The notes beneath the pieces are model-generated. The model had not been told where the DNA came from, did no database searches, and saw only the letters and a program-made list of their open reading frames with translations. Positions 1-64,000 of a stretch of 64,000 nucleotides of DNA are shown here, one piece after another. A program made the position numbers and the translations under genes. The stretch covers positions 130,131 through 194,130 of the forward strand of contig JAXGYZ010000003.1 of NCBI GenBank assembly GCA_040772005.1. Reading direction: 5' to 3'. Origin of the DNA: Anaerolineae bacterium (GTDB lineage Bacteria > Chloroflexota > Anaerolineae > CG2-30-64-16). The first letter of the stretch is position 1; each line of letters opens with the position of its first letter.

Positions 1-23
1 ACAAAGGCCAGGAAGGTCTCCAT
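1..23 (-). CDS. 5' end of an MrpC-like antiporter subunit gene running off the window (partial)
   Basis: ATG at 21-23 on the minus strand (reverse complement reads M E T F L A F), directly downstream of the mrpB-like gene in operon order. Only 7 codons are visible. Confidence 0.3.
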
Positions 24-24
24 G

Positions 25-432
25 TTACGCCTCCGCCAGACCGAAGATGATGGTCAGCGTCACACCGATGACGACCAGGTAGACGCCGATGTCGAACAAC
101 AGCGGCGTGCCCACTTTGCCCAGCAGGGGCACTGCGTACTCGCTCCACAGGCCGGTCATGAACGGCTGTCCCGCGATCAAGCTGATCACTCCGCTGGTCA
201 GGGCCACCAGCAGCCCCAGACCGATGAGGCTGCGGGAATCGATCCCGAGCGTACGGCGCGCCGTGGCCACATCGTACGCGATGGCGTACAGCGCAAAGGC
301 GGCCGCGGCCACCAGGCCGCCCACAAACCCGCCTCCCGGCTCATTGTGCCCGCGCAGCAGCAGGAAAATGGAGAACAGCAGCAGCAGCGGCAGCATGTAG
401 CGCGTCGCAGTGGAGAGAATCAAAGACGTCAT
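25..432 (-). CDS. Mrp-type Na+/H+ antiporter subunit B (MnhB-like), second mrp cluster
   Basis: 135-aa multi-TM ORF (GGFVGGLV..., [13 protein letters not shown]) following the MrpA-like gene with a 13-nt gap. Operon order is A-B-C. Confidence 0.65.
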
Positions 433-445
433 ATGCTTGTCCCGT

Positions 446-2770
446 TCACTTGTCCGAACGCAGCTTCAACAGGGCAAATACCCCGATTGCGGCGACGGAC
501 AAGACCGTGATCTCGCCCAGGGTGTCCAGGCCCCGGAAGTCCACCAGGATCACATTATCGATGTTGCGGCCGCGCGCGAGCGGCACCGCATTCTCGGCAA
601 AGAAGGGCGACAGCCGTGATTCCATCGGCATGGCCGTCGTCACCAGCACCAGGACGGTCATCAGGGCGCCGGCGGACAGGGCCACCACCGCATCGCGCAC
701 CCGCGCCGGCCGCGCGGTCAAGCGCGCGAACCGGGGCAGGCGGTAGAGCACCAGCACGAACAGGAACACGGTCAGCGTCTCGATGGCAAACTGCGTCATC
801 GCAAGGTCCGGCGCACCGAACAGGGTATAGATGAGCGCCACACCGTAGCCGACGACGCCGAGCGCCGCCACCGAGGTCAGCCGGGAGGACGATGAGATGG
901 CCACCACCGTGGCCGCCAGGATGAGCAGGCCGACCAGCACCTCATAGAAGCGCACGTCGATGTTGGCTTCGGGCGACCAGATGACGCCGCCGCGGGTGAC
1001 CAGGGCGAAGGCAGACAAACCCACGGTCGTCAGGATGGTGATAATCAGGTAATAGCGCAGATAGCCGCTCTGCAGGATGCGCGTCTGCGCGCCGGCCACG
1101 CGGTTCAGGCCGCGCAATGCCAGGTCGTATCCGCGCTGCGGCCCCCAGCGGCCCGCATGGCGCAGCAGCGAGATGACCCAGGGCGCGAAACGCGTGAGCG
1201 CACGGTACACGGCCTCTCGTCCCACGTAGATGGCCGCGCCCACCACGACGGTGAGGATGCTCAGCGCGAGGATGGGGCTGACGCCATGCCAGAGGGCCAG
1301 CTCGATCTCCGTCGGCTGCGCGCGCACCGCGCTCGCCGCTGCGGATACCAGCGTGCTGGGGAGGGCCTCCGGCAGCAGGCCGTTCAGCAGGCCCAGCCCG
1401 GCCAGGACGACCGGCCCCAGCCATAGGGCGAGCGGCGCTTCGTGGGGTTTCTTGGGAGGGTCCCCGCGTCGTCCGAAGAAGGGGCGCAGGCTGACCATCC
1501 CGGCCACGGCGACCAGCGCCATGTTGGCTGCCACGCCCGCCACGGTGACCAGCACCGCCGCGCGCGGAGCTTGCAGCTTGGCCTCGTAGAACAGTTCCTT
1601 GTTGATGAATCCGAGCATGGGCGGCAGACCGGCCATGGAGAGCGCGGCCAACACGGCCGCGGCCGCGGTGATGGGCATGGCCCTTGCGAGCCCGCCCAGC
1701 CGCCGGATGTCCCGGGTGCCTGTCTCGTGGTCGAGGATGCCTGCCACCAGGAACAGCGCACCTTTGTACAGCGCGTGCACCAGCAGGAAGAGCATGGCCG
1801 CCTTCACCGAGAGGGTCGTGTCCAGCCCGAGGAGCAGCACGAGCATGCCCAACGTGCTGACGGTCGAGTAGGCGAGGATGCGCTTGAGGTCCGTCTGGAC
1901 GAGCGCCAGGAGCGCGCCCAGGAGCATCGTCGCCAGCCCCGCGCCGGTGACGAGGTAGTGCCACTCATCGGTGCCGCCGAGCAGCGGGCTCAGGCGCGCC
2001 AGCAGGTAGACGCCGGCCTTGACCATGGTGGCCGAGTGGAGGTAGGCGCTCACGGGCGTGGGCGCTTCCATGGCGTTTGGGAGCCAGAAGTGGAAGGGCG
2101 CCTGGGCCGACTTCGTGAACGCGCCGAGAAGGATCAGCAGCAGGGCGGGCACGTAAAGGGCATGTTCGCGGACTGCGTTGCCGTTGCTGAGGAGCGCCGC
2201 CAGTTCCAGGCTGCCGCCAATCTGCCCCAGGAGGAGCAGCCCGGCCATCAAGGCGAGCCCGCCCCCGCCTGTGACCAGGAGTGCCTGCAACGCGGCCGCG
2301 CGGGCCCCCGGCCGGTCATGGTCCAGGCCGATGAGCAGGAAGGATGTCAGGCTGGTCAGCTCCCAGAAGACGAAGATCGTGAGCAGGTTGCCGGCCAGGA
2401 CGACGCCGAGCATGGAGGCCATGAACATCAGCACCAGCGTGTAGAAGCGGGTAAGCTGCGGTTGGCCGGCCAGGTAGCTGCCGGCATAGATGATGACGAG
2501 CGCGCCGATGCCGGTGATCATGAGCGCGAACAGCAGGCTCAAGCCGTCGATATAGAATGACAGGTTGATGCCCAGCCCCGTGGCCCAGGGCCGGGAGATG
2601 GTGATGGCCTCCCCGTCGGCGACGGACCCGAGCAGGCTGGCAAAGTAGACCGCCAGCCCGGCGGGCAGCAGCGCGAGCAGCCAGCCGGTGGCCCCGCGCG
2701 CGACCCGGTGCAGCCACGGCGCGATGACGGCCAGCACAAAGCCCGCTAAGACTGCGAAGATGATAACCAT
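446..2770 (-). CDS. Mrp antiporter large subunit (MrpA/MnhA-like, NuoL/ND5 family), second copy
   Basis: 774-aa polytopic protein with proton-pumping antiporter motifs ([38 protein letters not shown]). Paralogous to the 985-aa MrpA upstream. Confidence 0.85.
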
Positions 2771-2793
2771 GGCCCTCTCACGGTTTCCAGACC

Positions 2794-3150
2794 CTATCGT
2801 TGCGCCGCGTTGTCCCGGCGCGGCGCTTGCTCGATGGCCGCCAGGTCATCGCGAATGGCGTGTTTCATCGGGATGCCGATGCGGTGGGCGGCCGAGCCGA
2901 TGGCGTGGGAGGTGACCGGCCCGCCGATGACCAGGAGCACGATGAGCACCAACCCCTTGCCGAACTCCAGCGGTGTCAGCGCGACCGTGGCGAGCAGGAG
3001 CAGCGCGACTCCGAACACGCTCACCTTGCCGGTCGCGTGCAGCCGCGTGTAGACATCCGGCAGGCGGACGAAGCCTACCACGCCGACGATGGAGAATGCG
3101 GTGCCGATGATTACAGCGATGATGGCGATGAGTTGGAAGAGTGTGTCCAT
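2794..3150 (-). CDS. mrpG: Mrp antiporter subunit G (MnhG)
   Basis: ORF 2794..3387 trimmed to the internal ATG at 3148-3150 ([16 protein letters not shown]...RLHATGK), a typical ~118-aa MnhG. The long N-terminal extension overlaps mrpF and is discarded. Confidence 0.75.
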
Positions 3151-3176
3151 TGCGTCCAGCCCGGTACGGGTTCCAT

Positions 3177-3452
3177 CTAAAACATCTGCTGGTCCGAGAT
3201 GTATTTCGCCAGCGCGATCGTGCCGACGAAGCCCAGGGCGGCCAGGCCCAGCGCCACATCGATATAGGTTGAGTTGACCAGGATCAGCGCGATCAGCACC
3301 AGCACGGCCAGTATCAGCGTGCCCACCAGGTCGCTGCCGATCAGGCGGTCGATGACGTTCTCCCCGCGCCACACGCGCCAGACGCACACCGCAATCAGGG
3401 CGACGTGGATTGCCAGGGCGATATCAAGGACGCTGGAAAGGATTTGGCTCAT
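3177..3452 (-). CDS. mrpF: Mrp antiporter subunit F (MnhF)
   Basis: 91-aa three-TM protein in the expected position between mrpE and mrpG. Confidence 0.75.
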   Translation of the reverse strand: MSQILSSVLDIALAIHVALIAVCVWRVWRGENVIDRLIGSDLVGTLILAVLVLIALILVNSTYIDVALGLAALGFVGTIALAKYISDQQMF

Positions 3453-3486
3453 CTTCTTTCGTTCCAGGCAGCGCAGGCCGGGTAGG

Positions 3487-3966
3487 TCAGGCGAAAATCT
3501 TGCTCAACAGGTCGCGGCGCATGGCCTGCGCCTCGGTCGCGTATTGGGCCGCATGCGTGGCATCCAGGCAGTGCGTGTACAGGACGCCCTTATCGTCGAT
3601 GCCGATCACCAGCTCACCCGGCGTAATCGAGAGCGCATGGGCGCTGAGTGCGGTCGCCAGCTCGCTCGTGCAGCCCGAGTGAATGGCTACGATGCCCGGC
3701 TGGATCGGCAGCTTGGGGTCGAGCACGATGCGCGCCACCCCGATGCCGCTCCTGACCACATCGGCGGCCAGGATCGCGACATAGCGGATGGTCGCCCAGA
3801 GCGCAGCCGGCAGCCTGCGCACGTCGATGCGGCCCGGCCGGGGCCGCAACAGCAGCGCGGCAACCGCGGCTACCAGGATGCCCAGCACGATGTTGCTGAG
3901 TTGCAGGTTGCCGGTCAACGCCAGGTAAATGACCAGCAGGATGAGAATGGTGCGGACATAGTGCAT
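3487..3966 (-). CDS. mrpE: Mrp antiporter subunit E (MnhE)
   Basis: ORF 3487..4086 trimmed to ATG 3964-3966 (MHYVRTILILLV...), 11 nt downstream of the mrpD stop. Operon position supports the call. Confidence 0.7.
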   Translation of the reverse strand: MHYVRTILILLVIYLALTGNLQLSNIVLGILVAAVAALLLRPRPGRIDVRRLPAALWATIRYVAILAADVVRSGIGVARIVLDPKLPIQPGIVAIHSGCTSELATALSAHALSITPGELVIGIDDKGVLYTHCLDATHAAQYATEAQAMRRDLLSKIFA

Positions 3967-3977
3967 AGTCGTCTGCC

Positions 3978-5477
3978 CTAACGCCCCAGCACGGCCGTGA
4001 TATAGAGGGTCGGATCGCCCAGCCACGCCGCCGTGGCGTTGGCCAGGCGCAGGAGCGGCTCGGCCCACAGCCCCAGCAGCAGGCACAGGCCAATCAGCAG
4101 GGTCGGGGCCAGCAGGTTGTCACCGCCCGACTTGGCCTTGACCCCCTCTGCAGGCGGCGTCCACCAGATGAGCTGGAAGGCCCGCACCACATAGACCAGC
4201 GTCAGGATGCCGGCCACGCCGATGATCGCCAGGGCCGGATACTCGCCGGCCAGCACGCCGCTGCGGAACAGGGCCAGCTTGCCGACAAAGCCGTTGGTGG
4301 GCGGGATGCCGGCCAACGCCAGCCCGCCCAGCAGGAACAGCCCGCCCATGTAGGGCAGCGTCTTGCCTACGCCGGTGATGTTGGCAAACGCGGCGGACTT
4401 GATGGGCGCGCGGCTGGCAACTGCGCCGGCCAGCATCAGCAGGGCGGCCTTGATGAGGCTGTGATTGACCGTCAGCACGAGCGCCGCGGCCAGCGCAAAC
4501 GGCGTGCCCCAGCCGATGCCGGCCAGGATCAGGCCGATCTGCGCCAGGGTCGAGTAAGCCAGCATGCGCTTGGCGTTGTGCGTGCCCAGCGCGGTCAACC
4601 CGCCGAACAGGATGCCGGCGATGCCCAGGACGACCAGCAGCCCCTTCAGCGTGGCGGCCTGGGGCAGAAAGAGCAGCGTGGTCATGCGCAGGAAGCCGTA
4701 GACGCCCAGCTTCACCACCACGGACGAGAGCATCGCGCTGACCGGCGTCGGCGCGGCGGTGTGGAAGTCGGGCTGCCAGAAGTGCAGCGGCACGACGGCG
4801 CTCTTCGCCATGAAGAACACGAACATCAGCACCACGGCCATCGAGTGTAAGGGCGGCAGCGCGGCCCCCGCCTGAGCCTGCAGCAGGATGCGCTGGGCCA
4901 GGTCGGCCATGTTCAGCGTGCCGTAGGAGACGTACAGCGCGCCCACCGCACTGAGCAGGAAGATGGCCGCGAACAGGCTGATGAAGAAGTATTTGTACGC
5001 GGCCTCCGCGCCGTAGCGGTCGTCGGAGATGGCCGTCAGCACCGCGCCCGATACCACCAGCAGCTCGGCGAACACGAACAGGTTGAAGATGTCGCCGGTC
5101 AGGAACGTGCCCGTCAGGCCCGTGGTCAGGGTCAGGAAGAGCGGATAGAAGGCCGGGTAGGTGACGCACTTATCGCGACAGCCGAGCGCGTAGAGCATGC
5201 CCGTCACCATCACCCCCTGGGCCATCACGACCATGCTCGCACCCAACAGGTCGCCCACTAACCCGATGCCGAACGGCGCGACCCAGCCGCCCAACTGGAA
5301 CACGACCGGCCCGCGCACCCACACGGTCTGCAACAGCACGACGGCCGCGGCGAACGAGGTGAGCAGCGTGCCGAACGACCACGCGCGCTGGACGCGCGGC
5401 CAGCGCCAGGTCAGCAGCCCGACGGCTGCGCCGGTCAGCGGGATAAGGATCGGGAGCAGAACGAGGTGTCCGTTCAC
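3978..5477 (-). CDS. mrpD: Mrp antiporter subunit D (MnhD, NuoM/N-like)
   Basis: 499-aa polytopic protein with the MrpD/ND4 signature (PLHFWQPDFHTAAPTPVSAMLSSVVVKLGVYGFLR). Confidence 0.85.
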   Translation of the reverse strand: MNGHLVLLPILIPLTGAAVGLLTWRWPRVQRAWSFGTLLTSFAAAVVLLQTVWVRGPVVFQLGGWVAPFGIGLVGDLLGASMVVMAQGVMVTGMLYALGCRDKCVTYPAFYPLFLTLTTGLTGTFLTGDIFNLFVFAELLVVSGAVLTAISDDRYGAEAAYKYFFISLFAAIFLLSAVGALYVSYGTLNMADLAQRILLQAQAGAALPPLHSMAVVLMFVFFMAKSAVVPLHFWQPDFHTAAPTPVSAMLSSVVVKLGVYGFLRMTTLLFLPQAATLKGLLVVLGIAGILFGGLTALGTHNAKRMLAYSTLAQIGLILAGIGWGTPFALAAALVLTVNHSLIKAALLMLAGAVASRAPIKSAAFANITGVGKTLPYMGGLFLLGGLALAGIPPTNGFVGKLALFRSGVLAGEYPALAIIGVAGILTLVYVVRAFQLIWWTPPAEGVKAKSGGDNLLAPTLLIGLCLLLGLWAEPLLRLANATAAWLGDPTLYITAVLGR

Positions 5478-5540
5478 TGTGTCAGGGCCTCACCGATCCT
5501 GCGAGCCATGTCACACGCCAGGGGCTGCTTCGTTCGTCGC

Positions 5541-5873
5541 TCAATTCCTCAACTCCGAGATTTCATCAGAATCCGCGGTGTGATAGCGCGTCGAGAGCAC
5601 ATAGAGCAGCGCCAGCACCAGCGAGAATCCGGCCATGCTGATGACGATCGCAGTGAGCACCAGCGCCTGGGGCAGCGCGTCGCTGCGCTGGCCGGTCTCG
5701 TTGACGTAGGCCGCGACCAGGCCCTGGTACGCGCCGGTGGACAGCAGAAACAGATTCACCGCATTCGAGATGATGATCAGCCCGATGGTGGAGCGGACCA
5801 CGTTGCGGCGCAGCATCTGGAAGATGCCCACCCCGAACATCGCGCCGATGGCCAGTGCCTTGAGCAGATCCAT
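5541..5873 (-). CDS. mrpC: Mrp antiporter subunit C (MnhC, NuoK-like)
   Basis: 110-aa protein, MDLLKALAIGAMFGVGIFQMLRRNVVRSTIGLIIISNAVNLFLL, NuoK/MnhC-like. Confidence 0.85.
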   Translation of the reverse strand: MDLLKALAIGAMFGVGIFQMLRRNVVRSTIGLIIISNAVNLFLLSTGAYQGLVAAYVNETGQRSDALPQALVLTAIVISMAGFSLVLALLYVLSTRYHTADSDEISELRN

Positions 5874-5917
5874 AGTGCTTCCTGGTCTTCCTGTATCAAC
5901 AGAGCTGGATGGCCGGC

Positions 5918-8875
5918 CTACTGCTCTGCCGGCGCATCCTTCGGATGGCCCAACGCGCCCAGGGTCATGGACGCGCCGCCGAGCACCGTCAGGCAGATGG
6001 CCGCCTCGAAGATGAACGAGGTGCTGAGTGCGAAGCCCCTCGGCAGCGGCAGCCCGAGCATCTTACCATAGTCGAGGTTGGCAAAAAACGAGCCGGTCAG
6101 TACGGCGGCCAGGACGGCATCCAGGATGACGAGCAGCAGTCCCGCACCGATAAGAGTGAAGGGCCGCAACCACGGCAACTGCCGCCGTGTTTCTTCGTAG
6201 CCGAACACCACGTACCAGAACGCGATGGCCAGGCTGATGATGACGCCCGCGGTGAAGCCGTCGCCGGCCTGGTCATGGCCGTACATCATCTGCACCGAGC
6301 CCAGAATCAGCGTCACCGGCAGCAAGACATGCGCCAGGACCCGTACGAACGGTGAGGGCCGGAGCCCGCCGATGCCCATGATGCGATGATCGTGTGCTTC
6401 GTCGCCGAGGCCGTACTCGTGTTCCGGGCCGTGGGCGACGGGTTGGTCAGCGAGAATTGCGGCTGTGGGGGTTCCGGCGGCCGCGGCTGCCGGTCTGCCC
6501 TTCCCCCAATCCGCGCGGGCGGCATAGCGCAGCAGCGTATAGACGCCCAACCCTGCCAGCCCGAAGACGGCGATCTCGATGAGCGTGTCGAAGCCGCGGA
6601 AGTCGATCACGATGGCGCCCACGATGTCGGCCGCGCCGGTGAGGGGCTTGGCGTTGGCTTCGTAATACGGGGTGACGACGCTCACGCGCGGCCGGGAGGT
6701 CAACGCGACGAAGGTCAGGATCATCACGGCGAACCCGCCCGCGGCCGCAATGATGGCATCGCGCACCAGGCCGGCCCGGCTCTGCTTGAAGGTCAGCTCC
6801 CAGGCGCGACGGCGCTGTTCGCGCGGCAGGCTTGTGAGCGCCAGCACGAGGATCACCACGCTGAGGATGTCGACGACGACCTGGACGAGCGCCACGTCAG
6901 GCGCAGGCTCCAGGACCATGATGACGGCCACGCTCAACCCCGACGCGCCCAGCGCCAGGATGGCGTTGAAATCGCGGCGGAGGAAGATGCTGAGCGCGGC
7001 GGCGGCGGTCGCGAGGCCCAGGGTGAAGACGCGCAGGATCGTGAGCTCATCCAGGGTGAACGGCGGGATGGTCGTGGGCAGCGGCATGCGGCCGAACAGC
7101 AACATCAGCACGACGAGGCTGCCCAGCATCGTCGCGAGGTAGCGGCGGAGCTGGCCCGACTGGGTGCGCGTCGCGATGTAGGCGCCGCGGTCCAGCAGCC
7201 GGAGCGCGGCGGCATACCAGGCGTTGAAGCTGATCCGCTCAGGCACGCGCTGCTGCAGGGCACGCGCACGGGCGCGGAAGGTCCATAGTACCAGGCCCAG
7301 CGAGACGGCCACGATGCTCAGAATTAGCGGTGGGTTGATGCCGGTCCAGAGGGCCAGCGATACCTTGACGGTGTCGCCATAGGCGGCGGCCGCGGCGTTG
7401 GCGAAGAAGGTCGCCAGCCCCTTCGGCTCCGGCAGCAGGCCCAACGCCAGCGACAGCAGCGCCGGCACCGCGGGCATGGCGATCATCCAGCGGGGCGCTT
7501 CATGCGCGTGCACGTGGGGATCGCGCGGCCCGCCCATGAATGCCTCCCAGATCAACGTGCCGGCCTGGGCCAGGATCAGCGCGCCCGCGATCACGGCGGC
7601 AGCCGCCAGCAACGCCACGCCGGCCGGTGGGATGCTGGGGTGGGTCACGGAGGCCAGCAGCGTCTCCTTGGCCAGGAAGCCGAACATGGGCGGCAGGCCG
7701 GCCATCGAGAGGCCGGCGACGGCGCCCACGGCGAAGGTGAAGGGCATGACGCGGCGCAGGCCGCCCAGGCGGTCCAGGTCGCGCGTGCCGGCCTCGTGGT
7801 CCACGATGCCGGCGATGAGGAAGAGGGCCGACTTGTACAGCGCGTGCGCGACCACGCTGATGACCAGCGCCTTGAACGCGTTGGAGGTGTCGTCGCCGAT
7901 CAACATGACCAGGACGCCGAGCTGGCTGACGGTGGAGTAGGCCAGCAGGCTCTTCATGTCGCGCTTCTTGAGCCCGAGGTAGGCGCCGGTCAGCATCGTG
8001 AGCAGGCCGAAGCTGGTGAGGAGCCAGAACCAGGCCTCGGTGAGACCCAGTGCGGGGTTCATGCGCGCCAGCAGGTAGATGCCGGCCTTGACCATGGTCG
8101 CGGAGTGAAGATATGCGCTGGCGGGCGTGGGCGCGGTCATGGCATCGGGCAGCCAGATGTGCGCCGGAACCTGCGCGCTCTTGGTGAACGCGCCGAACGC
8201 GACCAGGCCGAGCATTATGCCATAGACCGGGCTGCTGCGCAGGACGTCACCGCTCCGGAGGATGGTGGCGTAGTCCATGCCGCCGGCGGTCGCGCCGACA
8301 AAGAGGAGCCCGGCCAGCAGTGCGATCCCGCCGCCGCCGGTGATGAACAGGGACTTGAACGCGCCCCGGCGTGCGGCCTCGTCCTTATATTTGTACGCAA
8401 TCAGCAGGAACGAGGCGAGGCTGGTGCCCTCCCAGAAGACGAACAGGGTGATGACATCGCCGGCCAGCAGCACGCCCAGCATCATGGTCATGAACAGGAA
8501 CAGGTAGGCCAGGAAACGCCACGCGCTGTTATCGCCCTTGAAATAGTAGCCCGTGTAGACCACGACCAGCGTGCCGATGCCCGAGACCAGCAGGAGGAAG
8601 AGCGCGCTCAGGTTGTCGAAGTAGAGGCTCGCGGCCATCCCGAGCGACGGCATCCAATCCACGGTGAGCGTCAGCGCGCGGCCGTCGGTCATGGCCGGCA
8701 GGCGGCTGAGGAAGAAGATGAAGGCGGCCAGCGGTAAGCTCGCCAGCAGCCAGGCAGTCCGGGTGATGCTCAGGCGGCGGTTGAGCGCAGGATGGCCGTA
8801 ACCCGCGGCCAGCAGTGCGCCGGCCAGGGTCAATATGAGGGGGAGGAAAAGCCACGGGTCGTGCATGTGCGCCAT
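5918..8875 (-). CDS. mrpA: Mrp antiporter subunit A (MnhA) with fused MrpB-like C-terminal domain
   Basis: ORF 5918..8902; likely start is the ATG at 8873-8875 (MAHMHDPW...). Carries NuoL-like motifs ([41 protein letters not shown]) and a long C-terminal extension typical of MrpA. Confidence 0.85.
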   Translation of the reverse strand: MAHMHDPWLFLPLILTLAGALLAAGYGHPALNRRLSITRTAWLLASLPLAAFIFFLSRLPAMTDGRALTLTVDWMPSLGMAASLYFDNLSALFLLLVSGIGTLVVVYTGYYFKGDNSAWRFLAYLFLFMTMMLGVLLAGDVITLFVFWEGTSLASFLLIAYKYKDEAARRGAFKSLFITGGGGIALLAGLLFVGATAGGMDYATILRSGDVLRSSPVYGIMLGLVAFGAFTKSAQVPAHIWLPDAMTAPTPASAYLHSATMVKAGIYLLARMNPALGLTEAWFWLLTSFGLLTMLTGAYLGLKKRDMKSLLAYSTVSQLGVLVMLIGDDTSNAFKALVISVVAHALYKSALFLIAGIVDHEAGTRDLDRLGGLRRVMPFTFAVGAVAGLSMAGLPPMFGFLAKETLLASVTHPSIPPAGVALLAAAAVIAGALILAQAGTLIWEAFMGGPRDPHVHAHEAPRWMIAMPAVPALLSLALGLLPEPKGLATFFANAAAAAYGDTVKVSLALWTGINPPLILSIVAVSLGLVLWTFRARARALQQRVPERISFNAWYAAALRLLDRGAYIATRTQSGQLRRYLATMLGSLVVLMLLFGRMPLPTTIPPFTLDELTILRVFTLGLATAAAALSIFLRRDFNAILALGASGLSVAVIMVLEPAPDVALVQVVVDILSVVILVLALTSLPREQRRRAWELTFKQSRAGLVRDAIIAAAGGFAVMILTFVALTSRPRVSVVTPYYEANAKPLTGAADIVGAIVIDFRGFDTLIEIAVFGLAGLGVYTLLRYAARADWGKGRPAAAAAGTPTAAILADQPVAHGPEHEYGLGDEAHDHRIMGIGGLRPSPFVRVLAHVLLPVTLILGSVQMMYGHDQAGDGFTAGVIISLAIAFWYVVFGYEETRRQLPWLRPFTLIGAGLLLVILDAVLAAVLTGSFFANLDYGKMLGLPLPRGFALSTSFIFEAAICLTVLGGASMTLGALGHPKDAPAEQ

Positions 8876-8984
8876 TCTACACGAAGAATCGATGGACGCC
8901 AAAGGAACACCCGCCCCAGGGTCAGCAGGAGATAGAGGGCAATCCCGAGGATGCCCTGGAGATAGCGTCTGGTGTTCTGGGGCA

Positions 8985-10451
8985 TCACTTCCTCGCTCTC
9001 AGGGCGGACCGGGCCGCGTGATAGCCGCACATGCCATGGACGCCGCCGCCGGGCGGGGTGGAGGCCGAACACAGGTAGATGCCGGCCGCAGGGGTGGCGT
9101 ATGGGTCGCGGCTGAGGACCGGCCGGGCGAAGAACTGCGGCAGGTCCTGCGCGCCGCCAATCACATCGCCGCCCACGTAGTTGGGGTTGTAGGCCTCGAA
9201 GTCCGCCGGCGCCATGACGTGCCGCGCGAGGATGCGCGCCTTGAAGCCGGGCGCGAACCGCTCCACCTGGGCCTCGATGCGTTCGACCATCTCATGTTGT
9301 GACACGGCGTCGTGCGCGCTGTGCAGGTTAGGGACATGGCAATAGGCCCAGGCCGTATGTTTGCCCGCCGGTGCGCGGGTCGGGTCGAAGAGGCTCGGCT
9401 GGGTCAAGATGAGGTAGGGCTGTTCGGGGTGCGAGCCGTGCCACGCCGCCCGTTCCGAGCGTGCCATCTCGGCCAGCGTGCCGCCGAGGTGCACGGTGCC
9501 GGCGGCCCGGCATTCGGCCGTACGCCAGGGGATCGGGCCATCCAGCGCCCAGTCGAGCTTGAATGCGGCCGGGCCGTGGCGATAGCGCGCCAGCTTGCGC
9601 CGGTACGCATAGGGCAGGCGCTCGCCCGCGATGCGGACCAGGTTGATAGGACTGACGTCGAAGAGGTAAGCGCTGGCCCGCGGCAGGTCCGCGAACGAGG
9701 CGACGGGCCGCGCCGTCTCGATCTGGCCGCCCAGGTCGCGCAGGTACGCGGCCAGGGCATCGGCAATGGCCTGCGAGCCGCCCTGCGCGATAGGCCAACC
9801 GACCGCGTGCCCGGCCATGCCCAGGACGAGGCCGTACGCGGCGCTGGCCGGCCGTTCGAGCGGCAGAATCGAGTGGGCGGCGATGCCGGCGAACAGGGCG
9901 CGGGCGCGTTCGCTGCGAAACCAGAGCCGCGCCAGGAGAGTGGCCGGCAGCAGGGCCTGGATTCCGAACCAGATAAAGGCCAAGGGGGAGCGGGGCAGCA
10001 GCGGCAGCGGTCCGAGTAAATCCTCCGTCACGGCAGACCAGCGCCGCACCAGCGGACCCATCAGCCGTCCGTAGGCCGCGGCATCGCGGCCCAGGCCCGC
10101 GGCTGTGGCGGCCACCGAGCGGTCCAGCACGACCGCGGTGCCATCGTCCAGCGGGTGCGCCAGGGGCAGGGGCGGCTCGATCCAGCGCAGCCCGTAGCGG
10201 TCCAGCGGCAGGTCCCGGAAGAAGGGCGACGAGAGGCCGAGCGGATGCACGGCGGAACAGACGTCGTGGCGGAAGCCGGGCAGAGTCATCCCGGTCGTGC
10301 GCGTGCCCCCGCCGACCGTGGGGGCGGCTTCGAGCACCCGCACCGCGCGGCCCGCGCGCGCCAGCGTGACGGCCGCGGCCAGTCCGTTCGGCCCTGCGCC
10401 GATGACGACGGCGTCGTAAACGACGGCGTCGTAGGCAGATGACGGAGGCAC
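8985..10451 (-). CDS. FAD/NAD(P)-binding oxidoreductase, phytoene desaturase (CrtI/CrtD) family
   Basis: N-terminal dinucleotide-binding motif [30 protein letters not shown]....GGG, 488 aa, with the overall architecture of CrtI-family amine-oxidase-like enzymes. Substrate cannot be assigned. Confidence 0.7.
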
Positions 10452-10728
10452 CTCAGATATCCTTCCTGACGCGGAGGCCGGGCAGCTTGCCTCTTACGCT
10501 CAATTCTACGATAGGGACACATGCATGTCCAGTGACACAGGGCGAAGTCATGTTGCAATCGGGCCTTCCACCTGGTAGTTGAAACTGCGGCTACCCCTAC
10601 GAAACCGGCCTACGCCGGTTAGTTCCAGTCTGCGTAGGCAGACTTCGCAAGGGTAGCCGCAACTTCAGTTGCCAGGCGGGTTCACCTGGCGCACTATGAA
10701 ACCGCCCTGCCAGTGACACGGGTGTGTT

Positions 10729-10901
10729 GGGCGCGTTTCATACTGGGGGCGAACGCGGCCAGCGCGCATACGCGAATGGCGCTGCGGCGCTGGGCACGGA
10801 TACACGAATATCCCGCCGCGGCGCACACGATTCGCGTATTCGTGGCGCGCCAGCGCATTCGTTTATCCGCGATGGCCGCGCCCCCAACGTGAAACGCACC
10901 C
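10729..10901. mobile_element. 173-bp MITE-like element, copy A, with ~12-bp terminal inverted repeats and a 9-bp target-site duplication GGGTGTGTT
   Basis: Near-identical (2-3 mismatches) to 36026..36198. Its ends are GGGCGCGTTTCAT...GTGAAACGCACCC, which form the TIRs. It is flanked by direct repeats GGGTGTGTT at 10720-10728 and 10902-10910, which differ from the flanks of copy B. Confidence 0.75.
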
Positions 10902-10981
10902 GGGTGTGTTTTCGCACACTGACGACAGGAAGCGCGGGCACAGCGGCGCACGGCCCCATCGTATAAAATCACCGGCACTGA

Positions 10982-12205
10982 TTGGATAAGGTGAAGAGAC
11001 GGATGAAGCACTTAGAAATATTTCCAATGTTGATGCTGGTCGCCGTACTGGCTATCGGGTGCAGCACGGGCGCGGCGCAGGAGCCGCCCACGGCCGCGCC
11101 GGTGGCGGCCGTCAGCGCGACGCCGGCAGCCACCGCGACGCCGCAGCCGCCCACGGCAACGGCCACCATGGCCGCGAGCGCTACGCCTGCACCGACAGAG
11201 ACGCCCACCAGCACGCCGACTGCGACAGCGTCACCCACCGTCACGGCGACGCCCAGCCCGACGCCTACGCCGCTGCACCCGCTGATGATCGAAGTGATGC
11301 GGCAGGGGGAGTACCCCGGCAGCGATATCGTCATCGAGCAGGTACTCCAGCCCGGCGCGAACTACCAGCGTTACCTGGCGTCGTACCTGTCCGAGGGGCT
11401 CAAGATCTACGCGCTCCTGACGGTTCCTAACGGAACTGGTCCTAACGGCGAGAAGCCCGCGACCGGCTGGCCCGCAGTCATCTTCAACCACGGTTATATT
11501 CCGCCCGCGCAGTACCGGACGACGGAGCGCTATGTCGCGTATGTCGATGCCTTTGCGCGCAGCGGGTACATCGTCTTCCGGCCCGACTACCGCGGGCACG
11601 GCAATTCGGAGGGCGAGGCGGAGGGCGGCTACGGCTCACCCGGCTACACGATCGACGTGCTGAACGCGGTCGGGTCGGTGAAGCGCTACGCGGACGCAGA
11701 CCCGGACCGCATCGGCATGTGGGGCCACTCGATGGGCGGCCACATCACGCTGCGCGCGATGGTGACGACGTCCGACATCAGGGCGGGCGTCATCTGGGCG
11801 GGCGTGATTGCCTCCTACCCGGACATGATGAACAACTGGCGGCGGCCAAGCAGCGCCCCGCCGCTCAACATCCCGGAGCGGCAGCGGCGCTGGCGGCAGG
11901 AACTGACCGACACCTACGGCACGCCGGAGGAGAACCCGGCCTTCTGGGCGACCATCTCACCCGCCAACTACCTGGCAGACCTGTCCGGCCCGGTCCAGCT
12001 GCACCACGGGACCGGGGATGTCGAGGTGCCGGTCGAGTTCTCGCGCGATGTGTACCAGCAGGCGCAGGACGAGGGGATCGGCATGCCGGTCGAGTATTAC
12101 GAGTACGCGGGCGACAATCACAACCTGTCGAACAACCTGGGCCTGGCCCTGCAGCGGTCGGTGGCGTTCTTCGACCGGTATGTGAAGAACGCGGGCGGGG
12201 AGTAG
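10982..12205 (+). CDS. Secreted lipoprotein alpha/beta hydrolase (prolyl oligopeptidase/dienelactone hydrolase-like, S9 family) with Pro/Thr/Ala-rich linker
   Basis: Signal peptide with lipobox (LAIGCSTG), low-complexity PTA-rich linker, then a hydrolase fold with nucleophile elbow GHSMGG and later HHGTGD. Confidence 0.7.
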   Translation: MDKVKRRMKHLEIFPMLMLVAVLAIGCSTGAAQEPPTAAPVAAVSATPAATATPQPPTATATMAASATPAPTETPTSTPTATASPTVTATPSPTPTPLHPLMIEVMRQGEYPGSDIVIEQVLQPGANYQRYLASYLSEGLKIYALLTVPNGTGPNGEKPATGWPAVIFNHGYIPPAQYRTTERYVAYVDAFARSGYIVFRPDYRGHGNSEGEAEGGYGSPGYTIDVLNAVGSVKRYADADPDRIGMWGHSMGGHITLRAMVTTSDIRAGVIWAGVIASYPDMMNNWRRPSSAPPLNIPERQRRWRQELTDTYGTPEENPAFWATISPANYLADLSGPVQLHHGTGDVEVPVEFSRDVYQQAQDEGIGMPVEYYEYAGDNHNLSNNLGLALQRSVAFFDRYVKNAGGE

Positions 12206-12217
12206 GGGGCGCGGCCG

Positions 12218-12298
12218 TCGTCAACGAATGGGGCAACGAATGAACGAATGGCCGTGCCGGACGAGGATTCGTTCATTCGTGGCGTGATTCGTTGACGG
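12218..12298. terminator. Nested inverted-repeat hairpin between convergent genes (hydrolase + / cgs -). Probable bidirectional terminator related to the ATTCG-rich repeat family
   Basis: CGAATGAACGAAT (12237-12249) pairs with ATTCGTTCATTCG (12267-12279). An outer pair TCAACGAATGG / CGTTGACGG adds a further stem. The element overlaps the cgs stop codon. Confidence 0.45.
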
Positions 12299-15200
12299 CC
12301 GCGCTGACGACGTCCACCCGGTGCTCCGCACCGTCATCGTGCAGTTCGACGAGGTTTCCGGCCAGCGGCCGGCCGTCCACGGTGATGGTCGGGGCGGCCG
12401 AGCTCCCGTCACGGCGCACCTGGATGTGATAGGTGGCCGAGCCGTGGCGGTAGGTGGCCTCGAAGCCGGGCCAATCCGGCGGGATGCAGGGGTCGATCTG
12501 CAGGCCGCCCGCTGTCCGGCGGAGACCGAGGATGCCCTCAATCCCCAGGCGATACATCCAGGCCGCGGAGCCGGTGTACCACGTCCAACCGCCCCGGCCC
12601 GTATGGGGCGCGACGCTGTAGACATCGGCGGCAATCACGTAAGGCTCGACCTTGTACCGGTCCACGGCGGCCGCGGTGTCCGCATGGAGGACCGGGTTGA
12701 GCAGCCGGAAGAGCCTCTCGGCGGTGGCTGCGCGGCCGAGCTCGAGATACGCCCAGGTCGTCCAGATGGCAGCATGGGTATACTGGCCTCCGTTCTCGCG
12801 CGTGCCGGGCACGTAGCCCTTGATATAGCCTGGGTCATGCGGCGTCTGGTCGAAGGGCGGGGTGAACAGCAGGAGCAAGCGGTCCTCAGCGCGTACCAGG
12901 CGCTCCAGCACGGCATCCATCGCCCGGCCCGTTCGGACAGGATCGCCGGCCCCGGACAGCACGGACCACGATTGCGCGATGGCGTCGATCTGGCACTCGC
13001 TGTCCGAGCCCGAGCCCAGCGGCGTGCCGTCATCGTAGTAGGCCCGCAGGTACCAGTCGCCATCCCAGCCGTGCGCCTCCAGCGCCTCCTGCAATGCGGC
13101 GGCCTGCTCGCGGTAGGCGACGCCCTGGGCTGCATCGCCGCGCGCCTCGCACACGGCTGCAAAGCGCACGAGCGTTGCGTGCAAGAACCACCCGAGCCAG
13201 ATGCTCTCGCCCCGGCCCTCGACGCCGACGCGATTCATGCCGTCGTTCCAGTCGCCGCTCCCCATCAGCGGCAGGCCATGCCCGCCGGCCGTGTGCCCGC
13301 GTTCGAGCGCGCGGCGGCAGTGGTCGTACAGCGTCCCCTGGAAGGTCGTGGACGCATACTCGCCGTAACGATCGTCTTCGCCCTCTGCGAGCGGCGGCGC
13401 TTGCAGGAAGGGCACTCGTTCGTCCAGGATGGACAGGTCGCCGGTGGCCTCGATGTAGTGGGCTGTGACGTAGGGCAGCCACAGCAGGTCATCGGAGCAG
13501 CGGGTGCGCACCCCGCGGCCTGACGGCGGGTGCCACCAATGCAGTACGTCGCCGTCCTCGAACTGGCGGCCGGCCGCGTTGAGGATGTGCGCGCGGGCCA
13601 GGTGGGGCGCGGCATGGACCGCGGCCATAACGTCCTGCAACTGGTCGCGGAAGCCGAACGCGCCGCTCGACTGATAGAAGCCCGAACGCCCCCAGATGCG
13701 GCAGGCGAGGCTCTGGTACAGCAGCCAGCGGTTCAGCAGCAGGTCCATGCTCGGTTCAGGCGTCCGGACCTGCACGGCGTCCAGCAGGCCGTCCCAGAAA
13801 CCGTGCACGGCCTGCCAAGCCTGCTCGACTGCGTCTCCGTCCTGGTAGCGGCACGCCAGCGCGAGGGCCTCGGCGCGGTCTGCGCCCTGGCCGAGCAGGA
13901 ACCACACTTCGTCGCTGCCGCCCGGCGGCAGGTCGATGTGTACCTGCAGGGCTGCGCAGGGGTCGAGGCCGGCCTGGATCGTGCCGCTCAGGCCGATGCG
14001 CTGCAGCGCGGCCGGGCACCCGAGCGTCCCGTGCCGGCCGAGAAACTCCGCGCGATCTGCTGTCAGGCCGTGCAGCCGCCGGCTCGGCGCGGCGAACGCC
14101 ACCCGCTCGCCGAACTCGGGATACCACGGATTGCGGGCCAGCAGTGCCTGGCTATCGTCGTCGAAGTCGGGGATGACGAATTGCGCGGTGGCGGCGCGAC
14201 TCGTGCCGAGCAGCCATTCCGCATAAAAGGTGGCGGTGATGCGCCGCGGCCGCTCCGTGGCATTCTCCAGGCGCAGATGGACGATCTTCACCGCCGCGTC
14301 AGGCGGCACGAAGAGACGCAGGCGCTGGCGCAGCCCGTGGCTGTGATGCTCGAAGGTCGTGTAGCCCGCGCCGTGACGCACGAGGTAGGGCTGGTCGGCG
14401 CCCGCGGGCTGCGGCGTGGGCGTCCAGACTTCTGCGGTCTCCTCATCGCGCAGGTACAGCGCCTCGCCCGGCGGGTCGGTCACGGGGTCGTTCGACCAGG
14501 GGGTCAGCCGGTTCTCGCCGCTGTTCAGCGCCCAGGTGTAGCCGCCGCCCGATTCCGAGACGAGGAAGCCGAACGCGGGGTTGGCCACGACGTTGACCCA
14601 CGGCACAGGCGTCGGATGTGGCGGGTCAAGGTAGATGACGTATTCCCTGCCGTCAGGACTGAAGCCGCCCAGCCCGTTATCGAAGGCGAGGTCCGCCGGC
14701 CGCATGACCGGCGGGAGGGGCGGCCCGGCCTGCTCCGGCACAGGGGTCGGCGCAAAGGCGGGCAACGGCGCGGGCTGTTGGCCCAGTCGCGCCAGCGTGC
14801 CGGCCAGGTTCCCCGCATCCGCATCCAGGATCACGCGCGCCGTCGTCTGCAGGAGAGTGTTGGCCGCCTCGTTCAACTGGTGGGCATAGAGCAGGAAGAT
14901 GCCGCCGCGCTGATTGAGCCAGACGTCGCTATCCATGCGTGTGAGCAGCCGCTGAATCTGGTCGCGCAGCCCCTGGTCATAGCCAGCCAACTGCGTGTTG
15001 AGGATCACCAGGTCGATCATCAGGCCGCGCTTGCGCCAGTAAGCATGGGCGCGCAGCAGTTCGCGCACGAACCCCAGCGCTTCTTCTTCCGCGATGCGCA
15101 CGAGGAGCAGCGGATAGTCGCCCGAGATGCCATGAGCCCACAGGTCGGGTTGGCCCCGTGTGTTAGCCTGCAGGACCTCCGGCTCGGCCCGGAGCCCATG

Positions 15201-18200
15201 GTGCCCGTAGAGCAGCGCGGACAGCAGCGTCTGGAAGCGCTCGAGATCGGCGGATGACAGTGTGGACTGGCGCAGCTCGAGTTCGGCGCGCGCGCGCGAC
15301 TGACCGATGGCGTGCTCAACCGAGGGCCAGGCCCGGTAGCGCTCGATGGTTGCCTGCAGCGCCTCGCGGGAGGGGGCCGCGGCGGTGATGAACGCGAGCT
15401 GGGTGGTGGCGCCGCCCGGCAGTTCGACCTCATACTGCAACGCCATGATGGGGTCCAGCGTGGCGCCGACCGAGCCGCGCAACTGGCCGCCGGGACCTGT
15501 ATCTTGTGAGCCGGCCAGCGCGGCCGGCGCGGCCACGCCCGCCGTTCCACGGCCAAGGAACGCGGCCCGGTCGCTCTCATAGCCGGCTGCCCGCGCGGTG
15601 TCGGCGCCCTCGCTGAGCACGAAATGGGCCATAAAGACCGGTGCATCGCTCGCGGCGCGCGGGCGCCGCCTGAACAGGAGCGCGCCCGTTTCGGACTGAT
15701 ATTCGCTTTCGATGAACAGCTTGCTGAAGGCCGGGTGACGCTGGTCTGTCGCCGGGTCGGTCATGACCACTTCGGCATAGCTGGTGAGCGCCAGCCGCCG
15801 GGCCTGCTCGCCCTGGTTGTGCAGCGTGACGCGGCGGATTTCGGCATCGTCATCCGGGGCCACCGCGACCTCCAGCGTCAGCGCAATCTGGTCGTCGGTG
15901 CGCTGGAATTCAGCCTTGTGTGGGTAGAAGCGCACTTCGCTCGCCGCTGGCGCCACACCTGCCGGCTGATGCGTGGCCGACCACAGCCGGCCGCTCGCAC
16001 GGTCCTGCACGTAGAGCCAGGTGCCCCAGTTATCGCGCGTGGTGTCGGGCTGCCAGCGGGTCAGCGCGATGTCGCCCCAGCGGCTTTGGCCGGCGCCGGC
16101 TGCGGATATCAACACGCTGTAGGTTCCGTTCGACAGGCTATGGACAGCGGGCATGGGCGCGTGCACGTGGACCGGCCAGGGCGCGGAGACCACCGGCGCA
16201 ACTGACCTGCGGGCCGGCGCAGCGTCGCCGGGCTGCGGGAACTCGAGCGGCGCATCCGTCGGCACGCGCTCCTGCAGCAGGAGGTCCACGCTTTGGAGGA
16301 GCGGGTCGGCATGGAAGCGCTGCGGCATGGGTGCTTCCTCGCCTGTGCGCAGCTCGTAGAGATAGTTGTCCAGCGCCAGGAAGATCATGCCCTGGTGATG
16401 CGCCATGTACTCGCGCACGACTGCGTGGTCACGGCCGAGCGGCAGGCGGCTGGCCGTGAAATCCAGCGCCTCATAGAGCCCGTAGATGCCGAGGCCGCCC
16501 AGCCGCGCCAGATGTGCCACGTTGTCCACGACCTCGGCCGGGCGGAACGGCAGGGCCAGCAGCGAAGCGTACGGTGCGACGACCGCGTCCTCGGCCAGGT
16601 CGCGCTTGTAGCCCAGCCCGGGCACGCCGAACGCGCGATACCGGTAGTTGTTGTTGCCGTCCAGCGCGTAGAAGCCCGACTCGGAGATGCCCCAGGGCTG
16701 TCCCCGGCGCCGGCCGTAGGCAATCTGGTGATCCACGGCCGCGGTCGCGCTCTCATGCAGCAGGGTCCCGGCATAGGAGCGCATGAACAGCGAGGGCATC
16801 AGGTACTCGAACATGGTGGCGCTCCAGGACAGCAGCGCACGGGCGCCGTTGACCTGGGTGAGCGGCCGGGCCAGGTGCATCCAATGGCTGCGGGGCACCT
16901 CGCGCTTGGCGAGGGCCACCAGGCTGGCGATGCGGGCCTCGGATGCGAGCAGGTCGTAATAGTTCTGGTCCAGCTTGCCCGCGGGCACGTTGTAGCCGAT
17001 GTGGAAGACCTCGCGCTGGCGGTCGAACAGGAAGGCGAAATCTATCTCCCGGAAGTACTGCTCGGCCTGCGTCTCGATGTCGGTGAGGCCAGTCAGGAGT
17101 TCCTCGCCCATCGTCCGGGCTGCCGCGAGCTTCTCACACAGCGCGTCGCACCAGCTATGTACGTCGGCCACCTGGTGCGCATCGTACCGGTCCGCAGGGA
17201 GTTGGTCCACTGCAGCGAGGAGCCGGTCGACTGCCGCCTGCATCGCGGCGACGGCTGCCGGGTACTCTGCGAACGGGGGGATGCTCTGGAGGCTCTCCGC
17301 CAGTTCGTCATACGCGGCCCTCAGCGAATCCGGCAGTTCCGCCGCCTGGAGCAGGGCCGGCCGCTCCCTCAGCCAGGCGAGACCGGGCAGGAGCAGGTCA
17401 ACCGTACGGTGGAAGGTGGATATCTGGTTCTTGATGCGCCCGACCGCGATGCGCAGCGTGCCCAGGGCCGCAGTGCCGATCACCGGCGCGTTCTCTGAGA
17501 TGAGCTGCGTGAGCAGGGTTTCCAGGCGCGGCCAGCCCTCGCCGGCAACGTAGTCGAGGGTTGGACGCCACTTCGCCGGCTCGGCTTCGGCGGCCAGCAC
17601 GCCGTTACGCAGTTCGCCGAGCAGCGTCCGCAGGTCGCGGGCGCCGGAGAGATTCTGCGCGGTTGCGAGGTCAGCCAGGAAATCATCGAGCAGACTCAAT
17701 GTATCGGCCATGCCCTCCCAGCGGGCCCACCGCAGCACCGGCGCCGCGCGCACCTGCTCGCAGGCACGGCCGAGGATCCGCAGGCAGGCGGCGAGGTTGC
17801 CGCTGTCCACAGTCGATACGTAAGCCGGCGCCAGCGGAGCGAGGCTGCGCGTGTCATACCAGTTCAGGAAGTGGCCGCGAAAGCGTTCCAACTGCGCGAG
17901 GCTCTCGAAGGTCGCGCGCAGCCGGGAAACGAGGTTGATGGCGCCGATGTAGCCCAGGTCGTAGGCAGCGAGCGTGGAGAGCAGGAGCAGGCCCACGTTG
18001 GTGGGCGATGTATAGGACGCGACCTTGCCGAGCGGCGCTTCCTGGTAGTGGTCCGGGGGCAGCCAGTGGTCCTCCGGCCCGACAAAATCCTCGAAGAACA
18101 GCCAGGTGCGCCGGGCCAGGCTGTGCAGCGCGGTGCGCTGCGCCGCAGTGAGCGGTGCATGTTCGCGCCGGACGGGCTGGCTGATGCGAAAGGCGATCTC

Positions 18201-20990
18201 GGGGGCGATGGCCCAGAGGAGCAACAGGGGCAGGGCCGCAAACAGGCTGCCGGGCCGCAGCAGGGACAGGACGACGGCTGACGCAACTGCCACGAGCGGT
18301 GAGGCCAGCATCGTCCGCCAGGTGGGCCCGCGGCTGGCGGCCACCATCTGGGCCGACTGTGCAGCCGTCACCCATTCCAGCAGCCGCCGCCGGGTGAGCA
18401 GCACGCGCACCAGGCTGGCGCCGATCGCGTCGAGCATCTGCGCGGCTTCGAACGGCAGGAAGGCGACGGCGAGCAGCCAGCGGCGGAGCCCCGGCCACAG
18501 CGAGCGGGCCGCCTGCCGCCAGGCCAGCGGACCGCGGCCGCGGACGACGGGCGTCAGCGCGCCGGTCAGCGGCGGCACGGCGAGTGCGCCGACCGCGGCG
18601 ACCGTCCACACCAGGGCTGCGCCGGGCAGGAAGAGCCAACCGGCCAGGAGCATCAGCAGGAGGGCAGGCGCGAGCAGGCTGCGCCGCAGGTTGTCGAGCA
18701 GCTTCCAGGTATCGATCCGGTCGAAGTCGGCCCGGACCTCCGGCAGCCCGGCGGGCTTCAGCAGGCGCGGCAGCAGCCACGGCAGGAGCTGCCAGTCGCC
18801 GCGGGTCCAGCGGTGCAGGCGGCGCACGTGCGCCAGGTAAGTGGCCGGATATTCCTCATACACCACGATATCGGTGACCAGCCCGACGCGGGCGTGGATC
18901 CCCTCGAACAGGTCGTGACTGAGCAGGGTGTTCTCCGGCGCGCGGCCGTCCAGGCTGCGCTCGAAGGCGTCGATGTCGTAGATGCCCTTGCCCACATAGA
19001 TGCCGCTGCCGAACAAATCCTGATAGACGTTGGAGACGGCATTGGTGTACAGGTCCAGGCCGATATCGCCCGCGAAGATGCGGCTGAAGTGCGAGTAGTT
19101 GGCGCTGGCCGGGACAATCTCGGTGCGGGGTTGGAGCAGCCCATACCCGCGGCGCACCCGGCCCGTCTCGGGATCGGCCGCGGCGCGGTTGAGCGGATGG
19201 GCCAGGGTGGCGATGAGCGCACGCGCGCCGTCGCGGCCCAGGATGGTATCGGCGTCCAGGGTGATGACGTACTTCACTTGGCGGAGCGCGGCGGTCGGGC
19301 CAATGTAGGACACGATGGACGTATCCGTCGCGCCGCGCAGCCAGCGGTTCAACTCGTGCAGCTTACCGCGCTTTCGCTCCCAGCCAATCCACCGGCCTTC
19401 CTTGGGGTTCCAGCGGCGCTCGCGGTGAAACATGCAGAACGGGCCCTCGGCTGCGCCGGAGAGCGCCGCATAGCGTTCGTTCAACTGCGCGATGCCCGCG
19501 CGCTGCTGCTCCAGGAGCGCTTCGTCGCCCGGCAGATGTTGCTCGTCGGCATCGACGAAGTCGGTCAGCAGGGCGAAATACAGGTTGGCGTCGGGGTTGC
19601 GCAGGTAGTGCTGCTCGATCTGGCGCAGCAGCGAGGCCACGTCCTCCGCATCACCGATCAGCGCGGGCACGACCACCAGGCTGCGCAGGGCATCGGGAAT
19701 GGTCGTCGCGCCGGACTGCTCGGCCAGGTCGAGCTTGGGCAGGGTGCGAGGCGGAACGATCAGGGTGATAATCCAGTCGACCGTCGCGATGGCTGCTGCA
19801 AGGGCCGGCATGAACGTGACGCCGACCGCCAGCAAGACCAGCCACGGGGAGCCCCCCTGTGTCGCGGCGTACAGCGCCGCGCCGAGCACCAGGAACGCGG
19901 TCAAAAACGCGGTGGAGCCCATGTAGACGCGGGCGGGATGCGCGAGCATGGCGCGCATGAGCCGGCTGCTGAGAGAAAAGCGGGCACCCACGCGACGTTC
20001 CAACGCGGTCCGGCCTTCGTCGACCAGGTAGTAACCCACGTGCGCCGCGGGGGGTGCAGCGAAGCCTGTCCAGGTCGCGTCCTCCGCTGCAGCTCCATCG
20101 GCTGCCCGCGTGGTCGGCGCGTATGACAGGTCCGCGCCGGCGCGCTGTGCCAGCTCGATGGCGGCCGCCGCGACATCTCGCTCGCTCTGCCCGCTCGCCA
20201 GCGCGAGGTCTTCGACGCGCCCGCGATAGCGATCCCGGGTGGCGCGGTCCATATGGCGGTAGACATCAGCGGGATCGGTGCGGAGGATCTGTTCCACCTG
20301 GCTGACGCTTTCGAAGAAGTCGCGCCAGTCGAAGTTGGCCATGGTGCGCAGGCTGGTGAAGCAGTTGCCCACGACCTCGTCGTCCGTGAGCGTATGGAGA
20401 AGCGGAGGCGCTGCAGGGCCGCGCGAAGCGCGCATCTCTGCCTCAGCCAGGGCGCGCCCGGTCACATCGCCGGCCGCGCGCGTCAGGACGGAGAGGATAC
20501 CCCAGCGGAGCATGACCGGCAACGCCCAGATTTCGCCGATGGTCAGCGGCTGGGATTCCTGGTAGAGGGCGACAAAGCGGCGCACGCGCTCCATATCGAG
20601 CCGCGCATCGCTCTGCGTCACCAGCCGCTGCGCGATGTCGTAGATGCGCGGGTAACCGCGCAGCGGACCGTCCACCAGCTTGGGCAACTGCCCGTAGTAG
20701 CTGCGGGGCATGTCCTCGCGCACCTGGCGCAGGGCTTGCTGTGCCAGGTGCAGGTTATCCAGCATCCACTCGGCCGCGTGCGAGAGCGTCTGCTCGCCCT
20801 GTCCATCGCGCAGGTAGGCGACCGTTGCGGCCAGAAAGGTTTCCCGGGCCGCGATGCTCTCCAGCAGCCAGGGTTCGCGGCCGCGGCCAGGCTCGGCCCT
20901 GCCCTGAGCCGCGGCCAGGTGAGCGAGGGTTTGTGTGTCTGCTGAGTCGGGAGCGATCCCCGGTCCGGTGTCGTGTCTTTCCTCGCTCAT
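12273..20990 (-). CDS. Cyclic beta-1,2-glucan synthase (Cgs/NdvB/ChvB family): membrane GT84 glycosyltransferase domain plus C-terminal GH94 phosphorylase-like domain
   Basis: 2905-aa ORF with TM segments around the GT domain, DxD and the (R/H)W.RGDWQ-type motif (LHRWTRGDWQLLPWL), and a C-terminal alpha/alpha-toroid cellobiose-phosphorylase-like region. Size and architecture match NdvB. Confidence 0.85.
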   Translation of the reverse strand: MSEERHDTGPGIAPDSADTQTLAHLAAAQGRAEPGRGREPWLLESIAARETFLAATVAYLRDGQGEQTLSHAAEWMLDNLHLAQQALRQVREDMPRSYYGQLPKLVDGPLRGYPRIYDIAQRLVTQSDARLDMERVRRFVALYQESQPLTIGEIWALPVMLRWGILSVLTRAAGDVTGRALAEAEMRASRGPAAPPLLHTLTDDEVVGNCFTSLRTMANFDWRDFFESVSQVEQILRTDPADVYRHMDRATRDRYRGRVEDLALASGQSERDVAAAAIELAQRAGADLSYAPTTRAADGAAAEDATWTGFAAPPAAHVGYYLVDEGRTALERRVGARFSLSSRLMRAMLAHPARVYMGSTAFLTAFLVLGAALYAATQGGSPWLVLLAVGVTFMPALAAAIATVDWIITLIVPPRTLPKLDLAEQSGATTIPDALRSLVVVPALIGDAEDVASLLRQIEQHYLRNPDANLYFALLTDFVDADEQHLPGDEALLEQQRAGIAQLNERYAALSGAAEGPFCMFHRERRWNPKEGRWIGWERKRGKLHELNRWLRGATDTSIVSYIGPTAALRQVKYVITLDADTILGRDGARALIATLAHPLNRAAADPETGRVRRGYGLLQPRTEIVPASANYSHFSRIFAGDIGLDLYTNAVSNVYQDLFGSGIYVGKGIYDIDAFERSLDGRAPENTLLSHDLFEGIHARVGLVTDIVVYEEYPATYLAHVRRLHRWTRGDWQLLPWLLPRLLKPAGLPEVRADFDRIDTWKLLDNLRRSLLAPALLLMLLAGWLFLPGAALVWTVAAVGALAVPPLTGALTPVVRGRGPLAWRQAARSLWPGLRRWLLAVAFLPFEAAQMLDAIGASLVRVLLTRRRLLEWVTAAQSAQMVAASRGPTWRTMLASPLVAVASAVVLSLLRPGSLFAALPLLLLWAIAPEIAFRISQPVRREHAPLTAAQRTALHSLARRTWLFFEDFVGPEDHWLPPDHYQEAPLGKVASYTSPTNVGLLLLSTLAAYDLGYIGAINLVSRLRATFESLAQLERFRGHFLNWYDTRSLAPLAPAYVSTVDSGNLAACLRILGRACEQVRAAPVLRWARWEGMADTLSLLDDFLADLATAQNLSGARDLRTLLGELRNGVLAAEAEPAKWRPTLDYVAGEGWPRLETLLTQLISENAPVIGTAALGTLRIAVGRIKNQISTFHRTVDLLLPGLAWLRERPALLQAAELPDSLRAAYDELAESLQSIPPFAEYPAAVAAMQAAVDRLLAAVDQLPADRYDAHQVADVHSWCDALCEKLAAARTMGEELLTGLTDIETQAEQYFREIDFAFLFDRQREVFHIGYNVPAGKLDQNYYDLLASEARIASLVALAKREVPRSHWMHLARPLTQVNGARALLSWSATMFEYLMPSLFMRSYAGTLLHESATAAVDHQIAYGRRRGQPWGISESGFYALDGNNNYRYRAFGVPGLGYKRDLAEDAVVAPYASLLALPFRPAEVVDNVAHLARLGGLGIYGLYEALDFTASRLPLGRDHAVVREYMAHHQGMIFLALDNYLYELRTGEEAPMPQRFHADPLLQSVDLLLQERVPTDAPLEFPQPGDAAPARRSVAPVVSAPWPVHVHAPMPAVHSLSNGTYSVLISAAGAGQSRWGDIALTRWQPDTTRDNWGTWLYVQDRASGRLWSATHQPAGVAPAASEVRFYPHKAEFQRTDDQIALTLEVAVAPDDDAEIRRVTLHNQGEQARRLALTSYAEVVMTDPATDQRHPAFSKLFIESEYQSETGALLFRRRPRAASDAPVFMAHFVLSEGADTARAAGYESDRAAFLGRGTAGVAAPAALAGSQDTGPGGQLRGSVGATLDPIMALQYEVELPGGATTQLAFITAAAPSREALQATIERYRAWPSVEHAIGQSRARAELELRQSTLSSADLERFQTLLSALLYGHHGLRAEPEVLQANTRGQPDLWAHGISGDYPLLLVRIAEEEALGFVRELLRAHAYWRKRGLMIDLVILNTQLAGYDQGLRDQIQRLLTRMDSDVWLNQRGGIFLLYAHQLNEAANTLLQTTARVILDADAGNLAGTLARLGQQPAPLPAFAPTPVPEQAGPPLPPVMRPADLAFDNGLGGFSPDGREYVIYLDPPHPTPVPWVNVVANPAFGFLVSESGGGYTWALNSGENRLTPWSNDPVTDPPGEALYLRDEETAEVWTPTPQPAGADQPYLVRHGAGYTTFEHHSHGLRQRLRLFVPPDAAVKIVHLRLENATERPRRITATFYAEWLLGTSRAATAQFVIPDFDDDSQALLARNPWYPEFGERVAFAAPSRRLHGLTADRAEFLGRHGTLGCPAALQRIGLSGTIQAGLDPCAALQVHIDLPPGGSDEVWFLLGQGADRAEALALACRYQDGDAVEQAWQAVHGFWDGLLDAVQVRTPEPSMDLLLNRWLLYQSLACRIWGRSGFYQSSGAFGFRDQLQDVMAAVHAAPHLARAHILNAAGRQFEDGDVLHWWHPPSGRGVRTRCSDDLLWLPYVTAHYIEATGDLSILDERVPFLQAPPLAEGEDDRYGEYASTTFQGTLYDHCRRALERGHTAGGHGLPLMGSGDWNDGMNRVGVEGRGESIWLGWFLHATLVRFAAVCEARGDAAQGVAYREQAAALQEALEAHGWDGDWYLRAYYDDGTPLGSGSDSECQIDAIAQSWSVLSGAGDPVRTGRAMDAVLERLVRAEDRLLLLFTPPFDQTPHDPGYIKGYVPGTRENGGQYTHAAIWTTWAYLELGRAATAERLFRLLNPVLHADTAAAVDRYKVEPYVIAADVYSVAPHTGRGGWTWYTGSAAWMYRLGIEGILGLRRTAGGLQIDPCIPPDWPGFEATYRHGSATYHIQVRRDGSSAAPTITVDGRPLAGNLVELHDDGAEHRVDVVSAAVNESRHE

Positions 20991-21955
20991 ACGGTCTGGC
21001 GACTTTCGATGTTGCGTACGACGACTTCCGCCTGTGTCAGGATGGACTGTTCACCGGGCGCATCCTGGAAAATCAACAAGGGACACGAGCCGTAGGCCAG
21101 GAAGCTGGCAACCAGGCTGCCGTGAGGCCAACGCGTTTCACCGGAGAAGCCATGCGCGCTGAGCAGCACCAGGTCTACGCGTTCTTGCTCGACCAGTGCG
21201 TGGAGTGTGCTGGCCACCTGGTGTGCCACGAGGAGACGCGTCTCAACCGTGGCCGGAGGCAACTGCAGGCGCACCCATTCGAGATAGTTCTCGGCCTCGA
21301 CGCGGTTCCGCTCGACGATGCGGTCTGCCAGTTCGGTGTCTTCCTGGCTCGGCGGCGTGCGGCGGGGCATCACAGGTCGTTGGACCACGTGGGCGGCGAG
21401 CACCAGGGTCTCCGGGAGGCGGGCCAGGACGTTGGCCAGCGGCAGCACGGATTCGGCCCGGGCCGAGCCGTCGAGCGGCACGAGGATGCGTTTGTACTGG
21501 AGGGCTTCGCCTTCAGGAACCGGGGCGGCATGCGCGCGCACGATCATAAGCGAGGATCGGCTGCGCATGACCACCTTCTGCACCACACTGCTGACGTTCC
21601 AGCCGCTCAGCCCGGTCTGGCCGTGGCTGGCCAGGAGAATCAGCCTGAGGCCCTGCTCGTCCGCGAAGCCGACGATCAGCTCGGCGGGGTCGCCCGCGCT
21701 GACCTGCGCCTCACAGACAACGCCGGATGCGCGCAGGTGCTCGCACACACCCTGCAGATAGCTCTCCGCTTCGGCCCGGCGCAACTGCCATTCCAGCGGG
21801 TCCACCGCGCGGAGCCGGTCGGGTTGATCCGAGCCTGACAGGACGTGGAACAGGATGAGCTCGGCATTGAAGGCCTGCGCCAGTGCCACTGCGTGCGGCA
21901 GCACACACTCCGCAAGCGCGGAGCGATCCAGGGGAACCAGGATTTTATCGAACAT
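20987..21955 (-). CDS. Tandem universal stress protein (2x UspA domain)
   Basis: Two Usp repeats (MFDKILVPLDRSALAECVLPHAV...; KRILVPLDGSARAESVLPLANVLA...). The stop overlaps the cgs ATG in an ATGA arrangement. Confidence 0.8.
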   Translation of the reverse strand: MFDKILVPLDRSALAECVLPHAVALAQAFNAELILFHVLSGSDQPDRLRAVDPLEWQLRRAEAESYLQGVCEHLRASGVVCEAQVSAGDPAELIVGFADEQGLRLILLASHGQTGLSGWNVSSVVQKVVMRSRSSLMIVRAHAAPVPEGEALQYKRILVPLDGSARAESVLPLANVLARLPETLVLAAHVVQRPVMPRRTPPSQEDTELADRIVERNRVEAENYLEWVRLQLPPATVETRLLVAHQVASTLHALVEQERVDLVLLSAHGFSGETRWPHGSLVASFLAYGSCPLLIFQDAPGEQSILTQAEVVVRNIESRQTV

Positions 21956-22189
21956 AATAGTACCTCCTCACCCGCTTCGGGGTCTTCTGCCTGAGTGTTC
22001 AGGCAACCCCGACCGTAACACGGTGCCTCCTTGCCAGGTTGATAGGTTTCCTGGCCAACCTACGCAGAGTGTCGCTTGCCGTTGGGCAAGGCAGAGATCA
22101 GGGCGCGGCCGCAACGATTATGCACCGTTGCTGGGCCATCTATCATCTTATCTGGTTTGCAGGGTTGATGCGGTAAGCTTGCTTGCGTT

Positions 22190-22320
22190 GGGAGGTGAGG
22201 GAGGGGCCATCGCGAATATGCGAATGGGGCTCCGGCGCTGGGAGCGCATACGCGAAGTGCCGTGCCAGGAGAGGATTCGGTTATTCGTGTGCCATTCGGT
22301 TATTCGAGATGGCCGCCCAG
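22190..22320. repeat. Degenerate relative of the MITE/ATTCG-rich repeat family
   Basis: Segments ...GCATACGCGAAGTGCCG...GATTCGGTTATTCGTGTGCCATTCGGTTATTCGAGATGGCCGCCC share the ATTCG repeats and the ATGGCCGC block with the 173-bp MITE. Confidence 0.4.
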
Positions 22321-22328
22321 CAAGTCTC

Positions 22329-23408
22329 CTATCGCAGCGCCTTTGCGACCGCTGCGGCGCGGCTGTCCACGTCGAGCTTCTCGAAGATGGCCTTGAGGTA
22401 GCGCTTGACGGTGTTCTCCGAAATGACCATTGCGCGGGCGATGCCCTTGTTGGTGAGGCCCTGCACCAGCAGGTCGAGCACCTCCCGCTCGCGGCGGGTC
22501 AGCCGGGCGACCTCGCCGCGGCCCGCGCGGCCGGCCGAGGTGGCCTCCTGCACGGCGGTGACGAAGCCGCTGCGCTCGAAGCGCTGCTTCTCCAGGCACG
22601 CGAAGACCGCGAACTCGCTGTAGAGCCGCTCCAGGTCGGCGGGGGTCGCCAGCCCGCTCACGACGATGGCCGGGATGCCGGCGGCTTTCGCCTCCCGCAG
22701 CACCTCGAAGCCGTCGCGGTTGGCCCCCGCGGCCAGCGAGTTCGCGAGCGACAGGTCTGCGACGACCAGGCTGTGCTTCTCCCGCCGCAGGTGGCCGAGC
22801 GCCTCACCATAGCTGAGGCACGCGTGGACGGAATAGCCGGCATCCGCCAGCAGCTCCGCCAGGATCGCGCGCCAGCCCGCATCATCTTCGACCAGCAGGG
22901 CCTTGCCAGGGTGCACCGAGAGAGCCGGTGGGGGTGCAGCGGCGAGCTTTGGCGGCGTGGTGGCCCCTCTCGTTGCGGCAGCCTCGCCCCGGGCAACGGG
23001 AGGCGCAGCAACCGGGGCCTGCGCCAGCATCTCCCGGATGACCTGGCGGAACTCTGCACGGCGGAAGGCCTCCTTCCGCAGGCAGGTGTGTGCGCCGTAG
23101 CCGGTCAACACGCTGACGGCAATCTCGACCGTCGCGTAGCCGGTCAGCAGCAGCGCGACGCAGTTGGGGTCCTGGCGGCGGACGGCCTCCAGCACGCGCA
23201 GCCCGTCGCGGTCGCCTTCGTCATCGGGCCGCAGCGAGAGGTCCACCACGGCGACCCGGTGCGGCGCGGCGCGCAGGTGCGCGACCGCGGCGTCCAGGTC
23301 CGCAGCCACATCCACGGCCAGCCCCATGTCGGTCAGCAGCTCGGTCAGAATCTCCTGCCAGGCGGGGCTGTCCTCCACCACCAGTGCGCGCGGTGTAACA
23401 GACGTCAA
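22329..23408 (-). CDS. Response regulator with two receiver (REC) domains and a LuxR/FixJ-type HTH output
   Basis: Two REC cores (ALVVEDSP...VVDLSL...; ALLVEDDAG...VVADLSL...) plus a C-terminal LuxR HTH ([36 protein letters not shown]). Start is set at the TTG at 23406-23408, preceded by GGAGG. The long N-terminal extension in the ORF track overlaps the kinase gene and is rejected. Confidence 0.7.
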
Positions 23409-25399
23409 GAGGCCGCCTCCCCGTCCGCCTGCCGTGCAGCCTGCGGCAGGCGCAGGCGGAACGTCGTACCGCGGCGCCCGTCGCTCTCGACCGAGACCGC
23501 GCCGCCGAGCCGGGTCATCATCGTCTTGACCCACCAGAGCCCGAACCCCAGCCGCGACCGCGCGCTTCGGGCACCTTCGGCGCCCAGCCGACCGTCGGCC
23601 CGCCGCCGCTCGGAAAACCGGAATTCGAAGATGCGCGCCTGGTTGTCCGGCGGGATGCCCGGCCCGTCGTCGGTAATTGCCAGCTCGACCCAGTCTCCCG
23701 CTGCGGTCCCCCCAATCTGCACGACGCCCCGGCCGTTCATGGCTTCCGCCGCGTTGTCCAGCAGATTGACGATAACGAGGGCCAGCGTCTCTCGGCCCGC
23801 CAGCACCGGCGGGAGCTGATCCAGCCCGGCCGACTGCACCGCCACGCCGGGCGGCAGCCGCGCCGCGGCCAGCGCATCGGCCACGCAGCCGGCCACGCTG
23901 ACCGGCCCGGCCTCGATGGGGTGGAGCAGGGCCAGCCGGTCGCGCACGGTCGCCATCGCGTCGAGTGCGGCCCGCTCGATCTCCGCCAGGTTGGCTGCCA
24001 GGTAAGGGTTGTCCGCCAGCGCGGGCGCGCATTTGTCCTGGATGCCCTCGATGCGCACCGGGATGGTGCCGACCTTGTTGTTGAGGTGGTGGAGCAGGTT
24101 CGCGGCCACGTCGCCCATCGCGGCGAACGTCTCTGCGACTGCGCGGGCCTCCTGCGCCTCGCGCAGCGCCTCCTGCCGCGCTGCGTTGGCCCGGGCGAGG
24201 GCCTCATACTCGGCCAGGATAGCTTCGACCTTCCGATCCCACTCCGTATCGCCGCTCACCAGGTCGCCGCGCAGGGCGGCCAGGTGCGCCTGGACCTGGC
24301 TGAGGTCCTGCGTCAGTACGCGCGTCGAGGTGTCGCGCAGCGCGTCGAGCAGGCGCACTTCCTGAATGGCGATGACGGCCTGGGTCGCGAGTCCCTGCAG
24401 CAGGTGACTGTCCGCCTCGCTGAACGCGCCGGCGTGGGGGCTTTCGAGGTTCAGCACGCCTTCCAGCCGACCGCCCGCGCCGATGAGCGGCACGGCCAGC
24501 TCCGCGCGCATCTGGAGCGAGTGGTCCAGCGGGTAATAGATGCGCGACCAGGGCGGCTCGCGCACGTCCGCGATGTTGACGGGCTGGCGCGTCTTGGCCA
24601 CGAGGCCCATGATGCTCGTCGTGTTGATGGGCAGCGCCTCGACCGCAGGCCGGCCCAGCCGTTCGCCTGCAATGGCCCGCATGACGAGGTTCTGGCCGCT
24701 GCGGTCCACGAGCCGGAAGATGCCGTAGCGCGCGCCGGTGACCTCCAGCGCCATCTCGAGGATGGCAACGAGCGTGTCTTCGAGCCGGGTGCGCGAGGAG
24801 ATCAACAGGCCCGCATGGCGCAGCAGGGCCAGTTCGTCCTCCTTGCGCGCGAGGTTGCGCCGTGTGTGCGTGACCTGGCCGGCGAGGTAGAGGGCCATGG
24901 CCGCCTGTGCGACGAAGTTGTCCAGCAGGAGCAATTCGAGCTGGCTCAGCCGCCGCGCCTCCGTCAGGTAGACATAAAGGGTACCGAGCGGCTGGCCCGC
25001 CACGAGCAGCGGCAGGCAGGCTGCGGCGGCCGCCCCGGCAGACCGGCGGTCGGGATGGATGTCGAGGTCCGGCTCATCGTATGAGAGCACGGGCTGCGTG
25101 CGGCGGATGGCGCGCATCCCCAGGCCGTCCGGTCGGGGGGTCGCATCGCGGAGCAGGGCCGGGTGGTCGCCCGCCGAGGTGCGCGAGACCGGGTCCAGGC
25201 TGCTGCGGGCGGGGTCGTAGGTGTACAGGATGGCCGTCGCGCCCGGGATGATGGTGACGGCGCTCTCCGCGATGAGGCGCAGCGTCGCGTCGAGGACGGC
25301 GGGGTCGCCCAGGTTGAGCTGGTTGACCCGCCGGCCCACGTCGCGCAGTTGCGCCAGGACTGCCAACAGGCGGCGATCTTCGTCAGGCGTCACGGTCAT
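23405..25399 (-). CDS. Sensor histidine kinase with two GAF domains (HisKA_3/NarX-like dimerisation region, HATPase_c)
   Basis: 664 aa. It has GAF-like regions, then an H-box region ([13 protein letters not shown]) and an ATPase region (LLDNAAEAM...ITDDGPGIP...GFGLW). The partner is a LuxR-type regulator, consistent with the NarL/NarX class. Confidence 0.75.
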
Positions 25400-25426
25400 G
25401 CGTCCAGTTTACCATAACCCGCGCCC

Positions 25427-25816
25427 TCACCGCACTTCTGGGACCTTCCGCCGCTCGTCGATATCGTCCGGATATTGCAAGGCCTGTTGTCCGCGCTCGC
25501 CGGTGCGGATGCGGATGACGTCGTCCACCGGATAGACGAAGATGAGCCCGTCGCCGATGTCGCCGGTGGCTGCGGCCTCGCAGATGGTCTCGATGGCCTT
25601 GGCGACGTTGTGGTCGCTCAGCACGATGTTCACCTGCAGCCGGGGCAGCAGGTCCACCTGGTAGCTGCCGGAGCGCCCGGTGAGCGTGATGCCGCCCTGC
25701 CGCCCGTGCCCCCGGCACTCGGTCACATTCATGCCCACGATGCCGATGCGGCGCAGCGCGTCCTTGACATCGTTGAGTTTCTCTTCCCGGATGATGGCTT
25801 CGATCTTCTTGGTCAT
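25427..25816 (-). CDS. glnK: Nitrogen regulatory protein P-II (GlnK)
   Basis: MTKKIEAIIREEKLNDVKDALRRIGIVGMNVTECRGHGRQGG... is the canonical PII sequence with a T-loop. Start is the ATG at 25814-25816 with GGGGAG as RBS, immediately downstream of amtB. Confidence 0.9.
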   Translation of the reverse strand: MTKKIEAIIREEKLNDVKDALRRIGIVGMNVTECRGHGRQGGITLTGRSGSYQVDLLPRLQVNIVLSDHNVAKAIETICEAAATGDIGDGLIFVYPVDDVIRIRTGERGQQALQYPDDIDERRKVPEVR

Positions 25817-25838
25817 GGTGGTTCTCCCCGAAAATGAT

Positions 25839-25865
25839 GTAGGACGGGTTGCCAACCCGTCCTAC
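25839..25865. repeat. 27-bp perfect palindrome GTAGGACGGGTTG-C-CAACCCGTCCTAC between amtB and glnK
   Basis: 13-bp GC-rich arms with a 1-nt centre. Near-identical second copy at 27218-27244. Confidence 0.6.
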
Positions 25866-25873
25866 TGAAATCC

Positions 25874-27097
25874 TTATGCGTACGCGCGCTCGCCGTGTTC
25901 GCTGATGTCCAGGCCGACCTGCTCCTCGGTCGGCGTGACGCTCAGGCCGACCGTCCGGTTGAGCAGCCGGGTGATGACGGTTGTGAGTGCGAAGGCGAAG
26001 GCGGCGACGGCCACGACGGTCAGGAGCTGCACGGCGAGCTGCCCGGGGTTGCCATAGAGCAGGCCGTCCGCGCCGGCAGAGTTGATGGTCTTCGTGGCGA
26101 AGATGCCGGTCGCAATCGCGCCCCACGCGCCGCCCATCCCGTGACACGCCCAGACATCGAGCGATTCGTCCAGGTGGCGCTTCTGGCGGAACTTGATGGC
26201 GTAGTAGCTGATGGGGGCCGCCAGCCCGCCGATGACGATCGAGGCGAGCGGGGTCACGAAGCCTGCCGCGGGTGTAATCGCGACCAGCCCGACGACTGCG
26301 CCGGTGACGATGCCGAGGATGCTGGGCTTATGGTCGCGCCAGCTCAGGAGCATCCAGACGAGTCCTGCGGCGGCGGCAGCAGTGTTGGTGTTGACCACGG
26401 CGGTGACCGCCAGGCCGTTGGCAGCCAGCGCGCTCCCGCCGTTGAAGCCGAACCAGCCGAACCACAGCAGCCCCGCGCCCAGGATGCTGAACGGGATGTT
26501 GTGCGGCTCCATCGTCCCGTTGCCGTAGCCCGCGCGCTTGCGGATGACCAGCGCAAAGGCCAGCGCCGAGAAGCCTGCGGTGATGTGCACGACCGTGCCG
26601 CCGGCGAAGTCCAGCGCGCCAAGCTGGCGCAGCAGCCCGCCGACGCCCCAGACCCAGTGTGCCACCGGGTCGTAGACGAAGGTGGCCCACAACAGGCTGA
26701 AGAGCAGGAAAGCCTTGAAGCGCACGCGCTCGACGAACGCGCCGGTGATGAGCGCCGGGGTGATGACGGCGAACGTCATTTGGAAGGCGGCGAAGGCCAT
26801 GTGCGGGATGGTTGCAGCGTACTCGGCGTTCGGCTCCGCACCGACGCCCGTCAGCCCGGCAAAGTTGAGCCCGCCGATGATCCCGCCGAGCGAAGTCCCG
26901 AACGCGAGCGTGTAGCCGACCAAGACCCACTGCAGGCCGATCAGGCCCATCATGACGAAGCTGAGGTTGAGCGTGGAGAGGACGTTCTTCCGGCGCACCA
27001 TGCCGCCGTAGAAGAAGGCCAGCGCCGGGGTCATGAGGGTCACCAGCCCCGTGGCGACGAGGATCCAGGCGGTGTCGCCTGCGTTGATGCTATCCAT
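25874..27097 (-). CDS. amtB: Ammonium transporter (Amt/AmtB family)
   Basis: MDSINAGDTAWILVATGLVTLMTPALAFFYGGMVRRKN... carries the Amt signature. ORF trimmed to the ATG at 27095-27097. The classic amtB-glnK pair supports the call. Confidence 0.9.
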   Translation of the reverse strand: MDSINAGDTAWILVATGLVTLMTPALAFFYGGMVRRKNVLSTLNLSFVMMGLIGLQWVLVGYTLAFGTSLGGIIGGLNFAGLTGVGAEPNAEYAATIPHMAFAAFQMTFAVITPALITGAFVERVRFKAFLLFSLLWATFVYDPVAHWVWGVGGLLRQLGALDFAGGTVVHITAGFSALAFALVIRKRAGYGNGTMEPHNIPFSILGAGLLWFGWFGFNGGSALAANGLAVTAVVNTNTAAAAAGLVWMLLSWRDHKPSILGIVTGAVVGLVAITPAAGFVTPLASIVIGGLAAPISYYAIKFRQKRHLDESLDVWACHGMGGAWGAIATGIFATKTINSAGADGLLYGNPGQLAVQLLTVVAVAAFAFALTTVITRLLNRTVGLSVTPTEEQVGLDISEHGERAYA

Positions 27098-27193
27098 CGG
27101 TCTGCTCCTTTCGTGCATGTGCTGCGTCGCGCCGTTCGGGCGCGGCCCGCCAGTCACATGCGGCAGGATAGCAGAGCGGGATGGCGTGCGCCA

Positions 27194-27209
27194 GTACCCA
27201 TTTGGGTAC
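27194..27209. promoter_or_regulatory. Palindromic motif GTACCC-N4-GGGTAC ~100 bp upstream of amtB. Candidate nitrogen-regulator operator
   Basis: GTACCCATTTGGGTAC. A closely related site, GTACCCGAACGGGTAG, lies ~120 bp upstream of glnA at 29829-29844. Confidence 0.4.
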
Positions 27210-27217
27210 AAAAATCA

Positions 27218-27244
27218 GTAGGACGGGTTGTCAACCCGTCCTAC
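27218..27244 (-). terminator. 27-bp palindrome GTAGGACGGGTTG-T-CAACCCGTCCTAC, followed on the minus strand by TGATTTTTG. Likely intrinsic terminator of hsp33 (and/or operator upstream of amtB)
   Basis: It is 8 nt after the hsp33 stop. A 13-bp stem plus a T-run on the transcribed strand. Same sequence family as 25839-25865. Confidence 0.55.
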
Positions 27245-27251
27245 AACGCTG

Positions 27252-28133
27252 TTACTCGACGGTCTCCCGCTCGCGCAGGATGCCTTCGAGGTCTTCCGCG
27301 CTGAAGTGGTAGCGCTCGTAGCAGAAGTGGCAGTCCACGATCGCTTCCCCCTCGGCCAGCAGCGCGAGCAGGTCCTCCGCCTCGAGCATCTTGAGCGCCT
27401 GCCGCGAGCGCTCCCAGCTGCACGTGCAGTGGAACTGGACGGGCCGTTCCTCCAGGACCTCGTACTGCACGGGGCCGAAGACGCGGTCCATCAGCTCGTG
27501 CGGGCCGAAGTCGTCCGCCAGGAGCGTCTCCAGCGGCGGCAGATCGGCCAGGCTGACGGCAAGCTGCTCGACGGCCTCGCGGCCGCGGCCGGGCAACGCC
27601 TGGATGAGCAGCCCGCCGGCTGACGCAATGCTGCCGTCTTCGTCCATGCGGACGCCGATTCTGACCAGCGACGGGACCTGCTCGGAGGTGTTGAGGTAGT
27701 TCTCCAGCTCCGGGGCGAGCTGCCCGGTGTCGAGCGGGACGACGCTGCGGTAGAGGTCCTTGAGCCGCATGTCCTTCACGACGGTCAGGATGCCCTCGTG
27801 GCCCAGCGCCTCACCGACCGCCTCTGCCCCCAGGTCATCGCCCGACGCCGCATCGGGCACGGCCACGTAGCCGCGCGCCCGGCCATAGGCGTCTGCCTCG
27901 ACGACCAGCTTACGCAGCCGGCCGCCGCCCTCGACCTTGAGCGCAATGCGCTCCTGCACCTTGAGCAGCGCGCCCAATAACACACCGGCCGTCAGGCCGT
28001 GCGCCAGTGCGGCTGCCGCAATCGGGTAGGCGGCATGGCGCCGCGCGGCCTCCTGCGCCAGTTCCGTTGTCACACATGCCAGCGCGCGCACCCCGGCGTC
28101 CTTCGCCATCACGCGCAGAATATAGTCACTCAT
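27252..28133 (-). CDS. hslO: Redox-regulated chaperone Hsp33 (HslO)
   Basis: Hsp33 fold with the C-terminal zinc-centre cysteines (CTCSWER...CHFCYERY). Start trimmed to ATG 28131-28133 (MSDYILRVMAKD). Confidence 0.85.
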   Translation of the reverse strand: MSDYILRVMAKDAGVRALACVTTELAQEAARRHAAYPIAAAALAHGLTAGVLLGALLKVQERIALKVEGGGRLRKLVVEADAYGRARGYVAVPDAASGDDLGAEAVGEALGHEGILTVVKDMRLKDLYRSVVPLDTGQLAPELENYLNTSEQVPSLVRIGVRMDEDGSIASAGGLLIQALPGRGREAVEQLAVSLADLPPLETLLADDFGPHELMDRVFGPVQYEVLEERPVQFHCTCSWERSRQALKMLEAEDLLALLAEGEAIVDCHFCYERYHFSAEDLEGILRERETVE

Positions 28134-28219
28134 GTCCCTCTCCCGTTTTCGACTGATGCTGCGGCGCATTCTACTCGCAAACGGGGATTCTGTCAGCAAA
28201 TCAGCCCACAATCAGGGGA

Positions 28220-28275
28220 AACAAAAACCCCGGTTTCAGAGGTGAAGCAAAGCTTCACACGAAACCGGGTTTTCT
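28220..28275 (-). terminator. Rho-independent terminator downstream of glnA
   Basis: Minus-strand RNA would form a hairpin (AAAACCCGGTTTC...GAAACCGGGGTTTT with an inner GTGAAGC-TTT-GCTTCAC stem) followed by TTTTGTTTCCCC. Confidence 0.6.
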
Positions 28276-28296
28276 GGGCGGGTTGCTCTGCTGATG

Positions 28297-29712
28297 TTAT
28301 GCGTCGAAATACAGCGTGAACTCGTGCGGGTGCGGGCGCATCCGGATCGGGTCGACCTCGGTCTCGCGCTTGTAGGCGATGTACGTCTTGAGCATGTCCG
28401 TCGTGAAGACGTCGCCCTTGAGCAGGAACTCGTGGTCCTCTTCGAGCGCCTTCAGGACCGCATCCAGCGAGCCCGGCACCTGCTTGATGAGCTTGGCTTC
28501 CTCCGGCGGCAGGCCGTACAGGTCCTTGTCCATCGGCTCGCCCGGGTCGATGCGGTTCTGGATGCCGTCCAGCCCGGCCATCAGCAGCGCGGCGAAGGCC
28601 AGATAGGGGTTGCACGACGGGTCGGGCGCACGGAACTCCACGCGCTTCGACTTGGCGCTCTTGGACCCGACCGGGATGCGGCAGATGGCCGACCGGTTGC
28701 GCTGCGAATAGGCCAGGTTGACGGGCGCCTCGAACCCGGGCACGAGGCGGCGATACGAGTTGGTCGTCGGCGCGACCAGCGCCAGCAGCGCGGGCGCGTG
28801 CTTCAGCAGGCCGCCGATGTAGAACTTGGCCGTATCCGAGAGCTGCGCGTAGCCCGTCTCGTCGTAGAATGCGTTCTTGCCACCCTTCCAGATGCTCTGG
28901 TGGCAGTGCATCCCGCTGCCGTTGTCGCCGTAGAGCGGCTTGGGCATGAAGGTGGCCGTCAGCCCGTTCTGCCGCGCCACGTTCTTGACCATGTACTTGT
29001 AGACCATCACGTTATCGGCCATGTGCAGCAGCGTGTCGAAGCGCATGCCGATCTCGCCCTGCCCGCCGGACGCGACCTCGTGGTGATGAATCTCCACCGG
29101 GATGCCCGCACTCTCGATGGCAAGCACGATGCGGCTGCGCACGTCCTGGAGGGTGTCCACGGGCGGGGTCGGGAAGTAGCCGCGCTTGGCCGCAATCTGC
29201 CCGCCGAAGTTGGGGCCGATGTCCTTGCCGCTGTTCCACCAGCCCTCGCGGCTGTCGATGTGATAGTACGCCTCGTTGGTGCTGCTGGCGTAACGCACGT
29301 CGCCGAAGATGAAGAACTCGGCCTCCGGCCCGAAGAAGACCGTGTCCCCGATGCCGGTCTGCTTCAGGTAGGTCTCGGCGCGGCGCGCGATGTAGCGCGG
29401 GTCGCGGCTGTATGGCTCGCGCGTGATGGGGTCGTAGACGTCCCCGATGATGACGAGCGTCGGCACCTGGTAGATGGGGTCGATGAACGCGGTCGTCGGG
29501 TCCAGCAGCAGGAGCATGTCCGATTCGTGGATTTCCTTGAAGCCGCGAATGGACGAACCGTCGAACGGGACGCCGTCCTCGAAGGTGTCTTCGGAGAGGA
29601 CATGCGCAGGAATCGTGAAGTGCTGCCAGACGCCGGGCAAGTCGGTAAAGCGCAGGTCGACCATCTGCACTTGTTTCGCCATTTCCATCACGTCAGCGAC
29701 TGTCTTGGACAT
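28297..29712 (-). CDS. glnA: Glutamine synthetase type I (GlnA)
   Basis: 471 aa. The N-terminal beta-grasp and the catalytic domain carry canonical GSI motifs (DLRFTDLPG, ...[11 protein letters not shown]..., [10 protein letters not shown], ...[10 protein letters not shown]). Confidence 0.95.
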
Positions 29713-29733
29713 GGAAAAGCCCTTTCGGTTGAG

Positions 29734-29757
29734 TTACGAATTGAGAATTACGAATTG
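29734..29757. promoter_or_regulatory. Direct repeat TTACGAATTG x2 (14-bp register) 20-45 bp upstream of the glnA start codon
   Basis: GTTACGAATTGAGAATTACGAATTGCGG. Candidate regulator binding site in the glnA 5' region. No function established. Confidence 0.3.
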
Positions 29758-29828
29758 CGGGTCGCCGTGCGAACCGGTCGCCCCAACGAATCGTTGAGAG
29801 TATATCCGGCACAGGTTGACGCCGTATA

Positions 29829-29844
29829 GTACCCGAACGGGTAG
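29829..29844. promoter_or_regulatory. Palindromic motif GTACCC-N4-GGGTAG in the divergent glnA / enolase-family intergenic region
   Basis: GTACCCGAACGGGTAG. Same half-sites as the site upstream of amtB (27194-27209). Confidence 0.4.
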
Positions 29845-29909
29845 TATTTGGGGGTGTGTTATGATGCAGCGGTATTTCGCTGTCCAAGACTGACTCCAAG
29901 AGGTGACCC

Positions 29910-31094
29910 ATGCCGAAATCAACCCCCGTCATCACCGACATCCGCGTTATGACCCTGCACCGGCCTGACATCCCGCCGTGGAACCTCGTGCGCGTGGACA
30001 CGAACCTGGGCGTGTGGGGCCTGGGCGAAGCGTACTGGGGCTGGGGCCTGCGCCCGGTCATCGACCACTACCTCAAGCCGCTGCTCGTCGGCCAGGACCC
30101 GCGCGACGTGGACCGGCTCTATACGAAGATGGGCCACCAGTGGGCGGGCGGCAACGCACTGAGCGGGCTGGTCGTGACGGCCATGAGCGGCATCGAGATT
30201 GCGCTGTGGGACCTGGCGGGTAAGCTCGCCGGGCTGCCGGTCTACCGGCTGCTGGGCGGGCAGTTTCGCGAGCGCGTGCGGCTGTATCGGACGGGGATGC
30301 CCGCAGATATCCTCGATGCCGATTCGGTGCAGGCATGGGCGGACGAAATCAAGGCGGAGGGCTGGACCGCGGTCAAGACGGTCGATGTGGAGAGCCTCGG
30401 CGCGCGGTATGACCCGGACTACCGGGAGGTCGGACACGAGCGCATGAGCCGCCACCTGACGACGCAGGACCTCGCGCGCACGGAGCGCGGCCTGCAGAAC
30501 CTGCGCCGCAGCCTCGGCGAGGACTTCGACATCGCGGTCCACTGCCACTGGGCGCTGGACCTGCCCGACGCCCTCACGCTGGCGCGGCGCATCGCGACGT
30601 ACCATCCCATCTGGCTGGAGGACCCGCTGCCACCGCAGTTCTCGCCCGCGTGGGTGGAACTGGCGCGCGCGTCCGAAGTGCCCATCCTGACGGGCGAGAA
30701 CCTCTACACCCGCCACGAGTTCCGGCCCTTCATCGAGGCGGGCGGGCTGCACATCGCGCACATCGACATCCCCAAGGCGGGCGGGCTGCTCGAATCCAAG
30801 CGCATCGCGGACCTGGCCGAGCTGCACTATATCCCGACCTGCGCACACAACGCGTCGAGCATCGTGGGCATCGTGGCGAGCGCACACGCGGCCATGACGA
30901 TGCGCGACTTCCGCATGATGGAGCGCGCCGGCTATGCCTGGCCGTGGTTCGAGGACCTGGTTGCGTGCGACGGCAAGCCGCTTGTGCGCGAGGGTTATCT
31001 AACCGTGCCGGATGCGCCGGGGCTGGGCCTGCGGCTGAACGCGGACGCAGTCATCCCGCTGCTCGCGGCGGGGGAGACGTGGTGGGGGGAGTGA
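29910..31094 (+). CDS. Enolase-superfamily (mandelate racemase/muconate lactonising enzyme family) sugar-acid dehydratase, D-mannonate/galactonate dehydratase-like
   Basis: 394 aa. The N-terminal capping domain and the TIM-barrel carry MR/MLE-like metal-ligand context (…DIALWDLAGK…; …DLP…; …LEDP…; …HIAHID…), similar to ManD-type dehydratases. Confidence 0.75.
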   Translation: MPKSTPVITDIRVMTLHRPDIPPWNLVRVDTNLGVWGLGEAYWGWGLRPVIDHYLKPLLVGQDPRDVDRLYTKMGHQWAGGNALSGLVVTAMSGIEIALWDLAGKLAGLPVYRLLGGQFRERVRLYRTGMPADILDADSVQAWADEIKAEGWTAVKTVDVESLGARYDPDYREVGHERMSRHLTTQDLARTERGLQNLRRSLGEDFDIAVHCHWALDLPDALTLARRIATYHPIWLEDPLPPQFSPAWVELARASEVPILTGENLYTRHEFRPFIEAGGLHIAHIDIPKAGGLLESKRIADLAELHYIPTCAHNASSIVGIVASAHAAMTMRDFRMMERAGYAWPWFEDLVACDGKPLVREGYLTVPDAPGLGLRLNADAVIPLLAAGETWWGE

Positions 31095-31099
31095 CGAGT

Positions 31100-31176
31100 C
31101 CTCACCCCCCGGCCCCCTCTCCTGGGCGAACGCGCCCAGGAGAGGGGGAGGCGGCTGCAGGCCGCAGGGGGTGAGG
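31100..31176. repeat. REP-like nested G/C-rich palindrome (CCTCACCCCCC-GGCCCCCTCTCCTGGGCG-N4-CGCCCAGGAGAGGGGGAG...GGGGGTGAGG) at a convergent gene junction
   Basis: 16-bp perfect inner stem, outer CCTCACCCCC/GGGGGTGAGG arms, and a small GCGGCTGCAGGCCGC palindrome. Second copy at 37292-37411. Confidence 0.6.
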
Positions 31177-31178
31177 TG

Positions 31179-31970
31179 TCAGCTCGACGCGCTGGCGTAC
31201 CGGCGCAGGCCGATGTGGAACAGCACGGATGCGGCAACGACCAGCAATGCAGCGACGGCGACGCTCGCCGCGAGCAGGCCGGGCGTGAGGTCGCCGGAGA
31301 GCGCCTGTGCGGGGACGGTGGTCATCAGCCCGACCGGCACGACCCAGGTGAGCACCATCCGTAGCCAGCCGGGGTAGATGCCGACGGGATAGCGCGCCAT
31401 TTGGAAGATGCCGTCGAACAGCCACGTGAACAGGAAGCCGGGACTCCAGAAGACGAGGCCGGCGAAGGCCAGCAGCACTGCGTAGAGCACCGCCATCCCG
31501 GCAGCCAGCGCAAGGGCGAACGCGGCCAGCCGCGCAGGTGTGACCGCCGCTGAGTTCTGCGCCAGCGCGACGGCCAGCACGCCGAGCGCCAGCACCAGGT
31601 CCGTCAGGCTGAAGAGCCGCCAGTTGCGCGTGGACGCGAGGAACTGCGTGTCGATGGGGCGCAGAATGGTGAAGTCCAGCCGGCCGCTCCACACTTCGCC
31701 GTCCATCCCGGCCAGCGCATCCAGGCTGGGGCTGATGAACAGGTTGCGCAGCGCAGTCAGCAGGAGGTACACCGCCAGCAGCGCGAGCATGGAGGCGAAG
31801 TCCCACCCGTTGACCGTTTCCACCTGCCCGAACAGCACGACAATGCCGAGCACGCCGACCACGAGGTTCTGCAAAGAGTAGAGCAGGCTGATGAAGAAGT
31901 TGGCGCGATAGGCCAGCTCCTGCTGGGCAGAAGCGCGAATGAAGTAACCGACGAGCCGCAGATAGCGCAC
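31179..31970 (-). CDS. ABC-2 family transporter permease
   Basis: ~263-aa, 6-TM protein. Start assigned to the GTG at 31968-31970, 1 nt after the stop of the upstream permease. Forms a module with the adjacent permease and ATPase. Confidence 0.6.
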   Translation of the reverse strand: MRYLRLVGYFIRASAQQELAYRANFFISLLYSLQNLVVGVLGIVVLFGQVETVNGWDFASMLALLAVYLLLTALRNLFISPSLDALAGMDGEVWSGRLDFTILRPIDTQFLASTRNWRLFSLTDLVLALGVLAVALAQNSAAVTPARLAAFALALAAGMAVLYAVLLAFAGLVFWSPGFLFTWLFDGIFQMARYPVGIYPGWLRMVLTWVVPVGLMTTVPAQALSGDLTPGLLAASVAVAALLVVAASVLFHIGLRRYASASS

Positions 31971-31971
31971 A

Positions 31972-32763
31972 TCACCCCCCAATCGCAGAGTAACGCTTGA
32001 CCCCCCGCGCCCAGATGACCCGCGCCAGGAGCAGCGCCAGGGCGAGCCACGCGACCTGGACCGCAAAGCCGAACGCGATGGCATCCGGCGCGAGCTGCCC
32101 TGTCACGATCTCGACCGGAAAGCCGACCATGTAGCGGAACGGCAGGTAGCGCGCCGCAACCTGTAGGGCAGGTGGGAGAAGCGGAACGGGCGCGACGACT
32201 CCCGCCAGTAGAAAAATAAGTGAGTCCTGTATCGCCAGCAGCGCGCTGGCCTGTGTGACCCAGAAGGCCAGCAGCGCGATCCAGAAGCCCCAGCAGAAGC
32301 GCAGCGCCCACGCCAGCACCAGCGCCAGCAAGGCCAGAGGCACTCCGCCGGGTCCCGGATGCAGCTCGGGTTGCAGCACGACCGCCAGCACCGCCGCAAC
32401 CGGCACCACAAAGGCCATATAGACCACCTTGCCCGCCAGCTCCGACGACAGCACATGGTAGAGCGCGGGCATGGGCCGCAGCAGCCAGGTCGTGATGCCG
32501 CCGGAACGAATAACGTCGCCCACCGTCCAGTTGGTCTGCGAGTAGGTCATCTGGTTGACCAGGATCAGCACGAGGTAATAGCCCACGAACCCGCTGCGCG
32601 TCAGCCCGCCCACCTCGCCGCTGCCCGCGGCCGTGGACCAGACGAACAGGTAGATGAGCGGCGGGATCATCCAGCCGAACGCCAGCAGGAAGAAGAAACT
32701 GCGGTATTGCAGCCACGAAGCCCACGTGCTGCGCACAAGTGCGAGTCCGCCCCGGTGATTCAT
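31972..32763 (-). CDS. ABC-2 family transporter permease
   Basis: 263-aa polytopic membrane protein. Its ATG at 32761-32763 is 1 nt after the ATPase stop (translational coupling). Confidence 0.65.
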   Translation of the reverse strand: MNHRGGLALVRSTWASWLQYRSFFFLLAFGWMIPPLIYLFVWSTAAGSGEVGGLTRSGFVGYYLVLILVNQMTYSQTNWTVGDVIRSGGITTWLLRPMPALYHVLSSELAGKVVYMAFVVPVAAVLAVVLQPELHPGPGGVPLALLALVLAWALRFCWGFWIALLAFWVTQASALLAIQDSLIFLLAGVVAPVPLLPPALQVAARYLPFRYMVGFPVEIVTGQLAPDAIAFGFAVQVAWLALALLLARVIWARGVKRYSAIGG

Positions 32764-32764
32764 A

Positions 32765-33763
32765 TCAGATCACCCCCTCCTGGTACACCTGGTCGATCAC
32801 GGCTTCCAGGGGCGGGTCCTCGACGGTCAGGTCGGTGACGGGCAGCGTCTGCAGCAGGTGCGCGGTGAGGCCCGGCGCTTCCGCCCGCCGCACCCGCAGC
32901 ACCAGTTGTCCGTTCTCGTGCTCCATGACCTCGGCGCCCGCGGGCAGCTCGGCCAGCAAACCGTCACTGTTGCGGCCCTGGTCGAGCGTCACGCGGACCA
33001 GCTTGAACGGGGCCAGCTTCAGGGCCATCTCGCTCAGCCCGCCGTCGTACAGCAGCTTGCCCTGGTGGATGACGATGACGCGCGGGCAGAGGGCCTCTAC
33101 ATCTGCCATGTAGTGGCTGGTGAGGATGACGGTGGCGCCGGAACGCCGGTTGTACTCCGCCACGAACCGGCGGAGCCGCGCCTGCATGGACACATCGAGT
33201 CCGAGCGTCGGCTCATCCAGGAACAGCACATCGGGCCGGTAGAGCAGCCCGGCCACCAGCTCGCACTTCATCCGCTCGCCCAGGGAGAAGTTGCGGACGG
33301 GCTTGGTGAGCAGCTCGCGCATTTCGAGCAGGGTGATCAGTTCGTCGAGCGTCTGCCGGTACTCTGCGGGCGGTACGGAGTAGATTTCGGCAATCACCCG
33401 GAAGGTGTCGAGCGGCGGGATGTCCCACAGCATCTGGCTTTTGTTGCCCAGGACCATGCTGATGCGGCGGAGGTAGTCCGGCTTGCGCTCCCAGGGCGTG
33501 AAGCCGGCGACGGTCGCCGTGCCCGCGGTCGGGTGCAGCAGGCCCGCCAGCATCTTGAGCGTAGTGGTTTTGCCTGCCCCGTTCGGCCCGATGAAGCCGA
33601 CCACCTCGCCCGGCCGGACGGTGAAGCTGATATCGCGGACAGCGTGGACGTCGAGGTGCTTGCGCCGGGCCAGGCTGCGCAGCGCGGCGCGCAGTCCTTC
33701 GTCCCGCTGCGGGACGCGGTACGTCTTGGTCAGGTTGGTGACGACGATGTGGGAGTCGGGCAT
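32765..33763 (-). CDS. ABC transporter ATP-binding protein (ABC-2/exporter type)
   Basis: Walker A GPNGAGKTT, Q-loop, signature LSGGERMKCEL, Walker B LFLDEPTLGLD. 332 aa with a C-terminal extension. Confidence 0.85.
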   Translation of the reverse strand: MPDSHIVVTNLTKTYRVPQRDEGLRAALRSLARRKHLDVHAVRDISFTVRPGEVVGFIGPNGAGKTTTLKMLAGLLHPTAGTATVAGFTPWERKPDYLRRISMVLGNKSQMLWDIPPLDTFRVIAEIYSVPPAEYRQTLDELITLLEMRELLTKPVRNFSLGERMKCELVAGLLYRPDVLFLDEPTLGLDVSMQARLRRFVAEYNRRSGATVILTSHYMADVEALCPRVIVIHQGKLLYDGGLSEMALKLAPFKLVRVTLDQGRNSDGLLAELPAGAEVMEHENGQLVLRVRRAEAPGLTAHLLQTLPVTDLTVEDPPLEAVIDQVYQEGVI

Positions 33764-33868
33764 GGTTCTCCTGTGCGGACGCGCAGAAGCCCGCCGGGCG
33801 GGCGAGACAGACAGCGGATGGGTGCCTGCCAGTCAATACGCAGCACAGGCGAGCAGGTTGCGGCCCGC

Positions 33869-33916
33869 AAAAAAACGGATAAACGGACGAGCAAGGTCGC
33901 CGATCCGTTTATCCGT
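33869..33916 (-). terminator. Rho-independent terminator of the META-domain lipoprotein gene
   Basis: On the minus strand a 13-bp perfect stem (ACGGATAAACGGA / TCCGTTTATCCGT) is followed by TTTTTTTGCGGG. Confidence 0.7.
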
Positions 33917-33948
33917 TTCTATGCACATCCGTTGCCGGTGGGTGCGAT

Positions 33949-35427
33949 CTACTGCGCGCCGATGAAGAGCATCACGCCTGCGCCATCCTGCAGGTTGATC
34001 AGCAGGTTGTCGCCGTCGAACTGGTAGGTCGCCGCACTGTTCAGCGCCTGGACGAACTGCGTCGAGAGCGAGCCGGGCGGGCACGCCGCGCGGGTCAGTA
34101 CACCGATGTTGAGCTTGAGGGCGCCATCGGTGGCGGTGTAGACGCCCCCGGCGCGGTTGCAGTCGGCCCGGCCGATCACGATGCCGTCGTCCATGAACGC
34201 GACGGTGTAGCGTTGCGGCGCGCCGACCTGCACGACCGAGCCATCGGCCAGGGTCGTTTCCTGCCACTGCCACACCTGGCCGAGCAGCGCCGCGTCCGTC
34301 GGCACGGTCACAGGTGCCGGCGCGATCGGCGGTTCTGCGGGTGTCTCGGCCGGTGCTTCAGCAACGGCTTCCGTTGCGACCGGCGCAGGCTCCGTCTCTG
34401 CGGCCGGCACAGCCTCGGCCGGCGGCTCAGCCTCCGGCTCCTCTGCGGGCGCAGCCTCGGCAGCCGTCCCCACCGCGGTCAGCACCGGGCTGCTGTCCGC
34501 CGCGGTCAGCAGCAGCCGGTCGTCTTCGATGGTATAGGCGGCGGTCTTCGCCAGCGCAGCCAGGAAGTCGGCCTCCTGGTCGAGGATGCCTTCCGGTTCC
34601 GTGCAGAACATCATCGTGGAGAAGAGCGAGTCGATGGTCAGCTTGGCGCCGTCGAGCGTGTAGGGCGCGCCGAAGCCGTTGCAGCCGGCCGTGCCGCCCA
34701 TGTGCCCATCGGCCCCGAAGGTCACGGTGATAGTCGTGCCTGCCATGACGGACACCAGGCCGTCTCGGCCATTGTTATATTCGATCACCTGCCACTCTGT
34801 GCCGGTCAACGCAGCACTGGTCTCGGCGGGTGCGGGAGCGGCCTCGGTCGGTGCTGGGGGCGCTTCAGCGATGAATGAGAGGATGACCGCACCCTCGGCG
34901 TTCAGGATGTCGAGCTTATTGCCGGTTGTACGCTGGCTCGCCGCCTGCGTCAGGGCGGCCAGGTAAGCATCCTCCTGCGCCATGAGCGCGTCTTCACACG
35001 CCATCGCAGTGCGCGCAGCAAGCGCGATCGTCAGGCTGTCGTCCGCCTGCGTGTAGGTCCCATTATAGAGATTGCAGGTGGCATTGCCCGTGACCTGCCC
35101 GCTGCTGAACTCGATGTTGGCGCGCGAGTCGGGGAGCACACTCACCATCTGGCCGGTCGCGTCAGGGTAAAGCGCCAGGATCCAGAACGTGCCCTCGAGG
35201 CTGCCCGCAGCCGGCGCGGCCGCCGGACTGCTGGCGGTGGGTTCGGCTTCAGGCGCGGCCGGGACGGGTGTCGCAGGTTCGGCGGTTGCCTGTGCGGGCA
35301 GCGCAGGCTCAATCGTGGGCGCCGACGGCGCGGGTGCGGGCGTCATCGGGGCCGCGATGCAGGCGGTCAGCACGGACGCCAGCAGGCAGAGTGTTGCAAG
35401 CCGCCGCAGATGTCCGGATTTCATCAC
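33949..35427 (-). CDS. Lipoprotein with three tandem META/HslJ-like (DUF306) domains
   Basis: Signal peptide and lipobox (LTAC), an Ala/Pro-rich linker, then three repeats each containing conserved Cys pairs and the 'GTAGCNGF...' / 'ADCNRAGG...' / 'GNATCNLYNG...' pattern typical of META domains. Confidence 0.6.
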   Translation of the reverse strand: MMKSGHLRRLATLCLLASVLTACIAAPMTPAPAPSAPTIEPALPAQATAEPATPVPAAPEAEPTASSPAAAPAAGSLEGTFWILALYPDATGQMVSVLPDSRANIEFSSGQVTGNATCNLYNGTYTQADDSLTIALAARTAMACEDALMAQEDAYLAALTQAASQRTTGNKLDILNAEGAVILSFIAEAPPAPTEAAPAPAETSAALTGTEWQVIEYNNGRDGLVSVMAGTTITVTFGADGHMGGTAGCNGFGAPYTLDGAKLTIDSLFSTMMFCTEPEGILDQEADFLAALAKTAAYTIEDDRLLLTAADSSPVLTAVGTAAEAAPAEEPEAEPPAEAVPAAETEPAPVATEAVAEAPAETPAEPPIAPAPVTVPTDAALLGQVWQWQETTLADGSVVQVGAPQRYTVAFMDDGIVIGRADCNRAGGVYTATDGALKLNIGVLTRAACPPGSLSTQFVQALNSAATYQFDGDNLLINLQDGAGVMLFIGAQ

Positions 35428-35522
35428 GGTGGTCCTCCTGAAAGTGTATTGCCGGTTCCGCGTCTAGCTCTTGTAAACCCAGGTCGGGTAGCCCCGGAGC
35501 CGGTCGGCGGGGCCGCGCCTGC

Positions 35523-35930
35523 TCAGTAGCTGATCTTGCGGTCGAGCTGCTTGGCCTGGTCGATCCAGTCGGCGACCTGGGCTTCGGTCGGCAGGCGGCG
35601 CACCTTGCGCTCCTCCTGGTTGACTTCCACCATCTTCGCATAGAGGTTGGCCGGGTTGCGCCGCGCGAGCTCGGGGACGGTGTCCACCCCGGCGGCTTCG
35701 AGCAGGTCGGAGTATTCCTCGCCGATGCCCCGGATGCGGAATAGGTCGACCAGATTGACCCAGCGCAGGATCAGGTCTCCGCTAATGCCGGTCTTCTCTG
35801 CCAGTGCGGCGCGCTCCTTGGGTGTCGCGCCCGCGGCCAGCAACGCATCCGTCGTCTTGAGGCCGGCCTCTGCCAGCTTGGCGGTGTAAACCTTACCGAT
35901 TCCTTCAACGCTCATCAGGCTTGCCATCAT
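35523..35930 (-). CDS. DUF4332-like helix-hairpin-helix domain protein
   Basis: 135 aa. Two HhH-like motifs (VEGIGKVYTAKLAEAGLKT; IRGIGEEYSDLLEAAGVDT). Confidence 0.5.
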   Translation of the reverse strand: MMASLMSVEGIGKVYTAKLAEAGLKTTDALLAAGATPKERAALAEKTGISGDLILRWVNLVDLFRIRGIGEEYSDLLEAAGVDTVPELARRNPANLYAKMVEVNQEERKVRRLPTEAQVADWIDQAKQLDRKISY

Positions 35931-36025
35931 GTGCCTCCTGTAGAAAGGGGTGAAACAATTAACGCATACCTCAAGCCTTATCCTAGCACATGAATGTTAC
36001 GCTGCCAATAACCGGCAATGGGTGA

Positions 36026-36198
36026 GGGCGCGTTTCATACTGGAGGCGAACGCGGCCAGCGCGCATACGCGAATGGCGCTGCGGCGCTGGGCACGGATAC
36101 ACGAATATCCCGCCGCGGCGCCCACGATTCGCGTATTCGTGGCGCGCCAGCGCATTCGTTTATCCGCGATGGCCGCGCCCCCAACGTGAAACGCACCC
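36026..36198. mobile_element. 173-bp MITE-like element, copy B, with 9-bp target-site duplication AATGGGTGA
   Basis: Near-identical to 10729-10901. Flanked by AATGGGTGA at 36017-36025 and 36199-36207. No transposase is encoded. Confidence 0.75.
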
Positions 36199-36233
36199 AA
36201 TGGGTGACGACTGACCAGGAATACCGACGTAGT

Positions 36234-36303
36234 GGAGTCGAGGCTTCAGCCGGTTTGGGAGTGTACGAGCGTTCACTGTGTAATCGGCTCAAGCCTCGAC
36301 TCC
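36234..36303. repeat. Long-hairpin repeat family 2 (GGAGTCGAGGCTTCAGCCGGTT ... ATCGGCTCAAGCCTCGACTCC), copy 1
   Basis: ~19-bp inverted arms with one mismatch and a ~30-nt loop. Related copies at 60474-60561 (complete) and 55767-55789 (left arm only). Confidence 0.6.
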
Positions 36304-36463
36304 AACCTGCGGCAAGACGGCTGCGCTTCGGATTCCTGGACGCTCAACTCGATGACTTGTCGCGACGGGGATGATGCGTTATCATCTACCGTGCCCGCCG
36401 TGGTGCAATCGAGATGTCACGGCGCGGTGTAATGCTGAATTTGCGCAGGATGGAGTCTTCCTC

Positions 36464-37291
36464 ATGAGCGAGTATCAGTATCACGAATGGCAGACGATTG
36501 ACCGGCCCTTGACTGTGGCAGAACAGGCCGAGGTCGAGGAGTTTTCCAGCCACATCGCTGTCACGGCGACACGGGCCTGGGTGGAATACCACTGGGGTGG
36601 CTTCAGGCACGACCCGCTTGAAGTGCTGGCGCGTTATTTCGATGCCTTCCTGTATTACGCCAACTGGGGCGACCAGCGTCTGGCCTTCCGTTTTCCTGCC
36701 GGACTGCTCCGCGAGGCCGAGTTGCAGCCCTACCTGCGGGAGTGCTGCGTCGAGTTGACGCGCATGGGGGAGTGCGTCGTGCTGCATATGGCCTTCCCTA
36801 ACCGCTCTGCGGAGGATATCTTTGCGCAGCGCGGCGACCTGGCCGCGCTCACGCCGCTGCGCGACGACATCCTGCGCGGGGACTACCGCTGCCTGTACCT
36901 GGCCTGGCTGCTTGCCGCGGAAGACTCGGAACACAGCGAACTCGAGCTGGAGCCGCCCGTCCCCGCGGGCCTCGGCGAGCTGTCGCCCGCACTGGTGGAG
37001 TTCTGCGACTTCTTCGTGCTGGATGAGGCGCTCGTGGCCGCGGCCGCGGAGACCAGCCCGCCCCTGCAGCCGACCGGCGGCTTTCCGCTGGAGGCGGCGC
37101 TTGCCCGGCTGCCGGCAGACGAGTGCAACGAGTTCCTGCTCCGTCTGGCCCAGGGCGAGCCGCACCTGTCGCTGGCCCTCAACCGGCGGCTGCAGCAACT
37201 GGTGGAGATGCCCCGGCAGACCAGCGCAGCTCCACAGCGCACCTGGCGCGAGCTGCGCGAGCGGGCCGGGGGGGGGTGGGAGGACGCTTGA
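36464..37291 (+). CDS. Hypothetical protein (no recognisable family), orphan gene flanked by three repeat families
   Basis: ORF 36371..37291 trimmed to ATG 36464 (MSEYQYHEWQTIDRPLT...), 276 aa, acidic, no TM. GGAG lies 8 nt upstream. Confidence 0.5.
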   Translation: MSEYQYHEWQTIDRPLTVAEQAEVEEFSSHIAVTATRAWVEYHWGGFRHDPLEVLARYFDAFLYYANWGDQRLAFRFPAGLLREAELQPYLRECCVELTRMGECVVLHMAFPNRSAEDIFAQRGDLAALTPLRDDILRGDYRCLYLAWLLAAEDSEHSELELEPPVPAGLGELSPALVEFCDFFVLDEALVAAAAETSPPLQPTGGFPLEAALARLPADECNEFLLRLAQGEPHLSLALNRRLQQLVEMPRQTSAAPQRTWRELRERAGGGWEDA

Positions 37292-37411
37292 CCTCACCCC
37301 CCAACCCCCTCTCCTGGGCGCATACGCCCAGGAGAGGGGGAGCCGATGACTTCAAACCTACCATCTCCCCCTCTCCTGAACGAGTTCAGGCGAGGGGGCC
37401 GGGGGGTGAGG
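37292..37411. repeat. REP-like nested G/C-rich palindrome, copy 2 (with an extra CCCCCTCTCCTGAACGAGTTCAGGCGAGGGGG hairpin)
   Basis: CCTCACCCCCCAACCCCCTCTCCTGGGCG-CATA-CGCCCAGGAGAGGGGGAG ... GGGGGGTGAGG. Sits between convergent genes (hypothetical + / ogl -). Confidence 0.6.
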
Positions 37412-37417
37412 TCCCGT

Positions 37418-38608
37418 CTACGGCCGCACCAGGTACAGGTTGATCCGCCCCCCGAAATCCGACGCATACAGAATACGCGAGCCGTCCCAGCTCCAGGTGG
37501 GATGGCAGTGCGCGCTCTGCGTGTGCCACGAGGTCCGGTGGTGGCACAGGACGACCGGACGGGTGGCGTCGCCCGTGATGTCGATCAGCACGAGGTCGTC
37601 CACGTCGTCGCCCACCAGGCAGGTGTGGTCGGGGTTGGCATGGTAGTGGTTGCAGTAGTAGGGCATGTCGATGCGCCGCACCACATTGCCGTTCCGGTCC
37701 GCCAGGCCGACGAACGGCGTCATCGCGTTCTCGTTGACCTGCACATCGGTGACGACGGCCTGCGTGCGGGCCGACGTGATGGTGCCGTCGTGGCCCGGCC
37801 CGCGGTTGTCGAAGAAGATGTAGCCGTCGTTCGTCCAGAACTCGTGTCCCACCGAGTCCTCCGCAGTCTGGCGGAAGCAGGGCTTGGCCTCGCGCGCTAC
37901 GAAGTCCAGCAGCCAGATGCGCTGGGTGACCAGGTTCCACGGGCCCTCGTGGCAGAACGTGCCGAGCGTGCTGTCATCGGGGCAGAACTGGAAATGGCCG
38001 ACCTGGTGCGTGTCCTTGAACACATCGTACCAGCCTGAGCCGTCCAGGTGCGCGACTGTCACCCGGCCGTCCTTCACCCGGTAGAACCGTTCCTCGAATC
38101 CCGTGTAATTCGGCCCATCCTGCACGTGCACATCTTCGTTGCGGCAGAACGCGATATAGCGGCGGTTGGCTGCGATGGATGGCGCGCCGATGGTGTAGTT
38201 GCCGCCGTCCTCGTAGAGGATCGTAGTCTCGCCCGTTTCCGTGTCCAGCTTCTTGAGCGTGTCCTTGCCGATGCGGTAGACCACGATGCGGCTGTCGGGC
38301 GTCTTGGTCACGCTGCTCACGCCGCTGCCGCGACCGTTCTCCTCCGCCGGCTCGTCGGTGAGTTGGGTCATCACGCCGGTGCGCAGGTCCATGCGGAACA
38401 GGTTGTAGCAGGGGTGCTCGTGCGGCGCGCGATCCTCGCCGGCGGCCCGGTCGGAAAGGAAGATGATCTCGTCGCGCTGCGCATCGAACGAGTTCTCGGT
38501 GAAATACAGGTGATAGTTGTTGCCCCTAGCGGTGAGCTGTTGGATCTCACGGCCGGTCTTGGGATCGTTGAATGTGCGGATTTCGGAAGGCCAGGTTCGA
38601 CCGATCAT
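37418..38608 (-). CDS. ogl: Oligogalacturonide lyase (Ogl, polysaccharide lyase family 22)
   Basis: 396 aa. The TolB-like beta-propeller carries PL22-conserved blocks (FCHEGPWNLV..RIWLLD, HEFW, ...SWHTQSAHCHPTWSWDGSRILYASD) that match enterobacterial Ogl. Confidence 0.8.
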   Translation of the reverse strand: MIGRTWPSEIRTFNDPKTGREIQQLTARGNNYHLYFTENSFDAQRDEIIFLSDRAAGEDRAPHEHPCYNLFRMDLRTGVMTQLTDEPAEENGRGSGVSSVTKTPDSRIVVYRIGKDTLKKLDTETGETTILYEDGGNYTIGAPSIAANRRYIAFCRNEDVHVQDGPNYTGFEERFYRVKDGRVTVAHLDGSGWYDVFKDTHQVGHFQFCPDDSTLGTFCHEGPWNLVTQRIWLLDFVAREAKPCFRQTAEDSVGHEFWTNDGYIFFDNRGPGHDGTITSARTQAVVTDVQVNENAMTPFVGLADRNGNVVRRIDMPYYCNHYHANPDHTCLVGDDVDDLVLIDITGDATRPVVLCHHRTSWHTQSAHCHPTWSWDGSRILYASDFGGRINLYLVRP

Positions 38609-38633
38609 CGATGATTACCTCGTGGCAATGTTG

Positions 38634-38969
38634 TCACCCTGCGACAAAGTCCTGGCGCATGGGCGTGAAGGCGTCCAGCAGCACCGTCGGTGCATAGGTC
38701 TTGATGTAGTGCTTGACGTCGGACGGCACGTAGTAGCTGCCGCCCTTGTGTAGGCGCACGGGTTCGTGCCCGGCCATGCAGAAGTCGATCTCGCCCTCGA
38801 CCACATAGCCGACCTGCTCGTGCGGATGGCTGTGCTCCCAGGAGGCCTTGCCCGCCTCAAACCTGAACTCGACCAGCATCAACCCCGCGCCGTAGCTCAG
38901 CACGCGGCGTTGGGCGCCATCCGGGGTGGTGACGGCGGGCTCATGCTCGGCATCGGCGATCAGTTTCAT
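38634..38969 (-). CDS. Small cupin protein, KdgF-like (pectin-degradation accessory cupin)
   Basis: 111 aa after trimming ORF 38634..40097 to ATG 38967-38969 (RBS GAGGGAG). Cupin motifs G(x)5HxH...E and G...H (WEHSHPHEQVGYVVEGE...PSDVKH). Immediately upstream of ogl, as in kdgF-ogl pairs. Confidence 0.6.
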   Translation of the reverse strand: MKLIADAEHEPAVTTPDGAQRRVLSYGAGLMLVEFRFEAGKASWEHSHPHEQVGYVVEGEIDFCMAGHEPVRLHKGGSYYVPSDVKHYIKTYAPTVLLDAFTPMRQDFVAG

Positions 38970-38991
38970 GTGTGGACTCCCTCGTGCTGTT

Positions 38992-39018
38992 GGTGTATAA
39001 TGTGCGTCATCATACACC
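38992..39018. promoter_or_regulatory. Palindrome GGTGTAT-N13-ATACACC overlapping a TATAAT hexamer in the divergent kdgF-ogl / hybrid-kinase promoter region
   Basis: GGTGTATAATGTGCGTCATCATACACC. Candidate operator/-10 region. No experimental support. Confidence 0.3.
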
Positions 39019-39047
39019 TGGAAGTCTGGCGGAGACAAACGCCGGTC

Positions 39048-42000
39048 ATGAGCCAACTGAAGACTCAACGCCCGCGGGCAAGGCGCCCGCGCGTCGGTTA
39101 CATCACCCCGAGAATCAGCGACCACAACGGGCTGGCTATCTGGAGCGGGATGCTGGAGACGGCCCGGTTGCATGGCGCGGATGTGCTGTGCTTTGCCGGC
39201 GGCGAGGTCAAGCATCCGGAAGGCGCAGCCGGCCGCGCCAACGCGATCTACGACCTGGTCGACCGGGCCAGCCTCGACGGCCTGGTGGTGTGGGGTTCCT
39301 CCCTCGGTTACTACGCCGGTCCTGAAGCCACTTACGAATTCTGCCGCCAGTTTGGGCCCCTGCCGCTCGTCAGCATCGGCGTCGCGCTGCCGGGCATCCC
39401 CGGCGTCGTCCTGGACAGCTACGGTGGCGAGCGCGCGCTCATGGCCCACCTCATCGAAGTCCACGGCCGCCGCCGGTTGGCCTTCATTCGCGGCCCCGAA
39501 GGCCACCGCGAGGCGCGCGAGCGCTACCGCGCATATCGCGACGCGCTGGCAGAATACGACCTGCCCTTCGACCCCGCGCTGGTCTCCCCGCCGTACCTCT
39601 GGATTCAAGCCGACGGCATCGAGATGAACTCGAACGGCGCGGAGGCGGTGCGCCTGTTCGTGGAGGAGCGCCGGGTCGAGTTCGATGCGCTGGTGTCGAC
39701 CAGCGACACTTTCATGCTGGGCGCGCTGCCCGCACTCCTGGAACGCGGGATTCGCGTGCCGGAGGATGTCTCCGTCGTCGGCTTCGATGACAAGCCCGCC
39801 ACCCGCCTCCTTTCCCCCGCCCTGACCACCGTCCAGATTCGCATGCGCGAGCGCGGCCGCCAGGCCCTTGAGCTCCTGCTCGCGCGCTTGAACGGCGAGG
39901 ACATTCCGGCTGAGGTCCTGCAGCCCGCGCGCCTGGTGATCCGGCGTTCGTGCGGCTGCTCGGATGCCGTTGAGGGCCGCGGGCAGGCGGCCGGTTTGCC
40001 CGCCGGTGAGCACGCCGAGGGTCTCGACGCGCTGACCGGCGAGCGTCGCGCGGCCGCGCTCGCGGTCCTGGCACAGCCGCTGGAAGCGGTGGACCAACCG
40101 GCCGCGCAGGCTGCGCCCCTGCTCGATGCATTCCTCGCAGAATTACAGGGCGAGCCCTCAGGCCTCTTCTTGCCGGCGTGGGATGCTCTCCTGGCGCACA
40201 CCGAGGATTCCGAGCGCGAGGTGTGGGACTGGCAGGAGGTCCTCCTGGCGCTGCGCGAGCAGGTGCTGCCGTATCTGACCGCTGACCCGGTCCGGCTGCG
40301 GCAGGCGGAAGACCTCTGGCATCACGCGCGTTCGCATGTCGGGGAACGTGCCTGGCGCGTGCAGGCGCGCGCGGGCCACTACGCCGGCCAGCAGTCCGAC
40401 CGGCTCTATGCCCTCAGCCGGTCGTTGGCCCTGGCCGCGGACGTCCCCGAGCTGATGGATATCCTCGCGCGCATGCTGCCCGAACTGAATATCGCTTCCT
40501 GCCATGTGGCCCTGTACGAGGACCCGGACAACCCGGCGGGTGCGTGCCGGCTGGTGCTGGCCTACGATGAGCGCGGGCGGGCCAACCTGCCGCCGGAGGG
40601 CGTGCAGTGGTCCGCGCCGGTGCTGGCGTCGGGCGGCGCATTCGGGCAGACCGCGTCCCGCCAGAGCATCGTGGTCGAGCCGCTGTACTACCGGGACGAG
40701 CCGCTCGGCTTCATCATGCTGGACGGCAGCCGGAGCGAGGGCCAGGTCTACCGCGTCATCCAGGAGCAGGTGAGCAGCGCGCTCAAGAGCGTGCGGCTGC
40801 TGGAGGAGAACCGGCGGCTGTATCTGGCCGCGCTGGATGGGCAGCAGGCTGCGCAGGATCGGCAGCGCCTGGCCGAAGAAGCCAATCGTCTGAAGAGCCG
40901 TTTCCTCTCGATGGTGAGCCACGAGCTGCGTACGCCCCTGATCCTGCTGGAGGGACTGAGCGAGATGATGCTGCGCGAGGGGAACGGCGACCGGCCGCCG
41001 CTGCCGGCCTCGTACCGGCAGGACCTCGCGCGCATCCGCGCCACCTCGCAGCAGCTCAGCGGGCTGGTGCGCGACGTGCTCGACCTCTCGCGCAGCCAGA
41101 TGGGGCAGTTGCGGCTGGCCGTCACGCCGGTGGACCTGGCCAGCGTGTTGCAGCCGGCGCTGCTCATGGGTGAACAGATGGCGTTCGGCAAGGGCCTGGA
41201 CTGGCATGTGGAGATTGCGCCGGGCCTGCCCCTGGTCAACGGCGATGCGGCCCGGCTGCGGGAGGTGACGCTCAATCTCATCGCCAACGCAGTCAAGTTC
41301 ACCGCGCGCGGGGAAGTGCGCGTGCGCATCGAAGCGTCCGACGGCACGGCCACCGTTTCTGTCAGCGATACAGGCCTCGGCGTGCCGCGCGACGAGCAGC
41401 AGGCCATCTTCGATGAGTTCCGCCAGTCCGAACGCACGGCCACGCGCGGCTTCGGCGGGCTGGGGGTGGGGTTGGCTATCTGCCGCCAGATCATCCAACT
41501 GCACGGTGGGTCCATCGGCGTGCATTCGTCCGGCCAGGAAGAAGGCGGCTCGCGCTTCTACTTCACCCTGCCGGCGCTGCACGCGAGCGCCGGCGTAGAA
41601 CCGGCGGAGACGGCGGCCTGGGATGGCAGCACGGTGGTGCTTCTGGTCGAGCAGGCGGACAACGCCGCGCTGCTGCGCTCCCACCTGGAACAGCAGGGTT
41701 ACGCCGTCGACGTACTGGCCGCTGCTGAGGCCGGCGACTGGCTGGCCCGCCTCAGCGCCACCCCGCCGGGCGCTGTGATTCTGGACCTCCAGCCGGCGTG
41801 GGAGTATGGCTGGCGGCTGGTGGACGCGCTGCGACACAACCAGACCACACAGGGCGTGCCCATCCTGCTCTATTCGCTGCTGGCTGGGCGTGACGAGGGC
41901 GCAGTGCTGGCCGTGGACTACCTGGCGAAGCCCATGGGCGCGGCCGCGCTGACCCAGGCGCTGCAGAACCTCGGTGTGGCGACCTCGCAGCCAGCGGAGA

Positions 42001-42740
42001 ATGCGGCCATCCTGGTCGTGGACGACGACCCGGAGATTCGGGCCCTGCACGGCGACCTGGTCCGCACCCATTTCCCCAACTGCCGGATTCTGCTGGCCGC
42101 GAACGGGCGGCAGGCGTTGGAGCTGCTCGATGGCGGCGCACGCCCGTTGTTCGTCCTCCTGGACCTCATGATGCCGGAGCTGGATGGCGTCGGCGTGCTT
42201 GAGGCGATGCAGCGCAGTGCGCAGTTGCGGGACATTCCCGTCATCGTGCTGACGGCCCAGTGCCTGTCGGATGAAGACCTGGCCCGCCTGAATCGCGGGG
42301 TGGGCGCGATCCTGCAGAAGGGCGTCTTCTCCACGGACGAGACGCTGGCCCACATTGAGCGGGCGCTGGCGCGCAACCGGCGGCTGGGCAGCGAGTCGCA
42401 ACGGCTGGTGCGCAAGGCGATGGCCTATATGCACACCCATTACGCGCAGGACCTGACGCGCAGCCAGCTCGCGCGGAACGTGGGCCTGAGCGAGCGCCAC
42501 CTGGCACGCTGCTTTGCTGCTGAGGTGGGGCTTTCGCCCATGGATTACCTCAACCGCTACCGTATCGCGCAGGCGCGGCGCCTGCTTGATGAGAGCGACG
42601 CCGGCATCGCGCAGGTGATGGAGGCTGTTGGCTTCGGCGACAGCAGCTACTTCGCCCGCATCTTCCGCCGCGAGACCGGCATGTCACCCCGCGCCTATCG
42701 CGGCCGCAAGGACTCTACCGGTCTTCCCCGCTCCCAGTGA
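39048..42740 (+). CDS. Soluble hybrid sensor histidine kinase/response regulator: N-terminal LacI-type periplasmic-binding-fold (PBP1) sugar-sensor domain without HTH, central sensor region, HisKA + HATPase_c, two REC domains, C-terminal AraC-type HTH
   Basis: ORF 38766..42740 trimmed to ATG 39048 (MSQLKTQRP...; GGAG upstream). Features in N- to C-terminal order:
- PBP1/LacI ligand-binding signature (VGYITPRISDH...VVGFDD).
- H-box SHELRTPL.
- G1/G2 boxes (GLGVPRDEQQAIFDEF...GFGGLGVGLAI).
- Two REC (ILVVDDDPEI..., FVLLDLMMPELDG).
- AraC HTH at the end.
No TM segment detected. Confidence 0.8.
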   Translation: MSQLKTQRPRARRPRVGYITPRISDHNGLAIWSGMLETARLHGADVLCFAGGEVKHPEGAAGRANAIYDLVDRASLDGLVVWGSSLGYYAGPEATYEFCRQFGPLPLVSIGVALPGIPGVVLDSYGGERALMAHLIEVHGRRRLAFIRGPEGHREARERYRAYRDALAEYDLPFDPALVSPPYLWIQADGIEMNSNGAEAVRLFVEERRVEFDALVSTSDTFMLGALPALLERGIRVPEDVSVVGFDDKPATRLLSPALTTVQIRMRERGRQALELLLARLNGEDIPAEVLQPARLVIRRSCGCSDAVEGRGQAAGLPAGEHAEGLDALTGERRAAALAVLAQPLEAVDQPAAQAAPLLDAFLAELQGEPSGLFLPAWDALLAHTEDSEREVWDWQEVLLALREQVLPYLTADPVRLRQAEDLWHHARSHVGERAWRVQARAGHYAGQQSDRLYALSRSLALAADVPELMDILARMLPELNIASCHVALYEDPDNPAGACRLVLAYDERGRANLPPEGVQWSAPVLASGGAFGQTASRQSIVVEPLYYRDEPLGFIMLDGSRSEGQVYRVIQEQVSSALKSVRLLEENRRLYLAALDGQQAAQDRQRLAEEANRLKSRFLSMVSHELRTPLILLEGLSEMMLREGNGDRPPLPASYRQDLARIRATSQQLSGLVRDVLDLSRSQMGQLRLAVTPVDLASVLQPALLMGEQMAFGKGLDWHVEIAPGLPLVNGDAARLREVTLNLIANAVKFTARGEVRVRIEASDGTATVSVSDTGLGVPRDEQQAIFDEFRQSERTATRGFGGLGVGLAICRQIIQLHGGSIGVHSSGQEEGGSRFYFTLPALHASAGVEPAETAAWDGSTVVLLVEQADNAALLRSHLEQQGYAVDVLAAAEAGDWLARLSATPPGAVILDLQPAWEYGWRLVDALRHNQTTQGVPILLYSLLAGRDEGAVLAVDYLAKPMGAAALTQALQNLGVATSQPAENAAILVVDDDPEIRALHGDLVRTHFPNCRILLAANGRQALELLDGGARPLFVLLDLMMPELDGVGVLEAMQRSAQLRDIPVIVLTAQCLSDEDLARLNRGVGAILQKGVFSTDETLAHIERALARNRRLGSESQRLVRKAMAYMHTHYAQDLTRSQLARNVGLSERHLARCFAAEVGLSPMDYLNRYRIAQARRLLDESDAGIAQVMEAVGFGDSSYFARIFRRETGMSPRAYRGRKDSTGLPRSQ

Positions 42741-42824
42741 TGGTTCTAGCCGTTGTGGAGTGGAGCGTCCTCAGACGCGGAACGGTCCCTAGCGCGTGCC
42801 CGTCCGCGTTTGAACCGCATGCCC

Positions 42825-42846
42825 GTCCGCATTTGAGAATGCGGAC
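42825..42846 (+). terminator. Hairpin GTCCGCAT-TTGAGA-ATGCGGAC followed by TCCTCTTCTC. Candidate terminator after the hybrid kinase gene
   Basis: 8-bp stem, 6-nt loop, pyrimidine-rich tail. Weak as an intrinsic terminator. Confidence 0.35.
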
Positions 42847-43050
42847 TCCTCTTCTCAATCACGGCCCCACAATTTGACCTAATTGTATTGAAAGAAGTCC
42901 CAATCGAACAAGACACGGCCCGTCCTCGGGGAGTATCATAAGCATGCGCCCCCATGGTGTGCGCTACGCTGCCAGTATTTCCTTCTATCTATGCGGCCAC
43001 CCAAACGCGATGTTGTGCTCCCAGTGCCGTGGCAGGCGAGGAAGAACCCG

Positions 43051-43506
43051 ATGACGCAGGCTGTCACTCCAGAGACCGTGGTGATGGCAAAGAGCGCGTT
43101 GATCGCCGTCGAGGATCCGAACATCCTCTATCTGCTCCAGCGTTACGCGGAGGAGAGCGGCTTTGAGACGGCCACTGCGCACGCGAGCATGGAAGTCCTT
43201 GGCCGGGCCACGCACCTGCACCCGGCCTTCATCATTCTGGATGGCGCGCTGCCCGAAACTACCGGCCGGAAGCTGCTGTCCCGCCTACAGGCGCACGCCG
43301 ACACCTGCACCATTCCGGTCATTCTCTATATCAGCCCGGACGACCCGGCCGCCCCATGGACGGCAGGCGCCGCCGGGTGCCTGCCTAAATCGGTCAAGTA
43401 CGCGGATTTCCTGACCATGCTGGCGCACATCGGCGTGTTGCATGGCAACCATGTGAGCAGCGGCTGCGTGGCAGACGACGCAGTCACCGCCGCCCCTGAC
43501 ATTTGA
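43051..43506 (+). CDS. Stand-alone receiver-domain (CheY-like) response regulator
   Basis: REC fold with acidic pocket and phospho-acceptor ([11 protein letters not shown]...). Start is ambiguous (ATG at 43051 or 43084). No output domain. Confidence 0.55.
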
Positions 43507-43513
43507 GAACAGG

Positions 43514-44560
43514 ATGCGTCTCATGTCCGAGCAACTGAGCGAGCGCCCCAAGCTCCTTGAGGTCGTTGACCTGAAGAAGCACTTCCCCATCAAGCGCGGG
43601 TTCCTTTTCGCGAAGGAAGTCGGCGCGGTCAAAGCCGTGGACGGCGTGAGCCTCTTCATCCGCGAAGGCGAGACGCTGGGGCTGGTCGGCGAGAGCGGCT
43701 GCGGGAAGACCACGATTGGCCGGCTCATTCTGCGCGCCTATAACCCGACCGCCGGCCAGATCTGGTTCCAGGATCGCCGTATGGGGCGGGTGGATGTCGC
43801 CCGGATGAATGAGGGCGAACTGCGCGAGCTGCGCCAGAACATGCAGCTCATCTTCCAGGACCCCTACTCCTCGCTCAATCCGCGCATGACGCTGCTCGAA
43901 ATCGTCGGCGAGCCGCTGCGCAACCATGGCATTGCCAAAGGCAGCGAACTCAAGGAGCGCGTCGCCGAGCTGCTCAAGGTCGTCGGCCTGCGGCCCGAGT
44001 ACATGACCCGCTATCCGCACGCGTTCAGCGGCGGGCAGCGCCAGCGCATCGGCGTCGCGCGGGCACTGGCGCTGCATCCCCAGCTCGTCGTCTGCGACGA
44101 GCCTGTGTCGGCCCTGGACGTCTCCGTCCAGGCGCAGATTCTCAACCTGCTGCAGGGCCTGCAGGGCGACTTCGGCCTGACGTACCTGTTCATCTCGCAT
44201 GACCTGAGCGTGGTCGAGCACATCAGCGACCGCGTCGCCGTGATGTACGTGGGGAAACTTGTGGAGAGTGCCACCACGACCGAACTCTTCCTGGCCCCCC
44301 GTCATCCTTACACCGAGGCTCTGCTCTCCTCGGTGCCCAAGCCGGACCCCCGTGTCCGCACCGAGGCTGTGCCATTGACGGGTGAAGTAGCCGACCCGGC
44401 ACATCCACCCAGCGGCTGCTATTTCCATCCGCGCTGCAGGTATTGCATCGACCGGTGTACCACCGAGGAACCGGTGCTGCGGGAAATATCACCCGATCAC
44501 TTTGTCAGTTGTCACCGGGCCGAAGAGCTGCGCCTGCTCGGTGTGGCTGGCCTGGCGTAG
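43514..44560 (+). CDS. Opp/Dpp-family ABC transporter ATP-binding protein (OppF/DppF-like)
   Basis: Walker [10 protein letters not shown], signature [15 protein letters not shown], Walker [13 protein letters not shown], and the C-terminal oligopeptide-transporter extension with Cys-rich tail. Confidence 0.85.
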
Positions 44561-44623
44561 GCGGGGCTGCCTGCAACGCACGCTGTTGGCGCAACGTTTC
44601 ATTTTCAAGGAGGAAGTTAGGCA

Positions 44624-46690
44624 ATGAAACAGCGAATGATCACACGACGTGAGTTCCTGCGGCTGTCTGCGATGGGCGCCGTAGGAGCAGCGGCGGCGGC
44701 CTGCGGCGGACAGCAGACGCCGGCCCCCGCGGCCGAACCGACGGCTGCACCCGCAGCCGAACCGACCGCCGCACCTGCCGCGGAGCCGACGGCCGTCCCC
44801 GAGGCCGTCAAGGCCACTGAAGCGCCCGTCGCGGCCGCGGGCAAGTACCAGGAAGCGCCCATGCTGGCCGAACTGGTCCAGGCGGGCTCGCTCCCGCCGG
44901 TCGATGAGCGGCTGCCCATCAACCCCGCCATCATGGAGAGCTACGAGGGCATCGGTAACTACGGCGGCAACTGGCGCCGCGGCTTCAAGGGCGTGTCCGA
45001 CCGCTGGGGGCCGACCAAGCTGGTGGACCGCAACTGGGCCTGGTTCGACAAGGATCTCAACCTCCAGCCGCGCCTGATGGAGTCCTGGCAGGTCTCCGAC
45101 GATGGCCGCGAGTGGACCATCAAGCTGCGCGAGGGCACCAAGTGGTCCGACGGCACCGAGTTCACTACGGACGACTTCGCGTTCTGGTACGAACACGAAC
45201 TGCAGAACAAGAAGGTCAACGCCAGCCTGCCCACCGTGTGGCGCTCGGATGCCGAGACGCCGGTCGAGTTCACTGCGGTCGACAAGTACACGGCCAAGTT
45301 CGCCTTCACGAAGCCCAAGCCGATGCTGATCTACTACAATACGCGCGGCGGCATGGGCGGGCCGATGACCCCCAGCCACTACATGAGGAAGTTCCACGAG
45401 GACACCACCGACGACAAGGCGGCCATGGAAGCTGAGATCAAGGAGCGCGGCTACGACAGTTGGGAGCGCTACTACATCGACTACAAGTCGTGGTGGTACA
45501 TGGATCCCAACAAGCCGGTCCTGAGCCCCTGGCTGGCAAAGGGTGAGCTCTCCACCGAGCTCTTCATCATGGAGCGCAACCCCTACTTCTTCGCCGTGGA
45601 CCCGGAGGGCAAACAATTGCCCTATATCGACACCGTCACGCATCGCCTGTTCGAGTCGGATGAGGTGCTCAACCTGTGGCTGACCAACGGCGAGATCGAC
45701 ATGCAGGCCCGGCACCTGAGCCTCGCCAACCTGGCCCTCTATAAGAGCGGCGAGGAGAAGGGCGATTACGCGACGATTCTGGCCATCCATGCGAGCCACA
45801 TCGCCATGCAGATTAACCATAGCTGCAAGAATCCGCAGCTCTACGAGCTGTTCAACGATCTCAAGGTGCGGCAGGCCATGAACGCGGCGATCAACCGTGA
45901 AGAGGTCAACGAGCTCATCTTCAACGGCATGCTCAAGCCGCGGCAATACAGCCCGCTGCCTATGTCGCCGCAGTACTACGAGAAGGCCGAGAAGGCCTGG
46001 ATCGAGTATGACCCCGACCTGGCGAACCAGTTGATGGACGAGGCCGGCTACACCGAGAAAGATGCGCAGGGCTTCCGCCTGTTCAAGGACGGCAGCGGCC
46101 CGATCACCTTCATCATCGAAGGCACCGATCAGACCGGCACGCCCACCGAGGATGCGGTCCTGCTCGTGAGCAGCTACCTGGAGAAGATCGGCATCAAGGC
46201 CACCTACAAGTACTCGGAGCGCGCGCTCTACACCGAGCACTACGAGGCCAACGAGATCGAGGCGGCCTGGTGGGGCGGCGACCGCACGGTGCTGCCGCTC
46301 GTGCCGGAGGCCATCATCTTCCGCGGCGTCCAGCCGGACCGGCCGTGGTGCCCGGGCTGGGGCTTCTTCTACACCGACCCGACCAACCCCGCCGCGGTCG
46401 AGCCGCCGGCCGACCACTGGATCCGGGACATCTGGAAGATCTGGGACGAGGAGATCGTCGTCGAGGTCGATCCTGAAAAGCAGACCGCGGCCTTCAAGAA
46501 GATCCTGGACATCTGGGCCGAGCAGCTGCCCATGATCGGCGTCCTGGGCGAGCAGCCGACACCGACCATCGTCAAGAACGGCTTCAAGGGCTACCCGCCC
46601 GGTATGCCGAACGACGACACCACCGGCGACGAGCAGTTCTGCCAGAGCGAGACGTACTACTGGGACGATCCGACGAAGCATACGATGTAG
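44624..46690 (+). CDS. ABC transporter substrate-binding protein, family 5 (Opp/Dpp-type), Tat signal
   Basis: Twin-arginine leader (TRREFLRLSAMGAVGAAAAACGG), Ala/Pro/Thr linker, and 688-aa SBP_bac_5 architecture. RBS AAGGAGG. Confidence 0.85.
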   Translation: MKQRMITRREFLRLSAMGAVGAAAAACGGQQTPAPAAEPTAAPAAEPTAAPAAEPTAVPEAVKATEAPVAAAGKYQEAPMLAELVQAGSLPPVDERLPINPAIMESYEGIGNYGGNWRRGFKGVSDRWGPTKLVDRNWAWFDKDLNLQPRLMESWQVSDDGREWTIKLREGTKWSDGTEFTTDDFAFWYEHELQNKKVNASLPTVWRSDAETPVEFTAVDKYTAKFAFTKPKPMLIYYNTRGGMGGPMTPSHYMRKFHEDTTDDKAAMEAEIKERGYDSWERYYIDYKSWWYMDPNKPVLSPWLAKGELSTELFIMERNPYFFAVDPEGKQLPYIDTVTHRLFESDEVLNLWLTNGEIDMQARHLSLANLALYKSGEEKGDYATILAIHASHIAMQINHSCKNPQLYELFNDLKVRQAMNAAINREEVNELIFNGMLKPRQYSPLPMSPQYYEKAEKAWIEYDPDLANQLMDEAGYTEKDAQGFRLFKDGSGPITFIIEGTDQTGTPTEDAVLLVSSYLEKIGIKATYKYSERALYTEHYEANEIEAAWWGGDRTVLPLVPEAIIFRGVQPDRPWCPGWGFFYTDPTNPAAVEPPADHWIRDIWKIWDEEIVVEVDPEKQTAAFKKILDIWAEQLPMIGVLGEQPTPTIVKNGFKGYPPGMPNDDTTGDEQFCQSETYYWDDPTKHTM

Positions 46691-46694
46691 AACC

Positions 46695-46811
46695 GATTGA
46701 AGATTGCAGATTGAAGATTGAAGATTGGCCAGAGGTGGTGGATTGAGGATTCGTGTAATCTTCAAGCCGGGAGAAGTGTAGCTTCGCACATCTTCAATTT
46801 TCAATCTGCAA
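46695..46811. repeat. Heptamer tandem repeat (GATTGAA/GAAGATT x4-5) with inverted copies downstream. Intercistronic stem-loop element between the SBP and permease genes
   Basis: Direct units GATTGAAGATTGCAGATTGAAGATTGAAGATTGG at 46695-46728. Inverted units AATCTTCAAG at 46757-46766 and CATCTTCAATTTTCAATCTGCAA at 46789-46811. Confidence 0.6.
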
Positions 46812-46826
46812 CCCGGGAGGCTGCCC

Positions 46827-47816
46827 ATGTTTGCCTATATCGTGCGTCGGGTGCTCATCATGATTCCGACGCTGTTTCTGATCTCGATCATCTCCTTTGT
46901 CGCCATCCAGCTGCCGCCGGGCGACTACCTGACGTCGTATGTCGCCACCCTGCGCACGATGGGCGAGAACATCGACCAGGAGCAGCTGGATTCGATGCGG
47001 GAGCGGTACGGCCTGGGCCAGCCCGTGTATGTGCAGTACTTCAAATGGATCGGCGGCATCCTCCTGCGCGGGGATTGGGGCCAATCGTTCGAGTGGCAGA
47101 AGCCCGTCAAGGAGTTGATCGGGGAACGCCTGCTGCTAACGGTGATCCTGTCGTTTGTATCACTGCTGGTCGGGTGGTTCATCGCGATCCCGATCGGCGT
47201 CTATTCCGCGACTCACCAGTATTCGGTCCTTGATTACATCTTGTCTGTCATTAGTTTCATAGGGGTCGGCGTGCCCGGCTTTCTCCTCGCGCTGATCGTG
47301 ATGTACTTCGCGCAGACCCAGCTCCAGATGAATGTGGGCGGGCTGTTTTCGCAGGAGTACATCAATGCGCCCTGGAGCCTCGGGCGGGTGCTGGACATGC
47401 TGAAGCACCTGTGGATTCCGGTGGTGATTTTGGCCGTCGAGGGGACCGCCGCCGGCATCCGCACCACGCGCGCCAACCTGCTCGACGAGCTGAACAAGCC
47501 CTACGTCGAGCTGGCGCGGGCCAAGGGCATGAACGAGCTGAAGCTCATCTGGAAGTATCCCGTGCGGGTCGCGCTGAATCCGTTCTTCAGCACCGTCGGC
47601 TGGTCGCTGGCGAACCTCATTTCGGGGGCTACGCTGATTTCGGTGGTGCTGAGCCTCCAGACGACCGGCCCGATGCAACTGCGGGCGCTGACCTCGCAGG
47701 ATATGTACCTCGCCGGCAGCTTCCTGCTGCTGCTCAGTGCCCTGACCGTCATCGGCACGCTGATATCGGACATCCTGCTCGCGTGGGTTGATCCGCGCAT
47801 CCGACTGGAGCGATAA
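46827..47816 (+). CDS. Opp/Dpp-family ABC transporter permease (OppB/DppB-like)
   Basis: 329 aa, six TM helices, and the conserved binding-protein-dependent permease EAA-like loop (…ELARAKGMNELKLIWKY…). Confidence 0.85.
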   Translation: MFAYIVRRVLIMIPTLFLISIISFVAIQLPPGDYLTSYVATLRTMGENIDQEQLDSMRERYGLGQPVYVQYFKWIGGILLRGDWGQSFEWQKPVKELIGERLLLTVILSFVSLLVGWFIAIPIGVYSATHQYSVLDYILSVISFIGVGVPGFLLALIVMYFAQTQLQMNVGGLFSQEYINAPWSLGRVLDMLKHLWIPVVILAVEGTAAGIRTTRANLLDELNKPYVELARAKGMNELKLIWKYPVRVALNPFFSTVGWSLANLISGATLISVVLSLQTTGPMQLRALTSQDMYLAGSFLLLLSALTVIGTLISDILLAWVDPRIRLER

Positions 47817-47817
47817 C

Positions 47818-48999
47818 ATGACCGTCTCTGCACCGATGGACCGGCCCCTGGAGAGCCCGGGCCCGACCGAAGGCCCGGCCTCCGAAGACGAGATCGCCCC
47901 CGGCGGGGAAAGCGTCTATGTCGCACCCCCGTGGAAGCTGATGTGGTGGCGTTTCCGCAAACACAAGCTGGCGATGGTCAGCGCGGTCATCCTGATCCTG
48001 TTTTACTTCAGCGCGGCCTTCTCCGAGTTCGTCGCACCCTACATTCCGGAGCAGCCCTTCATTCGCTATAAGTTCGCCCCGCCGACCCGCATCCATTTCA
48101 TCGATGCAGAGGGACGGCCCCGGGCTCCGTTCATCTACCAGACCGTGCGCGGCGTCGATCCGGTCACGGCGCAGCCCACCTATACCGAGGATACGACCAT
48201 CCGCTATCCGATCCGGTTCTTCGTGCAAGGCGAGCCATACGAGTGGCTCGGTCTGATTCCATCGAGCCTCCACCTGTTCGGCGTGCCGGATGCCGGGGAA
48301 AACCAGGGCGTCTTTCTGTTCGGTGCGGATCGGCTGGGCCGCGATATGTTCTCGCGCATCGTTTTCGGCGGACGGCTCTCGCTGTCGCTGGGCCTGGTCG
48401 GCGTCTTTCTCAGCCTGATCCTGGGCGTCGTGCTGGGCGGCGTGTCGGGCTACTTCGGCGGGTGGGTCGACACGCTGGTGCAGCGCGTCATCGAGTTCAT
48501 CCGCACTATCCCGACCATTCCGTTGTGGATGACGCTGAGCGCGGCCATGCCGGCCAACTGGCCGGTGACGCGGGTCTATTTCGGGATCACCATCATCCTG
48601 TCGCTGGTCGGCTGGACGTTCATGGCGCGCGTCGTGCGCGGGCGCTTCCTGGCGATGCGCGAGGAAGACTTCGTGCTGGCGGCCCGGCTGAACGGCGCGC
48701 GCGAGATGCGCGTCATCCTGCGCCACATGGTGCCGTCGTTCCTCAGCTACATCATTGCGTCGCTCACGCTGTCGATTCCCGGCATGATCCTGGGCGAGAC
48801 GGGCCTGAGCTTTCTCGGCCTGGGGCTGCGGCCGCCGGCCATCAGTTGGGGCGTGCTGCTGCAGGAGGCGATGAACCTGCGCTCGCTCGTGCTGGCGCCC
48901 TGGGTGCTGGCGCCCGGCCTGGCCGTTGTGATCTCCGTGCTGGCGTTCAACTTCGTCGGCGACGGCCTGCGCGATGCCGCCGATCCGTATTCTCGTTAG
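47818..48999 (+). CDS. Opp/Dpp-family ABC transporter permease (OppC/DppC-like)
   Basis: Start at ATG 47818, 1 nt after the oppB-like stop. Long N-terminal region typical of OppC, and permease signature (…VLAARLNGAREMRVILRHM…). Confidence 0.85.
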   Translation: MTVSAPMDRPLESPGPTEGPASEDEIAPGGESVYVAPPWKLMWWRFRKHKLAMVSAVILILFYFSAAFSEFVAPYIPEQPFIRYKFAPPTRIHFIDAEGRPRAPFIYQTVRGVDPVTAQPTYTEDTTIRYPIRFFVQGEPYEWLGLIPSSLHLFGVPDAGENQGVFLFGADRLGRDMFSRIVFGGRLSLSLGLVGVFLSLILGVVLGGVSGYFGGWVDTLVQRVIEFIRTIPTIPLWMTLSAAMPANWPVTRVYFGITIILSLVGWTFMARVVRGRFLAMREEDFVLAARLNGAREMRVILRHMVPSFLSYIIASLTLSIPGMILGETGLSFLGLGLRPPAISWGVLLQEAMNLRSLVLAPWVLAPGLAVVISVLAFNFVGDGLRDAADPYSR

Positions 49000-49004
49000 T
49001 GTGG

Positions 49005-49072
49005 ACAGGATTCACAGGATTGACAGGATGATGCCGCCGGTTTTGTCCTGTGCAGCCTGTCGATCCTGTCTG
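49005..49072. repeat. ACAGGATT repeat element (3 direct units followed by inverted GTCCTGT/ATCCTGTC units). Intercistronic hairpin between oppC-like and oppD-like genes
   Basis: GACAGGATTCACAGGATTGACAGGAT...GTCCTGTGCAGCCTGTCGATCCTGTC. Same motif family as 60369-60422. Confidence 0.55.
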
Positions 49073-49089
49073 AGTTAGGAGCTTGTGGT

Positions 49090-50130
49090 ATGAAGCAGGA
49101 CCAGCTGCTCGTCGAAGTCAAGGACCTGAAGACTTACTTCTTCCTGGACGAGGGCACCGTGCGCGCGCTGGACGGCGTGGATTTCAACATCTACCGCGGG
49201 CAGACCATCGGCGTGGTGGGCGAGAGCGGCTGCGGCAAGAGCGTGACCGCGCGCTCCATCCTGCGGATTGTGCCGCGGCCCGGCCGCATCGTGAGCGGCG
49301 AGATCAACTTCTACCGCCGGCCTGAGGACAGCAGCGGGCAGATCGAGGTCCTGAAGCTGCACGAACTGGACCCGCTCGGCCAGACCATGCGCAGTATCCG
49401 CGGGGCCGAGATTGCGCTCGTGCCCCAGGAGCCGATGGCCTCGCTGAGCCCGGTCTACACCATCGGCAACCAGATCTCCGAGGCCATCATGCTGCACCAG
49501 GGGGTGAACCGGGACGTCGCGCGGCAGAAGACCATCGAGATGCTGGAGCTGGCCGGCTTTCCCAAGCCCCGCGAGCGCATCGACTCGTACCCGCACCAGC
49601 TCTCCGGCGGGCTGCGCCAGCGCGCGGTCATCGCCATGGGCCTCTCCTGCCATCCCAGCCTGCTCATCGCGGACGAGCCGACGACCGCGCTGGACGTGAC
49701 GACGGAGGCGCAGATCCTCCGCCTGATGCGCAATTTGCAAGGTGAACTCGGTATGGCTATCATGTTCATCACGCACAACCTGGGTGTCGTCGCGCAGATG
49801 ACCGAGGACGTCATCGTGATGTACATGGGCAAGGTGGTCGAATCTGCCAGCGTGGATGCCATCTTCCACAACGCAAAGCACCCGTACACCCAGGCGCTCC
49901 TGCGCTCCATCCCGCGGCTGGGCCAGAAGACGCAAGGCCGCCGTGTGCTGGAGTCGATTCGCGGGACCGTCCCGGACCCCTACACCCGGCCGCAGGGGTG
50001 TGCCTTCCACCCGCGCTGCTCTATGCGCATCCCGGGTGTCTGTGATCGGGATGTGCCGCCGTGGGTCGAGGTCGAGCCGGGGCACTTTGCGCGGTGTGTG
50101 CTCTATGGGAATCCTATGAAGACGGCATAG
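49090..50130 (+). CDS. Opp/Dpp-family ABC transporter ATP-binding protein (OppD/DppD-like)
   Basis: Walker A GESGCGKSVT, signature LSGGLRQRAVIAMGL, Walker B LLIADEPTTALD, and C-terminal Cys-containing extension. Confidence 0.85.
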   Translation: MKQDQLLVEVKDLKTYFFLDEGTVRALDGVDFNIYRGQTIGVVGESGCGKSVTARSILRIVPRPGRIVSGEINFYRRPEDSSGQIEVLKLHELDPLGQTMRSIRGAEIALVPQEPMASLSPVYTIGNQISEAIMLHQGVNRDVARQKTIEMLELAGFPKPRERIDSYPHQLSGGLRQRAVIAMGLSCHPSLLIADEPTTALDVTTEAQILRLMRNLQGELGMAIMFITHNLGVVAQMTEDVIVMYMGKVVESASVDAIFHNAKHPYTQALLRSIPRLGQKTQGRRVLESIRGTVPDPYTRPQGCAFHPRCSMRIPGVCDRDVPPWVEVEPGHFARCVLYGNPMKTA

Positions 50131-50150
50131 ATGTACTGGCCTGTGAATAA

Positions 50151-51983
50151 ATGAAGATAGTCTTATTGTTTCCGCCTTACTGGACGCCGGCCATGCCCCA
50201 CCTGGCACTGCCGGCGCTTTCGTTTTACCTCCGGTCGCACGGGCACGACGTCACGCAGCGCGACCTGAACCTCGAAGTGTTCGAGACCATGCTGACGCGC
50301 GGCTACCTGCAGCAGAGCGTAGCGCGGCTTAAGCTGGGCCGCGCCCCAGCGCGGCTGAAGCCGGGGCGCAACCCGGCGCGGCAGGCCGTCGCGCCGCCGC
50401 GTGAGCGGGTGCGCTGGGCGCTCCAGCAGGGCCCGGAGCTGGCCGATCGGGTGGAGCGCGCCGTCGCGATCATGCGCAGCCCGGAGTTCCTCGACGGCGA
50501 GGCGGGCCTGCAGGCGTACCTGACCGTCGTGCAGAGCCTGGAACTCGCCTCGCTGCCTTTCTATCCGGCGAGCCTCGATCTGCTGGGCTTCCGCCAGGCC
50601 GCGGCGGCGGACAACAGCCGCGACCTGCTCCAGGCCGTGCGCGACGAGCAACACAACCCGTTCCTCGACATCTTCCGCCGCGGCATCATCCGGGATCTTG
50701 TCGCGCTGCAGCCGGGGCTGGTCGGCATCTCCATTCCGACCGAAGGGCAGATGCTCGCCGGCATGACGCTGGCCCACCTCATCAAGCAGGCCAAGCTGCC
50801 CTGTCACATCACGGTCGGCGGGCCGCACATCACCATGCTGCGCGAGCAGCTCCCCAAGGCGCCCGCGGTCTTCACGCTCATCGACAGCGCGGTGGCGTTC
50901 GAGGGGGAAGAGCCGCTGCTGCGGCTGGCCGAGGCGCTGGAGGGTGACCGTGACCTAACCCACGTCCCCAACCTGACCTGGCGCGCCGGCTCAACGATTC
51001 GCGTGAATATTGCGGATGCATCGCCAACACACGCTCCGAGGACGATCAATCTTCAATCTTCAATCTTCAATCTTCAATCGTCCCCTGCCGTGCCGGATTT
51101 CGACGGTCTCCCGCTGGGCCGCTACCTGGCACCGTATCCCGTCCTGCCCCTGCTGACCGCGCACGGCTGCTATCACGGCGACTGCGCGTTCTGCAACGTG
51201 GGCTACGGCCGTCCGGGACACTACCGGCCCATCCGCTCAGCGGAGGTCGTCGAGCAGATGCTCACGCTGCGTCGCAAGTACGGCGTCAAGCACATCTTCT
51301 TTGCGGATGAGGCCATGACCCCGCGCAACATGCGCGAGATGTCCGCGCTGCTGTCCGCGCAGGCGGCCGAAGGGAACTCGTTCCACTGGTGCGGCTGCAT
51401 GCGCTTCGAGAAGACGTTGAGCCGGGAGCTGCTGGAGAGCATGTCCGCGGCGGGCTGCCGGATGATCATGTTCGGGCTGGAGACCGCGTCCGAGCGCATG
51501 ATCGTGCACATGGATAAGGGCGTCGAGCGCGAGCACATGAGCCGCATTCTGCACGAGAGCACTGCCGCGGGCATCTGGAACCATACCTTCTTCTTCTTCG
51601 GCTTCCCGACCGAGACGATGGCGGACGCGCAGGACACGGTCAACTTCGTCTACGCGCACGGCGACGTCATCCACTCGGCCTCGCCGGGCGAGTTCGTGCT
51701 CGAACGCTACTCGCCCGTCCACCTCGACCCGCAGAAGTTCGGCGTGCGGCGCGTCAAGCCCGCGGCCGACCTTGCCATCTACTTCGACTACGAGCTGGAA
51801 TCGGGGCTGGACGAGCAGACCGCGCGCACCATCACCGAGCGGCTGCTGGACGTGCTGCCGCGCAAGCGGTACGGGCAGTATTATGCGCAGGACGCGTACC
51901 GGCTGGTGTATGCCGGGTATCTGCGCGAGCAGGGCCGGCCGCTGCCGGGATGGCTGGTGAACGAAACTGCGATTACAGATTGA
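50151..51983 (+). CDS. B12 (cobalamin)-binding radical SAM protein
   Basis: N-terminal B12-binding Rossmann-like domain (MKIVLLFPPYW...), then a radical SAM core with CxxxCxxC (CYHGDCAFC). 610 aa. Contains an in-frame nucleotide heptamer repeat in the interdomain linker. Confidence 0.8.
   Translation: MKIVLLFPPYWTPAMPHLALPALSFYLRSHGHDVTQRDLNLEVFETMLTRGYLQQSVARLKLGRAPARLKPGRNPARQAVAPPRERVRWALQQGPELADRVERAVAIMRSPEFLDGEAGLQAYLTVVQSLELASLPFYPASLDLLGFRQAAAADNSRDLLQAVRDEQHNPFLDIFRRGIIRDLVALQPGLVGISIPTEGQMLAGMTLAHLIKQAKLPCHITVGGPHITMLREQLPKAPAVFTLIDSAVAFEGEEPLLRLAEALEGDRDLTHVPNLTWRAGSTIRVNIADASPTHAPRTINLQSSIFNLQSSPAVPDFDGLPLGRYLAPYPVLPLLTAHGCYHGDCAFCNVGYGRPGHYRPIRSAEVVEQMLTLRRKYGVKHIFFADEAMTPRNMREMSALLSAQAAEGNSFHWCGCMRFEKTLSRELLESMSAAGCRMIMFGLETASERMIVHMDKGVEREHMSRILHESTAAGIWNHTFFFFGFPTETMADAQDTVNFVYAHGDVIHSASPGEFVLERYSPVHLDPQKFGVRRVKPAADLAIYFDYELESGLDEQTARTITERLLDVLPRKRYGQYYAQDAYRLVYAGYLREQGRPLPGWLVNETAITD
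51045..51079 (+). repeat. In-frame heptamer tandem repeat (CAATCTT x4.5) inside the radical SAM CDS, encoding TINLQSSIFNLQSS
   Basis: Same heptamer as the intergenic repeats at 46695-46728 and 51971-52003. Located between the B12-binding and radical SAM domains. Confidence 0.7.
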
Positions 51984-52003
51984 AGATTGAAGATTGAAGA
52001 TTT
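51971..52003. repeat. Heptamer tandem repeat (GATTGAA x3-4) overlapping the radical SAM stop codon
   Basis: GATTACAGATTGAAGATTGAAGATTGAAGATTT. The TGA stop lies within the first unit. Confidence 0.6.
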
Positions 52004-52031
52004 CGACTCAAGGCTTCCCTGAGGGAGGGTC

Positions 52032-54605
52032 ATGAACATCGCGTACCTCGACTATCCGCTCGCGGGCGGGTACATCCACAACTGGCTGGTGGCCGGGCCG
52101 GCGGCGACGGTGGTGCCGGACCTCGGCCGCTTCACCGGCGCAGACTACAAGCTCCAGATTGCCCGGCACTACCACGAGCCGGCTTCCGGCGTCACCGAGC
52201 CGCCCGCGGAGACGCAGCCATTCGCCGCAGGCGAGGCCACACTGAAGTGGAACTACGTGCGCTGCCGGGACGACCACTACGTCGACCTGTCCGTGTTCCA
52301 CCACGAGACGACCTACCTGGCCGCGTGGGCCTATGCGGAGGTCGTCAGCGCGGCGGCGCAGGGCGAAGCCCAGCTTCGCACGGTGACGTGCACCCTCACG
52401 ACGAACGGCCCGGCCGACGTGTGGCTGAATGGTGCGCACGTCCACCGGCAGGAGCACTTCTACCACCAGTTGCCGAAGCGCGTGACCTTCGAGCTGACCT
52501 TGCAGGCGGGAGCGAACACGCTCCTGGTGCGTATGGAGCAGGTCGCGGCACGCGAGTGCCCCTATGCGATGGCGCTGCAACTCGGGACGGGCGAAGGGCT
52601 GAGCGTGCGGCTGCCGACCGCGATTGCGCCCGCCGAGCGCCGGGCGCGGTTCGAGCGCGCCTTCAATGCCGCGCATCTGCGCCAGGATGTGTTCAAGGCC
52701 GATGAGCCGGTGGCCTTCTACTGGCCGGATGGCTTTGAGGACAGGCTCAAGCTGACCGTGCGCGTGCAGACGCCCGGCCGCGAGATTTTCACCGAGGGGC
52801 ACAAGACCGCGGGCCCCGGCGTGCGGGCGGAGATGGGCCCGGCCTACCGCTTCCCGGACGGCGCGTACGACCTGCTGCTGATGCCGACCCCGCGCGAGTA
52901 TTACGTCGGTGAGATGAAGGTCTCGCGCGGCCTGCGCTGCTGGACGACGCGCGGCCGCTTCTCCGAGGAGCCGTACGGCACGCTGCCGGAGCGCAGCCGC
53001 GAGGCGCTGGTGGATGCGGCGCAGCGCGACGTGAACGTCTTCTCCGAGATCGCGAAGATGGCCCTGGGCATGTGGAGCCGCGTCAGGCTGCCCGCTATCC
53101 AGGACACCATCGCACGCATCAACCGCCGTGGCGACTGCAGCGACTTCTACCTCGTCGGGCTGCTGGGCATGGCCTACCGCTATGCCGACAATCCTGAGTT
53201 TCCCACCGAGCTGCGCCAGCCGCTGCACGACTGCATCGTCAACTTCAAGTACTGGCACGACGAGCCGGGCAGCGATGCGATGTGCTACACGACCGAGAAC
53301 CACAGCATCCTGTTCCATACGTGCGAAGTGCTCGCGGGGCAGCTCTATCCCGACGAGGTCTTCACGAACAACGGCGAGACGGGCCGCCAGCACCGCGCGC
53401 GGGGCGAGGCGCGCGCGCTGGCCTGGCTGCAGGGCCGCGCGGCGCACGGCTTCGTGGAGTGGGACTCGAACTGCTACTTCGAAGAGGACACCCTGGCCCT
53501 GACGCACCTGCTGAGCCTGGCCGAGGACGACAACCTGGCCGAGATGGCGACCGTGGTGCTCGACAAGATGCTCTTCACGATGGCGGTCAACTCGTTCCGC
53601 GGCGTCTTCGGATCCACTCACGGCCGCACCTACACCCCGCACATCAAGAGCGCGTACAACGAAGCCACGTCGGGCATGAGCCGGCTGCTCTGGGGCATGG
53701 GCGTGTTCAACAGCCACATCCTCGCGACGGTCAGCCTCGCCTGCTCGGAGTACACGCTGTCGCCCCTGCTCACGCAGATTGCGACGGACCGGCCCGAGGA
53801 ACTGTGGAGCCGCGAGCGGCACACCGGCGACCCGGCCGACTGGCGCAACTCCGGCTCGCACGCGGCCGAGGTCAACAAGGTCACGTACAGGACGCCCGAC
53901 GCCATGCTCTGCTCCGCGCAGGACTGGCACGCGGGCGAGCCGGGCTACCAGCAGCACATCTGGCAGGCGACGCTGGGGCCGGAGGCCGTGGTGTTCGTCA
54001 CGCATCCCACATGCGCCAGCGAGGACGGCTCGCACCGACCGAACTTCTGGCACGGCAACGCCACGCTGCCGCGCGTCGCGCAGTGGAAGGACGTGCTGGT
54101 AGCCGTGCACCGGCTGCCCGACGATGACTGGATGGGCTTCACCCACGCCTTCTTCCCGGCCCACGCGTTTGACGAGTACCTCGTGACCCCGCGCTGGGCC
54201 TTTGCGCGGCGGGGCGACGGCTACATCGCACTGGCTGCTGCCGGGGGGCTGGAATGGATGACGGACGGCGACAACGCGTACCGCGAGCTGCGCTCGCACG
54301 CCGCACACAACGTCTGGCTCTGTCACCTGGGCCGCCGAAGCCTGGACGGCAGCTTCGAGGAGTTCCAGCAGAAGAGCCAGGCGCTGCCGGTCGAGTTCGG
54401 TGACCTGAGCGTGCGGTTGCGCAGCCTGCGGGGCGACGAGCTGGCCTTCGGCTGGGAGGGCCCGCTGCTGCTCAACGGCGTAGAGCAGCCCATCACCGGC
54501 TTCGGGCACTACGAGAGCCCGTATTGCACGATGGAGAGCGGCGCGGACCACATGGACATCCAGTACGGAGAGACCATCATGCGCCTGCAGTTCGGGGGAG
54601 AATGA
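52032..54605 (+). CDS. Large (857 aa) cytoplasmic protein of unknown function. Possibly a heparinase II/III-like (alpha/alpha-toroid plus beta-sandwich) polysaccharide lyase/hydrolase superfamily member
   Basis: Strong RBS GGGAGGG. No signal peptide. The central region is predicted helical and rich in conserved W/Y/H/N (…YWHDEPGSDAMCYTTENHSILFHTCE…). The family assignment is tentative and made from composition/architecture only. Confidence 0.4.
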   Translation: MNIAYLDYPLAGGYIHNWLVAGPAATVVPDLGRFTGADYKLQIARHYHEPASGVTEPPAETQPFAAGEATLKWNYVRCRDDHYVDLSVFHHETTYLAAWAYAEVVSAAAQGEAQLRTVTCTLTTNGPADVWLNGAHVHRQEHFYHQLPKRVTFELTLQAGANTLLVRMEQVAARECPYAMALQLGTGEGLSVRLPTAIAPAERRARFERAFNAAHLRQDVFKADEPVAFYWPDGFEDRLKLTVRVQTPGREIFTEGHKTAGPGVRAEMGPAYRFPDGAYDLLLMPTPREYYVGEMKVSRGLRCWTTRGRFSEEPYGTLPERSREALVDAAQRDVNVFSEIAKMALGMWSRVRLPAIQDTIARINRRGDCSDFYLVGLLGMAYRYADNPEFPTELRQPLHDCIVNFKYWHDEPGSDAMCYTTENHSILFHTCEVLAGQLYPDEVFTNNGETGRQHRARGEARALAWLQGRAAHGFVEWDSNCYFEEDTLALTHLLSLAEDDNLAEMATVVLDKMLFTMAVNSFRGVFGSTHGRTYTPHIKSAYNEATSGMSRLLWGMGVFNSHILATVSLACSEYTLSPLLTQIATDRPEELWSRERHTGDPADWRNSGSHAAEVNKVTYRTPDAMLCSAQDWHAGEPGYQQHIWQATLGPEAVVFVTHPTCASEDGSHRPNFWHGNATLPRVAQWKDVLVAVHRLPDDDWMGFTHAFFPAHAFDEYLVTPRWAFARRGDGYIALAAAGGLEWMTDGDNAYRELRSHAAHNVWLCHLGRRSLDGSFEEFQQKSQALPVEFGDLSVRLRSLRGDELAFGWEGPLLLNGVEQPITGFGHYESPYCTMESGADHMDIQYGETIMRLQFGGE

Positions 54606-54608
54606 CGG

Positions 54609-55730
54609 ATGCCCATCATCGAGCCTGAGTTCATGGCGCTGACCGCGGGCCTCGACGTCGAGGCGTGGTGGGCCGAGAACGAGGCCTGCCAGCGGCCCGG
54701 TACCGACAAGCCGCGCTGCCCGGCCTCCTTCTCGCCCGACGACCACTGGATCTTCGAGTTCATGGCCGTGCCGTCGACGCTGCGCTACTATCACGACACG
54801 GATTACCGCAACGCGCTGCACGCGGAGGTTAACGCGCTCACCCGCGCGCACGTGGGCCGCGCATTCTTCGATGAGGACACCTGGCGCACGACGCCGAAAC
54901 GTATCGAGAACCTGTTCGGCTGCGAGTTCGGCTATCATGAGGGCAGCACGCCCTGGCTCACGCCGGTCACGGACGACCCGGACGAGTTCGCGCGTGTCCT
55001 CGACCGCGCAGAGGCGACCGACCTGCGGACGTGGAGCCTGCCCGAGGACTACCTGGCGGAATGGGATGAGCGCAAGGCCGCGGGCAAGCTGCTGCCCAAG
55101 CTCGGCACGGGGAGCCGCGGGCCGGCGACCATCATGACCTCGGTGCTTAAGCCGGAGACGGTGTTCTACTGGCTCTACGACCACCCGGACCTGATGCGGC
55201 GGTTCCGCGACGTGCTGGCCGTCAAGATGGTGGCGTTCAATCGCATCCTGCGCGAGTTCAGCGGGAACGACGAGCCCGGTTGGTGGATCACGGACGACAA
55301 CTGCGCACTGTTCAATCGGCGGCTGTACCGGGAGTACTGCTACCCGGTGCTGGAGCAGGTGCTGGCCGCGCTTGCGCCTGGCGATGCGCGACGCTACCAG
55401 CACTCGGACAGCGCGATGGGCCACCTGCTGGAATTGCAGTATGCGCTCGGCATCCGCGACGTCAACTACGGGCCGACGGTCGACGCCGCGCTCATCCGCG
55501 AGCGGATGCCCGACGCGATCATCAACGGGCAGATGCCGCCCATGCTGCTGCGCAACGGCAGCCCCGAGGCAATCCGGGCGCGCGTCGTGGAGGACTTCGC
55601 CAAGGCGGGCGGCACGGGGCTGCTCAACGTGACGACGGCCGGCTCGCTGGCCGCGGGCACGGGTCTCGGCCGGATGCGCTGGTTCATGCAGACGGTGCAG
55701 GAGTGCTGCCGGTACGACGTGACAGGGTGA
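54609..55730 (+). CDS. Uroporphyrinogen decarboxylase (URO-D)/MtaA-like family protein
   Basis: 373 aa. TIM-barrel-like URO-D family resemblance. Paralogous in its C-terminal half to the protein at 61879-63018 (…GDITLAEMVERVEP / …DVNYGPTVDAALIRERMP…). Start is 3 nt after the previous stop. Confidence 0.45.
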   Translation: MPIIEPEFMALTAGLDVEAWWAENEACQRPGTDKPRCPASFSPDDHWIFEFMAVPSTLRYYHDTDYRNALHAEVNALTRAHVGRAFFDEDTWRTTPKRIENLFGCEFGYHEGSTPWLTPVTDDPDEFARVLDRAEATDLRTWSLPEDYLAEWDERKAAGKLLPKLGTGSRGPATIMTSVLKPETVFYWLYDHPDLMRRFRDVLAVKMVAFNRILREFSGNDEPGWWITDDNCALFNRRLYREYCYPVLEQVLAALAPGDARRYQHSDSAMGHLLELQYALGIRDVNYGPTVDAALIRERMPDAIINGQMPPMLLRNGSPEAIRARVVEDFAKAGGTGLLNVTTAGSLAAGTGLGRMRWFMQTVQECCRYDVTG

Positions 55731-55764
55731 CAAGGTGACAGGGTGAACAGGTGAACAGGTGATG
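55719..55764. repeat. Octamer tandem repeat (GTGACAGG/GTGAACAG x5) overlapping the end of the URO-D-like CDS
   Basis: GTGACAGGGTGACAAGGTGACAGGGTGAACAGGTGAACAGGTGATG. Confidence 0.5.
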
Positions 55765-55766
55765 TT

Positions 55767-55789
55767 GGAGTCAAGGCTTTAGCCGGTTT
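55767..55789. repeat. Partial copy (left arm only) of long-hairpin repeat family 2
   Basis: GGAGTCAAGGCTTTAGCCGGTTT matches the left arm of 36234-36303 and 60474-60561. There is no matching right arm. Confidence 0.45.
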
Positions 55790-55839
55790 GGTCGCGTATG
55801 TGCTCAGTTTACCTGATAATAGTTGTAGGGGCGAGGTCA

Positions 55840-55930
55840 CCTCGCCCAAGGCGGAGTGGTGAACGGGCGACATAGCGATCACGGTATTCGCGTATTCGGG
55901 GTCGCCATTCGATTATTCGCGATGGCCGCG
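55840..55930. repeat. Degenerate relative of the MITE/ATTCG-rich repeat family upstream of the GH4 gene
   Basis: ...CGGTATTCGCGTATTCGGGGTCGCCATTCGATTATTCGCGATGGCCGCGGCCCCCTAC shares the ATTCGCGTATTCG and ATTCG(N)TTAT(T)CGCGATGGCCGCG(N)CCCCC blocks with the 173-bp MITE. Confidence 0.45.
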
Positions 55931-55962
55931 GCCCCCTACAGAACATCAAGGGAGGCATTGCA

Positions 55963-57351
55963 ATGGGCAAGGCAGTGAAGATCGGCATCATCGGCGCAGG
56001 CAGCGCGCAGTTCTCGCTCGGCCTGGTGAAGGACATCTGCCTGACGGAGAGCCTGCGGGGCAGCCACATCACTTTCATGGACATCGACCAGGACCGGCTG
56101 GACATCATCCACAAGCTGGGCACGAAGTATGCAGGCCAGCTCGGCGCGGACCTGACCTTCGAGGCGACAATGGACCGTGCGGCTGCACTGCAGGACGCGG
56201 ACTTCGTAGTCAACACCGCGTATGTGCTGGGCCACATCGTCGAGGCCCAGATGCGCAACCTGGCCGGCGAGAAGTACGGCTACTACCACTCCGGCGGCAG
56301 CTTCGGCTCGTACCACCAGCTCCAACTGATGCTCGACGTGGCGCGCGATATGGAGCGCATCTGCCCCGACGCCTGGCTGATCCAGTCGGGCAACCCGGTG
56401 TTCGACGGCTGCACCCTCATGACCCGCGAGACCGGCATCAAGGTCTGTGGCTTGTGTCACGGCCATTACGGGTACGAGGAAATCGCCCGCACCATCGGCA
56501 TCGATCCGGCGAAGGTCACGTGGCAGGCGCCCGGCGTCAACCACAACATCTGGCTGACCCACTTTATCTACGACGGTCAGGACGCCTACCCGCTGATCGA
56601 CGAGTGGATTGCGACAAAGGGCGAGGAATACTGGCGCACGCACGTCGCGCAGCGCACCCACGACGCGCAGATGTCGCGCGGCGCGGTCCACCAGTACCAC
56701 ATGTTCGGGCTGTTCCCCATCGGCGACACCGTGCGCCACCGTTCCTGGTGGTGGTATCACACCGACATCGACACCAAGAAACGCTGGTTCGGGGAGCCGT
56801 GGGGCGGGCCGGACACGCACCTGGCGCGGCCCTACTTCGTCAAGCAGCTCGAGGAGCGTATCAAGGAGTACCACCGCTGGGCAGTCGACCCCCAGGCGGA
56901 CCTGACGCAGCTCGTCGGCACGCAGCGGACCCACGAGCAGCAGGTGCCGATCATGGACGGGCTGACCAACAACAACGCGGGCTATTTCCAGGTCAACGTG
57001 CCCAACAACGGCGCGCTGCCGGGCATCCCGGACAACGTCGTGGTCGAGGTGCCCGCGATCGTGGACCAGCGCGGCATCCAGCCGCTGCGGATGAAGCCGC
57101 TGCCGCCGAAGATCATGCTTGAATGCATCCTGCCCGACTGGCTGGATATGGAGCGCGAGCTGCTCGCCTTCAAGACCGGCGACCGATCCATGCAGTTGTT
57201 CGACGTGTTGGGCAACCACCAGACGCGCAACTACGATGCGGCCCAGGCGCTGCTGGAAGAGCTGATCCACCTGGCGGAGGTCGCGGAGGTCGAGGACTGG
57301 GAGCAGATGGCGCGGGTGCAGGATCGTTACCGCTATCCCATGCCGCTGTGA
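55963..57351 (+). CDS. Glycoside hydrolase family 4 (NAD+/Mn2+-dependent). Likely alpha-galacturonidase (LplD-like) or alpha-glucosidase
   Basis: N-terminal Rossmann motif KIGIIGAGSAQF, conserved GH4 Cys/His region (CHGHYG), and length 462 aa. RBS GGGAGG. Confidence 0.8.
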   Translation: MGKAVKIGIIGAGSAQFSLGLVKDICLTESLRGSHITFMDIDQDRLDIIHKLGTKYAGQLGADLTFEATMDRAAALQDADFVVNTAYVLGHIVEAQMRNLAGEKYGYYHSGGSFGSYHQLQLMLDVARDMERICPDAWLIQSGNPVFDGCTLMTRETGIKVCGLCHGHYGYEEIARTIGIDPAKVTWQAPGVNHNIWLTHFIYDGQDAYPLIDEWIATKGEEYWRTHVAQRTHDAQMSRGAVHQYHMFGLFPIGDTVRHRSWWWYHTDIDTKKRWFGEPWGGPDTHLARPYFVKQLEERIKEYHRWAVDPQADLTQLVGTQRTHEQQVPIMDGLTNNNAGYFQVNVPNNGALPGIPDNVVVEVPAIVDQRGIQPLRMKPLPPKIMLECILPDWLDMERELLAFKTGDRSMQLFDVLGNHQTRNYDAAQALLEELIHLAEVAEVEDWEQMARVQDRYRYPMPL

Positions 57352-57362
57352 GATGGGCCATC

Positions 57363-57491
57363 CAGGCATCCTGAGCGGCGGCCTGGCAGGGCTGAAGTCG
57401 AAGGATGTGTGCATCCGCTGTGTCTGGCGCAGGCATCCTGAGCGGAGCGACCGGCCAAGCATAGCTTGGCTGGGGAGCGAAGTCGAAGGAT
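57363..57491. repeat. Imperfect tandem duplication (two units each beginning CAGGCATCCTGAGCGG and ending GAAGTCGAAGGAT) upstream of the HAD hydrolase gene
   Basis: Unit 1 is 57363-57406. Unit 2 is 57430-57491 and contains an internal GCCAAGC-ATA-GCTTGGC palindrome. Confidence 0.45.
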
Positions 57492-57510
57492 ACGGCCCGT
57501 GAGAGGTGCG

Positions 57511-58038
57511 ATGCGATTACGCGCGCTGCTGTTCGACCTCGGTGACACGATCATGGTCGAGGAAACCGAGGTCAAGGATCCGGACGAAACCACGCTGCGG
57601 GCCGAACTGGTGCCCGGCATGGCGGAGGTCCTGCACGCGCTCCGAGCTGACGGTCACCGGCTCGCGCTGGTGGCCGACAGCCGGCCGGAGACCCCGCCGA
57701 ACGTGCTCCGCCAGCACGGGCTGTGCGCCCTGTTCGAGTACCTGGCTATCTCGGAAATCATCGGCGCGACCAAGCCGGACCCGCGCATCTTCCGCGCGGC
57801 GCTCGACGCGCTGGGCATCCCGAAGGCGGACTACGGCCGGGTGGTCATGGTGGGCAACAACCTGGAGCGCGACGTCGCCGGGGCCAACCGGCTCGGCCTG
57901 ATCCCGGTGTTCTATCATCTCAACGAACGGCGGCGCACGCAGCCGCTCACGCCCGACGAGATGCCGCAGTACACGGTCACGACTCCAGGGGAACTGTACG
58001 ACCTGGTGCGGCGGCTGGAGAAGGAGCCTGCAACATGA
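57511..58038 (+). CDS. HAD-superfamily hydrolase (subfamily IA-like phosphatase)
   Basis: Motif I DLGDT at the N-terminus (ALLFDLGDTIM), and motifs III/IV (…VMVGNNLERDV…). 175 aa after trimming to ATG 57511. Confidence 0.7.
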   Translation: MRLRALLFDLGDTIMVEETEVKDPDETTLRAELVPGMAEVLHALRADGHRLALVADSRPETPPNVLRQHGLCALFEYLAISEIIGATKPDPRIFRAALDALGIPKADYGRVVMVGNNLERDVAGANRLGLIPVFYHLNERRRTQPLTPDEMPQYTVTTPGELYDLVRRLEKEPAT

Positions 58039-58349
58039 GCTTTGTGATACGCCAGACGAAGGGCATCGACAAGTGCCTGGCCGAGGCGGGGCTGGACCCC
58101 GAGCGGCTGCGCATGCACGTCTCGGAGATCGCGCCGGGCACGCGCGCCCACGCGCCGCACGTGCATGACGCGGTCGAGGCGTTCTACGTGCTGGAAGGGC
58201 AGGGCACGATCGAGGTCGGGGACGAACGATATGCGGTCGGCCCGAACGAGGTCGTCATCCTCGATGCGCGCGTCCCGCACGGCCTGGAGAACACCGGCAC
58301 GACGCCCATGCGCTATCTGGTTGTCATAACGGCGAATCTGCCTTCGTAG
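58035..58349 (+). CDS. Small cupin protein (KdgF-like), second copy
   Basis: 104 aa. RBS AAGGAG. ATGA overlap with the HAD gene. Cupin motifs (HVHDAVEAFYVLEGQG...PHGLEN). Confidence 0.6.
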   Translation: MSFVIRQTKGIDKCLAEAGLDPERLRMHVSEIAPGTRAHAPHVHDAVEAFYVLEGQGTIEVGDERYAVGPNEVVILDARVPHGLENTGTTPMRYLVVITANLPS

Positions 58350-58381
58350 CGGACTTTCCGACCGCCGAGCGGAGGTGGAAC

Positions 58382-59497
58382 GTGCGACCTTTAGCAGACG
58401 ATGTGCCCGCCGATAGCGCGCTCTGGTCGGTGCGCATGGCCGATGCCACGCTGGCGCGCTACCCTGTCTCCCGCATGCGCTGGCACTACGAGGACGGTTT
58501 CCTCATGCACGCGGTCGCGCAGGTGGCGCAGCGGACGGGGCAGCCGTGCTATGGGCAGGCGGTCAGGGAGTACGTGGACCGTTTCGTGCAAGGCGACGGC
58601 AGCATCGCGACTTACTGGCTGGCAGACTACAACCTCGACCAGATTGCGCCCGGCCGGCTGCTCTTCCCGCTGCACGAGGCCGGCGGCGACGCGCGTTTCG
58701 GGCAGGCGATTGCGCTCCTGCGCGAGCAGCTTGCGCGGCAGCCTCGCACGCGCGCGGGCGGCTTCTGGCACAAGCTCATCTATCCGTACCAGATGTGGCT
58801 CGACGGCATCTACATGGCCGGGCCGTTCTATGCGCAGTATGCGGCCGCCTTCGGAGACGTTGCGGCCTTCGATGACGCGGTCCACCAGATCGTGACGCTG
58901 GAGCAGCATGCGCGCGATCCCGAGACGGGTCTGCTGTATCACGCGTGGGATGAGAGCTGCCAGCAGCGTTGGGCCGCGCCGGGGACGGGCTGTTCGCCGC
59001 ACTTCTGGGGCCGCGCGATCGGCTGGTTCGGGATGGGCATCGTGGAGGTGCTGGACGTACTGCCGCCTGACCACCCGCAACGGCCCGTGCTGATCGGCAT
59101 CCTCCAGCGCGCACTCGCCGCGGTGTACGCGGTGCGGGACCCCGACTGCGGCTTGTGGCGGCAGGTGCTGGACCAGGGCGGCCGGGCCGGCAATTACCTG
59201 GAGGCCTCGGCCGCGTGCATGTACATCTACACGATGGCGAAGGGCGTCCGCCAGGGCTACCTGCCTGCCGACTGGCTGGCCGTGGCCCGCGTGAGCTTCG
59301 ACCAGGTGCTCGCGCACTTCATCCATGTGGACCCGGCCGGCCACGTCAGCCTGCACTGGACGTGCGGCGCGGCGGGGCTGGGCGGCACGCCATATCGCGA
59401 TGGCAGCTACGAGTACTACGTGACCGAACGAGTGGTGACGAACGATCCCAAGGGCATCGCGGCCTTCATCCTGGCCGCGCTGGAACTGGGACGCTGA
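58382..59497 (+). CDS. Glycoside hydrolase family 105/88 unsaturated uronyl hydrolase (unsaturated rhamnogalacturonyl/galacturonyl hydrolase, YteR/YesR-like)
   Basis: 371 aa. The alpha6/alpha6 barrel carries conserved blocks (WHYEDGF, QMWLDGIYM, HAWDES, the WGRAIGW motif). GTG start with RBS GGAGGTGG. Confidence 0.8.
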   Translation: MRPLADDVPADSALWSVRMADATLARYPVSRMRWHYEDGFLMHAVAQVAQRTGQPCYGQAVREYVDRFVQGDGSIATYWLADYNLDQIAPGRLLFPLHEAGGDARFGQAIALLREQLARQPRTRAGGFWHKLIYPYQMWLDGIYMAGPFYAQYAAAFGDVAAFDDAVHQIVTLEQHARDPETGLLYHAWDESCQQRWAAPGTGCSPHFWGRAIGWFGMGIVEVLDVLPPDHPQRPVLIGILQRALAAVYAVRDPDCGLWRQVLDQGGRAGNYLEASAACMYIYTMAKGVRQGYLPADWLAVARVSFDQVLAHFIHVDPAGHVSLHWTCGAAGLGGTPYRDGSYEYYVTERVVTNDPKGIAAFILAALELGR

Positions 59498-59518
59498 AAC
59501 GACATCGAGGAGGCAACA

Positions 59519-60333
59519 TGACCTATTTTACAGCCGTGCCCGCGCATGAGGGCATCAACCATCTGCCGGCGAACCCGTGCAAGCTGCTGGACTTCCAGTT
59601 GCTGATCCTGCCGGCCGGGCAGAGCTACAGCGCCGCAACCGGCGACCGCGAGGTGCTGGCGGTCATTCTCGGCGGCAAGGGCACGTTCCGAGTCGGGGGC
59701 CAGGAGTTTGCCAATGTCGGCGGCCGGCCCAACGTCTTTGCGGGCAAGCCGCACGCGGTCTACATGCCGTGCGGCGCGGACTTCACCGTCACTGCGCAGG
59801 GCCGGCTGGAGGTGGGGCTTTGCAGTGCGCCCAGCGAGCTGGCGACTGCACCCTATGTCATCAGCCCGGAGCAGGTCACGAGCGGGATGTGGGGCGCGGC
59901 AAACTTCTCGCGCAATTTCCATCAGATTCTCACGCTGGCGGGCCAGCCCAACCTTCCAGCGCGGCGGCTCATCGTGGGCGAGACCTACACCCCGTCGGGC
60001 AACTGGAGCACCTATCCGCCGCACAAGCACGAGGTCGATGACCTGCCGCGCGAGGCGTATCACGAGGAGATGTACTTCTTCAAGGTGACGCCGGCGGACG
60101 GGTTCGGCATGGTGCGCTACTACAACGACGAGGTCGACACGGGCTACATCGTCAAGGACAACACCATCCTGATGGCCCCGAACGGCTATCACACGACCAA
60201 CAGCGCGCCCGGCTACCAGAGCTACTTCCTCTGGATGCTGGCGGGCAACCAGCGCGTGCAGGCGACGGTGGACGATCCTGCGCTGGGCTGGGTCTCGCGC
60301 ACAGTGCCGATGCTGAAGGCGTTGGGGCACTAA
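59519..60333 (+). CDS. KduI/IolB-family cupin isomerase (5-dehydro-4-deoxy-D-glucuronate isomerase-like)
   Basis: 271 aa. A bicupin with the family motif NWS(T/S)YPPHKH(E/D)VDD and a second HxH-type site. Its position beside kduD favours a KduI-like role, although the motif is closest to IolB. Confidence 0.7.
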
Positions 60334-60368
60334 ACCGATTCTGGAATGAGTACCGCGGTCAGAACTGA

Positions 60369-60422
60369 GACAGGATTGACAGGATTGACGGGATTACTCC
60401 TGTAAATCCTGTCAATCCTGTC
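60369..60422. repeat. ACAGGATT repeat hairpin (GACAGGATTGACAGGATTGAC...ATCCTGTCAATCCTGTC), copy 2
   Basis: A perfect 17-bp inverted repeat of two tandem ACAGGATTG units, 36 nt after the KduI-like stop. Confidence 0.6.
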
Positions 60423-60473
60423 CAGAGTCGCCTCTGGTTTTCACATTGAACTGAGTATAGGGGTGACGCTCGC

Positions 60474-60561
60474 GGAGTCGAGGCTCTAGCCGGTGGGCGT
60501 GCCTGCACGCCTGGGGCATGTACCCACACAACCCAACCTAACCGGCTGAAGCCTCGACTCC
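60474..60561. repeat. Long-hairpin repeat family 2, complete copy (GGAGTCGAGGCTCTAGCCGGT ... ACCGGCTGAAGCCTCGACTCC)
   Basis: 21-bp inverted arms (one mismatch region) with a ~46-nt loop, upstream of kduD. Confidence 0.6.
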
Positions 60562-60610
60562 AGTCTGCCGCATGGCGGTTGATCTGGCATCGCCAGAGGG
60601 GTGAGGAAAC

Positions 60611-61375
60611 ATGCAAGATCTCTTTCGGCTCGATGGCCGCGTCGCGCTGGTGACGGGCGCATCGCAGGGGTTGGGGCAGGGGATGGCGCTGGCGCTCGCC
60701 AGGGCGGGGGCGGACATCGCCGGGCTGGACCGCTGCACCAGCGACGCGACGGCAGAACAGGTGCAGGCAGTGGGCCGCCGCTACATGCAGGTCTGCTGCG
60801 ACCTGCTGGACGCGTCCGTCGCGGACCTGCAGGCCGTCGTCGGCCAGGTCGTGGCCGAGCTGGGGCGGCTGGATATCCTGGTCAATAACGCGGGCATCAT
60901 CCGCCGCGGCCCCGCGCTGGATTTCAGCGAGGCCGACTGGGACGATGTGCTGCAAATCAACCTGAAGGCGGTCTTTTTCCTCGCGCAGGCCGCCGCGCGT
61001 GCGATGGTGGCCCAGGGCTCGGGCGGGAAGATCATCAACATTGCGTCGATGCTCTCGTTCCAGGGCGGCATCAACGTCGTGTCCTACACCGCGGCCAAGA
61101 GCGGCGTGGCGGGGGTGACGCACGCGCTCGCCAACGAATGGGCGAAGCACGGCATCAACGTCAACGCGATCGCGCCGGGCTACATGGCGACGGACAACAC
61201 CGCGCCGCTGCGCGCCGACCCGGTGCGCACTGCGGCCATCCTGGAGCGCATCCCGCTGGGGCGCTGGGGCACCCCGGCTGACCTGGACGGCGTGGTGGTG
61301 TTCCTGGCGTCGGCCGCGTCGGACTATATGTGCGGTGCGATCGTACCTGTGGACGGCGGCTGGCTGGCGCGGTAG
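60611..61375 (+). CDS. kduD: 2-dehydro-3-deoxy-D-gluconate 5-dehydrogenase (KduD, SDR family)
   Basis: 254 aa. TGASQGLGQGMALALA and the catalytic YxxxK (YTAAKSGVAG) closely parallel E. coli KduD (VTGCDTGLGQGMALGLA). Confidence 0.8.
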   Translation: MQDLFRLDGRVALVTGASQGLGQGMALALARAGADIAGLDRCTSDATAEQVQAVGRRYMQVCCDLLDASVADLQAVVGQVVAELGRLDILVNNAGIIRRGPALDFSEADWDDVLQINLKAVFFLAQAAARAMVAQGSGGKIINIASMLSFQGGINVVSYTAAKSGVAGVTHALANEWAKHGINVNAIAPGYMATDNTAPLRADPVRTAAILERIPLGRWGTPADLDGVVVFLASAASDYMCGAIVPVDGGWLAR

Positions 61376-61420
61376 GAATCGGCGCGATAGCGGGCAGCCG
61401 ACCGGCTGCTATTCGCCCGT

Positions 61421-61846
61421 TCAGCCACAGGGTGCGGCGGCGCGGCGCGCGGTCTCCAGTTCCGGGTCATCCACGGTCCACGCACCGTTGAAGACGCCGA
61501 AGACGCGGCCATCCACCGAGAAGCCCCTGACCGGTGTCCACGTAAACCCCTGGCGCGCGAGCTTGATGTCCGCGGTGTAGACCGTATCGGCGGGCGCGGG
61601 GGACACTGTACCGTAGTCGGGGTCAGCCGCAAAGCGTGCGACCACCCGCACGGTGGCGGCAGCCGGGCCCCGCCGCGTGACCGAGAGTCGTACGTCGCGC
61701 GGGGCGCGCTGGCCAGGGTAGGCCGCGGCCAGGTAGCCGCCGACCGTACGGACAGGCGCAAGATAGCAGAGCCAGCCCGCACCCACCACCAGCGCCAGCG
61801 CGGCCGCCAGGCCCAACAACAAACCGCCCCTGTGCCAATGGTGCAT
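61421..61846 (-). CDS. Hypothetical membrane-anchored protein
   Basis: ORF 61421..62104 trimmed to ATG 61844-61846 (MHHWHRGGLLLGLAAALALVVGAGWLCYL...), one N-terminal TM, 141 aa. The 5' extension overlaps the next gene. Confidence 0.4.
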   Translation of the reverse strand: MHHWHRGGLLLGLAAALALVVGAGWLCYLAPVRTVGGYLAAAYPGQRAPRDVRLSVTRRGPAAATVRVVARFAADPDYGTVSPAPADTVYTADIKLARQGFTWTPVRGFSVDGRVFGVFNGAWTVDDPELETARRAAAPCG

Positions 61847-61878
61847 GGGAAGGCTGTGTGTAGAGGCCGTGCCAGGCT

Positions 61879-63018
61879 TTACCGGATATCGGGTGTGGGA
61901 TAACACCCGTAACGCTCCACCAGTTCGACCACCCGCGCGACGCGGCGGCGCTGGCCGTCCGGCGGCACCTGGTCGGCGACGCCCAGGACAAACCGTGGCT
62001 CGGTCACCATGAGCGCCAGCATCTCGCGGACATGGCGCTCGAACTCCTCGTCGCTGATGAGGTCGGTGAAGTAGATGCCCGGCAGCCCACCCCACAGGAT
62101 GCATGGCGGCACGCCGGGCTCCTGCACCGGCTCCACCCGCTCGACCATCTCAGCCAGCGTGATGTCGCCGACGGGCTTCGGCGTCACGGCCTCGATGACG
62201 CGGAAGCCCGTGCTTGCCAGCTCGCGAATCAGCCCTCGCGTCGTGCCGTCCAGGTGGACGAACGAGAACTTGCCCGCCTCGCGGATGCGCCGGTTCCACT
62301 TCTCCTCGTAGCCGCGCACGTAACGCTCGAAGAACCGCTTACCCACCACCTCGGAGGACAGATTCTCAGGGATCATCAGGCACTCGGCGGGTGAGGCGAG
62401 CGCAATTTCCGCGGCCTCGTTCGATTTCTGCTCGATCAGCGCCAGCGTCGCCTCGAACTCGTCGCGCGCGTCCATGTACAGGCCGATGACACTCTCGATG
62501 CCGGCCAACAGCACGGTCATTTGCATGAACGGGGTCTTGGGCAGGTAACACAGCACGACGCCGAGGTCCTGCACTAGCGGGTGCCGCCGCGCGGCTTCCG
62601 CATAATCCGGCTCGAAGGTCGCATGCTCGAAGATGTAGCACAGGACGGCCAGGTCCTCCCGCGTCTTGACGAGCCGCTGCGTGTAGGCGTGCGTGTACGA
62701 TTCCGGCAGGTAGACTTGCACCTCCGTGATCGAGCCGGCCGGCGTGTGATACGTCCGCCGGAATTCACGGCCCTCATGCTGCTCTTCGATCCGCACGGAG
62801 CCGTCCAGCACGCGACGGAACGGCTCGTAGCCCTGGAGGTAAAAGCCGACGCCCAGCTCGCGGTGCCAGTCGTAGTACGCGGGACTGCGTTGGAAGCCGG
62901 GCGGCACTTCCCCGCGCACCTCCAGTGCGTGCGCCCAGTAGGTCAGGTCGCCCAGCCATGGCACGCGGTCCGGAGTGCGCCCCTGCAGGATGGTGAGGAC
63001 TCGTTCGCGGTCGTTCAT
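61879..63018 (-). CDS. Uroporphyrinogen decarboxylase (URO-D)/MtaA-like family protein, second paralog
   Basis: ORF trimmed to ATG 63016-63018 (MNDRERVLTILQGRTPDRVPWLGDLTYW...), a typical URO-D-family N-terminus. 379 aa. Immediately downstream of sugar ABC permease genes. Confidence 0.55.
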   Translation of the reverse strand: MNDRERVLTILQGRTPDRVPWLGDLTYWAHALEVRGEVPPGFQRSPAYYDWHRELGVGFYLQGYEPFRRVLDGSVRIEEQHEGREFRRTYHTPAGSITEVQVYLPESYTHAYTQRLVKTREDLAVLCYIFEHATFEPDYAEAARRHPLVQDLGVVLCYLPKTPFMQMTVLLAGIESVIGLYMDARDEFEATLALIEQKSNEAAEIALASPAECLMIPENLSSEVVGKRFFERYVRGYEEKWNRRIREAGKFSFVHLDGTTRGLIRELASTGFRVIEAVTPKPVGDITLAEMVERVEPVQEPGVPPCILWGGLPGIYFTDLISDEEFERHVREMLALMVTEPRFVLGVADQVPPDGQRRRVARVVELVERYGCYPTPDIR

Positions 63019-63026
63019 GCGCACCC

Positions 63027-63923
63027 TTACGCTTTCATGCCTGTGAGCGCGATGCCCTGGATGAAGTACTTCTGGGTCAGGAAGAAGACGACTAGGATGG
63101 GCGTGATCATCATCGTCGAGGCGGCCATCAGCAGGCCCCACATCGTGCGACGCTCGAACATGAACGCCTGCAGGCCCAGCGACAGGGTGTAGTTCTGCCG
63201 GTTGTTCAGGAAGATCAGCGGGCCGGTGAAGTCGTTCCAGGCGGCCATAAAGCTGAAGATGGCGACGGTCGCCAAGGCGGGCTTGGCCAGCGGCAGGATA
63301 ATTGTCCACCAGATGTTCAGGCGGTTGGCCCCGTCCACAATCGCGGCCTCTTCGAGTTCCATCGGGATCGTCATGAAGAACTGGCGCAGCATGAAGATGT
63401 AGAATGGCGAGCCGAGCAGCGCCGGCACGGTCAACGGCAGGAATGTGTCGATCCAGTTGATCTTGGCGAACAGGATGTAGAGCGGGACGAGCGTCACGAT
63501 GCTCGGGATCATCATCTGGCTGACCATGACCATGAAGATCGTGTCGCGGCCCGGCGCACGCACGCGCGAAAAGCCGTACGCGGCTAGCGAACAGGTGACG
63601 ACCGCGCCGAAAACCTGCGCGCTCGCGATGACCATCGTGTTAAGGAAGTACTTGTGCAGGGGCGCGTAGATGAAGACCGCCGGGTAGTTATCCCAGATCA
63701 TCGGATTCGGGATCCAGACGGGCGGCCAAGCGAAGATCTGCCGGTCGGCTTTGAGCGACGTACTGACCATCCAGATGAAAGGCAGCGCGAACACGGCCGC
63801 ACCGACAAGCAGCACGCCGTGGACGCCGAAGCGCCCGAACAACCAGCGAATCCGCTTGGCCCACGTCGTCCCATAATGGACCATCCTATCGCCCTGGCTG
63901 GACGTTTGAGGAGTGACAGTCAT
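63027..63923 (-). CDS. Carbohydrate ABC transporter permease (CUT1 family, MalG/UgpE-like)
   Basis: 298 aa, 6 TM, with the EAA-loop region (…AAIVDGANRLNIWWTIILPLAKPAL…). Strong RBS GGAGG 7 nt upstream of ATG 63921-63923. Confidence 0.8.
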   Translation of the reverse strand: MTVTPQTSSQGDRMVHYGTTWAKRIRWLFGRFGVHGVLLVGAAVFALPFIWMVSTSLKADRQIFAWPPVWIPNPMIWDNYPAVFIYAPLHKYFLNTMVIASAQVFGAVVTCSLAAYGFSRVRAPGRDTIFMVMVSQMMIPSIVTLVPLYILFAKINWIDTFLPLTVPALLGSPFYIFMLRQFFMTIPMELEEAAIVDGANRLNIWWTIILPLAKPALATVAIFSFMAAWNDFTGPLIFLNNRQNYTLSLGLQAFMFERRTMWGLLMAASTMMITPILVVFFLTQKYFIQGIALTGMKA

Positions 63924-63926
63924 CGG

Positions 63927-64000
63927 TTACCTCCGCTCCGCTTCGTAGTAGACCCATCGGTTCGCCAGCCTAAACTGCGCGATGGTCAACGCCAGCACGA
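63927..64000 (-). CDS. 3' end of an upstream ABC sugar permease gene (MalF/UgpA-like), partial
   Basis: Minus-strand frame reads ...VLALTIAQFRLANRWVYYEAERR* with stop at 63927-63929, 3 nt before the next gene's RBS. The gene runs off the window. Confidence 0.4.
   Translation of the reverse strand, partial: VLALTIAQFRLANRWVYYEAERR

Follow-up and report, generated by a model that had tools for sequence, protein, structure and literature searches.

A probable soluble phosphorelay beside a putative receiver-transporter operon

The 1230-residue protein encoded at 39048-42740 probably forms a ligand-sensing soluble phosphorelay that activates the neighbouring receiver-transporter operon; its ligand, phosphotransfer and DNA binding we infer from sequence. 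As far as its residues indicate, it is a fully cytoplasmic two-component system in a single polypeptide. Here, the window denotes the whole 64-kb stretch of DNA analysed. The stop-free reading frame has a GC3 of 0.85, typical for genes in the window, and its product, the hybrid two-component system (HTCS) protein, consists of a LacI-type PBP domain, a four-helix bundle, a GAF domain, HisKA, HATPase, a degenerate receiver (REC1), a canonical receiver (REC2) and an AraC HTH. Pfam parsing thus recovers the LacI-type PBP, HisKA/HATPase and AraC HTH domains that an earlier, sequence-only reading had named.

39048-42740, + strand: gene of the soluble hybrid two-component protein, the HTCS gene (translation, Pfam, homologues at 30-95% identity)
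39084-39956, + strand: LacI/GalR-type type-I PBP ligand-binding domain, aa 13-303 (Pfam, phmmer against PDB)
39942-39959, + strand: R-x-S-C-G-C motif at the PBP domain exit, aa 299-304 (homologue alignment)
40038-40430, + strand: predicted four-helix bundle, aa 331-409, and long connecting helix, aa 414-461 (AlphaFold2 model; no Pfam model)
40443-40880, + strand: predicted GAF fold, aa 466-559, followed by the signalling helix, aa 565-611, that runs into the DHp
40893-41576, + strand: histidine kinase core, HisKA aa 616-685 (H625) and HATPase_c aa 732-843 (Pfam)
41643-41963, + strand: REC1, aa 866-972, divergent receiver fold (Pfam, column analysis)
42009-42326, + strand: REC2, aa 988-1093, canonical receiver (Pfam, column analysis)
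42468-42704, + strand: AraC/XylS-type DNA-binding domain, HTH_18, aa 1141-1219 (Pfam E 5.8e-26)

Genomic surroundings of the HTCS gene

By sequence, the surroundings are a locus for uronate and pectin-oligosaccharide utilisation. Pfam searches of the neighbouring ORFs place the HTCS gene divergent from kdgF-ogl and upstream of an ABC transporter, as had been described, and the proposed pectin context is borne out by the ogl, kdgF-like, GH88/105, KduI-like and KduD-like genes around it (Pfam, NCBIfam).

37418-38608, − strand: oligogalacturonate lyase ogl, PL22, 396 aa (Pfam PF14583, full length, E 3.5e-18)
38634-38969, − strand: kdgF-like cupin, 111 aa, divergent neighbour (Pfam Cupin_2; the KdgF name comes from size, fold and context only)
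43051-43506, + strand: stand-alone atypical receiver, 151 aa, opening the putative target operon (Pfam Response_reg, 41 bits)
43514-50130, + strand: Opp/Dpp-type ABC transporter (Pfam, synteny)
43514-44560 and 49090-50130, + strand: transporter ATPases
44624-46690, + strand: transporter lipoprotein, SBP_bac_5
46827-47816 and 47818-48999, + strand: transporter permeases
50151-61375, + strand: downstream genes (Pfam, NCBIfam) for a B12-radical SAM protein, an unknown 860-aa protein, URO-D-like, GH4, HAD, GH88/GH105, IolB/KduI-like and KduD-like SDR proteins
59518-60333, + strand: IolB/KduI-like gene (Pfam, NCBIfam)
60611-61375, + strand: KduD-like SDR gene (Pfam, NCBIfam)

Lacking a signal peptide at its N-terminus, Ogl must depend on import of its substrates; the transporter SBP has a Tat/lipoprotein-type leader. 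The locus is conserved across orthologues at 95%, 67% and 48-63% protein identity. The same kdgF-like cupin gene is present in related loci L081 and L082, and the transporter is syntenic with those of L001, L002, L005, L010, L044, L081 and L082. Pectin genes lie beside orthologues down to 46% identity (GH88/105, GH28, KduI, KduD and Eda in L083), and 15 related loci, Spirochaetes included, have GH88/105 no more than 10 kb away.

The small receiver gene between the HTCS gene and the transporter was overlooked in the sequence-only reading. In 15 related loci it immediately follows the HTCS gene, and in L081 it likewise encodes 151 aa. Among its orthologues, the phospho-acceptor position is occupied by D, E or Q.

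LacI-type input and the bundle-GAF transmitter

The N-terminal region is a true LacI-family regulatory domain, in keeping with the fold first proposed for it. Peripla_BP_3 matches aa 134-302 (E 7e-31) and Peripla_BP_1 aa 30-298 in Pfam, and a phmmer search of the PDB returns a LacI transcription-factor structure (E 2.7e-39), followed by PurR, CcpA, LacI and E. coli XylR. Just 12 residues come before this fold, leaving no space for a LacI HTH, and PF00356 (HTH_LacI) is absent from the HTCS protein, from the 120 homologues listed and from 48 sampled proteins of the wider module family described below; the claim that this HTH is missing therefore stands. At the domain exit, the R-x-S-C-G-C motif is invariant in 36/36 aligned homologues and at least 90% conserved in the 48-protein sample.

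Between the PBP domain and the kinase, a "sensor region" had been noted. The region exists, and it resolves into a four-helix bundle and a GAF fold; its roughly 300 residues give no Pfam match at E<=1, and the bundle region gives no PDB sequence match. The AlphaFold2 model of aa 305-612 reaches a mean pLDDT of 89.8, and its predicted GAF domain shows the alpha/beta fold of that family. The combination of LacI-type domain and bundle-GAF recurs in about 4300 protein clusters with a variety of outputs, comprising histidine kinases, hybrid kinase-AraC regulators, STAS/RsbU-type, GGDEF and MCP domains.

The most likely signal for the LacI-type domain is a pectin-derived sugar sensed in the cytoplasm after its import, the ligand class being read from the gene context; unsaturated digalacturonate or KDG would be specific candidates suggested by that same context. 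It is unlikely that the domain instead serves as a dimerisation scaffold or binds a protein partner, with the signal entering through the GAF domain or the small receiver. Such a role would suit the confidently predicted GAF fold, GAF domains often being ligand binders, the tight linkage of the small receiver gene, and the presence among the PDB relatives of CcpA, which binds the protein partner HPr-Ser-P. The PBP domain, however, defines the family, occurring in 44/48 sampled module proteins irrespective of output, and its alignment with ligand-binding LacI regulators spans the whole domain. Its R159 and FDD motif (245-247), conserved among homologues, occupy positions that would correspond to effector-contacting residues of LacI, and the different sugar-catabolic operons that adjoin different family members fit sugar-specific sensing.

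Full-length homologues of the HTCS protein number more than 90 and are nearly all from Chloroflexota, with some from Spirochaetes and some from Actinomycetes; no Bacteroidota appear among the matches listed. Family-member fragments bear the JGI label "YesN/AraC family two-component response regulator". The architecture had been called poorly described. This holds for the literature found, in which our search returned no description of the LacI-bundle-GAF-HK-REC-REC-AraC order or study of its family, yet Chloroflexota commonly carry the architecture, as do some Spirochaetes. We tentatively propose, at somewhat less than even confidence, that LacI plus bundle-GAF is an unrecognised, widespread cytoplasmic sugar-input module, and that the Chloroflexota HK-REC-AraC form is a convergent, membrane-free HTCS counterpart for glycan loci. 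If so, this form would sense imported rather than periplasmic sugars, and the pseudo-receiver partner and the possibly metal-binding CGC junction would constitute new mechanistic elements.

Promoters and a predicted AraC operator

38973-39001, + strand: sigma-70-like promoter of the HTCS gene, TGGACT-17-TATAAT, 10/12 (promoter scan)
39009-39038, − strand: sigma-70-like promoter of kdgF-ogl, TTGTCT-18-TATGAT (promoter scan)
42825-42846, + strand: hairpin with a 9-bp stem, -16 kcal/mol, then a U/C-rich tract; possible HTCS-gene terminator (RNAfold)
42876-42903, + strand: predicted AraC-domain operator, direct repeat GACCTAA / GTCCCAA with a 21-bp period, beside the -35 box
42910-42939, + strand: promoter of the REC-ABC operon, AAGACA-18-TATCAT, weak -35 (promoter scan)

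Two sigma-70-like promoters that overlap each other take up the 78-bp divergent region (2 sites found by the scan against 0.0 expected), and the apparent palindrome there is the two -10 boxes taken together. The -10 box of the HTCS-gene promoter is conserved in L081 and L082. Judging from this near-consensus promoter, the HTCS gene appears to be constitutively expressed. The divergent region had been suggested as the promoter for reporter assays; 38970-39047 shows no activator site and carries no GTCCCAA-type tandem repeat, and a conserved AraC-operator-like repeat is found instead at 42876-42903. The hairpin upstream of this repeat is not called by a consensus terminator scan.

Conservation and position make the tandem repeat a likely AraC operator. 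It is the sole match to the operator pattern in the window, where about 0.7 matches are expected by chance with one mismatch allowed, and GTCCCAA, for which 5.35 occurrences would be expected in the 64 kb, is present once. Tandem repeats of identical 21-bp period stand at the corresponding place in L001, L002, L003, L010, L044, L081 and L082; across 1.27 Mb of related loci, the pattern has 8 matches, 5 of them at this position. The adjoining promoter is conserved in L081, L082 and L001, and its poor -35 box downstream of the repeats is as expected for an activator-dependent promoter. No operator is recognisable at kdgF-ogl or the distal catabolic genes, so the regulon may comprise the transporter operon alone or include other, undetected sites.

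The sign of the response is not fixed by the sequence, and bifunctional HisKA kinases are common; ligand binding might accordingly turn the kinase into a phosphatase, or the AraC domain might repress the downstream operon. We regard such negative wiring as improbable, given that the repeats lie upstream of and beside the weak -35 box without overlapping the -10 box or the transcription start, an arrangement typical of AraC-family activators.

Kinase core, receivers and AraC output

The catalytic residues of the kinase are intact at sequence level: the H-box histidine, the N box, the DxGxG of G1 and the G2 box are all present. H625, N747, D774/G776/G778 and the G2 box (G804/G806) are conserved in 30/30 Chloroflexota-clade sequences. 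Response_reg matches two stretches of the protein, the better being aa 988-1093; the other, aa 866-972 scanned alone, scores 32 bits against a cutoff of 30.2 and spans profile positions 3-110 of 111. Both of the receiver folds claimed earlier are therefore present, yet REC1 is degenerate. In column analysis, E868/Q869 stand where its Mg-binding acidic pair is expected, both positions vary across the family, and the full receiver set (acidic pair, Asp, Thr/Ser, Lys) is incomplete. Because D913 and K961 are kept and conserved, REC1 could still take part in phosphotransfer. REC2 possesses the whole set, with D992, D993, D1039, T1069 and K1091 conserved in 30/30 Chloroflexota-clade sequences. Together with the conserved kinase boxes, this implies selection for catalysis.

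At the C-terminus, the HTH_18 match confirms the AraC output and represents the double HTH of AraC/XylS regulators. The best PDB match of REC2 and the DNA-binding domain is 12aw, a "hybrid two-component system protein" (E 1.3e-24).

In homologues from Actinophytocola and Streptomyces, H625 is replaced by D or G, the N and G1 boxes are lost, and D1039 becomes A or S, while the whole architecture is kept; the scaffold can thus work without phosphorylation in some lineages. Such homologues, and E. coli XylR, in which a LacI-type domain drives an AraC domain directly, lend some colour to a vestigial phosphorelay: a XylR-like one-component regulator whose HK and REC domains are a mere dimeric spacer, with ligand binding directly repositioning the AraC domains. 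Retention of H625, the N/G1/G2 boxes and all five REC2 residues in the HTCS protein and its clade speaks against this, leaving it a shade less probable than the negative wiring considered above.

Absence of membrane segments

A Kyte-Doolittle scan (19-residue window, screening threshold 1.6) reveals no TM helix, no signal peptide and no hydrophobic N-terminal segment in the HTCS protein, and no TM-like segment on either side of the sensor domain, in agreement with the sequence-only reading. The sole window above 1.6 is aa 104-122 (PLPLVSIGVALPGIPGVVL, KD 1.81), which contains 4 Pro and 3 Gly. Only 4/267 relatives have a 19-residue window with a hydropathy of at least 2.0. The in-frame 5′ extension of the ORF reaches 38766 and overlaps both kdgF, on the opposite strand, and the promoter region, identifying ATG 39048 as the start. 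A conventional periplasm-sensing HTCS with an overlooked TM segment, signal peptide or upstream start could draw only on the aa 104-122 window exceeding the usual threshold; this window falls centrally within the PBP fold (Pfam, PDB relatives), and the hydropathy profile, the start site and the short homologue N-termini, devoid of TM-like windows, effectively refute that reading.

Proposed mechanism

In the soluble phosphorelay proposed here, oligogalacturonide would be imported and acted on by cytoplasmic Ogl/KdgF, KduI and KduD, and the LacI-type domain would bind the imported sugar or an early product. The resulting conformational change would pass through the CGC junction to the helical bundle, the GAF domain and the kinase dimer. 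H625 would then autophosphorylate, and the phosphoryl group would move to D1039 of REC2. The AraC domains, once freed, would occupy the pair of GTCCCAA-type repeats spaced by 21 bp, whose centres lie near -46 and -67 relative to the weak 42910-42939 promoter. Activation of the small receiver and transporter operon would create positive feedback on inducer uptake. The small receiver, once induced, would probably modulate the kinase by binding back to it, a speculative role; many of its orthologues lack the acceptor Asp, which makes a phosphate sink unlikely.

Comparison with known systems

The effector-binding domain is homologous to that of the LacI/GalR repressors LacI, PurR and CcpA, with E-values down to the best PDB match given above. 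Unlike in these repressors, there is neither an N-terminal HTH_LacI nor a hinge, and the output leaves the C-terminal end of the PBP domain through the R-x-S-C-G-C junction.

YesM/YesN of Firmicutes resemble the HTCS protein in their REC-AraC output and their association with sugar/oligosaccharide ABC transporter operons, and the YesN DNA-binding domain 3lsg is among the PDB matches. YesMN systems split kinase and regulator into two proteins and anchor the kinase in the membrane, its sensor being extracytoplasmic; the protein described here is a single polypeptide.

E. coli XylR (PDB 4FE4/4FE7; Ni et al. 2013, cited in PMC11253607) shares the cytoplasmic N-terminal LacI/GalR-type domain without a LacI HTH and the C-terminal AraC DNA-binding domain, and PDB searches retrieve both of its domains, the PBP part at E 6e-7 and the DNA-binding domain at 1e-6. 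XylR fuses the two domains directly, without a phosphorelay; in the HTCS protein, about 840 residues (bundle, GAF, kinase and two receivers, catalytic residues intact) separate them, setting it apart from a one-component regulator of the XylR type.

Among Bacteroides HTCS, BT1754 also has a PBP-type sugar-binding sensor. As in these systems, HisKA and HATPase_c, REC and an AraC-type HTH are joined in one polypeptide (Pfam), the gene adjoins glycan-utilisation genes presumably under HTCS control (ogl, kdgF, ABC, GH4, GH88/105, KduI-like, KduD-like), and the REC2-DNA-binding region is closest in the PDB to the HTCS fragment 12aw. Bacteroides HTCS (e.g. BT1754, BT4124, BT4663) are defined as transmembrane kinases sensing in the periplasm (Gao, Wu & Stock 2024, PMC11253607). 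The HTCS protein differs in having no TM-flanked periplasmic sensor and no signal peptide, a LacI-regulator-type sensor followed by the bundle-GAF transmitter, and an additional degenerate receiver. The (S/C)HIP motif in the REC alpha3-beta4 loop, specific to Bacteroides HTCS (PMC11253607), is replaced here by RDIP (12aw ...NICHIPIIVLSA... versus the HTCS protein ...QLRDIPVIVLTA...). This replacement and the different taxonomic range suggest that the Chloroflexota HK-REC-AraC fusion may have arisen independently of Bacteroides HTCS.

A soluble hybrid regulator with a LacI-type sensor

The gene of the hybrid two-component system (HTCS; 39048-42740, + strand) is an uninterrupted reading frame of 1230 codons in translation, with a third-position GC of 0.85 that is typical for the genes of the window (window GC 67%). 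The frame can be extended upstream to a GTG at 38766. ATG 39048 is taken as the start because this extension is antisense to the kdgF-like gene and covers the promoter region, and because the homologues share the start position. Only 12 residues then precede the periplasmic-binding-protein (PBP) fold, so a LacI helix-turn-helix (HTH) is absent from the N-terminus. In a Kyte-Doolittle scan over 19 residues, the lone window above 1.6 is aa 104-122, PLPLVSIGVALPGIPGVVL, a stretch with four prolines from the centre of the PBP fold. No hydrophobic segment flanks the PBP domain and the N-terminus is not signal-peptide-like, so the scan for flanking transmembrane (TM) helices is negative, in line with the sequence-only reading of a protein without TM segments or signal peptide.

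Pfam domains of the HTCS protein
aa 30-302: Peripla_BP_3/Peripla_BP_1
aa 616-685: HisKA
aa 732-843: HATPase_c
aa 988-1093: Response_reg, the better of two matches
aa 1141-1219: HTH_18 (AraC)

Reading frame and Pfam domains agree with the architecture first proposed, a LacI-type PBP, a histidine kinase, two receivers and an AraC HTH within 1230 aa. In a phmmer search of PDB sequences, aa 13-303 align best with a LacI transcription factor (E 2.7e-39), followed by PurR, CcpA, LacI and the LacI-like domain of E. coli XylR. The LacI-family ligand-binding fold assigned to the N-terminus is thus upheld, and judged by sequence the domain is a genuine LacI/GalR regulatory domain. Neither Pfam (at E<=1) nor the PDB sequences give a match for the ~300 residues between PBP and kinase. 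AlphaFold2, supplied with 27 homologues, models this middle region confidently (mean pLDDT 89.8) as a four-helix bundle (aa 331-409), a long helix (414-461), an alpha/beta domain of GAF fold (466-559) and a second long helix (565-611) continuing into the DHp.

Catalytic columns were read from an alignment of 36 homologues. The H-box histidine H625, the N box and the G1/G2 boxes are kept in 30/30 Chloroflexota-clade sequences, as are D992, D993, D1039, T/S1069 and K1091 of REC2. Analysed alone, REC1 (aa 866-972) covers the full length of the receiver profile and scores 32 bits, slightly over the 30.2-bit cutoff; it retains D913 and K961. At the two acidic positions that bind Mg, however, it has E868/Q869, and family members differ widely there; REC1 therefore probably does not act as a normal phospho-acceptor. 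Of the two receivers claimed earlier, both folds are therefore present and REC2 is intact in its residues, whereas REC1 is degenerate, lacking the acidic pair. All 36 homologues carry, without variation, the motif R-x-S-C-G-C (aa 299-304; 39942-39959) at the junction of PBP domain and helical bundle; in the wider sensor-module sample its conservation is 90% or more. It is pure speculation that the CxC pair, at a dimer junction, might bind a metal between subunits or act as a redox switch.

A widespread soluble input module

Searching 5.8 billion proteins with the HTCS protein gives 339 matches at E<=1e-20, more than 90 of which have the same full-length architecture at 34-95% identity. Those with a named source belong to Chloroflexota/Anaerolineae MAGs, where their sole annotation is 'substrate-binding domain-containing protein'; cluster names of family members are generic only. 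The locus search was built on a 29-sequence alignment whose pattern is the generic H-box, so its 592 relatives are not family-specific, and the best 80, mostly full-length, were used. These 80 loci (one genome per GTDB species) are almost all from Chloroflexota, comprising Anaerolineae, Caldilineae, Ardenticatenaceae, Thermoflexales and the isolate Chloroflexus sp. MS-G, with a few from Spirochaetes; several MAGs hold two HTCS copies.

The bundle-GAF region extends far beyond this set. An exhaustive HMM search of 1.84 billion cluster representatives returns 4283 proteins at E<=1e-3 and 1561 at E<=1e-30. The module count is that of this search; a word-indexed protein database queried with the mid-region profile gave 3 matches, reflecting an index limit. 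The match starts nearly always near residue 300, that is, after the PBP domain. In a Pfam census of 48 of the top matches, Peripla_BP_3 is present in 44 and HisKA/HATPase in 25-28, with extra PAS/GAF in 16, REC in 9, AraC HTH in 2, and single cases of GGDEF, MCP signalling, STAS, Hpt and ROK. A 19-residue window with hydropathy >=2.0 occurs in only 4 of 267 family proteins. From this census and the scarcity of hydrophobic windows, LacI-PBP plus bundle-GAF is a general soluble input module, HK-REC-REC-AraC being one output variant.

The actinobacterial homologues, from Actinophytocola and Streptomyces and 30-35% identical, share the architecture, but H625, the ATP-binding boxes and D1039 are lost in them. 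In proteins P0097, P0099, P0101, P0105, P0108 and P0116 from these genera, H625 is replaced by D or G, the N and G1 boxes are lost and the REC2 acceptor Asp is A or S, with the PBP-bundle-GAF-HK-REC-REC-AraC scaffold whole. Such proteins look 'phospho-dead' and may be one-component regulators.

The pectin locus and its conservation

Genes around the HTCS gene
37418-38608 (-), divergent: ogl, PL22 oligogalacturonate lyase, full-length, without signal peptide
38634-38969 (-), divergent: kdgF-like cupin, 111 aa, kdgF-like by size and context
43051-43506 (+), downstream: stand-alone receiver (small receiver), 151 aa, from ATG 43051
Downstream (+): Opp/Dpp-type ABC transporter with lipoprotein SBP_bac_5
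50151-55730 (+), between transporter and glycoside hydrolases: B12-binding radical SAM, 860-aa protein without family match, URO-D-like
Downstream (+): GH4, HAD hydrolase, GH88/GH105
Downstream (+): IolB/KduI-family isomerase, KduD-like dehydrogenase

The neighbours named earlier are in place, with kdgF-ogl divergent and the transporter downstream, but the 151-aa receiver gene in between had been overlooked. The locus is one for uronate/pectin-oligosaccharide utilisation with a cytoplasmic lyase, so that candidate inducers are present intracellularly. Among related loci, the arrangement of ogl-kdgF divergent from HTCS, followed by small receiver, opp-type ABC and radical SAM, is kept in L081 and L082 (HTCS 95% and 67% identical), and the HTCS-receiver-ABC order in L001, L002, L005, L010 and L044 (48-63% identity). 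In L083, a 46%-identical HTCS relative precedes GH88/105, GH28, KduI, KduD and Eda. Fifteen related loci, Spirochaetes included, have a GH88/105 gene no more than 10 kb away.

Pfam, NCBIfam and PDB searches give no match for the 860-aa protein, which directly follows the small receiver in L020, L034 and L065 and may have an unrecognised carbohydrate-modifying or demethylating function. An Rfam scan of the window has no match, hence no known riboswitch or leader lies in the 5' UTRs.

Other features of the window
12273-21050 (-): very long ORF, ~2900 codons, GC3 0.86, gene-like
23405-29733 (-), upstream of the locus: nitrogen-regulation cluster with GAF-histidine kinase, P-II, ammonium transporter, Hsp33 and glutamine synthetase
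36234-36303, 55767-55788, 60474-60561: intergenic REP-like 22-nt element GGAGTCGAGGCTTCAGCCGGTT, 5 copies against 0 expected, two pairs inverted
37292-37417: long G/C-rich inverted repeat CCTCACCCCCCAACCCCCTCTCC...GGGGGCCGGGGGGTGAGG between ogl and a convergent unknown 306-aa ORF (36371-37291), probably a bidirectional terminator

A candidate operator upstream of the small receiver

The 78-bp divergent region between kdgF and HTCS contains overlapping sigma-70-like promoters, TGGACT-17-TATAAT (+) and TTGTCT-18-TATGAT (-), a promoter scan giving 2 sites against 0.0 expected, and its blocks conserved in orthologues are exactly the promoter hexamers. With its near-consensus promoter, the HTCS gene is probably expressed constitutively. 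An imperfect palindrome, TGTATAATG...CATCATACA, was rejected as an operator, being explained by two facing -10 boxes that are both conserved in orthologues. The sequence-only reading had pointed to this divergent promoter, at 38970-39047, as the one to assay. No activator-type site is visible in the 78 bp, and the conserved repeat is found at 42876-42903.

This direct repeat, GACCTAA/GTCCCAA with a period of 21 bp, lies immediately upstream of the small-receiver promoter (AAGACA-18-TATCAT, 42910-42939), whose -35 is poor. A tandem repeat of the same period (consensus tTGTCCCAAw) occupies the same position in L001, L002, L003, L010, L044, L081 and L082. The 64-kb window contains a single GTCCCAA, where 5.35 would be expected. 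For the bipartite pattern the window likewise gives one match, and 1.27 Mb of related loci give eight, of which five fall at the small-receiver position. Direct repeats two helical turns apart adjoining a weak -35 are the classical geometry of AraC-family activators. Given this geometry, the conserved position and the rarity in the window, we propose the repeat as a candidate operator and the receiver-ABC operon as a putative direct target.

Another direct repeat, TGCCCGTCCGCRTTTGA (~42795-42835), was rejected as an operator for two reasons: the ~130 nt in which it lies (42741-42870, separating the HTCS stop codon from the predicted operator) are missing in the 95%-identical orthologous locus L081, and a strong, terminator-like hairpin (42825-42846) forms from part of them. 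In L083 (12086-12300), a GTCCCAA site is closely preceded by a 21-nt unit, AGTGACTCCGCTGATACTTTC / AGTGACTCTGATGACACTCTG, in ~ten tandem copies, which could encode an SDSxDT(F/L) heptad-repeat peptide or be a repeat array.

The small receiver and a proposed mechanism

In 15 related loci the small receiver directly follows the HTCS gene. With only 8 nt between it and the ATPase gene, it shares a transcript with the transporter. A helix of 12 residues is strongly conserved among its orthologues. Since those in L001-L082 have D, E or Q at the phospho-acceptor position and do not always keep the Lys, a phosphate-sink role is unlikely for the family as a whole. The small receiver looks like a pseudo-receiver partner, and our preferred reading, only a guess, is a system-induced allosteric modulator of the kinase; its best NCBIfam match, a DivK-like single-domain family (E 1.7e-8), fits the modulator idea.

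In the proposed mechanism, the LacI-type cleft would bind an imported oligogalacturonide or an early cytoplasmic product, and the signal would pass from the CGC junction through the bundle and GAF domain to the kinase dimer. Phosphoryl transfer from H625 to D1039 would then allow the AraC domains on the tandem repeats to activate the receiver-transporter operon, and uptake would thus come under positive feedback, moderated by the small receiver. We regard the overall mechanism as somewhat favoured, with much higher confidence in the architecture and lower confidence in ligand and operator.

Significance and comparison with known systems

The architecture had been called unusual. This stands for the open-access full-text literature, in which no description was found of a cytoplasmic LacI-domain HTCS or of any Chloroflexota HTCS; it does not for the databases, where the proteins, the full-length homologues included, are already public under generic names. 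What is new is the described system: soluble, LacI-sensed and with a transmitter module without a Pfam model. It opens a large family for which no study was found and is not unique to its source genome. The sensor module comprises ~4300 clusters at 50% identity, its second half without a Pfam model, and its description would annotate thousands of proteins that at present bear just the label 'substrate-binding domain-containing protein'. The idea of a one-polypeptide HTCS would extend past Bacteroidota and past membrane sensing, offering a model for glycan-locus regulation in Chloroflexota, abundant yet little-studied polysaccharide degraders. With a soluble protein, candidate ligands and a candidate operator, an intracellular sugar-sensing histidine kinase becomes directly testable; LacI-type domains are readily re-engineered, and a soluble LacI-to-phosphorelay-to-AraC chain could serve as a biosensor chassis.

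The HTCS of Bacteroides likewise unite kinase, receiver and AraC output in one chain beside glycan genes. They are defined as transmembrane proteins with a periplasmic sensor, and their (S/C)HIP loop motif is HTCS-specific (PMC11253607). The protein here has no TM helix, reads RDIP at the loop motif and carries an additional degenerate receiver, and no Bacteroidota occur among the relatives listed. For these reasons it is not filed with the Bacteroides HTCS, and a putative fusion independent of them is plausible. YesMN-type systems have the REC-AraC output in common. E. coli XylR shares the logic of a LacI-type sensor and an AraC output, whereas here a complete phosphorelay is inserted between both domains.

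Follow-up and report, generated by a model that had tools for sequence, protein, structure and literature searches.

Mazel et al. reportedly described in 1990 the short tandemly repeated repetitive (STRR) heptanucleotides of cyanobacteria. STRRs are dispersed, non-coding tandem heptanucleotides found in heterocystous cyanobacteria, with several unit families per genome (units CCCCAGT, TTGGTCA, and CAACAGT). Newbury et al. in 1987, and Liang, Rudd and Deutscher in 2015, are said to have dealt with the REP/BIME hairpins of operon spacers, such as malE-malF of E. coli. REPs are single imperfect palindromes of conserved sequence mobilised by RAYT transposases; they shield the upstream mRNA from 3' exonucleases and can lower translation if located within ~15 nt of the stop codon.

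Rehm et al. (2015, PMC4692102) reported the heptamers GGGAATC in Xanthomonas and GGGGA(C/T)T in Nostoc, which typically number ~4 per array and lie overwhelmingly between genes. Units were often paired in inverted orientation with the potential for stem-loops, the same spacers were occupied in sister species with varying length and sequence, genes of every functional class were associated, and the authors considered phase variation unlikely. MacGregor (2015, PMC4679880) described TAACTGA direct repeats in Beggiatoaceae, cyanobacteria, and Bacteroidetes, patchy across phyla, mostly just upstream of start codons and almost never inverted. It was predicted that forward copies should only overlap gene ends, while reverse copies should be tolerated in proteins between modules. 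Heptanucleotide repeats also occur among the phase-variable repeats of Haemophilus and Neisseria, for example at hmw1A (PMC8262952), where long tracts in surface or modification genes vary both within a strain and from strain to strain.

The GATTGAA arrays described here lie in a window of 64,000 nt, which is the whole stretch of DNA that was analysed. They belong to the class of the Xanthomonas, Nostoc, and Beggiatoaceae intergenic heptamers and the cyanobacterial STRRs, and they are a real example of these known, functionally unexplained bacterial repeats. They share tandem heptanucleotide arrays with the STRRs but differ from them in both unit and host. In having a stable hairpin between the stop codon of the binding-protein gene, a few nt upstream, and the permease gene, site 1 recalls REP/BIME, although its stem is built of tandem heptamers. 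The 7-nt tandem units, the inverted stem-loop pairs, and the spacers common to sister species are shared with the Xanthomonas and Nostoc heptamers (PMC4692102). Unlike these, the GATTGAA unit is AT-rich and unable to form a G-quadruplex, which makes the published G4 rationale inapplicable; the Chloroflexi host, the one in-frame genic array, and the concerted unit replacement at three sites are further differences. Like TAACTGA (PMC4679880), GATTGAA is a heptamer that meets a stop in every forward frame and reads open in reverse, but its arrays come after stop codons, and direct and inverted units make up a hairpin at one site. The short intragenic tandem tract, with a unit length that is not a multiple of 3, resembles the phase-variable repeats of the pathogens, whereas its copy number does not change from lineage to lineage and it lies in a metabolic gene.

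Arrays in the Window and Their Genes

Tandem Repeats Finder (TRF) located site 1 at 46695-46727 (period 7, 4.7 copies, 92% matches, unit GATTGAA), site 2 at 51046-51079 (period 7, 4.9 copies, 100% matches, unit TCAATCT, the reverse complement of GATTGAA), and site 3 at 51977-52002 (period 7, 3.7 copies, 100% matches). A search for two GATTGAA units with at most 2 mismatches gave 13 matches against 0.08 expected per shuffle, and 0 of the 100 shuffles reached 13. All 13, among them the inverted units at 46793-46813, fall inside the site clusters. The arrays are real and exceed chance expectation by far, and the proposal of the preliminary description that the three loci are one repeat family was supported. 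Assembly artefact as their source was ruled out: the coding and stop arrays are base-for-base equal in an independent same-species assembly (L008, GCA_040770385.1), and the radical SAM protein of the window has an identical counterpart on an 834-kb NCBI contig (P0130).

Table 1. Genes and repeat arrays of the window (SBP, solute-binding protein).
Feature	Position	Strand	Basis
Family-5 SBP gene	44624..46690	+	ORF; Pfam SBP_bac_5, E 3.7e-58
Site 1 direct array, 4.7 units (GATTGAA GATTGCA GATTGAA GATTGAA GATTGG), hairpin 5' arm	46695..46728	+	TRF, unit search, fold
Site 1 inverted units AATCTTCAA ... ATCTTCAATTTTCAATCTGCAA, hairpin 3' arm	46757..46811	-	Unit search, inverted-pair match, RNA fold
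First ABC permease gene, downstream of the hairpin	46827..47816	+	ORF; Pfam BPD_transp_1
(GACAGGATT)n direct + inverted hairpin, 6 nt past the stop of permease gene 2	49005..49070	+	Fold -41.3 kcal/mol, z -4.26
B12-binding radical SAM gene, 610 aa, with in-frame array inside and end within the site 3 array	50151..51983	+	ORF, Pfam, orthologues
Site 2 coding array, 4.9 perfect units, antisense (TCAATCT on the coding strand), encodes INLQSSIFNLQSS	51045..51079	-	TRF, translation
Site 3 array (GATTACA GATTGAA GATTGAA GATTGAA GATTTCG), encodes final ITD + TGA of the radical SAM gene	51971..52003	+	TRF
(GTGACAGG)n array supplying the TGA of a URO-D-like gene	55719..55762	+	TRF
Second (GACAGGATT)n direct + inverted hairpin	60369..60422	+	Fold -47.5 kcal/mol, z -7.0

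The TAG stop codon of the SBP gene lies 4 nt 5' of the site 1 array, and the ribosome-binding site GGGAGG of the first permease gene begins 4 nt past the 3' arm of the hairpin. The peptide at site 2, TINLQSSIFNLQSS, corresponds to aa 298-311 of the radical SAM protein (nt 51042-51083) and lies between the B12-binding (aa 177-259) and Radical_SAM (aa 337-500) matches; the ORF is in frame with the orthologues on either side of the array, which agreed with the claim of an in-frame copy in the inter-domain linker. The TGA stop codon of this gene (51981-51983) is supplied by the site 3 array, which has no fold by itself (z -1.1). The operon contains sugar/peptide uptake and catabolic genes of Chloroflexi. 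Short-unit arrays and hairpin repeats crowd the genome, which is of the Anaerolineales type.

The forward GATTGAA unit translates as D*RLKIE in every frame, with a stop in all three, while the reverse unit translates as FNLQSSI in every frame and is open throughout. Because of this, forward arrays are confined to positions at or after a stop codon and only reverse arrays are survivable within a gene, which explains the array orientations at the window sites. The frame logic does not account for the sharp preference of arrays to start 0-7 nt after the stop codon, because stop-free units such as GATTGCA share this preference.

The pattern (GRTTGMA)3 was found in at least 119 stretches from many phyla. 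In GC-rich loci, the array start was within -20 to +14 nt of a stop codon in 23/70 on the sense strand versus 1/70 on the antisense strand, and downstream start codons were mostly more than 70 nt away. The sense-strand, stop-adjacent rule has already been published for other heptamers (Rehm 2015, PMC4692102). By our tally, eight of the nine genomes matched more than once in the scan had a single unit variant. A GATTGAA array was also located at an unrelated locus of a sister genome (L018 and L132, same assembly CAZTMA01).

Comparison Among Lineages

Five sister lineages (P0001, P0121/P0122, P0123, and P0125; 90-92% at the amino acid level) carry arrays of 7-bp units at these three sites too. 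Their linkers contain 5 units each, in the form (AACCTKC)n, mostly GGTTGMA, encoding ANLQP(S/A)TFNLQPG, and these coding units are degenerate. The coding array is 5 units long in 12/12 sequences from six lineages, with the window counted, and no difference separates four sister-species contigs taken from different samples. The length polymorphism that the preliminary description had suggested looking for was absent among these 12 sequences.

The outgroup (L005/L006, 81% aa), which is one lineage with two near-identical assemblies, has no arrays, and the coding array is also absent from more distant radical SAM orthologues. On the question raised earlier of whether the linker insertion is lineage specific, the comparison supported this: it is present in the window and the five sisters. 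The outgroup linker is the sister linker minus exactly 21 nt (3 units, in frame), and its junction has a seed-like heptamer (GACCTGC followed by GCCCGGC, versus AACCTGC, three extra units, and AACCCGG in the sisters); a three-unit loss in the outgroup would look the same as growth from a seed. The radical SAM gene ends with GCA GGC TGA in the outgroup and with GCA GGT TGA followed by AGGTTGCAGGTT in the sisters, and the stop-codon array opens with the ancestral last codons GCA GGY TGA.

At site 1, the array is of the GATTGAA type in the window and L131, and of the GGTTRMA type in L001 and L132. Sites 2 and 3 are of the GATTGAA type in the window lineage only, where the arrays are perfect. Because GATTGAA is found at all three sites only in this lineage, the units were replaced in concert. 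This comparison shows that the arrays lengthen and shorten in place by whole 7-nt units and that the unit sequence is replaced in concert between arrays separated by 0.9-4.3 kb. The replacement would have come about by gene conversion, or by repeated slippage plus selection. The operon is a recombination mosaic, and therefore the shared array types may partly reflect recombination between lineages and not conversion within the genome. Judging from the aligned sequences, in-place slippage growth followed by inter-array sequence exchange fits better than mobile insertion.

The linker residues 289-312 showed a pLDDT below 50 and a coil with no secondary structure in the AF2 model, which is itself moderate (mean pLDDT 67, with further low-confidence segments, several in the radical SAM domain). 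The linker length is hypervariable across radical SAM orthologues, and the linker inserts of other lineages are hairpin-forming DNA (z -9.5, -4.0, and -3.2 vs ~0 in coding controls). The model and the linker variability suggest that the linker between the two domains is disordered and tolerates the coding copy, an insertion of constrained length (5 units) with probably no switching role.

The SBP-Permease Hairpin

The direct and inverted copies at site 1 fold into a long and strong intercistronic RNA hairpin, in line with the stem-loop claimed earlier. The inverted pair 46704-46725 / 46790-46811 is 95% complementary over 22 nt, and the fold has -51.8 kcal/mol (z -3.97) in the window, -66.5 kcal/mol (z -7.49) in L001, and z scores of -6.1 in L131 and -7.5 in L132. 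In four stem pairs both bases differ between the unit types and still pair, as expected of compensatory changes. Distant orthologous operons (L128, L129, and L130) have unrelated strong hairpins in the SBP-permease spacer (z -7.0, -7.3, and -4.6). The site 1 hairpin has no U-tract and is not a recognised terminator, and nothing gave a match in Rfam. Its position and the recurrence of hairpins at this junction are consistent with a REP-like intercistronic mRNA element. By analogy with REP in malE-malF, the hairpin would most likely protect or decouple the upstream SBP message and lead to more binding protein than permease. Since this genome has hairpin-type repeats in many of its spacers, the hairpin could also reflect passive accumulation rather than selection.

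Probable and Alternative Explanations

We consider it probable that these are heptameric simple-sequence-repeat arrays growing in place with concerted unit exchange, including a tolerated linker copy and a REP-like hairpin. The preliminary description had proposed a phase-variable tract; on this reading, slipped-strand changes of one or two units would frameshift the radical SAM enzyme off and on. The window coding array is perfect, with 4.9 identical units over 35 nt, and is of the slip-prone kind; moreover, 7 is not divisible by 3, and related short-unit arrays differ in length between lineages (an 8-mer with 5 vs 6 units; 32 nt fewer in L131). The statement that a change in repeat number causes a frameshift holds for one or two units, but three units (21 nt) keep the frame. 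Phase variation is unsupported because the copy number is unvarying in the 12 sequences; the two window-species assemblies are equal, the sister units are degenerate, five units are short for an efficient switch, and the gene encodes a metabolic enzyme of an uptake/catabolic operon and neither a surface nor a restriction function. We found no evidence of genetic-switch action, phase variation was judged unlikely for the published arrays of this class (PMC4692102), and we regard it as highly improbable here. The other earlier proposal was a mobile short-repeat element that had invaded the linker. Taken as a miniature mobile element whose array was copied and pasted into the linker and two spacers from elsewhere in the genome, it keeps some footing in the three GATTGAA sites within 5.3 kb, the unrelated sister-genome locus, the usually single unit variant per genome, the unrelated hairpin repeats taken up by the linker in other lineages, and a 173-bp element with two window copies at 99% identity. 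However, neither terminal inverted repeats nor target duplications occur at the array borders, the difference from the outgroup is exactly three units and is flanked by seed-like sequence on either side, the stop array opens with ancestral codons, and a transposase association is neither known nor seen, so that invasion of the linker is unlikely.

It is quite unlikely that the arrays bind a trans factor, such as a cold-shock or S1 type single-strand RNA/DNA-binding protein with one protein per 7 nt, which would act at gene 3' ends in termination, recycling, re-initiation, or RNA decay. The strong polarity and position across phyla, shared by stop-free units, the distant downstream start codons, the uniform unit variants, and the joint unit change of all three arrays in the window lineage would agree with such a factor, and cold-shock proteins bind heptamer repeats with one protein per unit (reviewed in PMC4679880). 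On the other hand, no candidate protein was identified, close lineages use different units at the same site, one genome has both types, and the site 1 units are base-paired in the hairpin, not single-stranded. A long-range RNA pairing of the coding array, either with the stop array lying 0.9 kb downstream or with site 1 lying 4.3 kb upstream, would loop out the stretch that encodes the radical SAM domain and give a double-stranded processing or translation-control site. The window arrays are complementary to each other over 25-34 nt at 94-100%: site 2 pairs with site 3 at 100% over 25 nt and 94% over 33 nt, and with site 1 at 97% over 34 nt. The partners changed unit together in the window lineage with the pairing preserved. 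This pairing is nevertheless very unlikely, as inter-array sequence exchange yields the same complementarity as a by-product, the sisters show only ~13 contiguous complementary bases when read from the sequences, and translating ribosomes would hold the coding arm unpaired.

Other Repeats in the Window

The arrays at 49005, 55719, and 60369 are of the same class as the GATTGAA arrays with different units. The hairpin at 49005 is identical in L001-L004, while the 8-mer array at 55719 has 5 units in the window and 6 in L001. The 32 nt missing from L131 lie between two ATCTTCAA repeats. The two near-identical copies of the 173-bp element represent active small mobile DNA in the window.

The heptamer arrays and their gene context

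Three period-7 arrays, each with at least three head-to-tail copies of the 7-nt unit and with matches of 92–100%, were called by Tandem Repeats Finder. Site 1 denotes the array and its inverted units in the spacer between the family-5 solute-binding protein (SBP) gene and the first permease gene, site 2 the in-frame reverse array in the linker of the radical SAM protein, and site 3 the array over the radical SAM stop codon. This anatomy had been correctly given in the preliminary description. A search of the window for two units with up to two mismatches found 13 matches against 0.08 expected, a number reached in no shuffle, and all 13 lay within the three array clusters and the inverted units. 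The arrays are dispersed and mainly non-coding, three of the four being non-coding or overlapping a stop codon. The AT-rich GATTGAA unit is conspicuous because the G+C content of the window is about 67%. In GCA_040770385.1 (L008), an independent assembly of the same species used for sites 2 and 3 only, its 5′ part being a different or chimeric sequence, both of these arrays were unchanged, and P0130, a radical SAM protein encoded on an 834-kb NCBI contig, is identical to that of the window. The arrays are therefore not an assembly artefact.

All of the arrays sit in a single string of co-directional genes, and both the best protein matches and the related assemblies belong to Chloroflexi of the Anaerolineae/Anaerolineales type. 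All close relatives keep the 857-aa protein (850–867 aa) directly 3′ of the radical SAM gene, with the URO-D-like gene coming next. These two genes suggest an uncharacterised B12/radical SAM pathway linked to the transporter.

Positions of the genes, arrays and other short repeats in the window
Feature	Position	Unit or content
Family-5 SBP gene	44624-46690	
Site 1 array	46695-46727	GATTGAA, 4.7 copies
Site 1 inverted units	46793-46813	
Permease 1 gene	46827-47816	
Permease 2 gene	47788-48999	
ATPase gene	49090-50130	
B12-binding radical SAM gene	50151-51983	
27-bp tandem duplication	50321-50382	encodes ARLKLGRAP/ARLKPGRNP
Site 2 array	51046-51079	reverse complement of GATTGAA, 4.9 perfect copies
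Site 3 array	51977-52002	3.7 perfect copies
857-aa protein gene	52032-54605	no Pfam match
URO-D-like, GH4, HAD, cupin and GH88 genes		after the 857-aa gene; by orthology with annotated loci
Hairpins of a 9-nt unit	49005-49070; 60369-60422	GACAGGATT, direct then inverted arrays
8-nt array	55719-55762	GTGACAGG/GTGAACAG
173-bp element	10729-10901; 36026-36198	two copies, 99% identity
Fragments related to the 173-bp element	22200-22310; 55880-55940	
Spacer matching L005	10538-10709	about 172 bp
G+C-rich palindromic elements	31095-31178; 37292-37417	CCTCACCCCC..CTCTCCTGG..CCAGGAGAGGGGG..GGGGGTGAGG
Hairpin repeat family	36233-36305; 55766-55790; 60470-60570	GGAGTCGAGGCTTCAGCCGG ... CCGGCTGAAGCCTCGACTCC
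AT-rich spacer arrays	12223-12250; 29734-29756; 33874-33925	CAACGAATG x3; GAATTAC/TTACGAA; AAACGGAT direct and inverted

Conservation and turnover in related lineages

In five sister lineages, whose radical SAM proteins are 90–92% identical to that of the window, each of the three sites that falls within the locus has a 7-bp array, with differing units and indels. Site 2 consists of five units in every sister, encoding ANLQP(S/A)TFNLQPG. The linker of the outgroup (L005/L006) is the sister linker minus exactly 21 nt, with GACCTGC|GCCCGGC against the sister AACCTGC, three extra units and then AACCCGG. The radical SAM gene ends with GCA GGC TGA in the outgroup, and with GCA GGT TGA followed by more GGTTGMA units in the sisters. 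The linkers of more distant orthologues are quite different. The arrays date back at least to the split of the six lineages, and they look to have grown in place from a seed; at site 3 the ancestral stop codon is part of that seed. Their turnover is by gain or loss of whole units and by repeat-mediated deletions.

Array types at the three sites in the window and in related loci (radical SAM protein in brackets)
Locus	Site 1	Site 2	Site 3
Window	GATTGAA type	five perfect AATCTTC units	GATTGAA type
L131 (P0123)	GATTGAA type, near-identical to window, minus 32 nt between two ATCTTCAA repeats	AACCTKC units	GTTGCA GGTTGAA GGTTGCA GGTT...
L001–L004 (P0001)	GGTTGAA/GGTTAGCA/GGTTGCA/GGTTACA	AACCTKC units	GTTGCA GGTTGAA GGTTGCA GGTT...
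L132 (P0125)	GGTT-type units, as L001	AACCTTC units	GTTACA GGTTGAA GGTTGCA GGTT...
L133 (P0122)	outside locus	AACCTKC units	GTTGCA GGTTGAA GGTTGCA GGTG...
L005/L006 (outgroup, 81% aa)	spacer absent from these loci	no array	no array

Compared with the sister unit at the same position, each unit of sites 2 and 3 has changed in the window lineage (G to A, forward strand), and both arrays are perfect after this change. The two arrays are mutually complementary over 25–33 nt (94–100%), and their complementarity to the site 1 array covers 34 nt (97%). Independent point mutation cannot produce a common unit at the three sites, so that either homogenisation within arrays together with exchange between them, or selection for a common unit, is needed. 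Since L131 has the GATTGAA type at site 1 alone, the simplest reading is that this type spread from site 1 to the other two sites in the window lineage. In the account we favour, slippage and inter-array exchange would generate and change the arrays, and reading-frame constraints would filter which of them survive. The operon offers a dated natural experiment, in which three sites changed their unit together and the coding copy was fixed at five units.

The 3′ part of the SBP gene of L001 shows only 64–69% identity to the window over 45501-46500, against mostly 90–97% for the remaining operon. The breakpoint of the divergent allele lies about 300 nt before the stop codon (window 45500-46500 against L001 1-1050), and the SBP gene has therefore been exchanged by recombination. 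The operon is a recombination mosaic, and some of the allele sharing may therefore stem from recombination between lineages. The arrays themselves were rejected as recombination breakpoints, as the L001 breakpoint is inside the gene, away from the array.

The coding copy and the reading frame

The forward (GATTGAA)n array reads D*RLKIE in every frame, and therefore any gene entering it ends within seven codons; the reverse (TTCAATC)n array reads FNLQSSI in every frame. Inside a gene only the reverse array can persist, and site 2, the array inside a gene, is a reverse one. The radical SAM gene takes its last residues and its TGA from site 3, and the site 1 array begins 4 nt past the TAG of the SBP gene, which is the stop-codon position expected of heptameric repeats. 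MacGregor (PMC4679880) described TAACTGA arrays and made the same frame argument for them.

The preliminary description offered two explanations of the coding copy, a slipped-strand, phase-variable tract and a mobile short-repeat element. As to the first, a change in repeat number does shift the frame when one or two units are gained or lost, but three units (21 nt) keep it, and the coding array holds five units in all 12 assembled or database sequences from six lineages, the window counted. It is alike in the two assemblies of the window species and in four sister-species contigs from different samples. Start-codon calls and a separate in-frame 27-bp duplication near the N-terminus account for the length differences among the radical SAM proteins. 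Contingency loci are typically surface, restriction-modification or virulence genes, whereas the array lies in a B12-binding radical SAM enzyme of an ABC-uptake/glycoside-hydrolase operon. The evidence, although not exhaustive, is against the coding array as a switch. The mobile element is weakly supported: compared with the empty outgroup site, the borders of the array show neither the target-site duplication nor the terminal inverted repeats of a MITE-like element, and the difference amounts to exactly three units. As for the 27-bp duplication itself, P0122, P0123, P0125 and P0002 are without one copy (9 aa).

The repeat-encoded peptide TINLQSSIFNLQSS (aa 298–311) falls between the B12-binding match (177–259) and the Radical_SAM match (337–500). 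In the AlphaFold2 model (mean pLDDT 67), residues 289–312 have a pLDDT below 50 and no secondary structure, which lends weak support to a floppy linker because other segments of the model also have low confidence. Linker length among orthologues ranges from almost nothing to about 60 residues. The extra linker DNA of three other lineages is strongly hairpin-forming (z −9.5, −4.0 and −3.2, against −1.9 to +1.2 for coding windows of the same genes). Self-BLAST of the linker inserts of the distant orthologous operons L128, L129 and L130 against their own loci gave no second copy, leaving a dispersed-repeat origin of these inserts unsupported; it is their hairpin character that is demonstrated. 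The hypervariability and the hairpin-forming inserts elsewhere indicate that the radical SAM inter-domain linker is a permissive protein site, which repeatedly takes up intergenic-type repeats in frame. In annotating such genes, one should bear in mind that a repeat can encode C-terminal residues and linker peptides.

The G+C-rich palindromic elements, which occur in the window, in L005 (~6090-6180) and in L128 (8900-8990), lie between convergent genes. A related element is translated in frame in the radical SAM linker of P0008 (...PLPYEGRGDGFPLPRREGGQGEG).

The intercistronic hairpin at site 1

Between the SBP stop and the permease start, the spacer forms a long stem in which the direct array pairs with the inverted one (−51.8 kcal/mol, z −3.97), and the sister hairpins fold better than this one (L001, z −7.49; L131, −6.1; L132, −7.5). 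In the four-sequence alignment, which holds only two independent alleles, four stem pairs differ in both partners from one unit type to the other, with pairing kept. The junction in the three distant orthologous operons is 176–313 nt long and has unrelated strong hairpins (z −7.0, −7.3 and −4.6). No U-tract was present at the site 1 hairpin and the terminator scan gave no T-tailed hairpin at any array, so an intrinsic terminator was rejected. A search of 42000-61000 (19 kb) against the Rfam covariance models, at E up to 0.1, gave 0 matches to a known structured RNA family. The site 3 array was also rejected as a local structure, as it folds no better than shuffles (z −1.1).

The stem-loop proposed for the intergenic copies is borne out by the strong fold, and a role in mRNA stability is plausible by analogy and from the recurrence of hairpins at this junction. 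REP elements occur between malE and malF, and hairpins recurring at an SBP-permease junction fit that parallel. The site 1 hairpin resembles REP/BIME (REPIN) sequences as a stable imperfect palindrome in an operon spacer near a stop (z −4.0 to −7.5 in the window and sisters), beginning about 14 nt past it, but its stem is a tandem array and has no REP consensus. In the favoured account, the paired arrays would act as an mRNA hairpin of the REP kind. Because this genome deposits hairpin repeats in many spacers, their passive accumulation is a serious alternative.

Distribution and relation to known heptameric repeats

Rehm et al. (PMC4692102) reported repeats of this anatomy, GGGAATC in Xanthomonas and GGGGA(C/T)T in Nostoc, with inverted pairs and with occupied spacers shared by sister species and varying in sequence and length; the repeats were not linked to a gene class and had no known function. 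Both that paper and PMC4679880 cite Mrazek 2007 for heptamers as the long simple repeats most over-represented in bacteria, and Mazel 1990 for the first tandem heptanucleotides, seen in Calothrix. Because the anatomy of Rehm et al. and the frame logic of MacGregor both match, we consider the window arrays a new member of the heptamer class. They differ from the cyanobacterial STRR, which are defined units in heterocystous cyanobacteria, in having the unit GATTGAA and a Chloroflexi host. Our literature search found no published description of the class in Chloroflexi. The feature is real: an ordinary representative of a known class, though a neat one, and no switch. New here are a unit unable to form a G-quadruplex, an in-frame coding copy and a documentable unit replacement across three sites.

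A scan for three units of GRTTGMA in one genome per species gave at least 119 stretches, where we estimate roughly 17 by chance for random sequence. Among the matches listed were Chloroflexota (Oscillochloris, Kouleothrix, Roseiflexus, Caldilineaceae, Thermoflexus), Acidobacteriota, Cyanobacteria (Moorena, Trichormus), Bacteroidota, Verrucomicrobiota and others, and many of the arrays had 5–20 units. By our tally of these matches, one variant was used in eight of the nine genomes with matches on several contigs. A strictly genome-specific unit was rejected: the sister assembly CAZTMA01, one of the exceptions, has GATTGAA at L018 and GGTT-type units in its operon locus L132, and a Roseiflexaceae MAG likewise mixes variants. 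At the GC-rich loci among the matches listed, 23 of 70 arrays were in sense orientation and started −20 to +14 nt from the stop of a credible gene, against only 1 of 70 in antisense, and downstream start codons were mostly more than 70 nt away. The same adjacency holds for the stop-free unit GATTGCA, as in 'TAG GGATTGCAGATTGCA'. The pattern spans Chloroflexota, Acidobacteriota, Cyanobacteria, Bacteroidota and others and is independent of G-quadruplex potential. It is conceivable, though in our judgement improbable, that sense arrays at or just after stops are a widespread functional 3′-end element, whose unit is kept uniform by a trans-acting reader or by directed conversion. If so, the co-ordinated GGTTGMA-to-GATTGAA switch at the three sites would be a trace of that process.

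Other short repeats of the window

The window genome has many families of 7–9 nt units. Both hairpins of the 9-nt unit lie shortly past a stop codon, and the first is base-for-base the same in L001–L004, where the flanking genes are only 91–97% identical. The 8-nt array provides the TGA stop of the URO-D-like gene; it has five units in the window, six in L001 and three in L133, with variants that also differ between lineages, and there is none in the outgroup L005. The 173-bp element is MITE-like in looks because of its inverted termini (GCGTTTCA ... TGAAACGC) and an interior rich in ATTCG/CGAAT motifs. The window spacer of about 172 bp matches L005 9956-10128 at 94.8%. In L005 the sequence occupies another locus, the spacer that follows the URO-D-like gene, and the match between unlike loci suggests a small mobile element common to both genomes. 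The hairpin repeat family recurs in spacers of the window and is also found in those of L001 (10137-10209), L130 (3245-3305) and L133 (5655-5725), and L003 lacks about 100 bp relative to L001 at this repeat, a presence/absence polymorphism within the sister species.

Follow-up and report, generated by a model that had tools for sequence, protein, structure and literature searches.

The 64-kb window analysed here, by which we mean the whole stretch of Anaerolineae DNA, contains an acidic-oligosaccharide catabolic operon that holds two uncharacterised conserved enzymes: a radical SAM protein with a B12-binding domain (rSAM; 610 aa, 50151-51983, plus strand) and a protein of 857 aa that we call X857 (52032-54605, plus strand). 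With an Opp-type ABC importer these two form a conserved core, and the synteny of the core recurs in many Chloroflexota genomes at protein identities of 50-70%. We know of no described uronate pathway that includes either a B12-binding rSAM or X857, and the searchable literature yielded no relevant description of their combination with uronate genes, in line with the preliminary description of this DNA, whose author knew of no pathway combining these families.

Uronate genes are found only between about 37.4 and 64 kb, and the remainder of the window is unrelated. Over this narrower extent, a uronate-catabolic setting for what had been called a pectin locus is supported by genes for PL22-like, GH4, GH88/105, KduI and KduD proteins. 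Encoded at one end are a PL22 oligogalacturonate-lyase-like beta-propeller protein (37418-38608, minus strand; Pfam Pectate_lyase22 65.9 bits, cut-off 30) and a hybrid sensor regulator (38766-42740, plus strand) with periplasmic-binding-protein-like sensor, histidine kinase, receiver and AraC HTH domains (Pfam Peripla_BP_3, HisKA, HATPase_c, Response_reg, HTH_18), which, judging from its position, presumably controls the locus. The importer genes, all on the plus strand, comprise an OppF-like Opp/Dpp-type ATPase (43514-44560), a large family-5 solute-binding protein (44624-46690; Pfam SBP_bac_5, 197.8 bits), OppB-like (46827-47816) and OppC-like (47788-48999) permeases, and an OppD-like Opp/Dpp-type ATPase (49090-50130), the ATPases being recognised from their translations and their co-occurrence with X857. 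After rSAM and X857, also on the plus strand, are genes for a URO-D-superfamily protein of 373 aa (URO-D 1; 54609-55730), a GH4 NAD-dependent glycosidase of the AglA/alpha-glucuronidase clade (55963-57351; Pfam, and PDB matches 1OBB at 376 bits and 1VJT at 266 bits), a HAD-family hydrolase (57466-58038; Pfam Hydrolase, HAD_2), and three proteins with strong Pfam matches, namely a GH88/GH105 unsaturated uronyl hydrolase (58382-59497; Glyco_hydro_88, 334.8 bits), the 5-dehydro-4-deoxy-D-glucuronate isomerase KduI (59521-60333; KduI, 246.5 bits) and a KduD-like short-chain dehydrogenase (60611-61375; adh_short, 195.7 bits). Open reading frames for rSAM, X857, URO-D 1 and a second URO-D-like protein are all present where they had been placed, and the tight packing reported for them was confirmed, with gaps of 20 nt (OppD-like/rSAM), 48 nt (rSAM/X857) and 3 nt (X857/URO-D 1); 232 nt separate URO-D 1 from GH4. 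A GC3 of 0.88-0.92 across the open reading frames supports their coding status.

Among 83 Chloroflexota loci seeded with X857 (84 when the window is counted), Opp ATPases adjoin X857 in 59, OppB-like permeases in 57 and OppC-like permeases in 54. The rSAM was found in 29 of the 83, or by clustering in 34 of 84, a count that includes the window and in which two locus pairs are the same contig twice. Frequent companions of the core were GH4 (23/83 loci) and, by clustering with the window included, a small cupin (25/84) and the oligogalacturonate-lyase-like protein of family PL22 (16/84). The reciprocal set, seeded with the rSAM, comprised 80 loci; X857 was present in 28 of the 53 with at least 1.5 kb downstream and in 14 of the 16 with full 8-kb flanks, and where X857 is missing the rSAM keeps adjoining Opp genes. 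The adjacency of rSAM and X857 exceeds chance. The 34/84 and 14/16 counts bear out the claim of a conserved, co-oriented pair within a uronate-oligosaccharide catabolic locus, and chance adjacency, which had been named as a possible refutation, does not apply to this pair, the neighbourhood of which is conserved across Chloroflexota. Any rSAM is absent from about half of the X857 loci, so the radical step is dispensable for X857's own reaction. In another X857 clade (10 loci), the Opp ATPases are followed by a second, unrelated B12-binding rSAM family, which is TIGR04190-like and has a SEC-C motif. Also found in relatives, between rSAM and X857, was a small membrane protein for which a family search gave no match.

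The transporter is co-oriented with these genes, as first described, but its designation as a sugar transporter needs correction, since it is of the Opp/Dpp type (SBP_bac_5) and not a classical CUT1 system. OppF-like counterparts in three related loci (L001-L003) carry the Pfam domains ABC_tran and oligo_HPY. The binding protein is a full-length homologue of SPH1118, in the same clade, and a probable acidic-oligosaccharide binder: its residues 75-641 align to residues 3-570 of the SPH1118 chain (7VER; 221.6 bits, E 1.9e-64), and a PDB sequence search matched it to T. maritima 5IPW at 374 bits. Transporters of this kind belong to the peptide/nickel family, and the nearest family models of the rSAM are RiPP enzymes, so that the system could instead import peptides or glycopeptides on which the rSAM acts, with its placement reflecting shared regulation and not a shared substrate. 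We think this very unlikely, as SPH1118, with which the binding protein groups, takes pectin and unsaturated trigalacturonate as ligands but no peptides (PMC9314435), other Opp-family binders in the PDB match list bind alpha-galactosides, mannosides and chitin oligosaccharides, and the recurrent neighbours are genes for carbohydrate-active enzymes, namely GH4, PL22, GH88/105, GH89, sulfatase and GH5. With import of an acidic oligosaccharide as the preferred reading, the presence in some related loci of sulfatases, GH89 or CE15-like esterases hints at a glycosaminoglycan-like or glucuronoxylan-like substrate rather than pectin.

The Dickeya TogMNAB/Ogl/KduI/KduD and Sphingomonas sp. A1 SPH1118 loci resemble the one described here in their ABC import of acidic oligosaccharides and in the cytoplasmic PL22-type lyase, GH88/105, KduI and KduD that act after import. 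In contrast to them, the transporter here is Opp-type throughout, and a B12-binding rSAM and X857 are embedded in the operon. The small cupin was considered as a candidate KdgF, an assignment that found no support; KdgF structures are absent from its matches.

X857 had no match in Pfam, NCBIfam or the PDB (phmmer), nor in a PDB profile search, and its family comprises more than 3000 sequence clusters, all without annotation. A confident AlphaFold model (pLDDT 85.9) predicts N-terminal beta domains, an alpha-helical (alpha/alpha) toroid and a C-terminal antiparallel beta sandwich. Fold comparison, which the preliminary description had proposed as a check, gave uronate lyases and dermatan-sulfate epimerase as best matches, all of them weak: Foldseek against the PDB matched only GH2-like N-terminal domains for X857, and for a truncated model the top matches were DS-epimerase, PL35, alginate lyases, GH105 and heparinase II. 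The longest structural alignments, 240-381 residues, cover the toroid and sandwich. In this predicted architecture X857 resembles PL12, PL15, PL17, PL21, PL35 and dermatan-sulfate epimerase 1, without membership of a PL family by sequence, and hhalign of X857 with a Hepar_II_III_C protein from one of the loci (L084) found no similarity (probability 0.07%, Probab=0.07). Residues E422, N423, H424, Y482, H530, H642 and H705 show no variation, or almost none, at 33-39% identity, in the protein P0477 the X857 core is naturally fused to GH88, and no signal peptide is visible in the X857 translation. We regard X857 as a cytoplasmic protein of an undescribed family, putatively a lyase or epimerase acting on uronates.

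A glycoside hydrolase, or some other non-eliminating enzyme, might also be built on the alpha/alpha toroid, and the remaining model would stand unchanged if it were. The resemblance of the N-terminal domains to GH2 sugar-binding domains is consistent with such an enzyme, as is the absence of a sequence link from X857 to any PL family. We consider it unlikely, however, because the longest alignments, those over toroid and sandwich, were to lyases and dermatan-sulfate epimerase, and because the GH88 fusion and the company of PL22, GH88/105, KduI and KduD fit the production of unsaturated uronates.

The window rSAM appears to be of the cobalamin-dependent (class B) type, having a radical SAM core (Pfam Radical_SAM, E 2.5e-14, 54.2 bits), a three-cysteine motif and a predicted B12 domain. 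The Pfam B12-binding match of the window protein, 31.8 bits, is just below the cut-off of 32.1, and this domain is recorded for nearly all of its homologues. The cluster motif C340-x4-C345-x2-C348 is invariant in the 28 sequences of the family alignment, CX4CX2C being a spacing variant of CX3CX2C. The best PDB match was OxsB (E 8e-14; profile aligned over residues 169-496), with AprD4 next; both work on sugar rings, and both rank above TsrM and TokK, which are methylases. NCBIfam matches of about 105-110 bits, the best being 110 against a cut-off of 750, were all far below cut-offs and place the protein outside the characterised equivalogs ApyD, PhpK, BchE, HpnJ, BzaD and others. The best of these matches are to RiPP C-methyltransferases and P-methyltransferases, making methyl transfer or a peptide substrate possible. 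Like OxsB, TsrM, TokK, PhpK and PoyC-like RiPP methylases, the window rSAM combines a radical SAM barrel with a B12-binding Rossmann domain at the N terminus; unlike these class B enzymes, it lies in a catabolic sugar-uptake operon, carries CX4CX2C in place of CX3CX2C and scores below every equivalog cut-off. To our knowledge, the characterised cobalamin-dependent rSAMs are all biosynthetic.

Since the best NCBIfam matches are peptide-modifying class B enzymes (ApyD, rSAM_ocin_1 family), the rSAM might be a maturase acting post-translationally on X857, on the binding protein or on some other product of the operon, in the manner of the anaerobic sulfatase-maturating enzymes of glycosaminoglycan utilisation loci, which are likewise rSAMs with genes conserved within polysaccharide catabolic loci. 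The tight adjoining of the rSAM gene to the transporter and X857 genes would suit this role, as would invariant, poorly modelled loops of X857 that contain Cys, Ser and His. Sulfatase-maturating enzymes differ in having a SPASM domain and no B12 domain and in modifying a sulfatase. A maturase role is disfavoured by the distribution of the two genes, about half of the X857 loci lacking any rSAM and the rSAM also occurring apart from X857. Moreover, rSAM-linked and rSAM-free X857 proteins differ at only four group-specific positions (P58A, T529S, F724C, G816E), and at none of these have the rSAM-free clades lost a residue that would plausibly be modified. We therefore hold a maturase to be highly doubtful and favour a sugar substrate for the rSAM.

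In our judgement the chances are about even that the region is part of a pathway, conserved in Chloroflexota, by which acidic (uronate-containing, pectin-like) oligosaccharides are broken down in the cytoplasm after import, and in which all of the following steps would take place. The Opp-type ABC importer would bring in an acidic oligosaccharide, as the homology of its binding protein to SPH1118 suggests. X857 would act on a uronate residue in the cytoplasm, a role to which its predicted fold, the gene fusion and the gene context point, most likely by C5 proton abstraction and beta-elimination (a lyase) or by epimerisation, with the invariant E-N-H, Y and H residues in mind. Members of known families, GH4, the PL22-like lyase, GH88/105, KduI and KduD, would finish the products. 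The B12-binding rSAM may convert the imported sugar by radical chemistry, probably with the help of cobalamin, in a way that is beyond ordinary hydrolases and lyases; candidate reactions are removal of O-methyl or other substituents, deoxygenation or dehydration, and ring rearrangement, rather than biosynthetic methylation. The chemistry proposed in the preliminary description, radical (de)methylation, epimerisation or dehydration of a uronide, is conceivable. A more ambitious reading, offered tentatively and in our view less probable, is that the cytoplasmic catabolism of imported acidic oligosaccharides has on two or more independent occasions recruited cobalamin-dependent rSAMs for a radical step without parallel in sugar degradation, for example oxygen-independent removal of O-methyl ethers or an OxsB/AprD4-like rearrangement or deoxygenation, and that X857 founds a new PL/epimerase family. 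An rSAM family fixed phylum-wide in a sugar-uptake operon would suggest a new role for cobalamin-radical chemistry in carbon turnover, and might explain how anaerobes handle decorations such as methyl ethers, which oxygenases remove in aerobes. Digesters, sediments and soils are rich in Chloroflexota, and assigning a function to X857 would fill a gap in their carbohydrate-enzyme catalogue.

The preliminary description had drawn a wider, cobalamin-themed module that included the URO-D/MtaA-like genes, and this part did not hold. URO-D 1 is a neighbour in this genome and not a conserved operon member: it accompanies the rSAM/X857 cluster in about 6 of roughly 160 loci (1/83 X857-seeded and 4/80 rSAM-seeded), and elsewhere its own family, although very conserved, has variable neighbourhoods without an rSAM or corrinoid protein. 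Nor are the two URO-D-like proteins close paralogs, as had been stated; they show no pairwise similarity (BLASTP E 1.3). Both match Pfam URO-D, as do MtaA, MtbA, CmuA and HemE, URO-D 1 at 53.6 bits over model positions 80-344 and the 379-aa URO-D 2 at 41 bits over positions 145-346, the N-terminal part of the model being unmatched. They do not score as genuine HemE, an identity that, if found, had been set down as refuting the proposed module: no HemE models were among the NCBIfam matches (E <= 0.1) of either, and the sole PDB HemE match of URO-D 1 was 1J93 at E 0.32. For URO-D 2, the PDB search found no relative and an exact-sequence look-up no record.

The superfamily includes MtaA, MtbA and CmuA, and with weak NCBIfam matches of both proteins to these models one could suppose that the rSAM works with a URO-D/MtaA-like protein in a corrinoid methyl-transfer chain, which (de)methylates methyl-esterified or O-methylated pectic sugars, with the URO-D protein as methylcobalamin methyltransferase. 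URO-D 1 begins just 3 nt past X857 and recurs within the cluster in L013, L097 and L111-L113, and the glucuronoyl esterases of CE15 type encoded in related loci could point to substrates with methylated glucuronate. Such a chain is nevertheless improbable to a high degree, URO-D 1 being missing from about 95% of the rSAM and X857 loci and its family lying beside unrelated genes. The scores of both proteins against MtaA/MtbA models are 12-26 bits, with cut-offs of 235-600, and a profile of the URO-D 1 family retrieved no MtaA, HemE or URO-D structure from the PDB. MtaA, MtbA and CmuA have a zinc site with an H-x-C...C motif; H-x-C is in neither URO-D-like protein, its place being taken by HSD (residue 265) and HLD (residue 255), with the correspondence of positions judged by eye. 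MtaA-like "mlp" clusters reportedly contain corrinoid proteins. No corrinoid-protein gene was found at 36-64 kb of the window or in six other URO-D 1 loci. A search of the same 36-64 kb for a B12 riboswitch gave only sub-threshold hairpins. These results remove a tempting, unsupported "B12 theme" from the annotation, and leave the importer, rSAM and X857 as the conserved core. The URO-D 2 gene (61879-63018, minus strand) does lie beside a sugar permease, as first described, and this permease is of the CUT1 type.

The best-supported reading of the carbohydrate-related genes, which are found only between about 37.4 and 64 kb of the window, is an operon that takes up acidic oligosaccharides and degrades them in the cytoplasm, and that includes two conserved uncharacterised enzymes. 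Checked on the window, the open reading frames named in the preliminary description were all present: a B12-binding radical SAM enzyme (rSAM; 50151-51983, + strand, 610 aa; Pfam Radical_SAM, E 2.5e-14; B12-binding, 31.8 bits for a cut-off of 32.1), an 857-aa protein (X857; 52032-54605, +) that had no Pfam, NCBIfam or PDB sequence match, and two URO-D-like proteins, URO-D 1 (54609-55730, +, 373 aa; Pfam URO-D, 53.6 bits) and URO-D 2 (61879-63018, −, 379 aa; 41 bits). Codon-position GC content backed the coding status of all four genes. The co-oriented system upstream of rSAM (43514-50130), previously described as a sugar transporter, is not of the classical sugar type; it is an Opp/Dpp-type transporter (Opp) with a family-5 binding protein. 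The genes are separated by 20, 48 and 3 nt, with 232 nt ahead of the GH4 gene. Directly upstream of the operon is a 1324-aa regulator (38766-42740, +) that combines a periplasmic-binding-protein-like sensor, histidine kinase, receiver and AraC DNA-binding domain in one polypeptide, resembling the hybrid two-component systems that regulate polysaccharide loci in Bacteroidota.

The 688-aa binding protein scored 374 bits against the Thermotoga maritima structure 5IPW, and it aligned over its full length (221 bits) with SPH1118 of Sphingomonas sp. A1, a 69 kDa protein annotated as an oligopeptide binder that binds pectin, polygalacturonan and unsaturated trigalacturonate, and not peptide digests (PMC9314435). 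This homology, together with the ligand range of SPH1118, supports, short of proof, the import of an acidic oligosaccharide by the Opp system. The substrate may be pectic, as suggested by the SPH1118 homology and by the PL22, GH105, KduI and KduD genes; the sulfatases, GH89 and CE15-like esterases of related loci indicate that the module handles other uronate polymers as well. The PL22-like gene is flanked by two long hairpin-like stretches (36221-36315, −, and 37286-37417, −), probably terminators or structured repeats between genes; unrelated microRNA models matched them at sub-threshold scores.

The X857 family is large and well conserved, with 730 proteins recovered in a word-indexed search, more than 593 genomic stretches carrying X857 in species-representative genomes (the best 80 all Chloroflexota), and 3153 clusters at 50% identity in an exhaustive profile search. 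When homologues of the window genes were mapped onto 83 X857 loci with flanks of up to 10 kb, Opp ATPases were found in 59, permeases in 54-57, the binding protein in 40, rSAM in 29 and GH4 in 23; KduD was found in four, GH88/105 in two, and KduI and URO-D 1 in one each. Clustering of the open reading frames revealed a recurring order of binding protein, two permeases, ATPase(s), rSAM, X857, a small cupin and GH4, with a PL22-like gene nearby, a 150-aa membrane protein sometimes between rSAM and X857, and X857 sometimes duplicated. By the same clustering the rSAM family occurred in 34 of 84 X857 loci, a count that includes the window and two pairs of loci that are the same contig fetched twice. 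The reciprocal test, seeded with the rSAM family on metagenome contigs, placed X857 in 28 of the 53 loci whose downstream flank reached 1.5 kb or more and in 14 of the 16 with full 8-kb flanks; URO-D 1 was present in 4/80. Where X857 was missing, rSAM still lay among Opp genes, followed by different carbohydrate-active enzymes, for example GH89 and a CE15-like esterase, or a sulfatase and a GFO/IDH oxidoreductase. These locus counts from both seeds identify Opp, rSAM and X857 as a genuine conserved association with URO-D outside it; of the cobalamin module proposed earlier, the pairing of rSAM with X857 thus stands (14/16 full-flank loci), but the membership of URO-D 1 does not (4/80 and 1/83). 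We found no description of an Opp/rSAM/X857 uronide combination in the searchable literature. In relatives (L002, L007, L008, L011, L026, L027, L031, L070), rSAM and X857 are often separated by the membrane protein of about 150 aa, for which about four transmembrane segments are predicted; it had no family match and is absent from the window.

The two URO-D-like proteins had been described as MtaA-like paralogs. "Paralogs" is too strong, since similarity between the pair is undetectable (BLASTP E 1.3). Neither protein matched HemE in NCBIfam, so the refuting outcome of genuine HemE named in the preliminary description did not appear. The MtaA-like, cobalamin-linked assignment found no backing: MtaA/MtbA scores were 12-26 bits against cut-offs of 235-600, the H-x-C motif is absent from both proteins (HSD and HLD are found instead), and the window contains neither a corrinoid protein gene nor a cobalamin riboswitch between 36 and 64 kb. 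In the PDB, neither the single sequences nor a profile from 25 family members drew a match of meaningful E-value to any URO-D or MtaA structure. Conservation within the URO-D 1 family itself is remarkable: its 120 best matches, Candidatus Moduliflexus included, share 72-98% identity, and the motifs HSDS, RGPAT and WWITDDN are invariant. Its neighbours vary across the family loci, including L084-L086 and L167-L169: among them are Opp or CUT1 sugar transporters, GH2, GH88, Hepar_II_III_C and GH10, and in other genomes entirely unrelated genes. URO-D 1 adjoins the rSAM/X857 cluster in the window and in a few related loci (L013, L097, L111-L113). This adjacency may mean that the protein has some part in sugar metabolism; no observation links it to cobalamin.

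The rSAM family shares at least 56% identity among its best 120 matches, and its cluster motif C340-x4-C345-x2-C348 is invariant. NCBIfam matches were all far under their cut-offs, the best being ApyD, RiPP C-methyltransferases and PhpK at about 105-110 bits; among solved structures, the family profile matched OxsB (E 8e-14), AprD4 (7e-6), TsrM (4e-4) and TokK (3e-3). OxsB and AprD4 carry out sugar-ring chemistry without methyl transfer. Because these two rank first, and because methylation would carry a stoichiometric SAM cost in a catabolic route, we mildly prefer, on thin evidence, a non-methylating radical reaction. We judge radical conversion of the sugar substrate to be the most likely role of rSAM. 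A role as a maturase of X857 is disfavoured, as each protein is found without the other, and rSAM-linked and rSAM-free X857 differ consistently at four unremarkable positions only. Several long-read assemblies (L001/L010, L003, L012) have separate gene calls for the B12 and radical-SAM parts of rSAM, which may stem from a frameshift error or from a genuine split.

In another X857 clade, a second B12-binding rSAM family follows the Opp ATPases in 10 loci (L043, L048, L051, L062, L066, L071, L073, L076-L078). These proteins, often duplicated, have an N-terminal SEC-C motif, are TIGR04190-like (219 bits), and have only the B12 domain in common with the window rSAM. They are found together with a secreted GH5 and a DUF362 protein.

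The AlphaFold2 model of X857 is confident (mean pLDDT 85.9, pTM 0.86) and shows beta domains at 1-310, an alpha-helical toroid at 318-585 and a beta sandwich at 590-857. PL35 chondroitinase and GAGase II are also among its fold matches; a profile search of the PDB and hhalign against a Hepar_II_III_C protein found no sequence-level link to the fold-match families. Relatives at 33-39% identity keep E422, N423, H424, E476, S479, Y482 and H530, as well as R532, Y534, D631, Q640, H642 and H705. In heparinase II/III, PL15/PL17 and dermatan-sulfate epimerase, the catalytic pattern consists of Asn/His, a Tyr about 55 residues on, and a His in the sandwich domain; the conserved residues of X857 recall this pattern, a lead that comes from alignment. 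In P0477, a 990-aa library protein, an X857-like core without the N-terminal beta domains is naturally fused to an unsaturated glucuronyl hydrolase of family GH88 (Pfam, 192 bits). The core shares 36-41% identity with X857 (E 3e-54 and 3e-51), and the protein comes from a different, evidently low-GC organism, its composition suggesting an origin outside Chloroflexota. Together with this fusion and the conserved residues, the recurrent neighbours PL22, GH88/105, KduI and KduD favour a uronate-acting, lyase-like X857, which probably belongs to an undescribed family of uronate lyases or epimerases. As the sequence has no signal peptide, X857 should act on imported oligosaccharides.

A (GATTGAA)n heptamer tandem repeat is present four times, against a chance expectation of none. 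Two copies (46695-46726, +, and 46789-46806, −) are inverted relative to each other and separate the binding-protein gene from the permease gene. A third (51048-51079, −), in frame within the rSAM gene, encodes INLQSSIFNLQSS in a variable linker, and the fourth (51971-52002, +), opposite in orientation to the third, spans the rSAM stop codon; the radical-SAM half of the gene lies between these last two. The remainder of the window codes for unrelated products, among them an Mrp-type antiporter, Amt, GlnA and a 2905-aa protein (12273-20990, −) with GT2, glucoamylase-like and GH94 domains, which has no relation to the rSAM/X857 finding and looks like a cyclic beta-1,2-glucan synthase.
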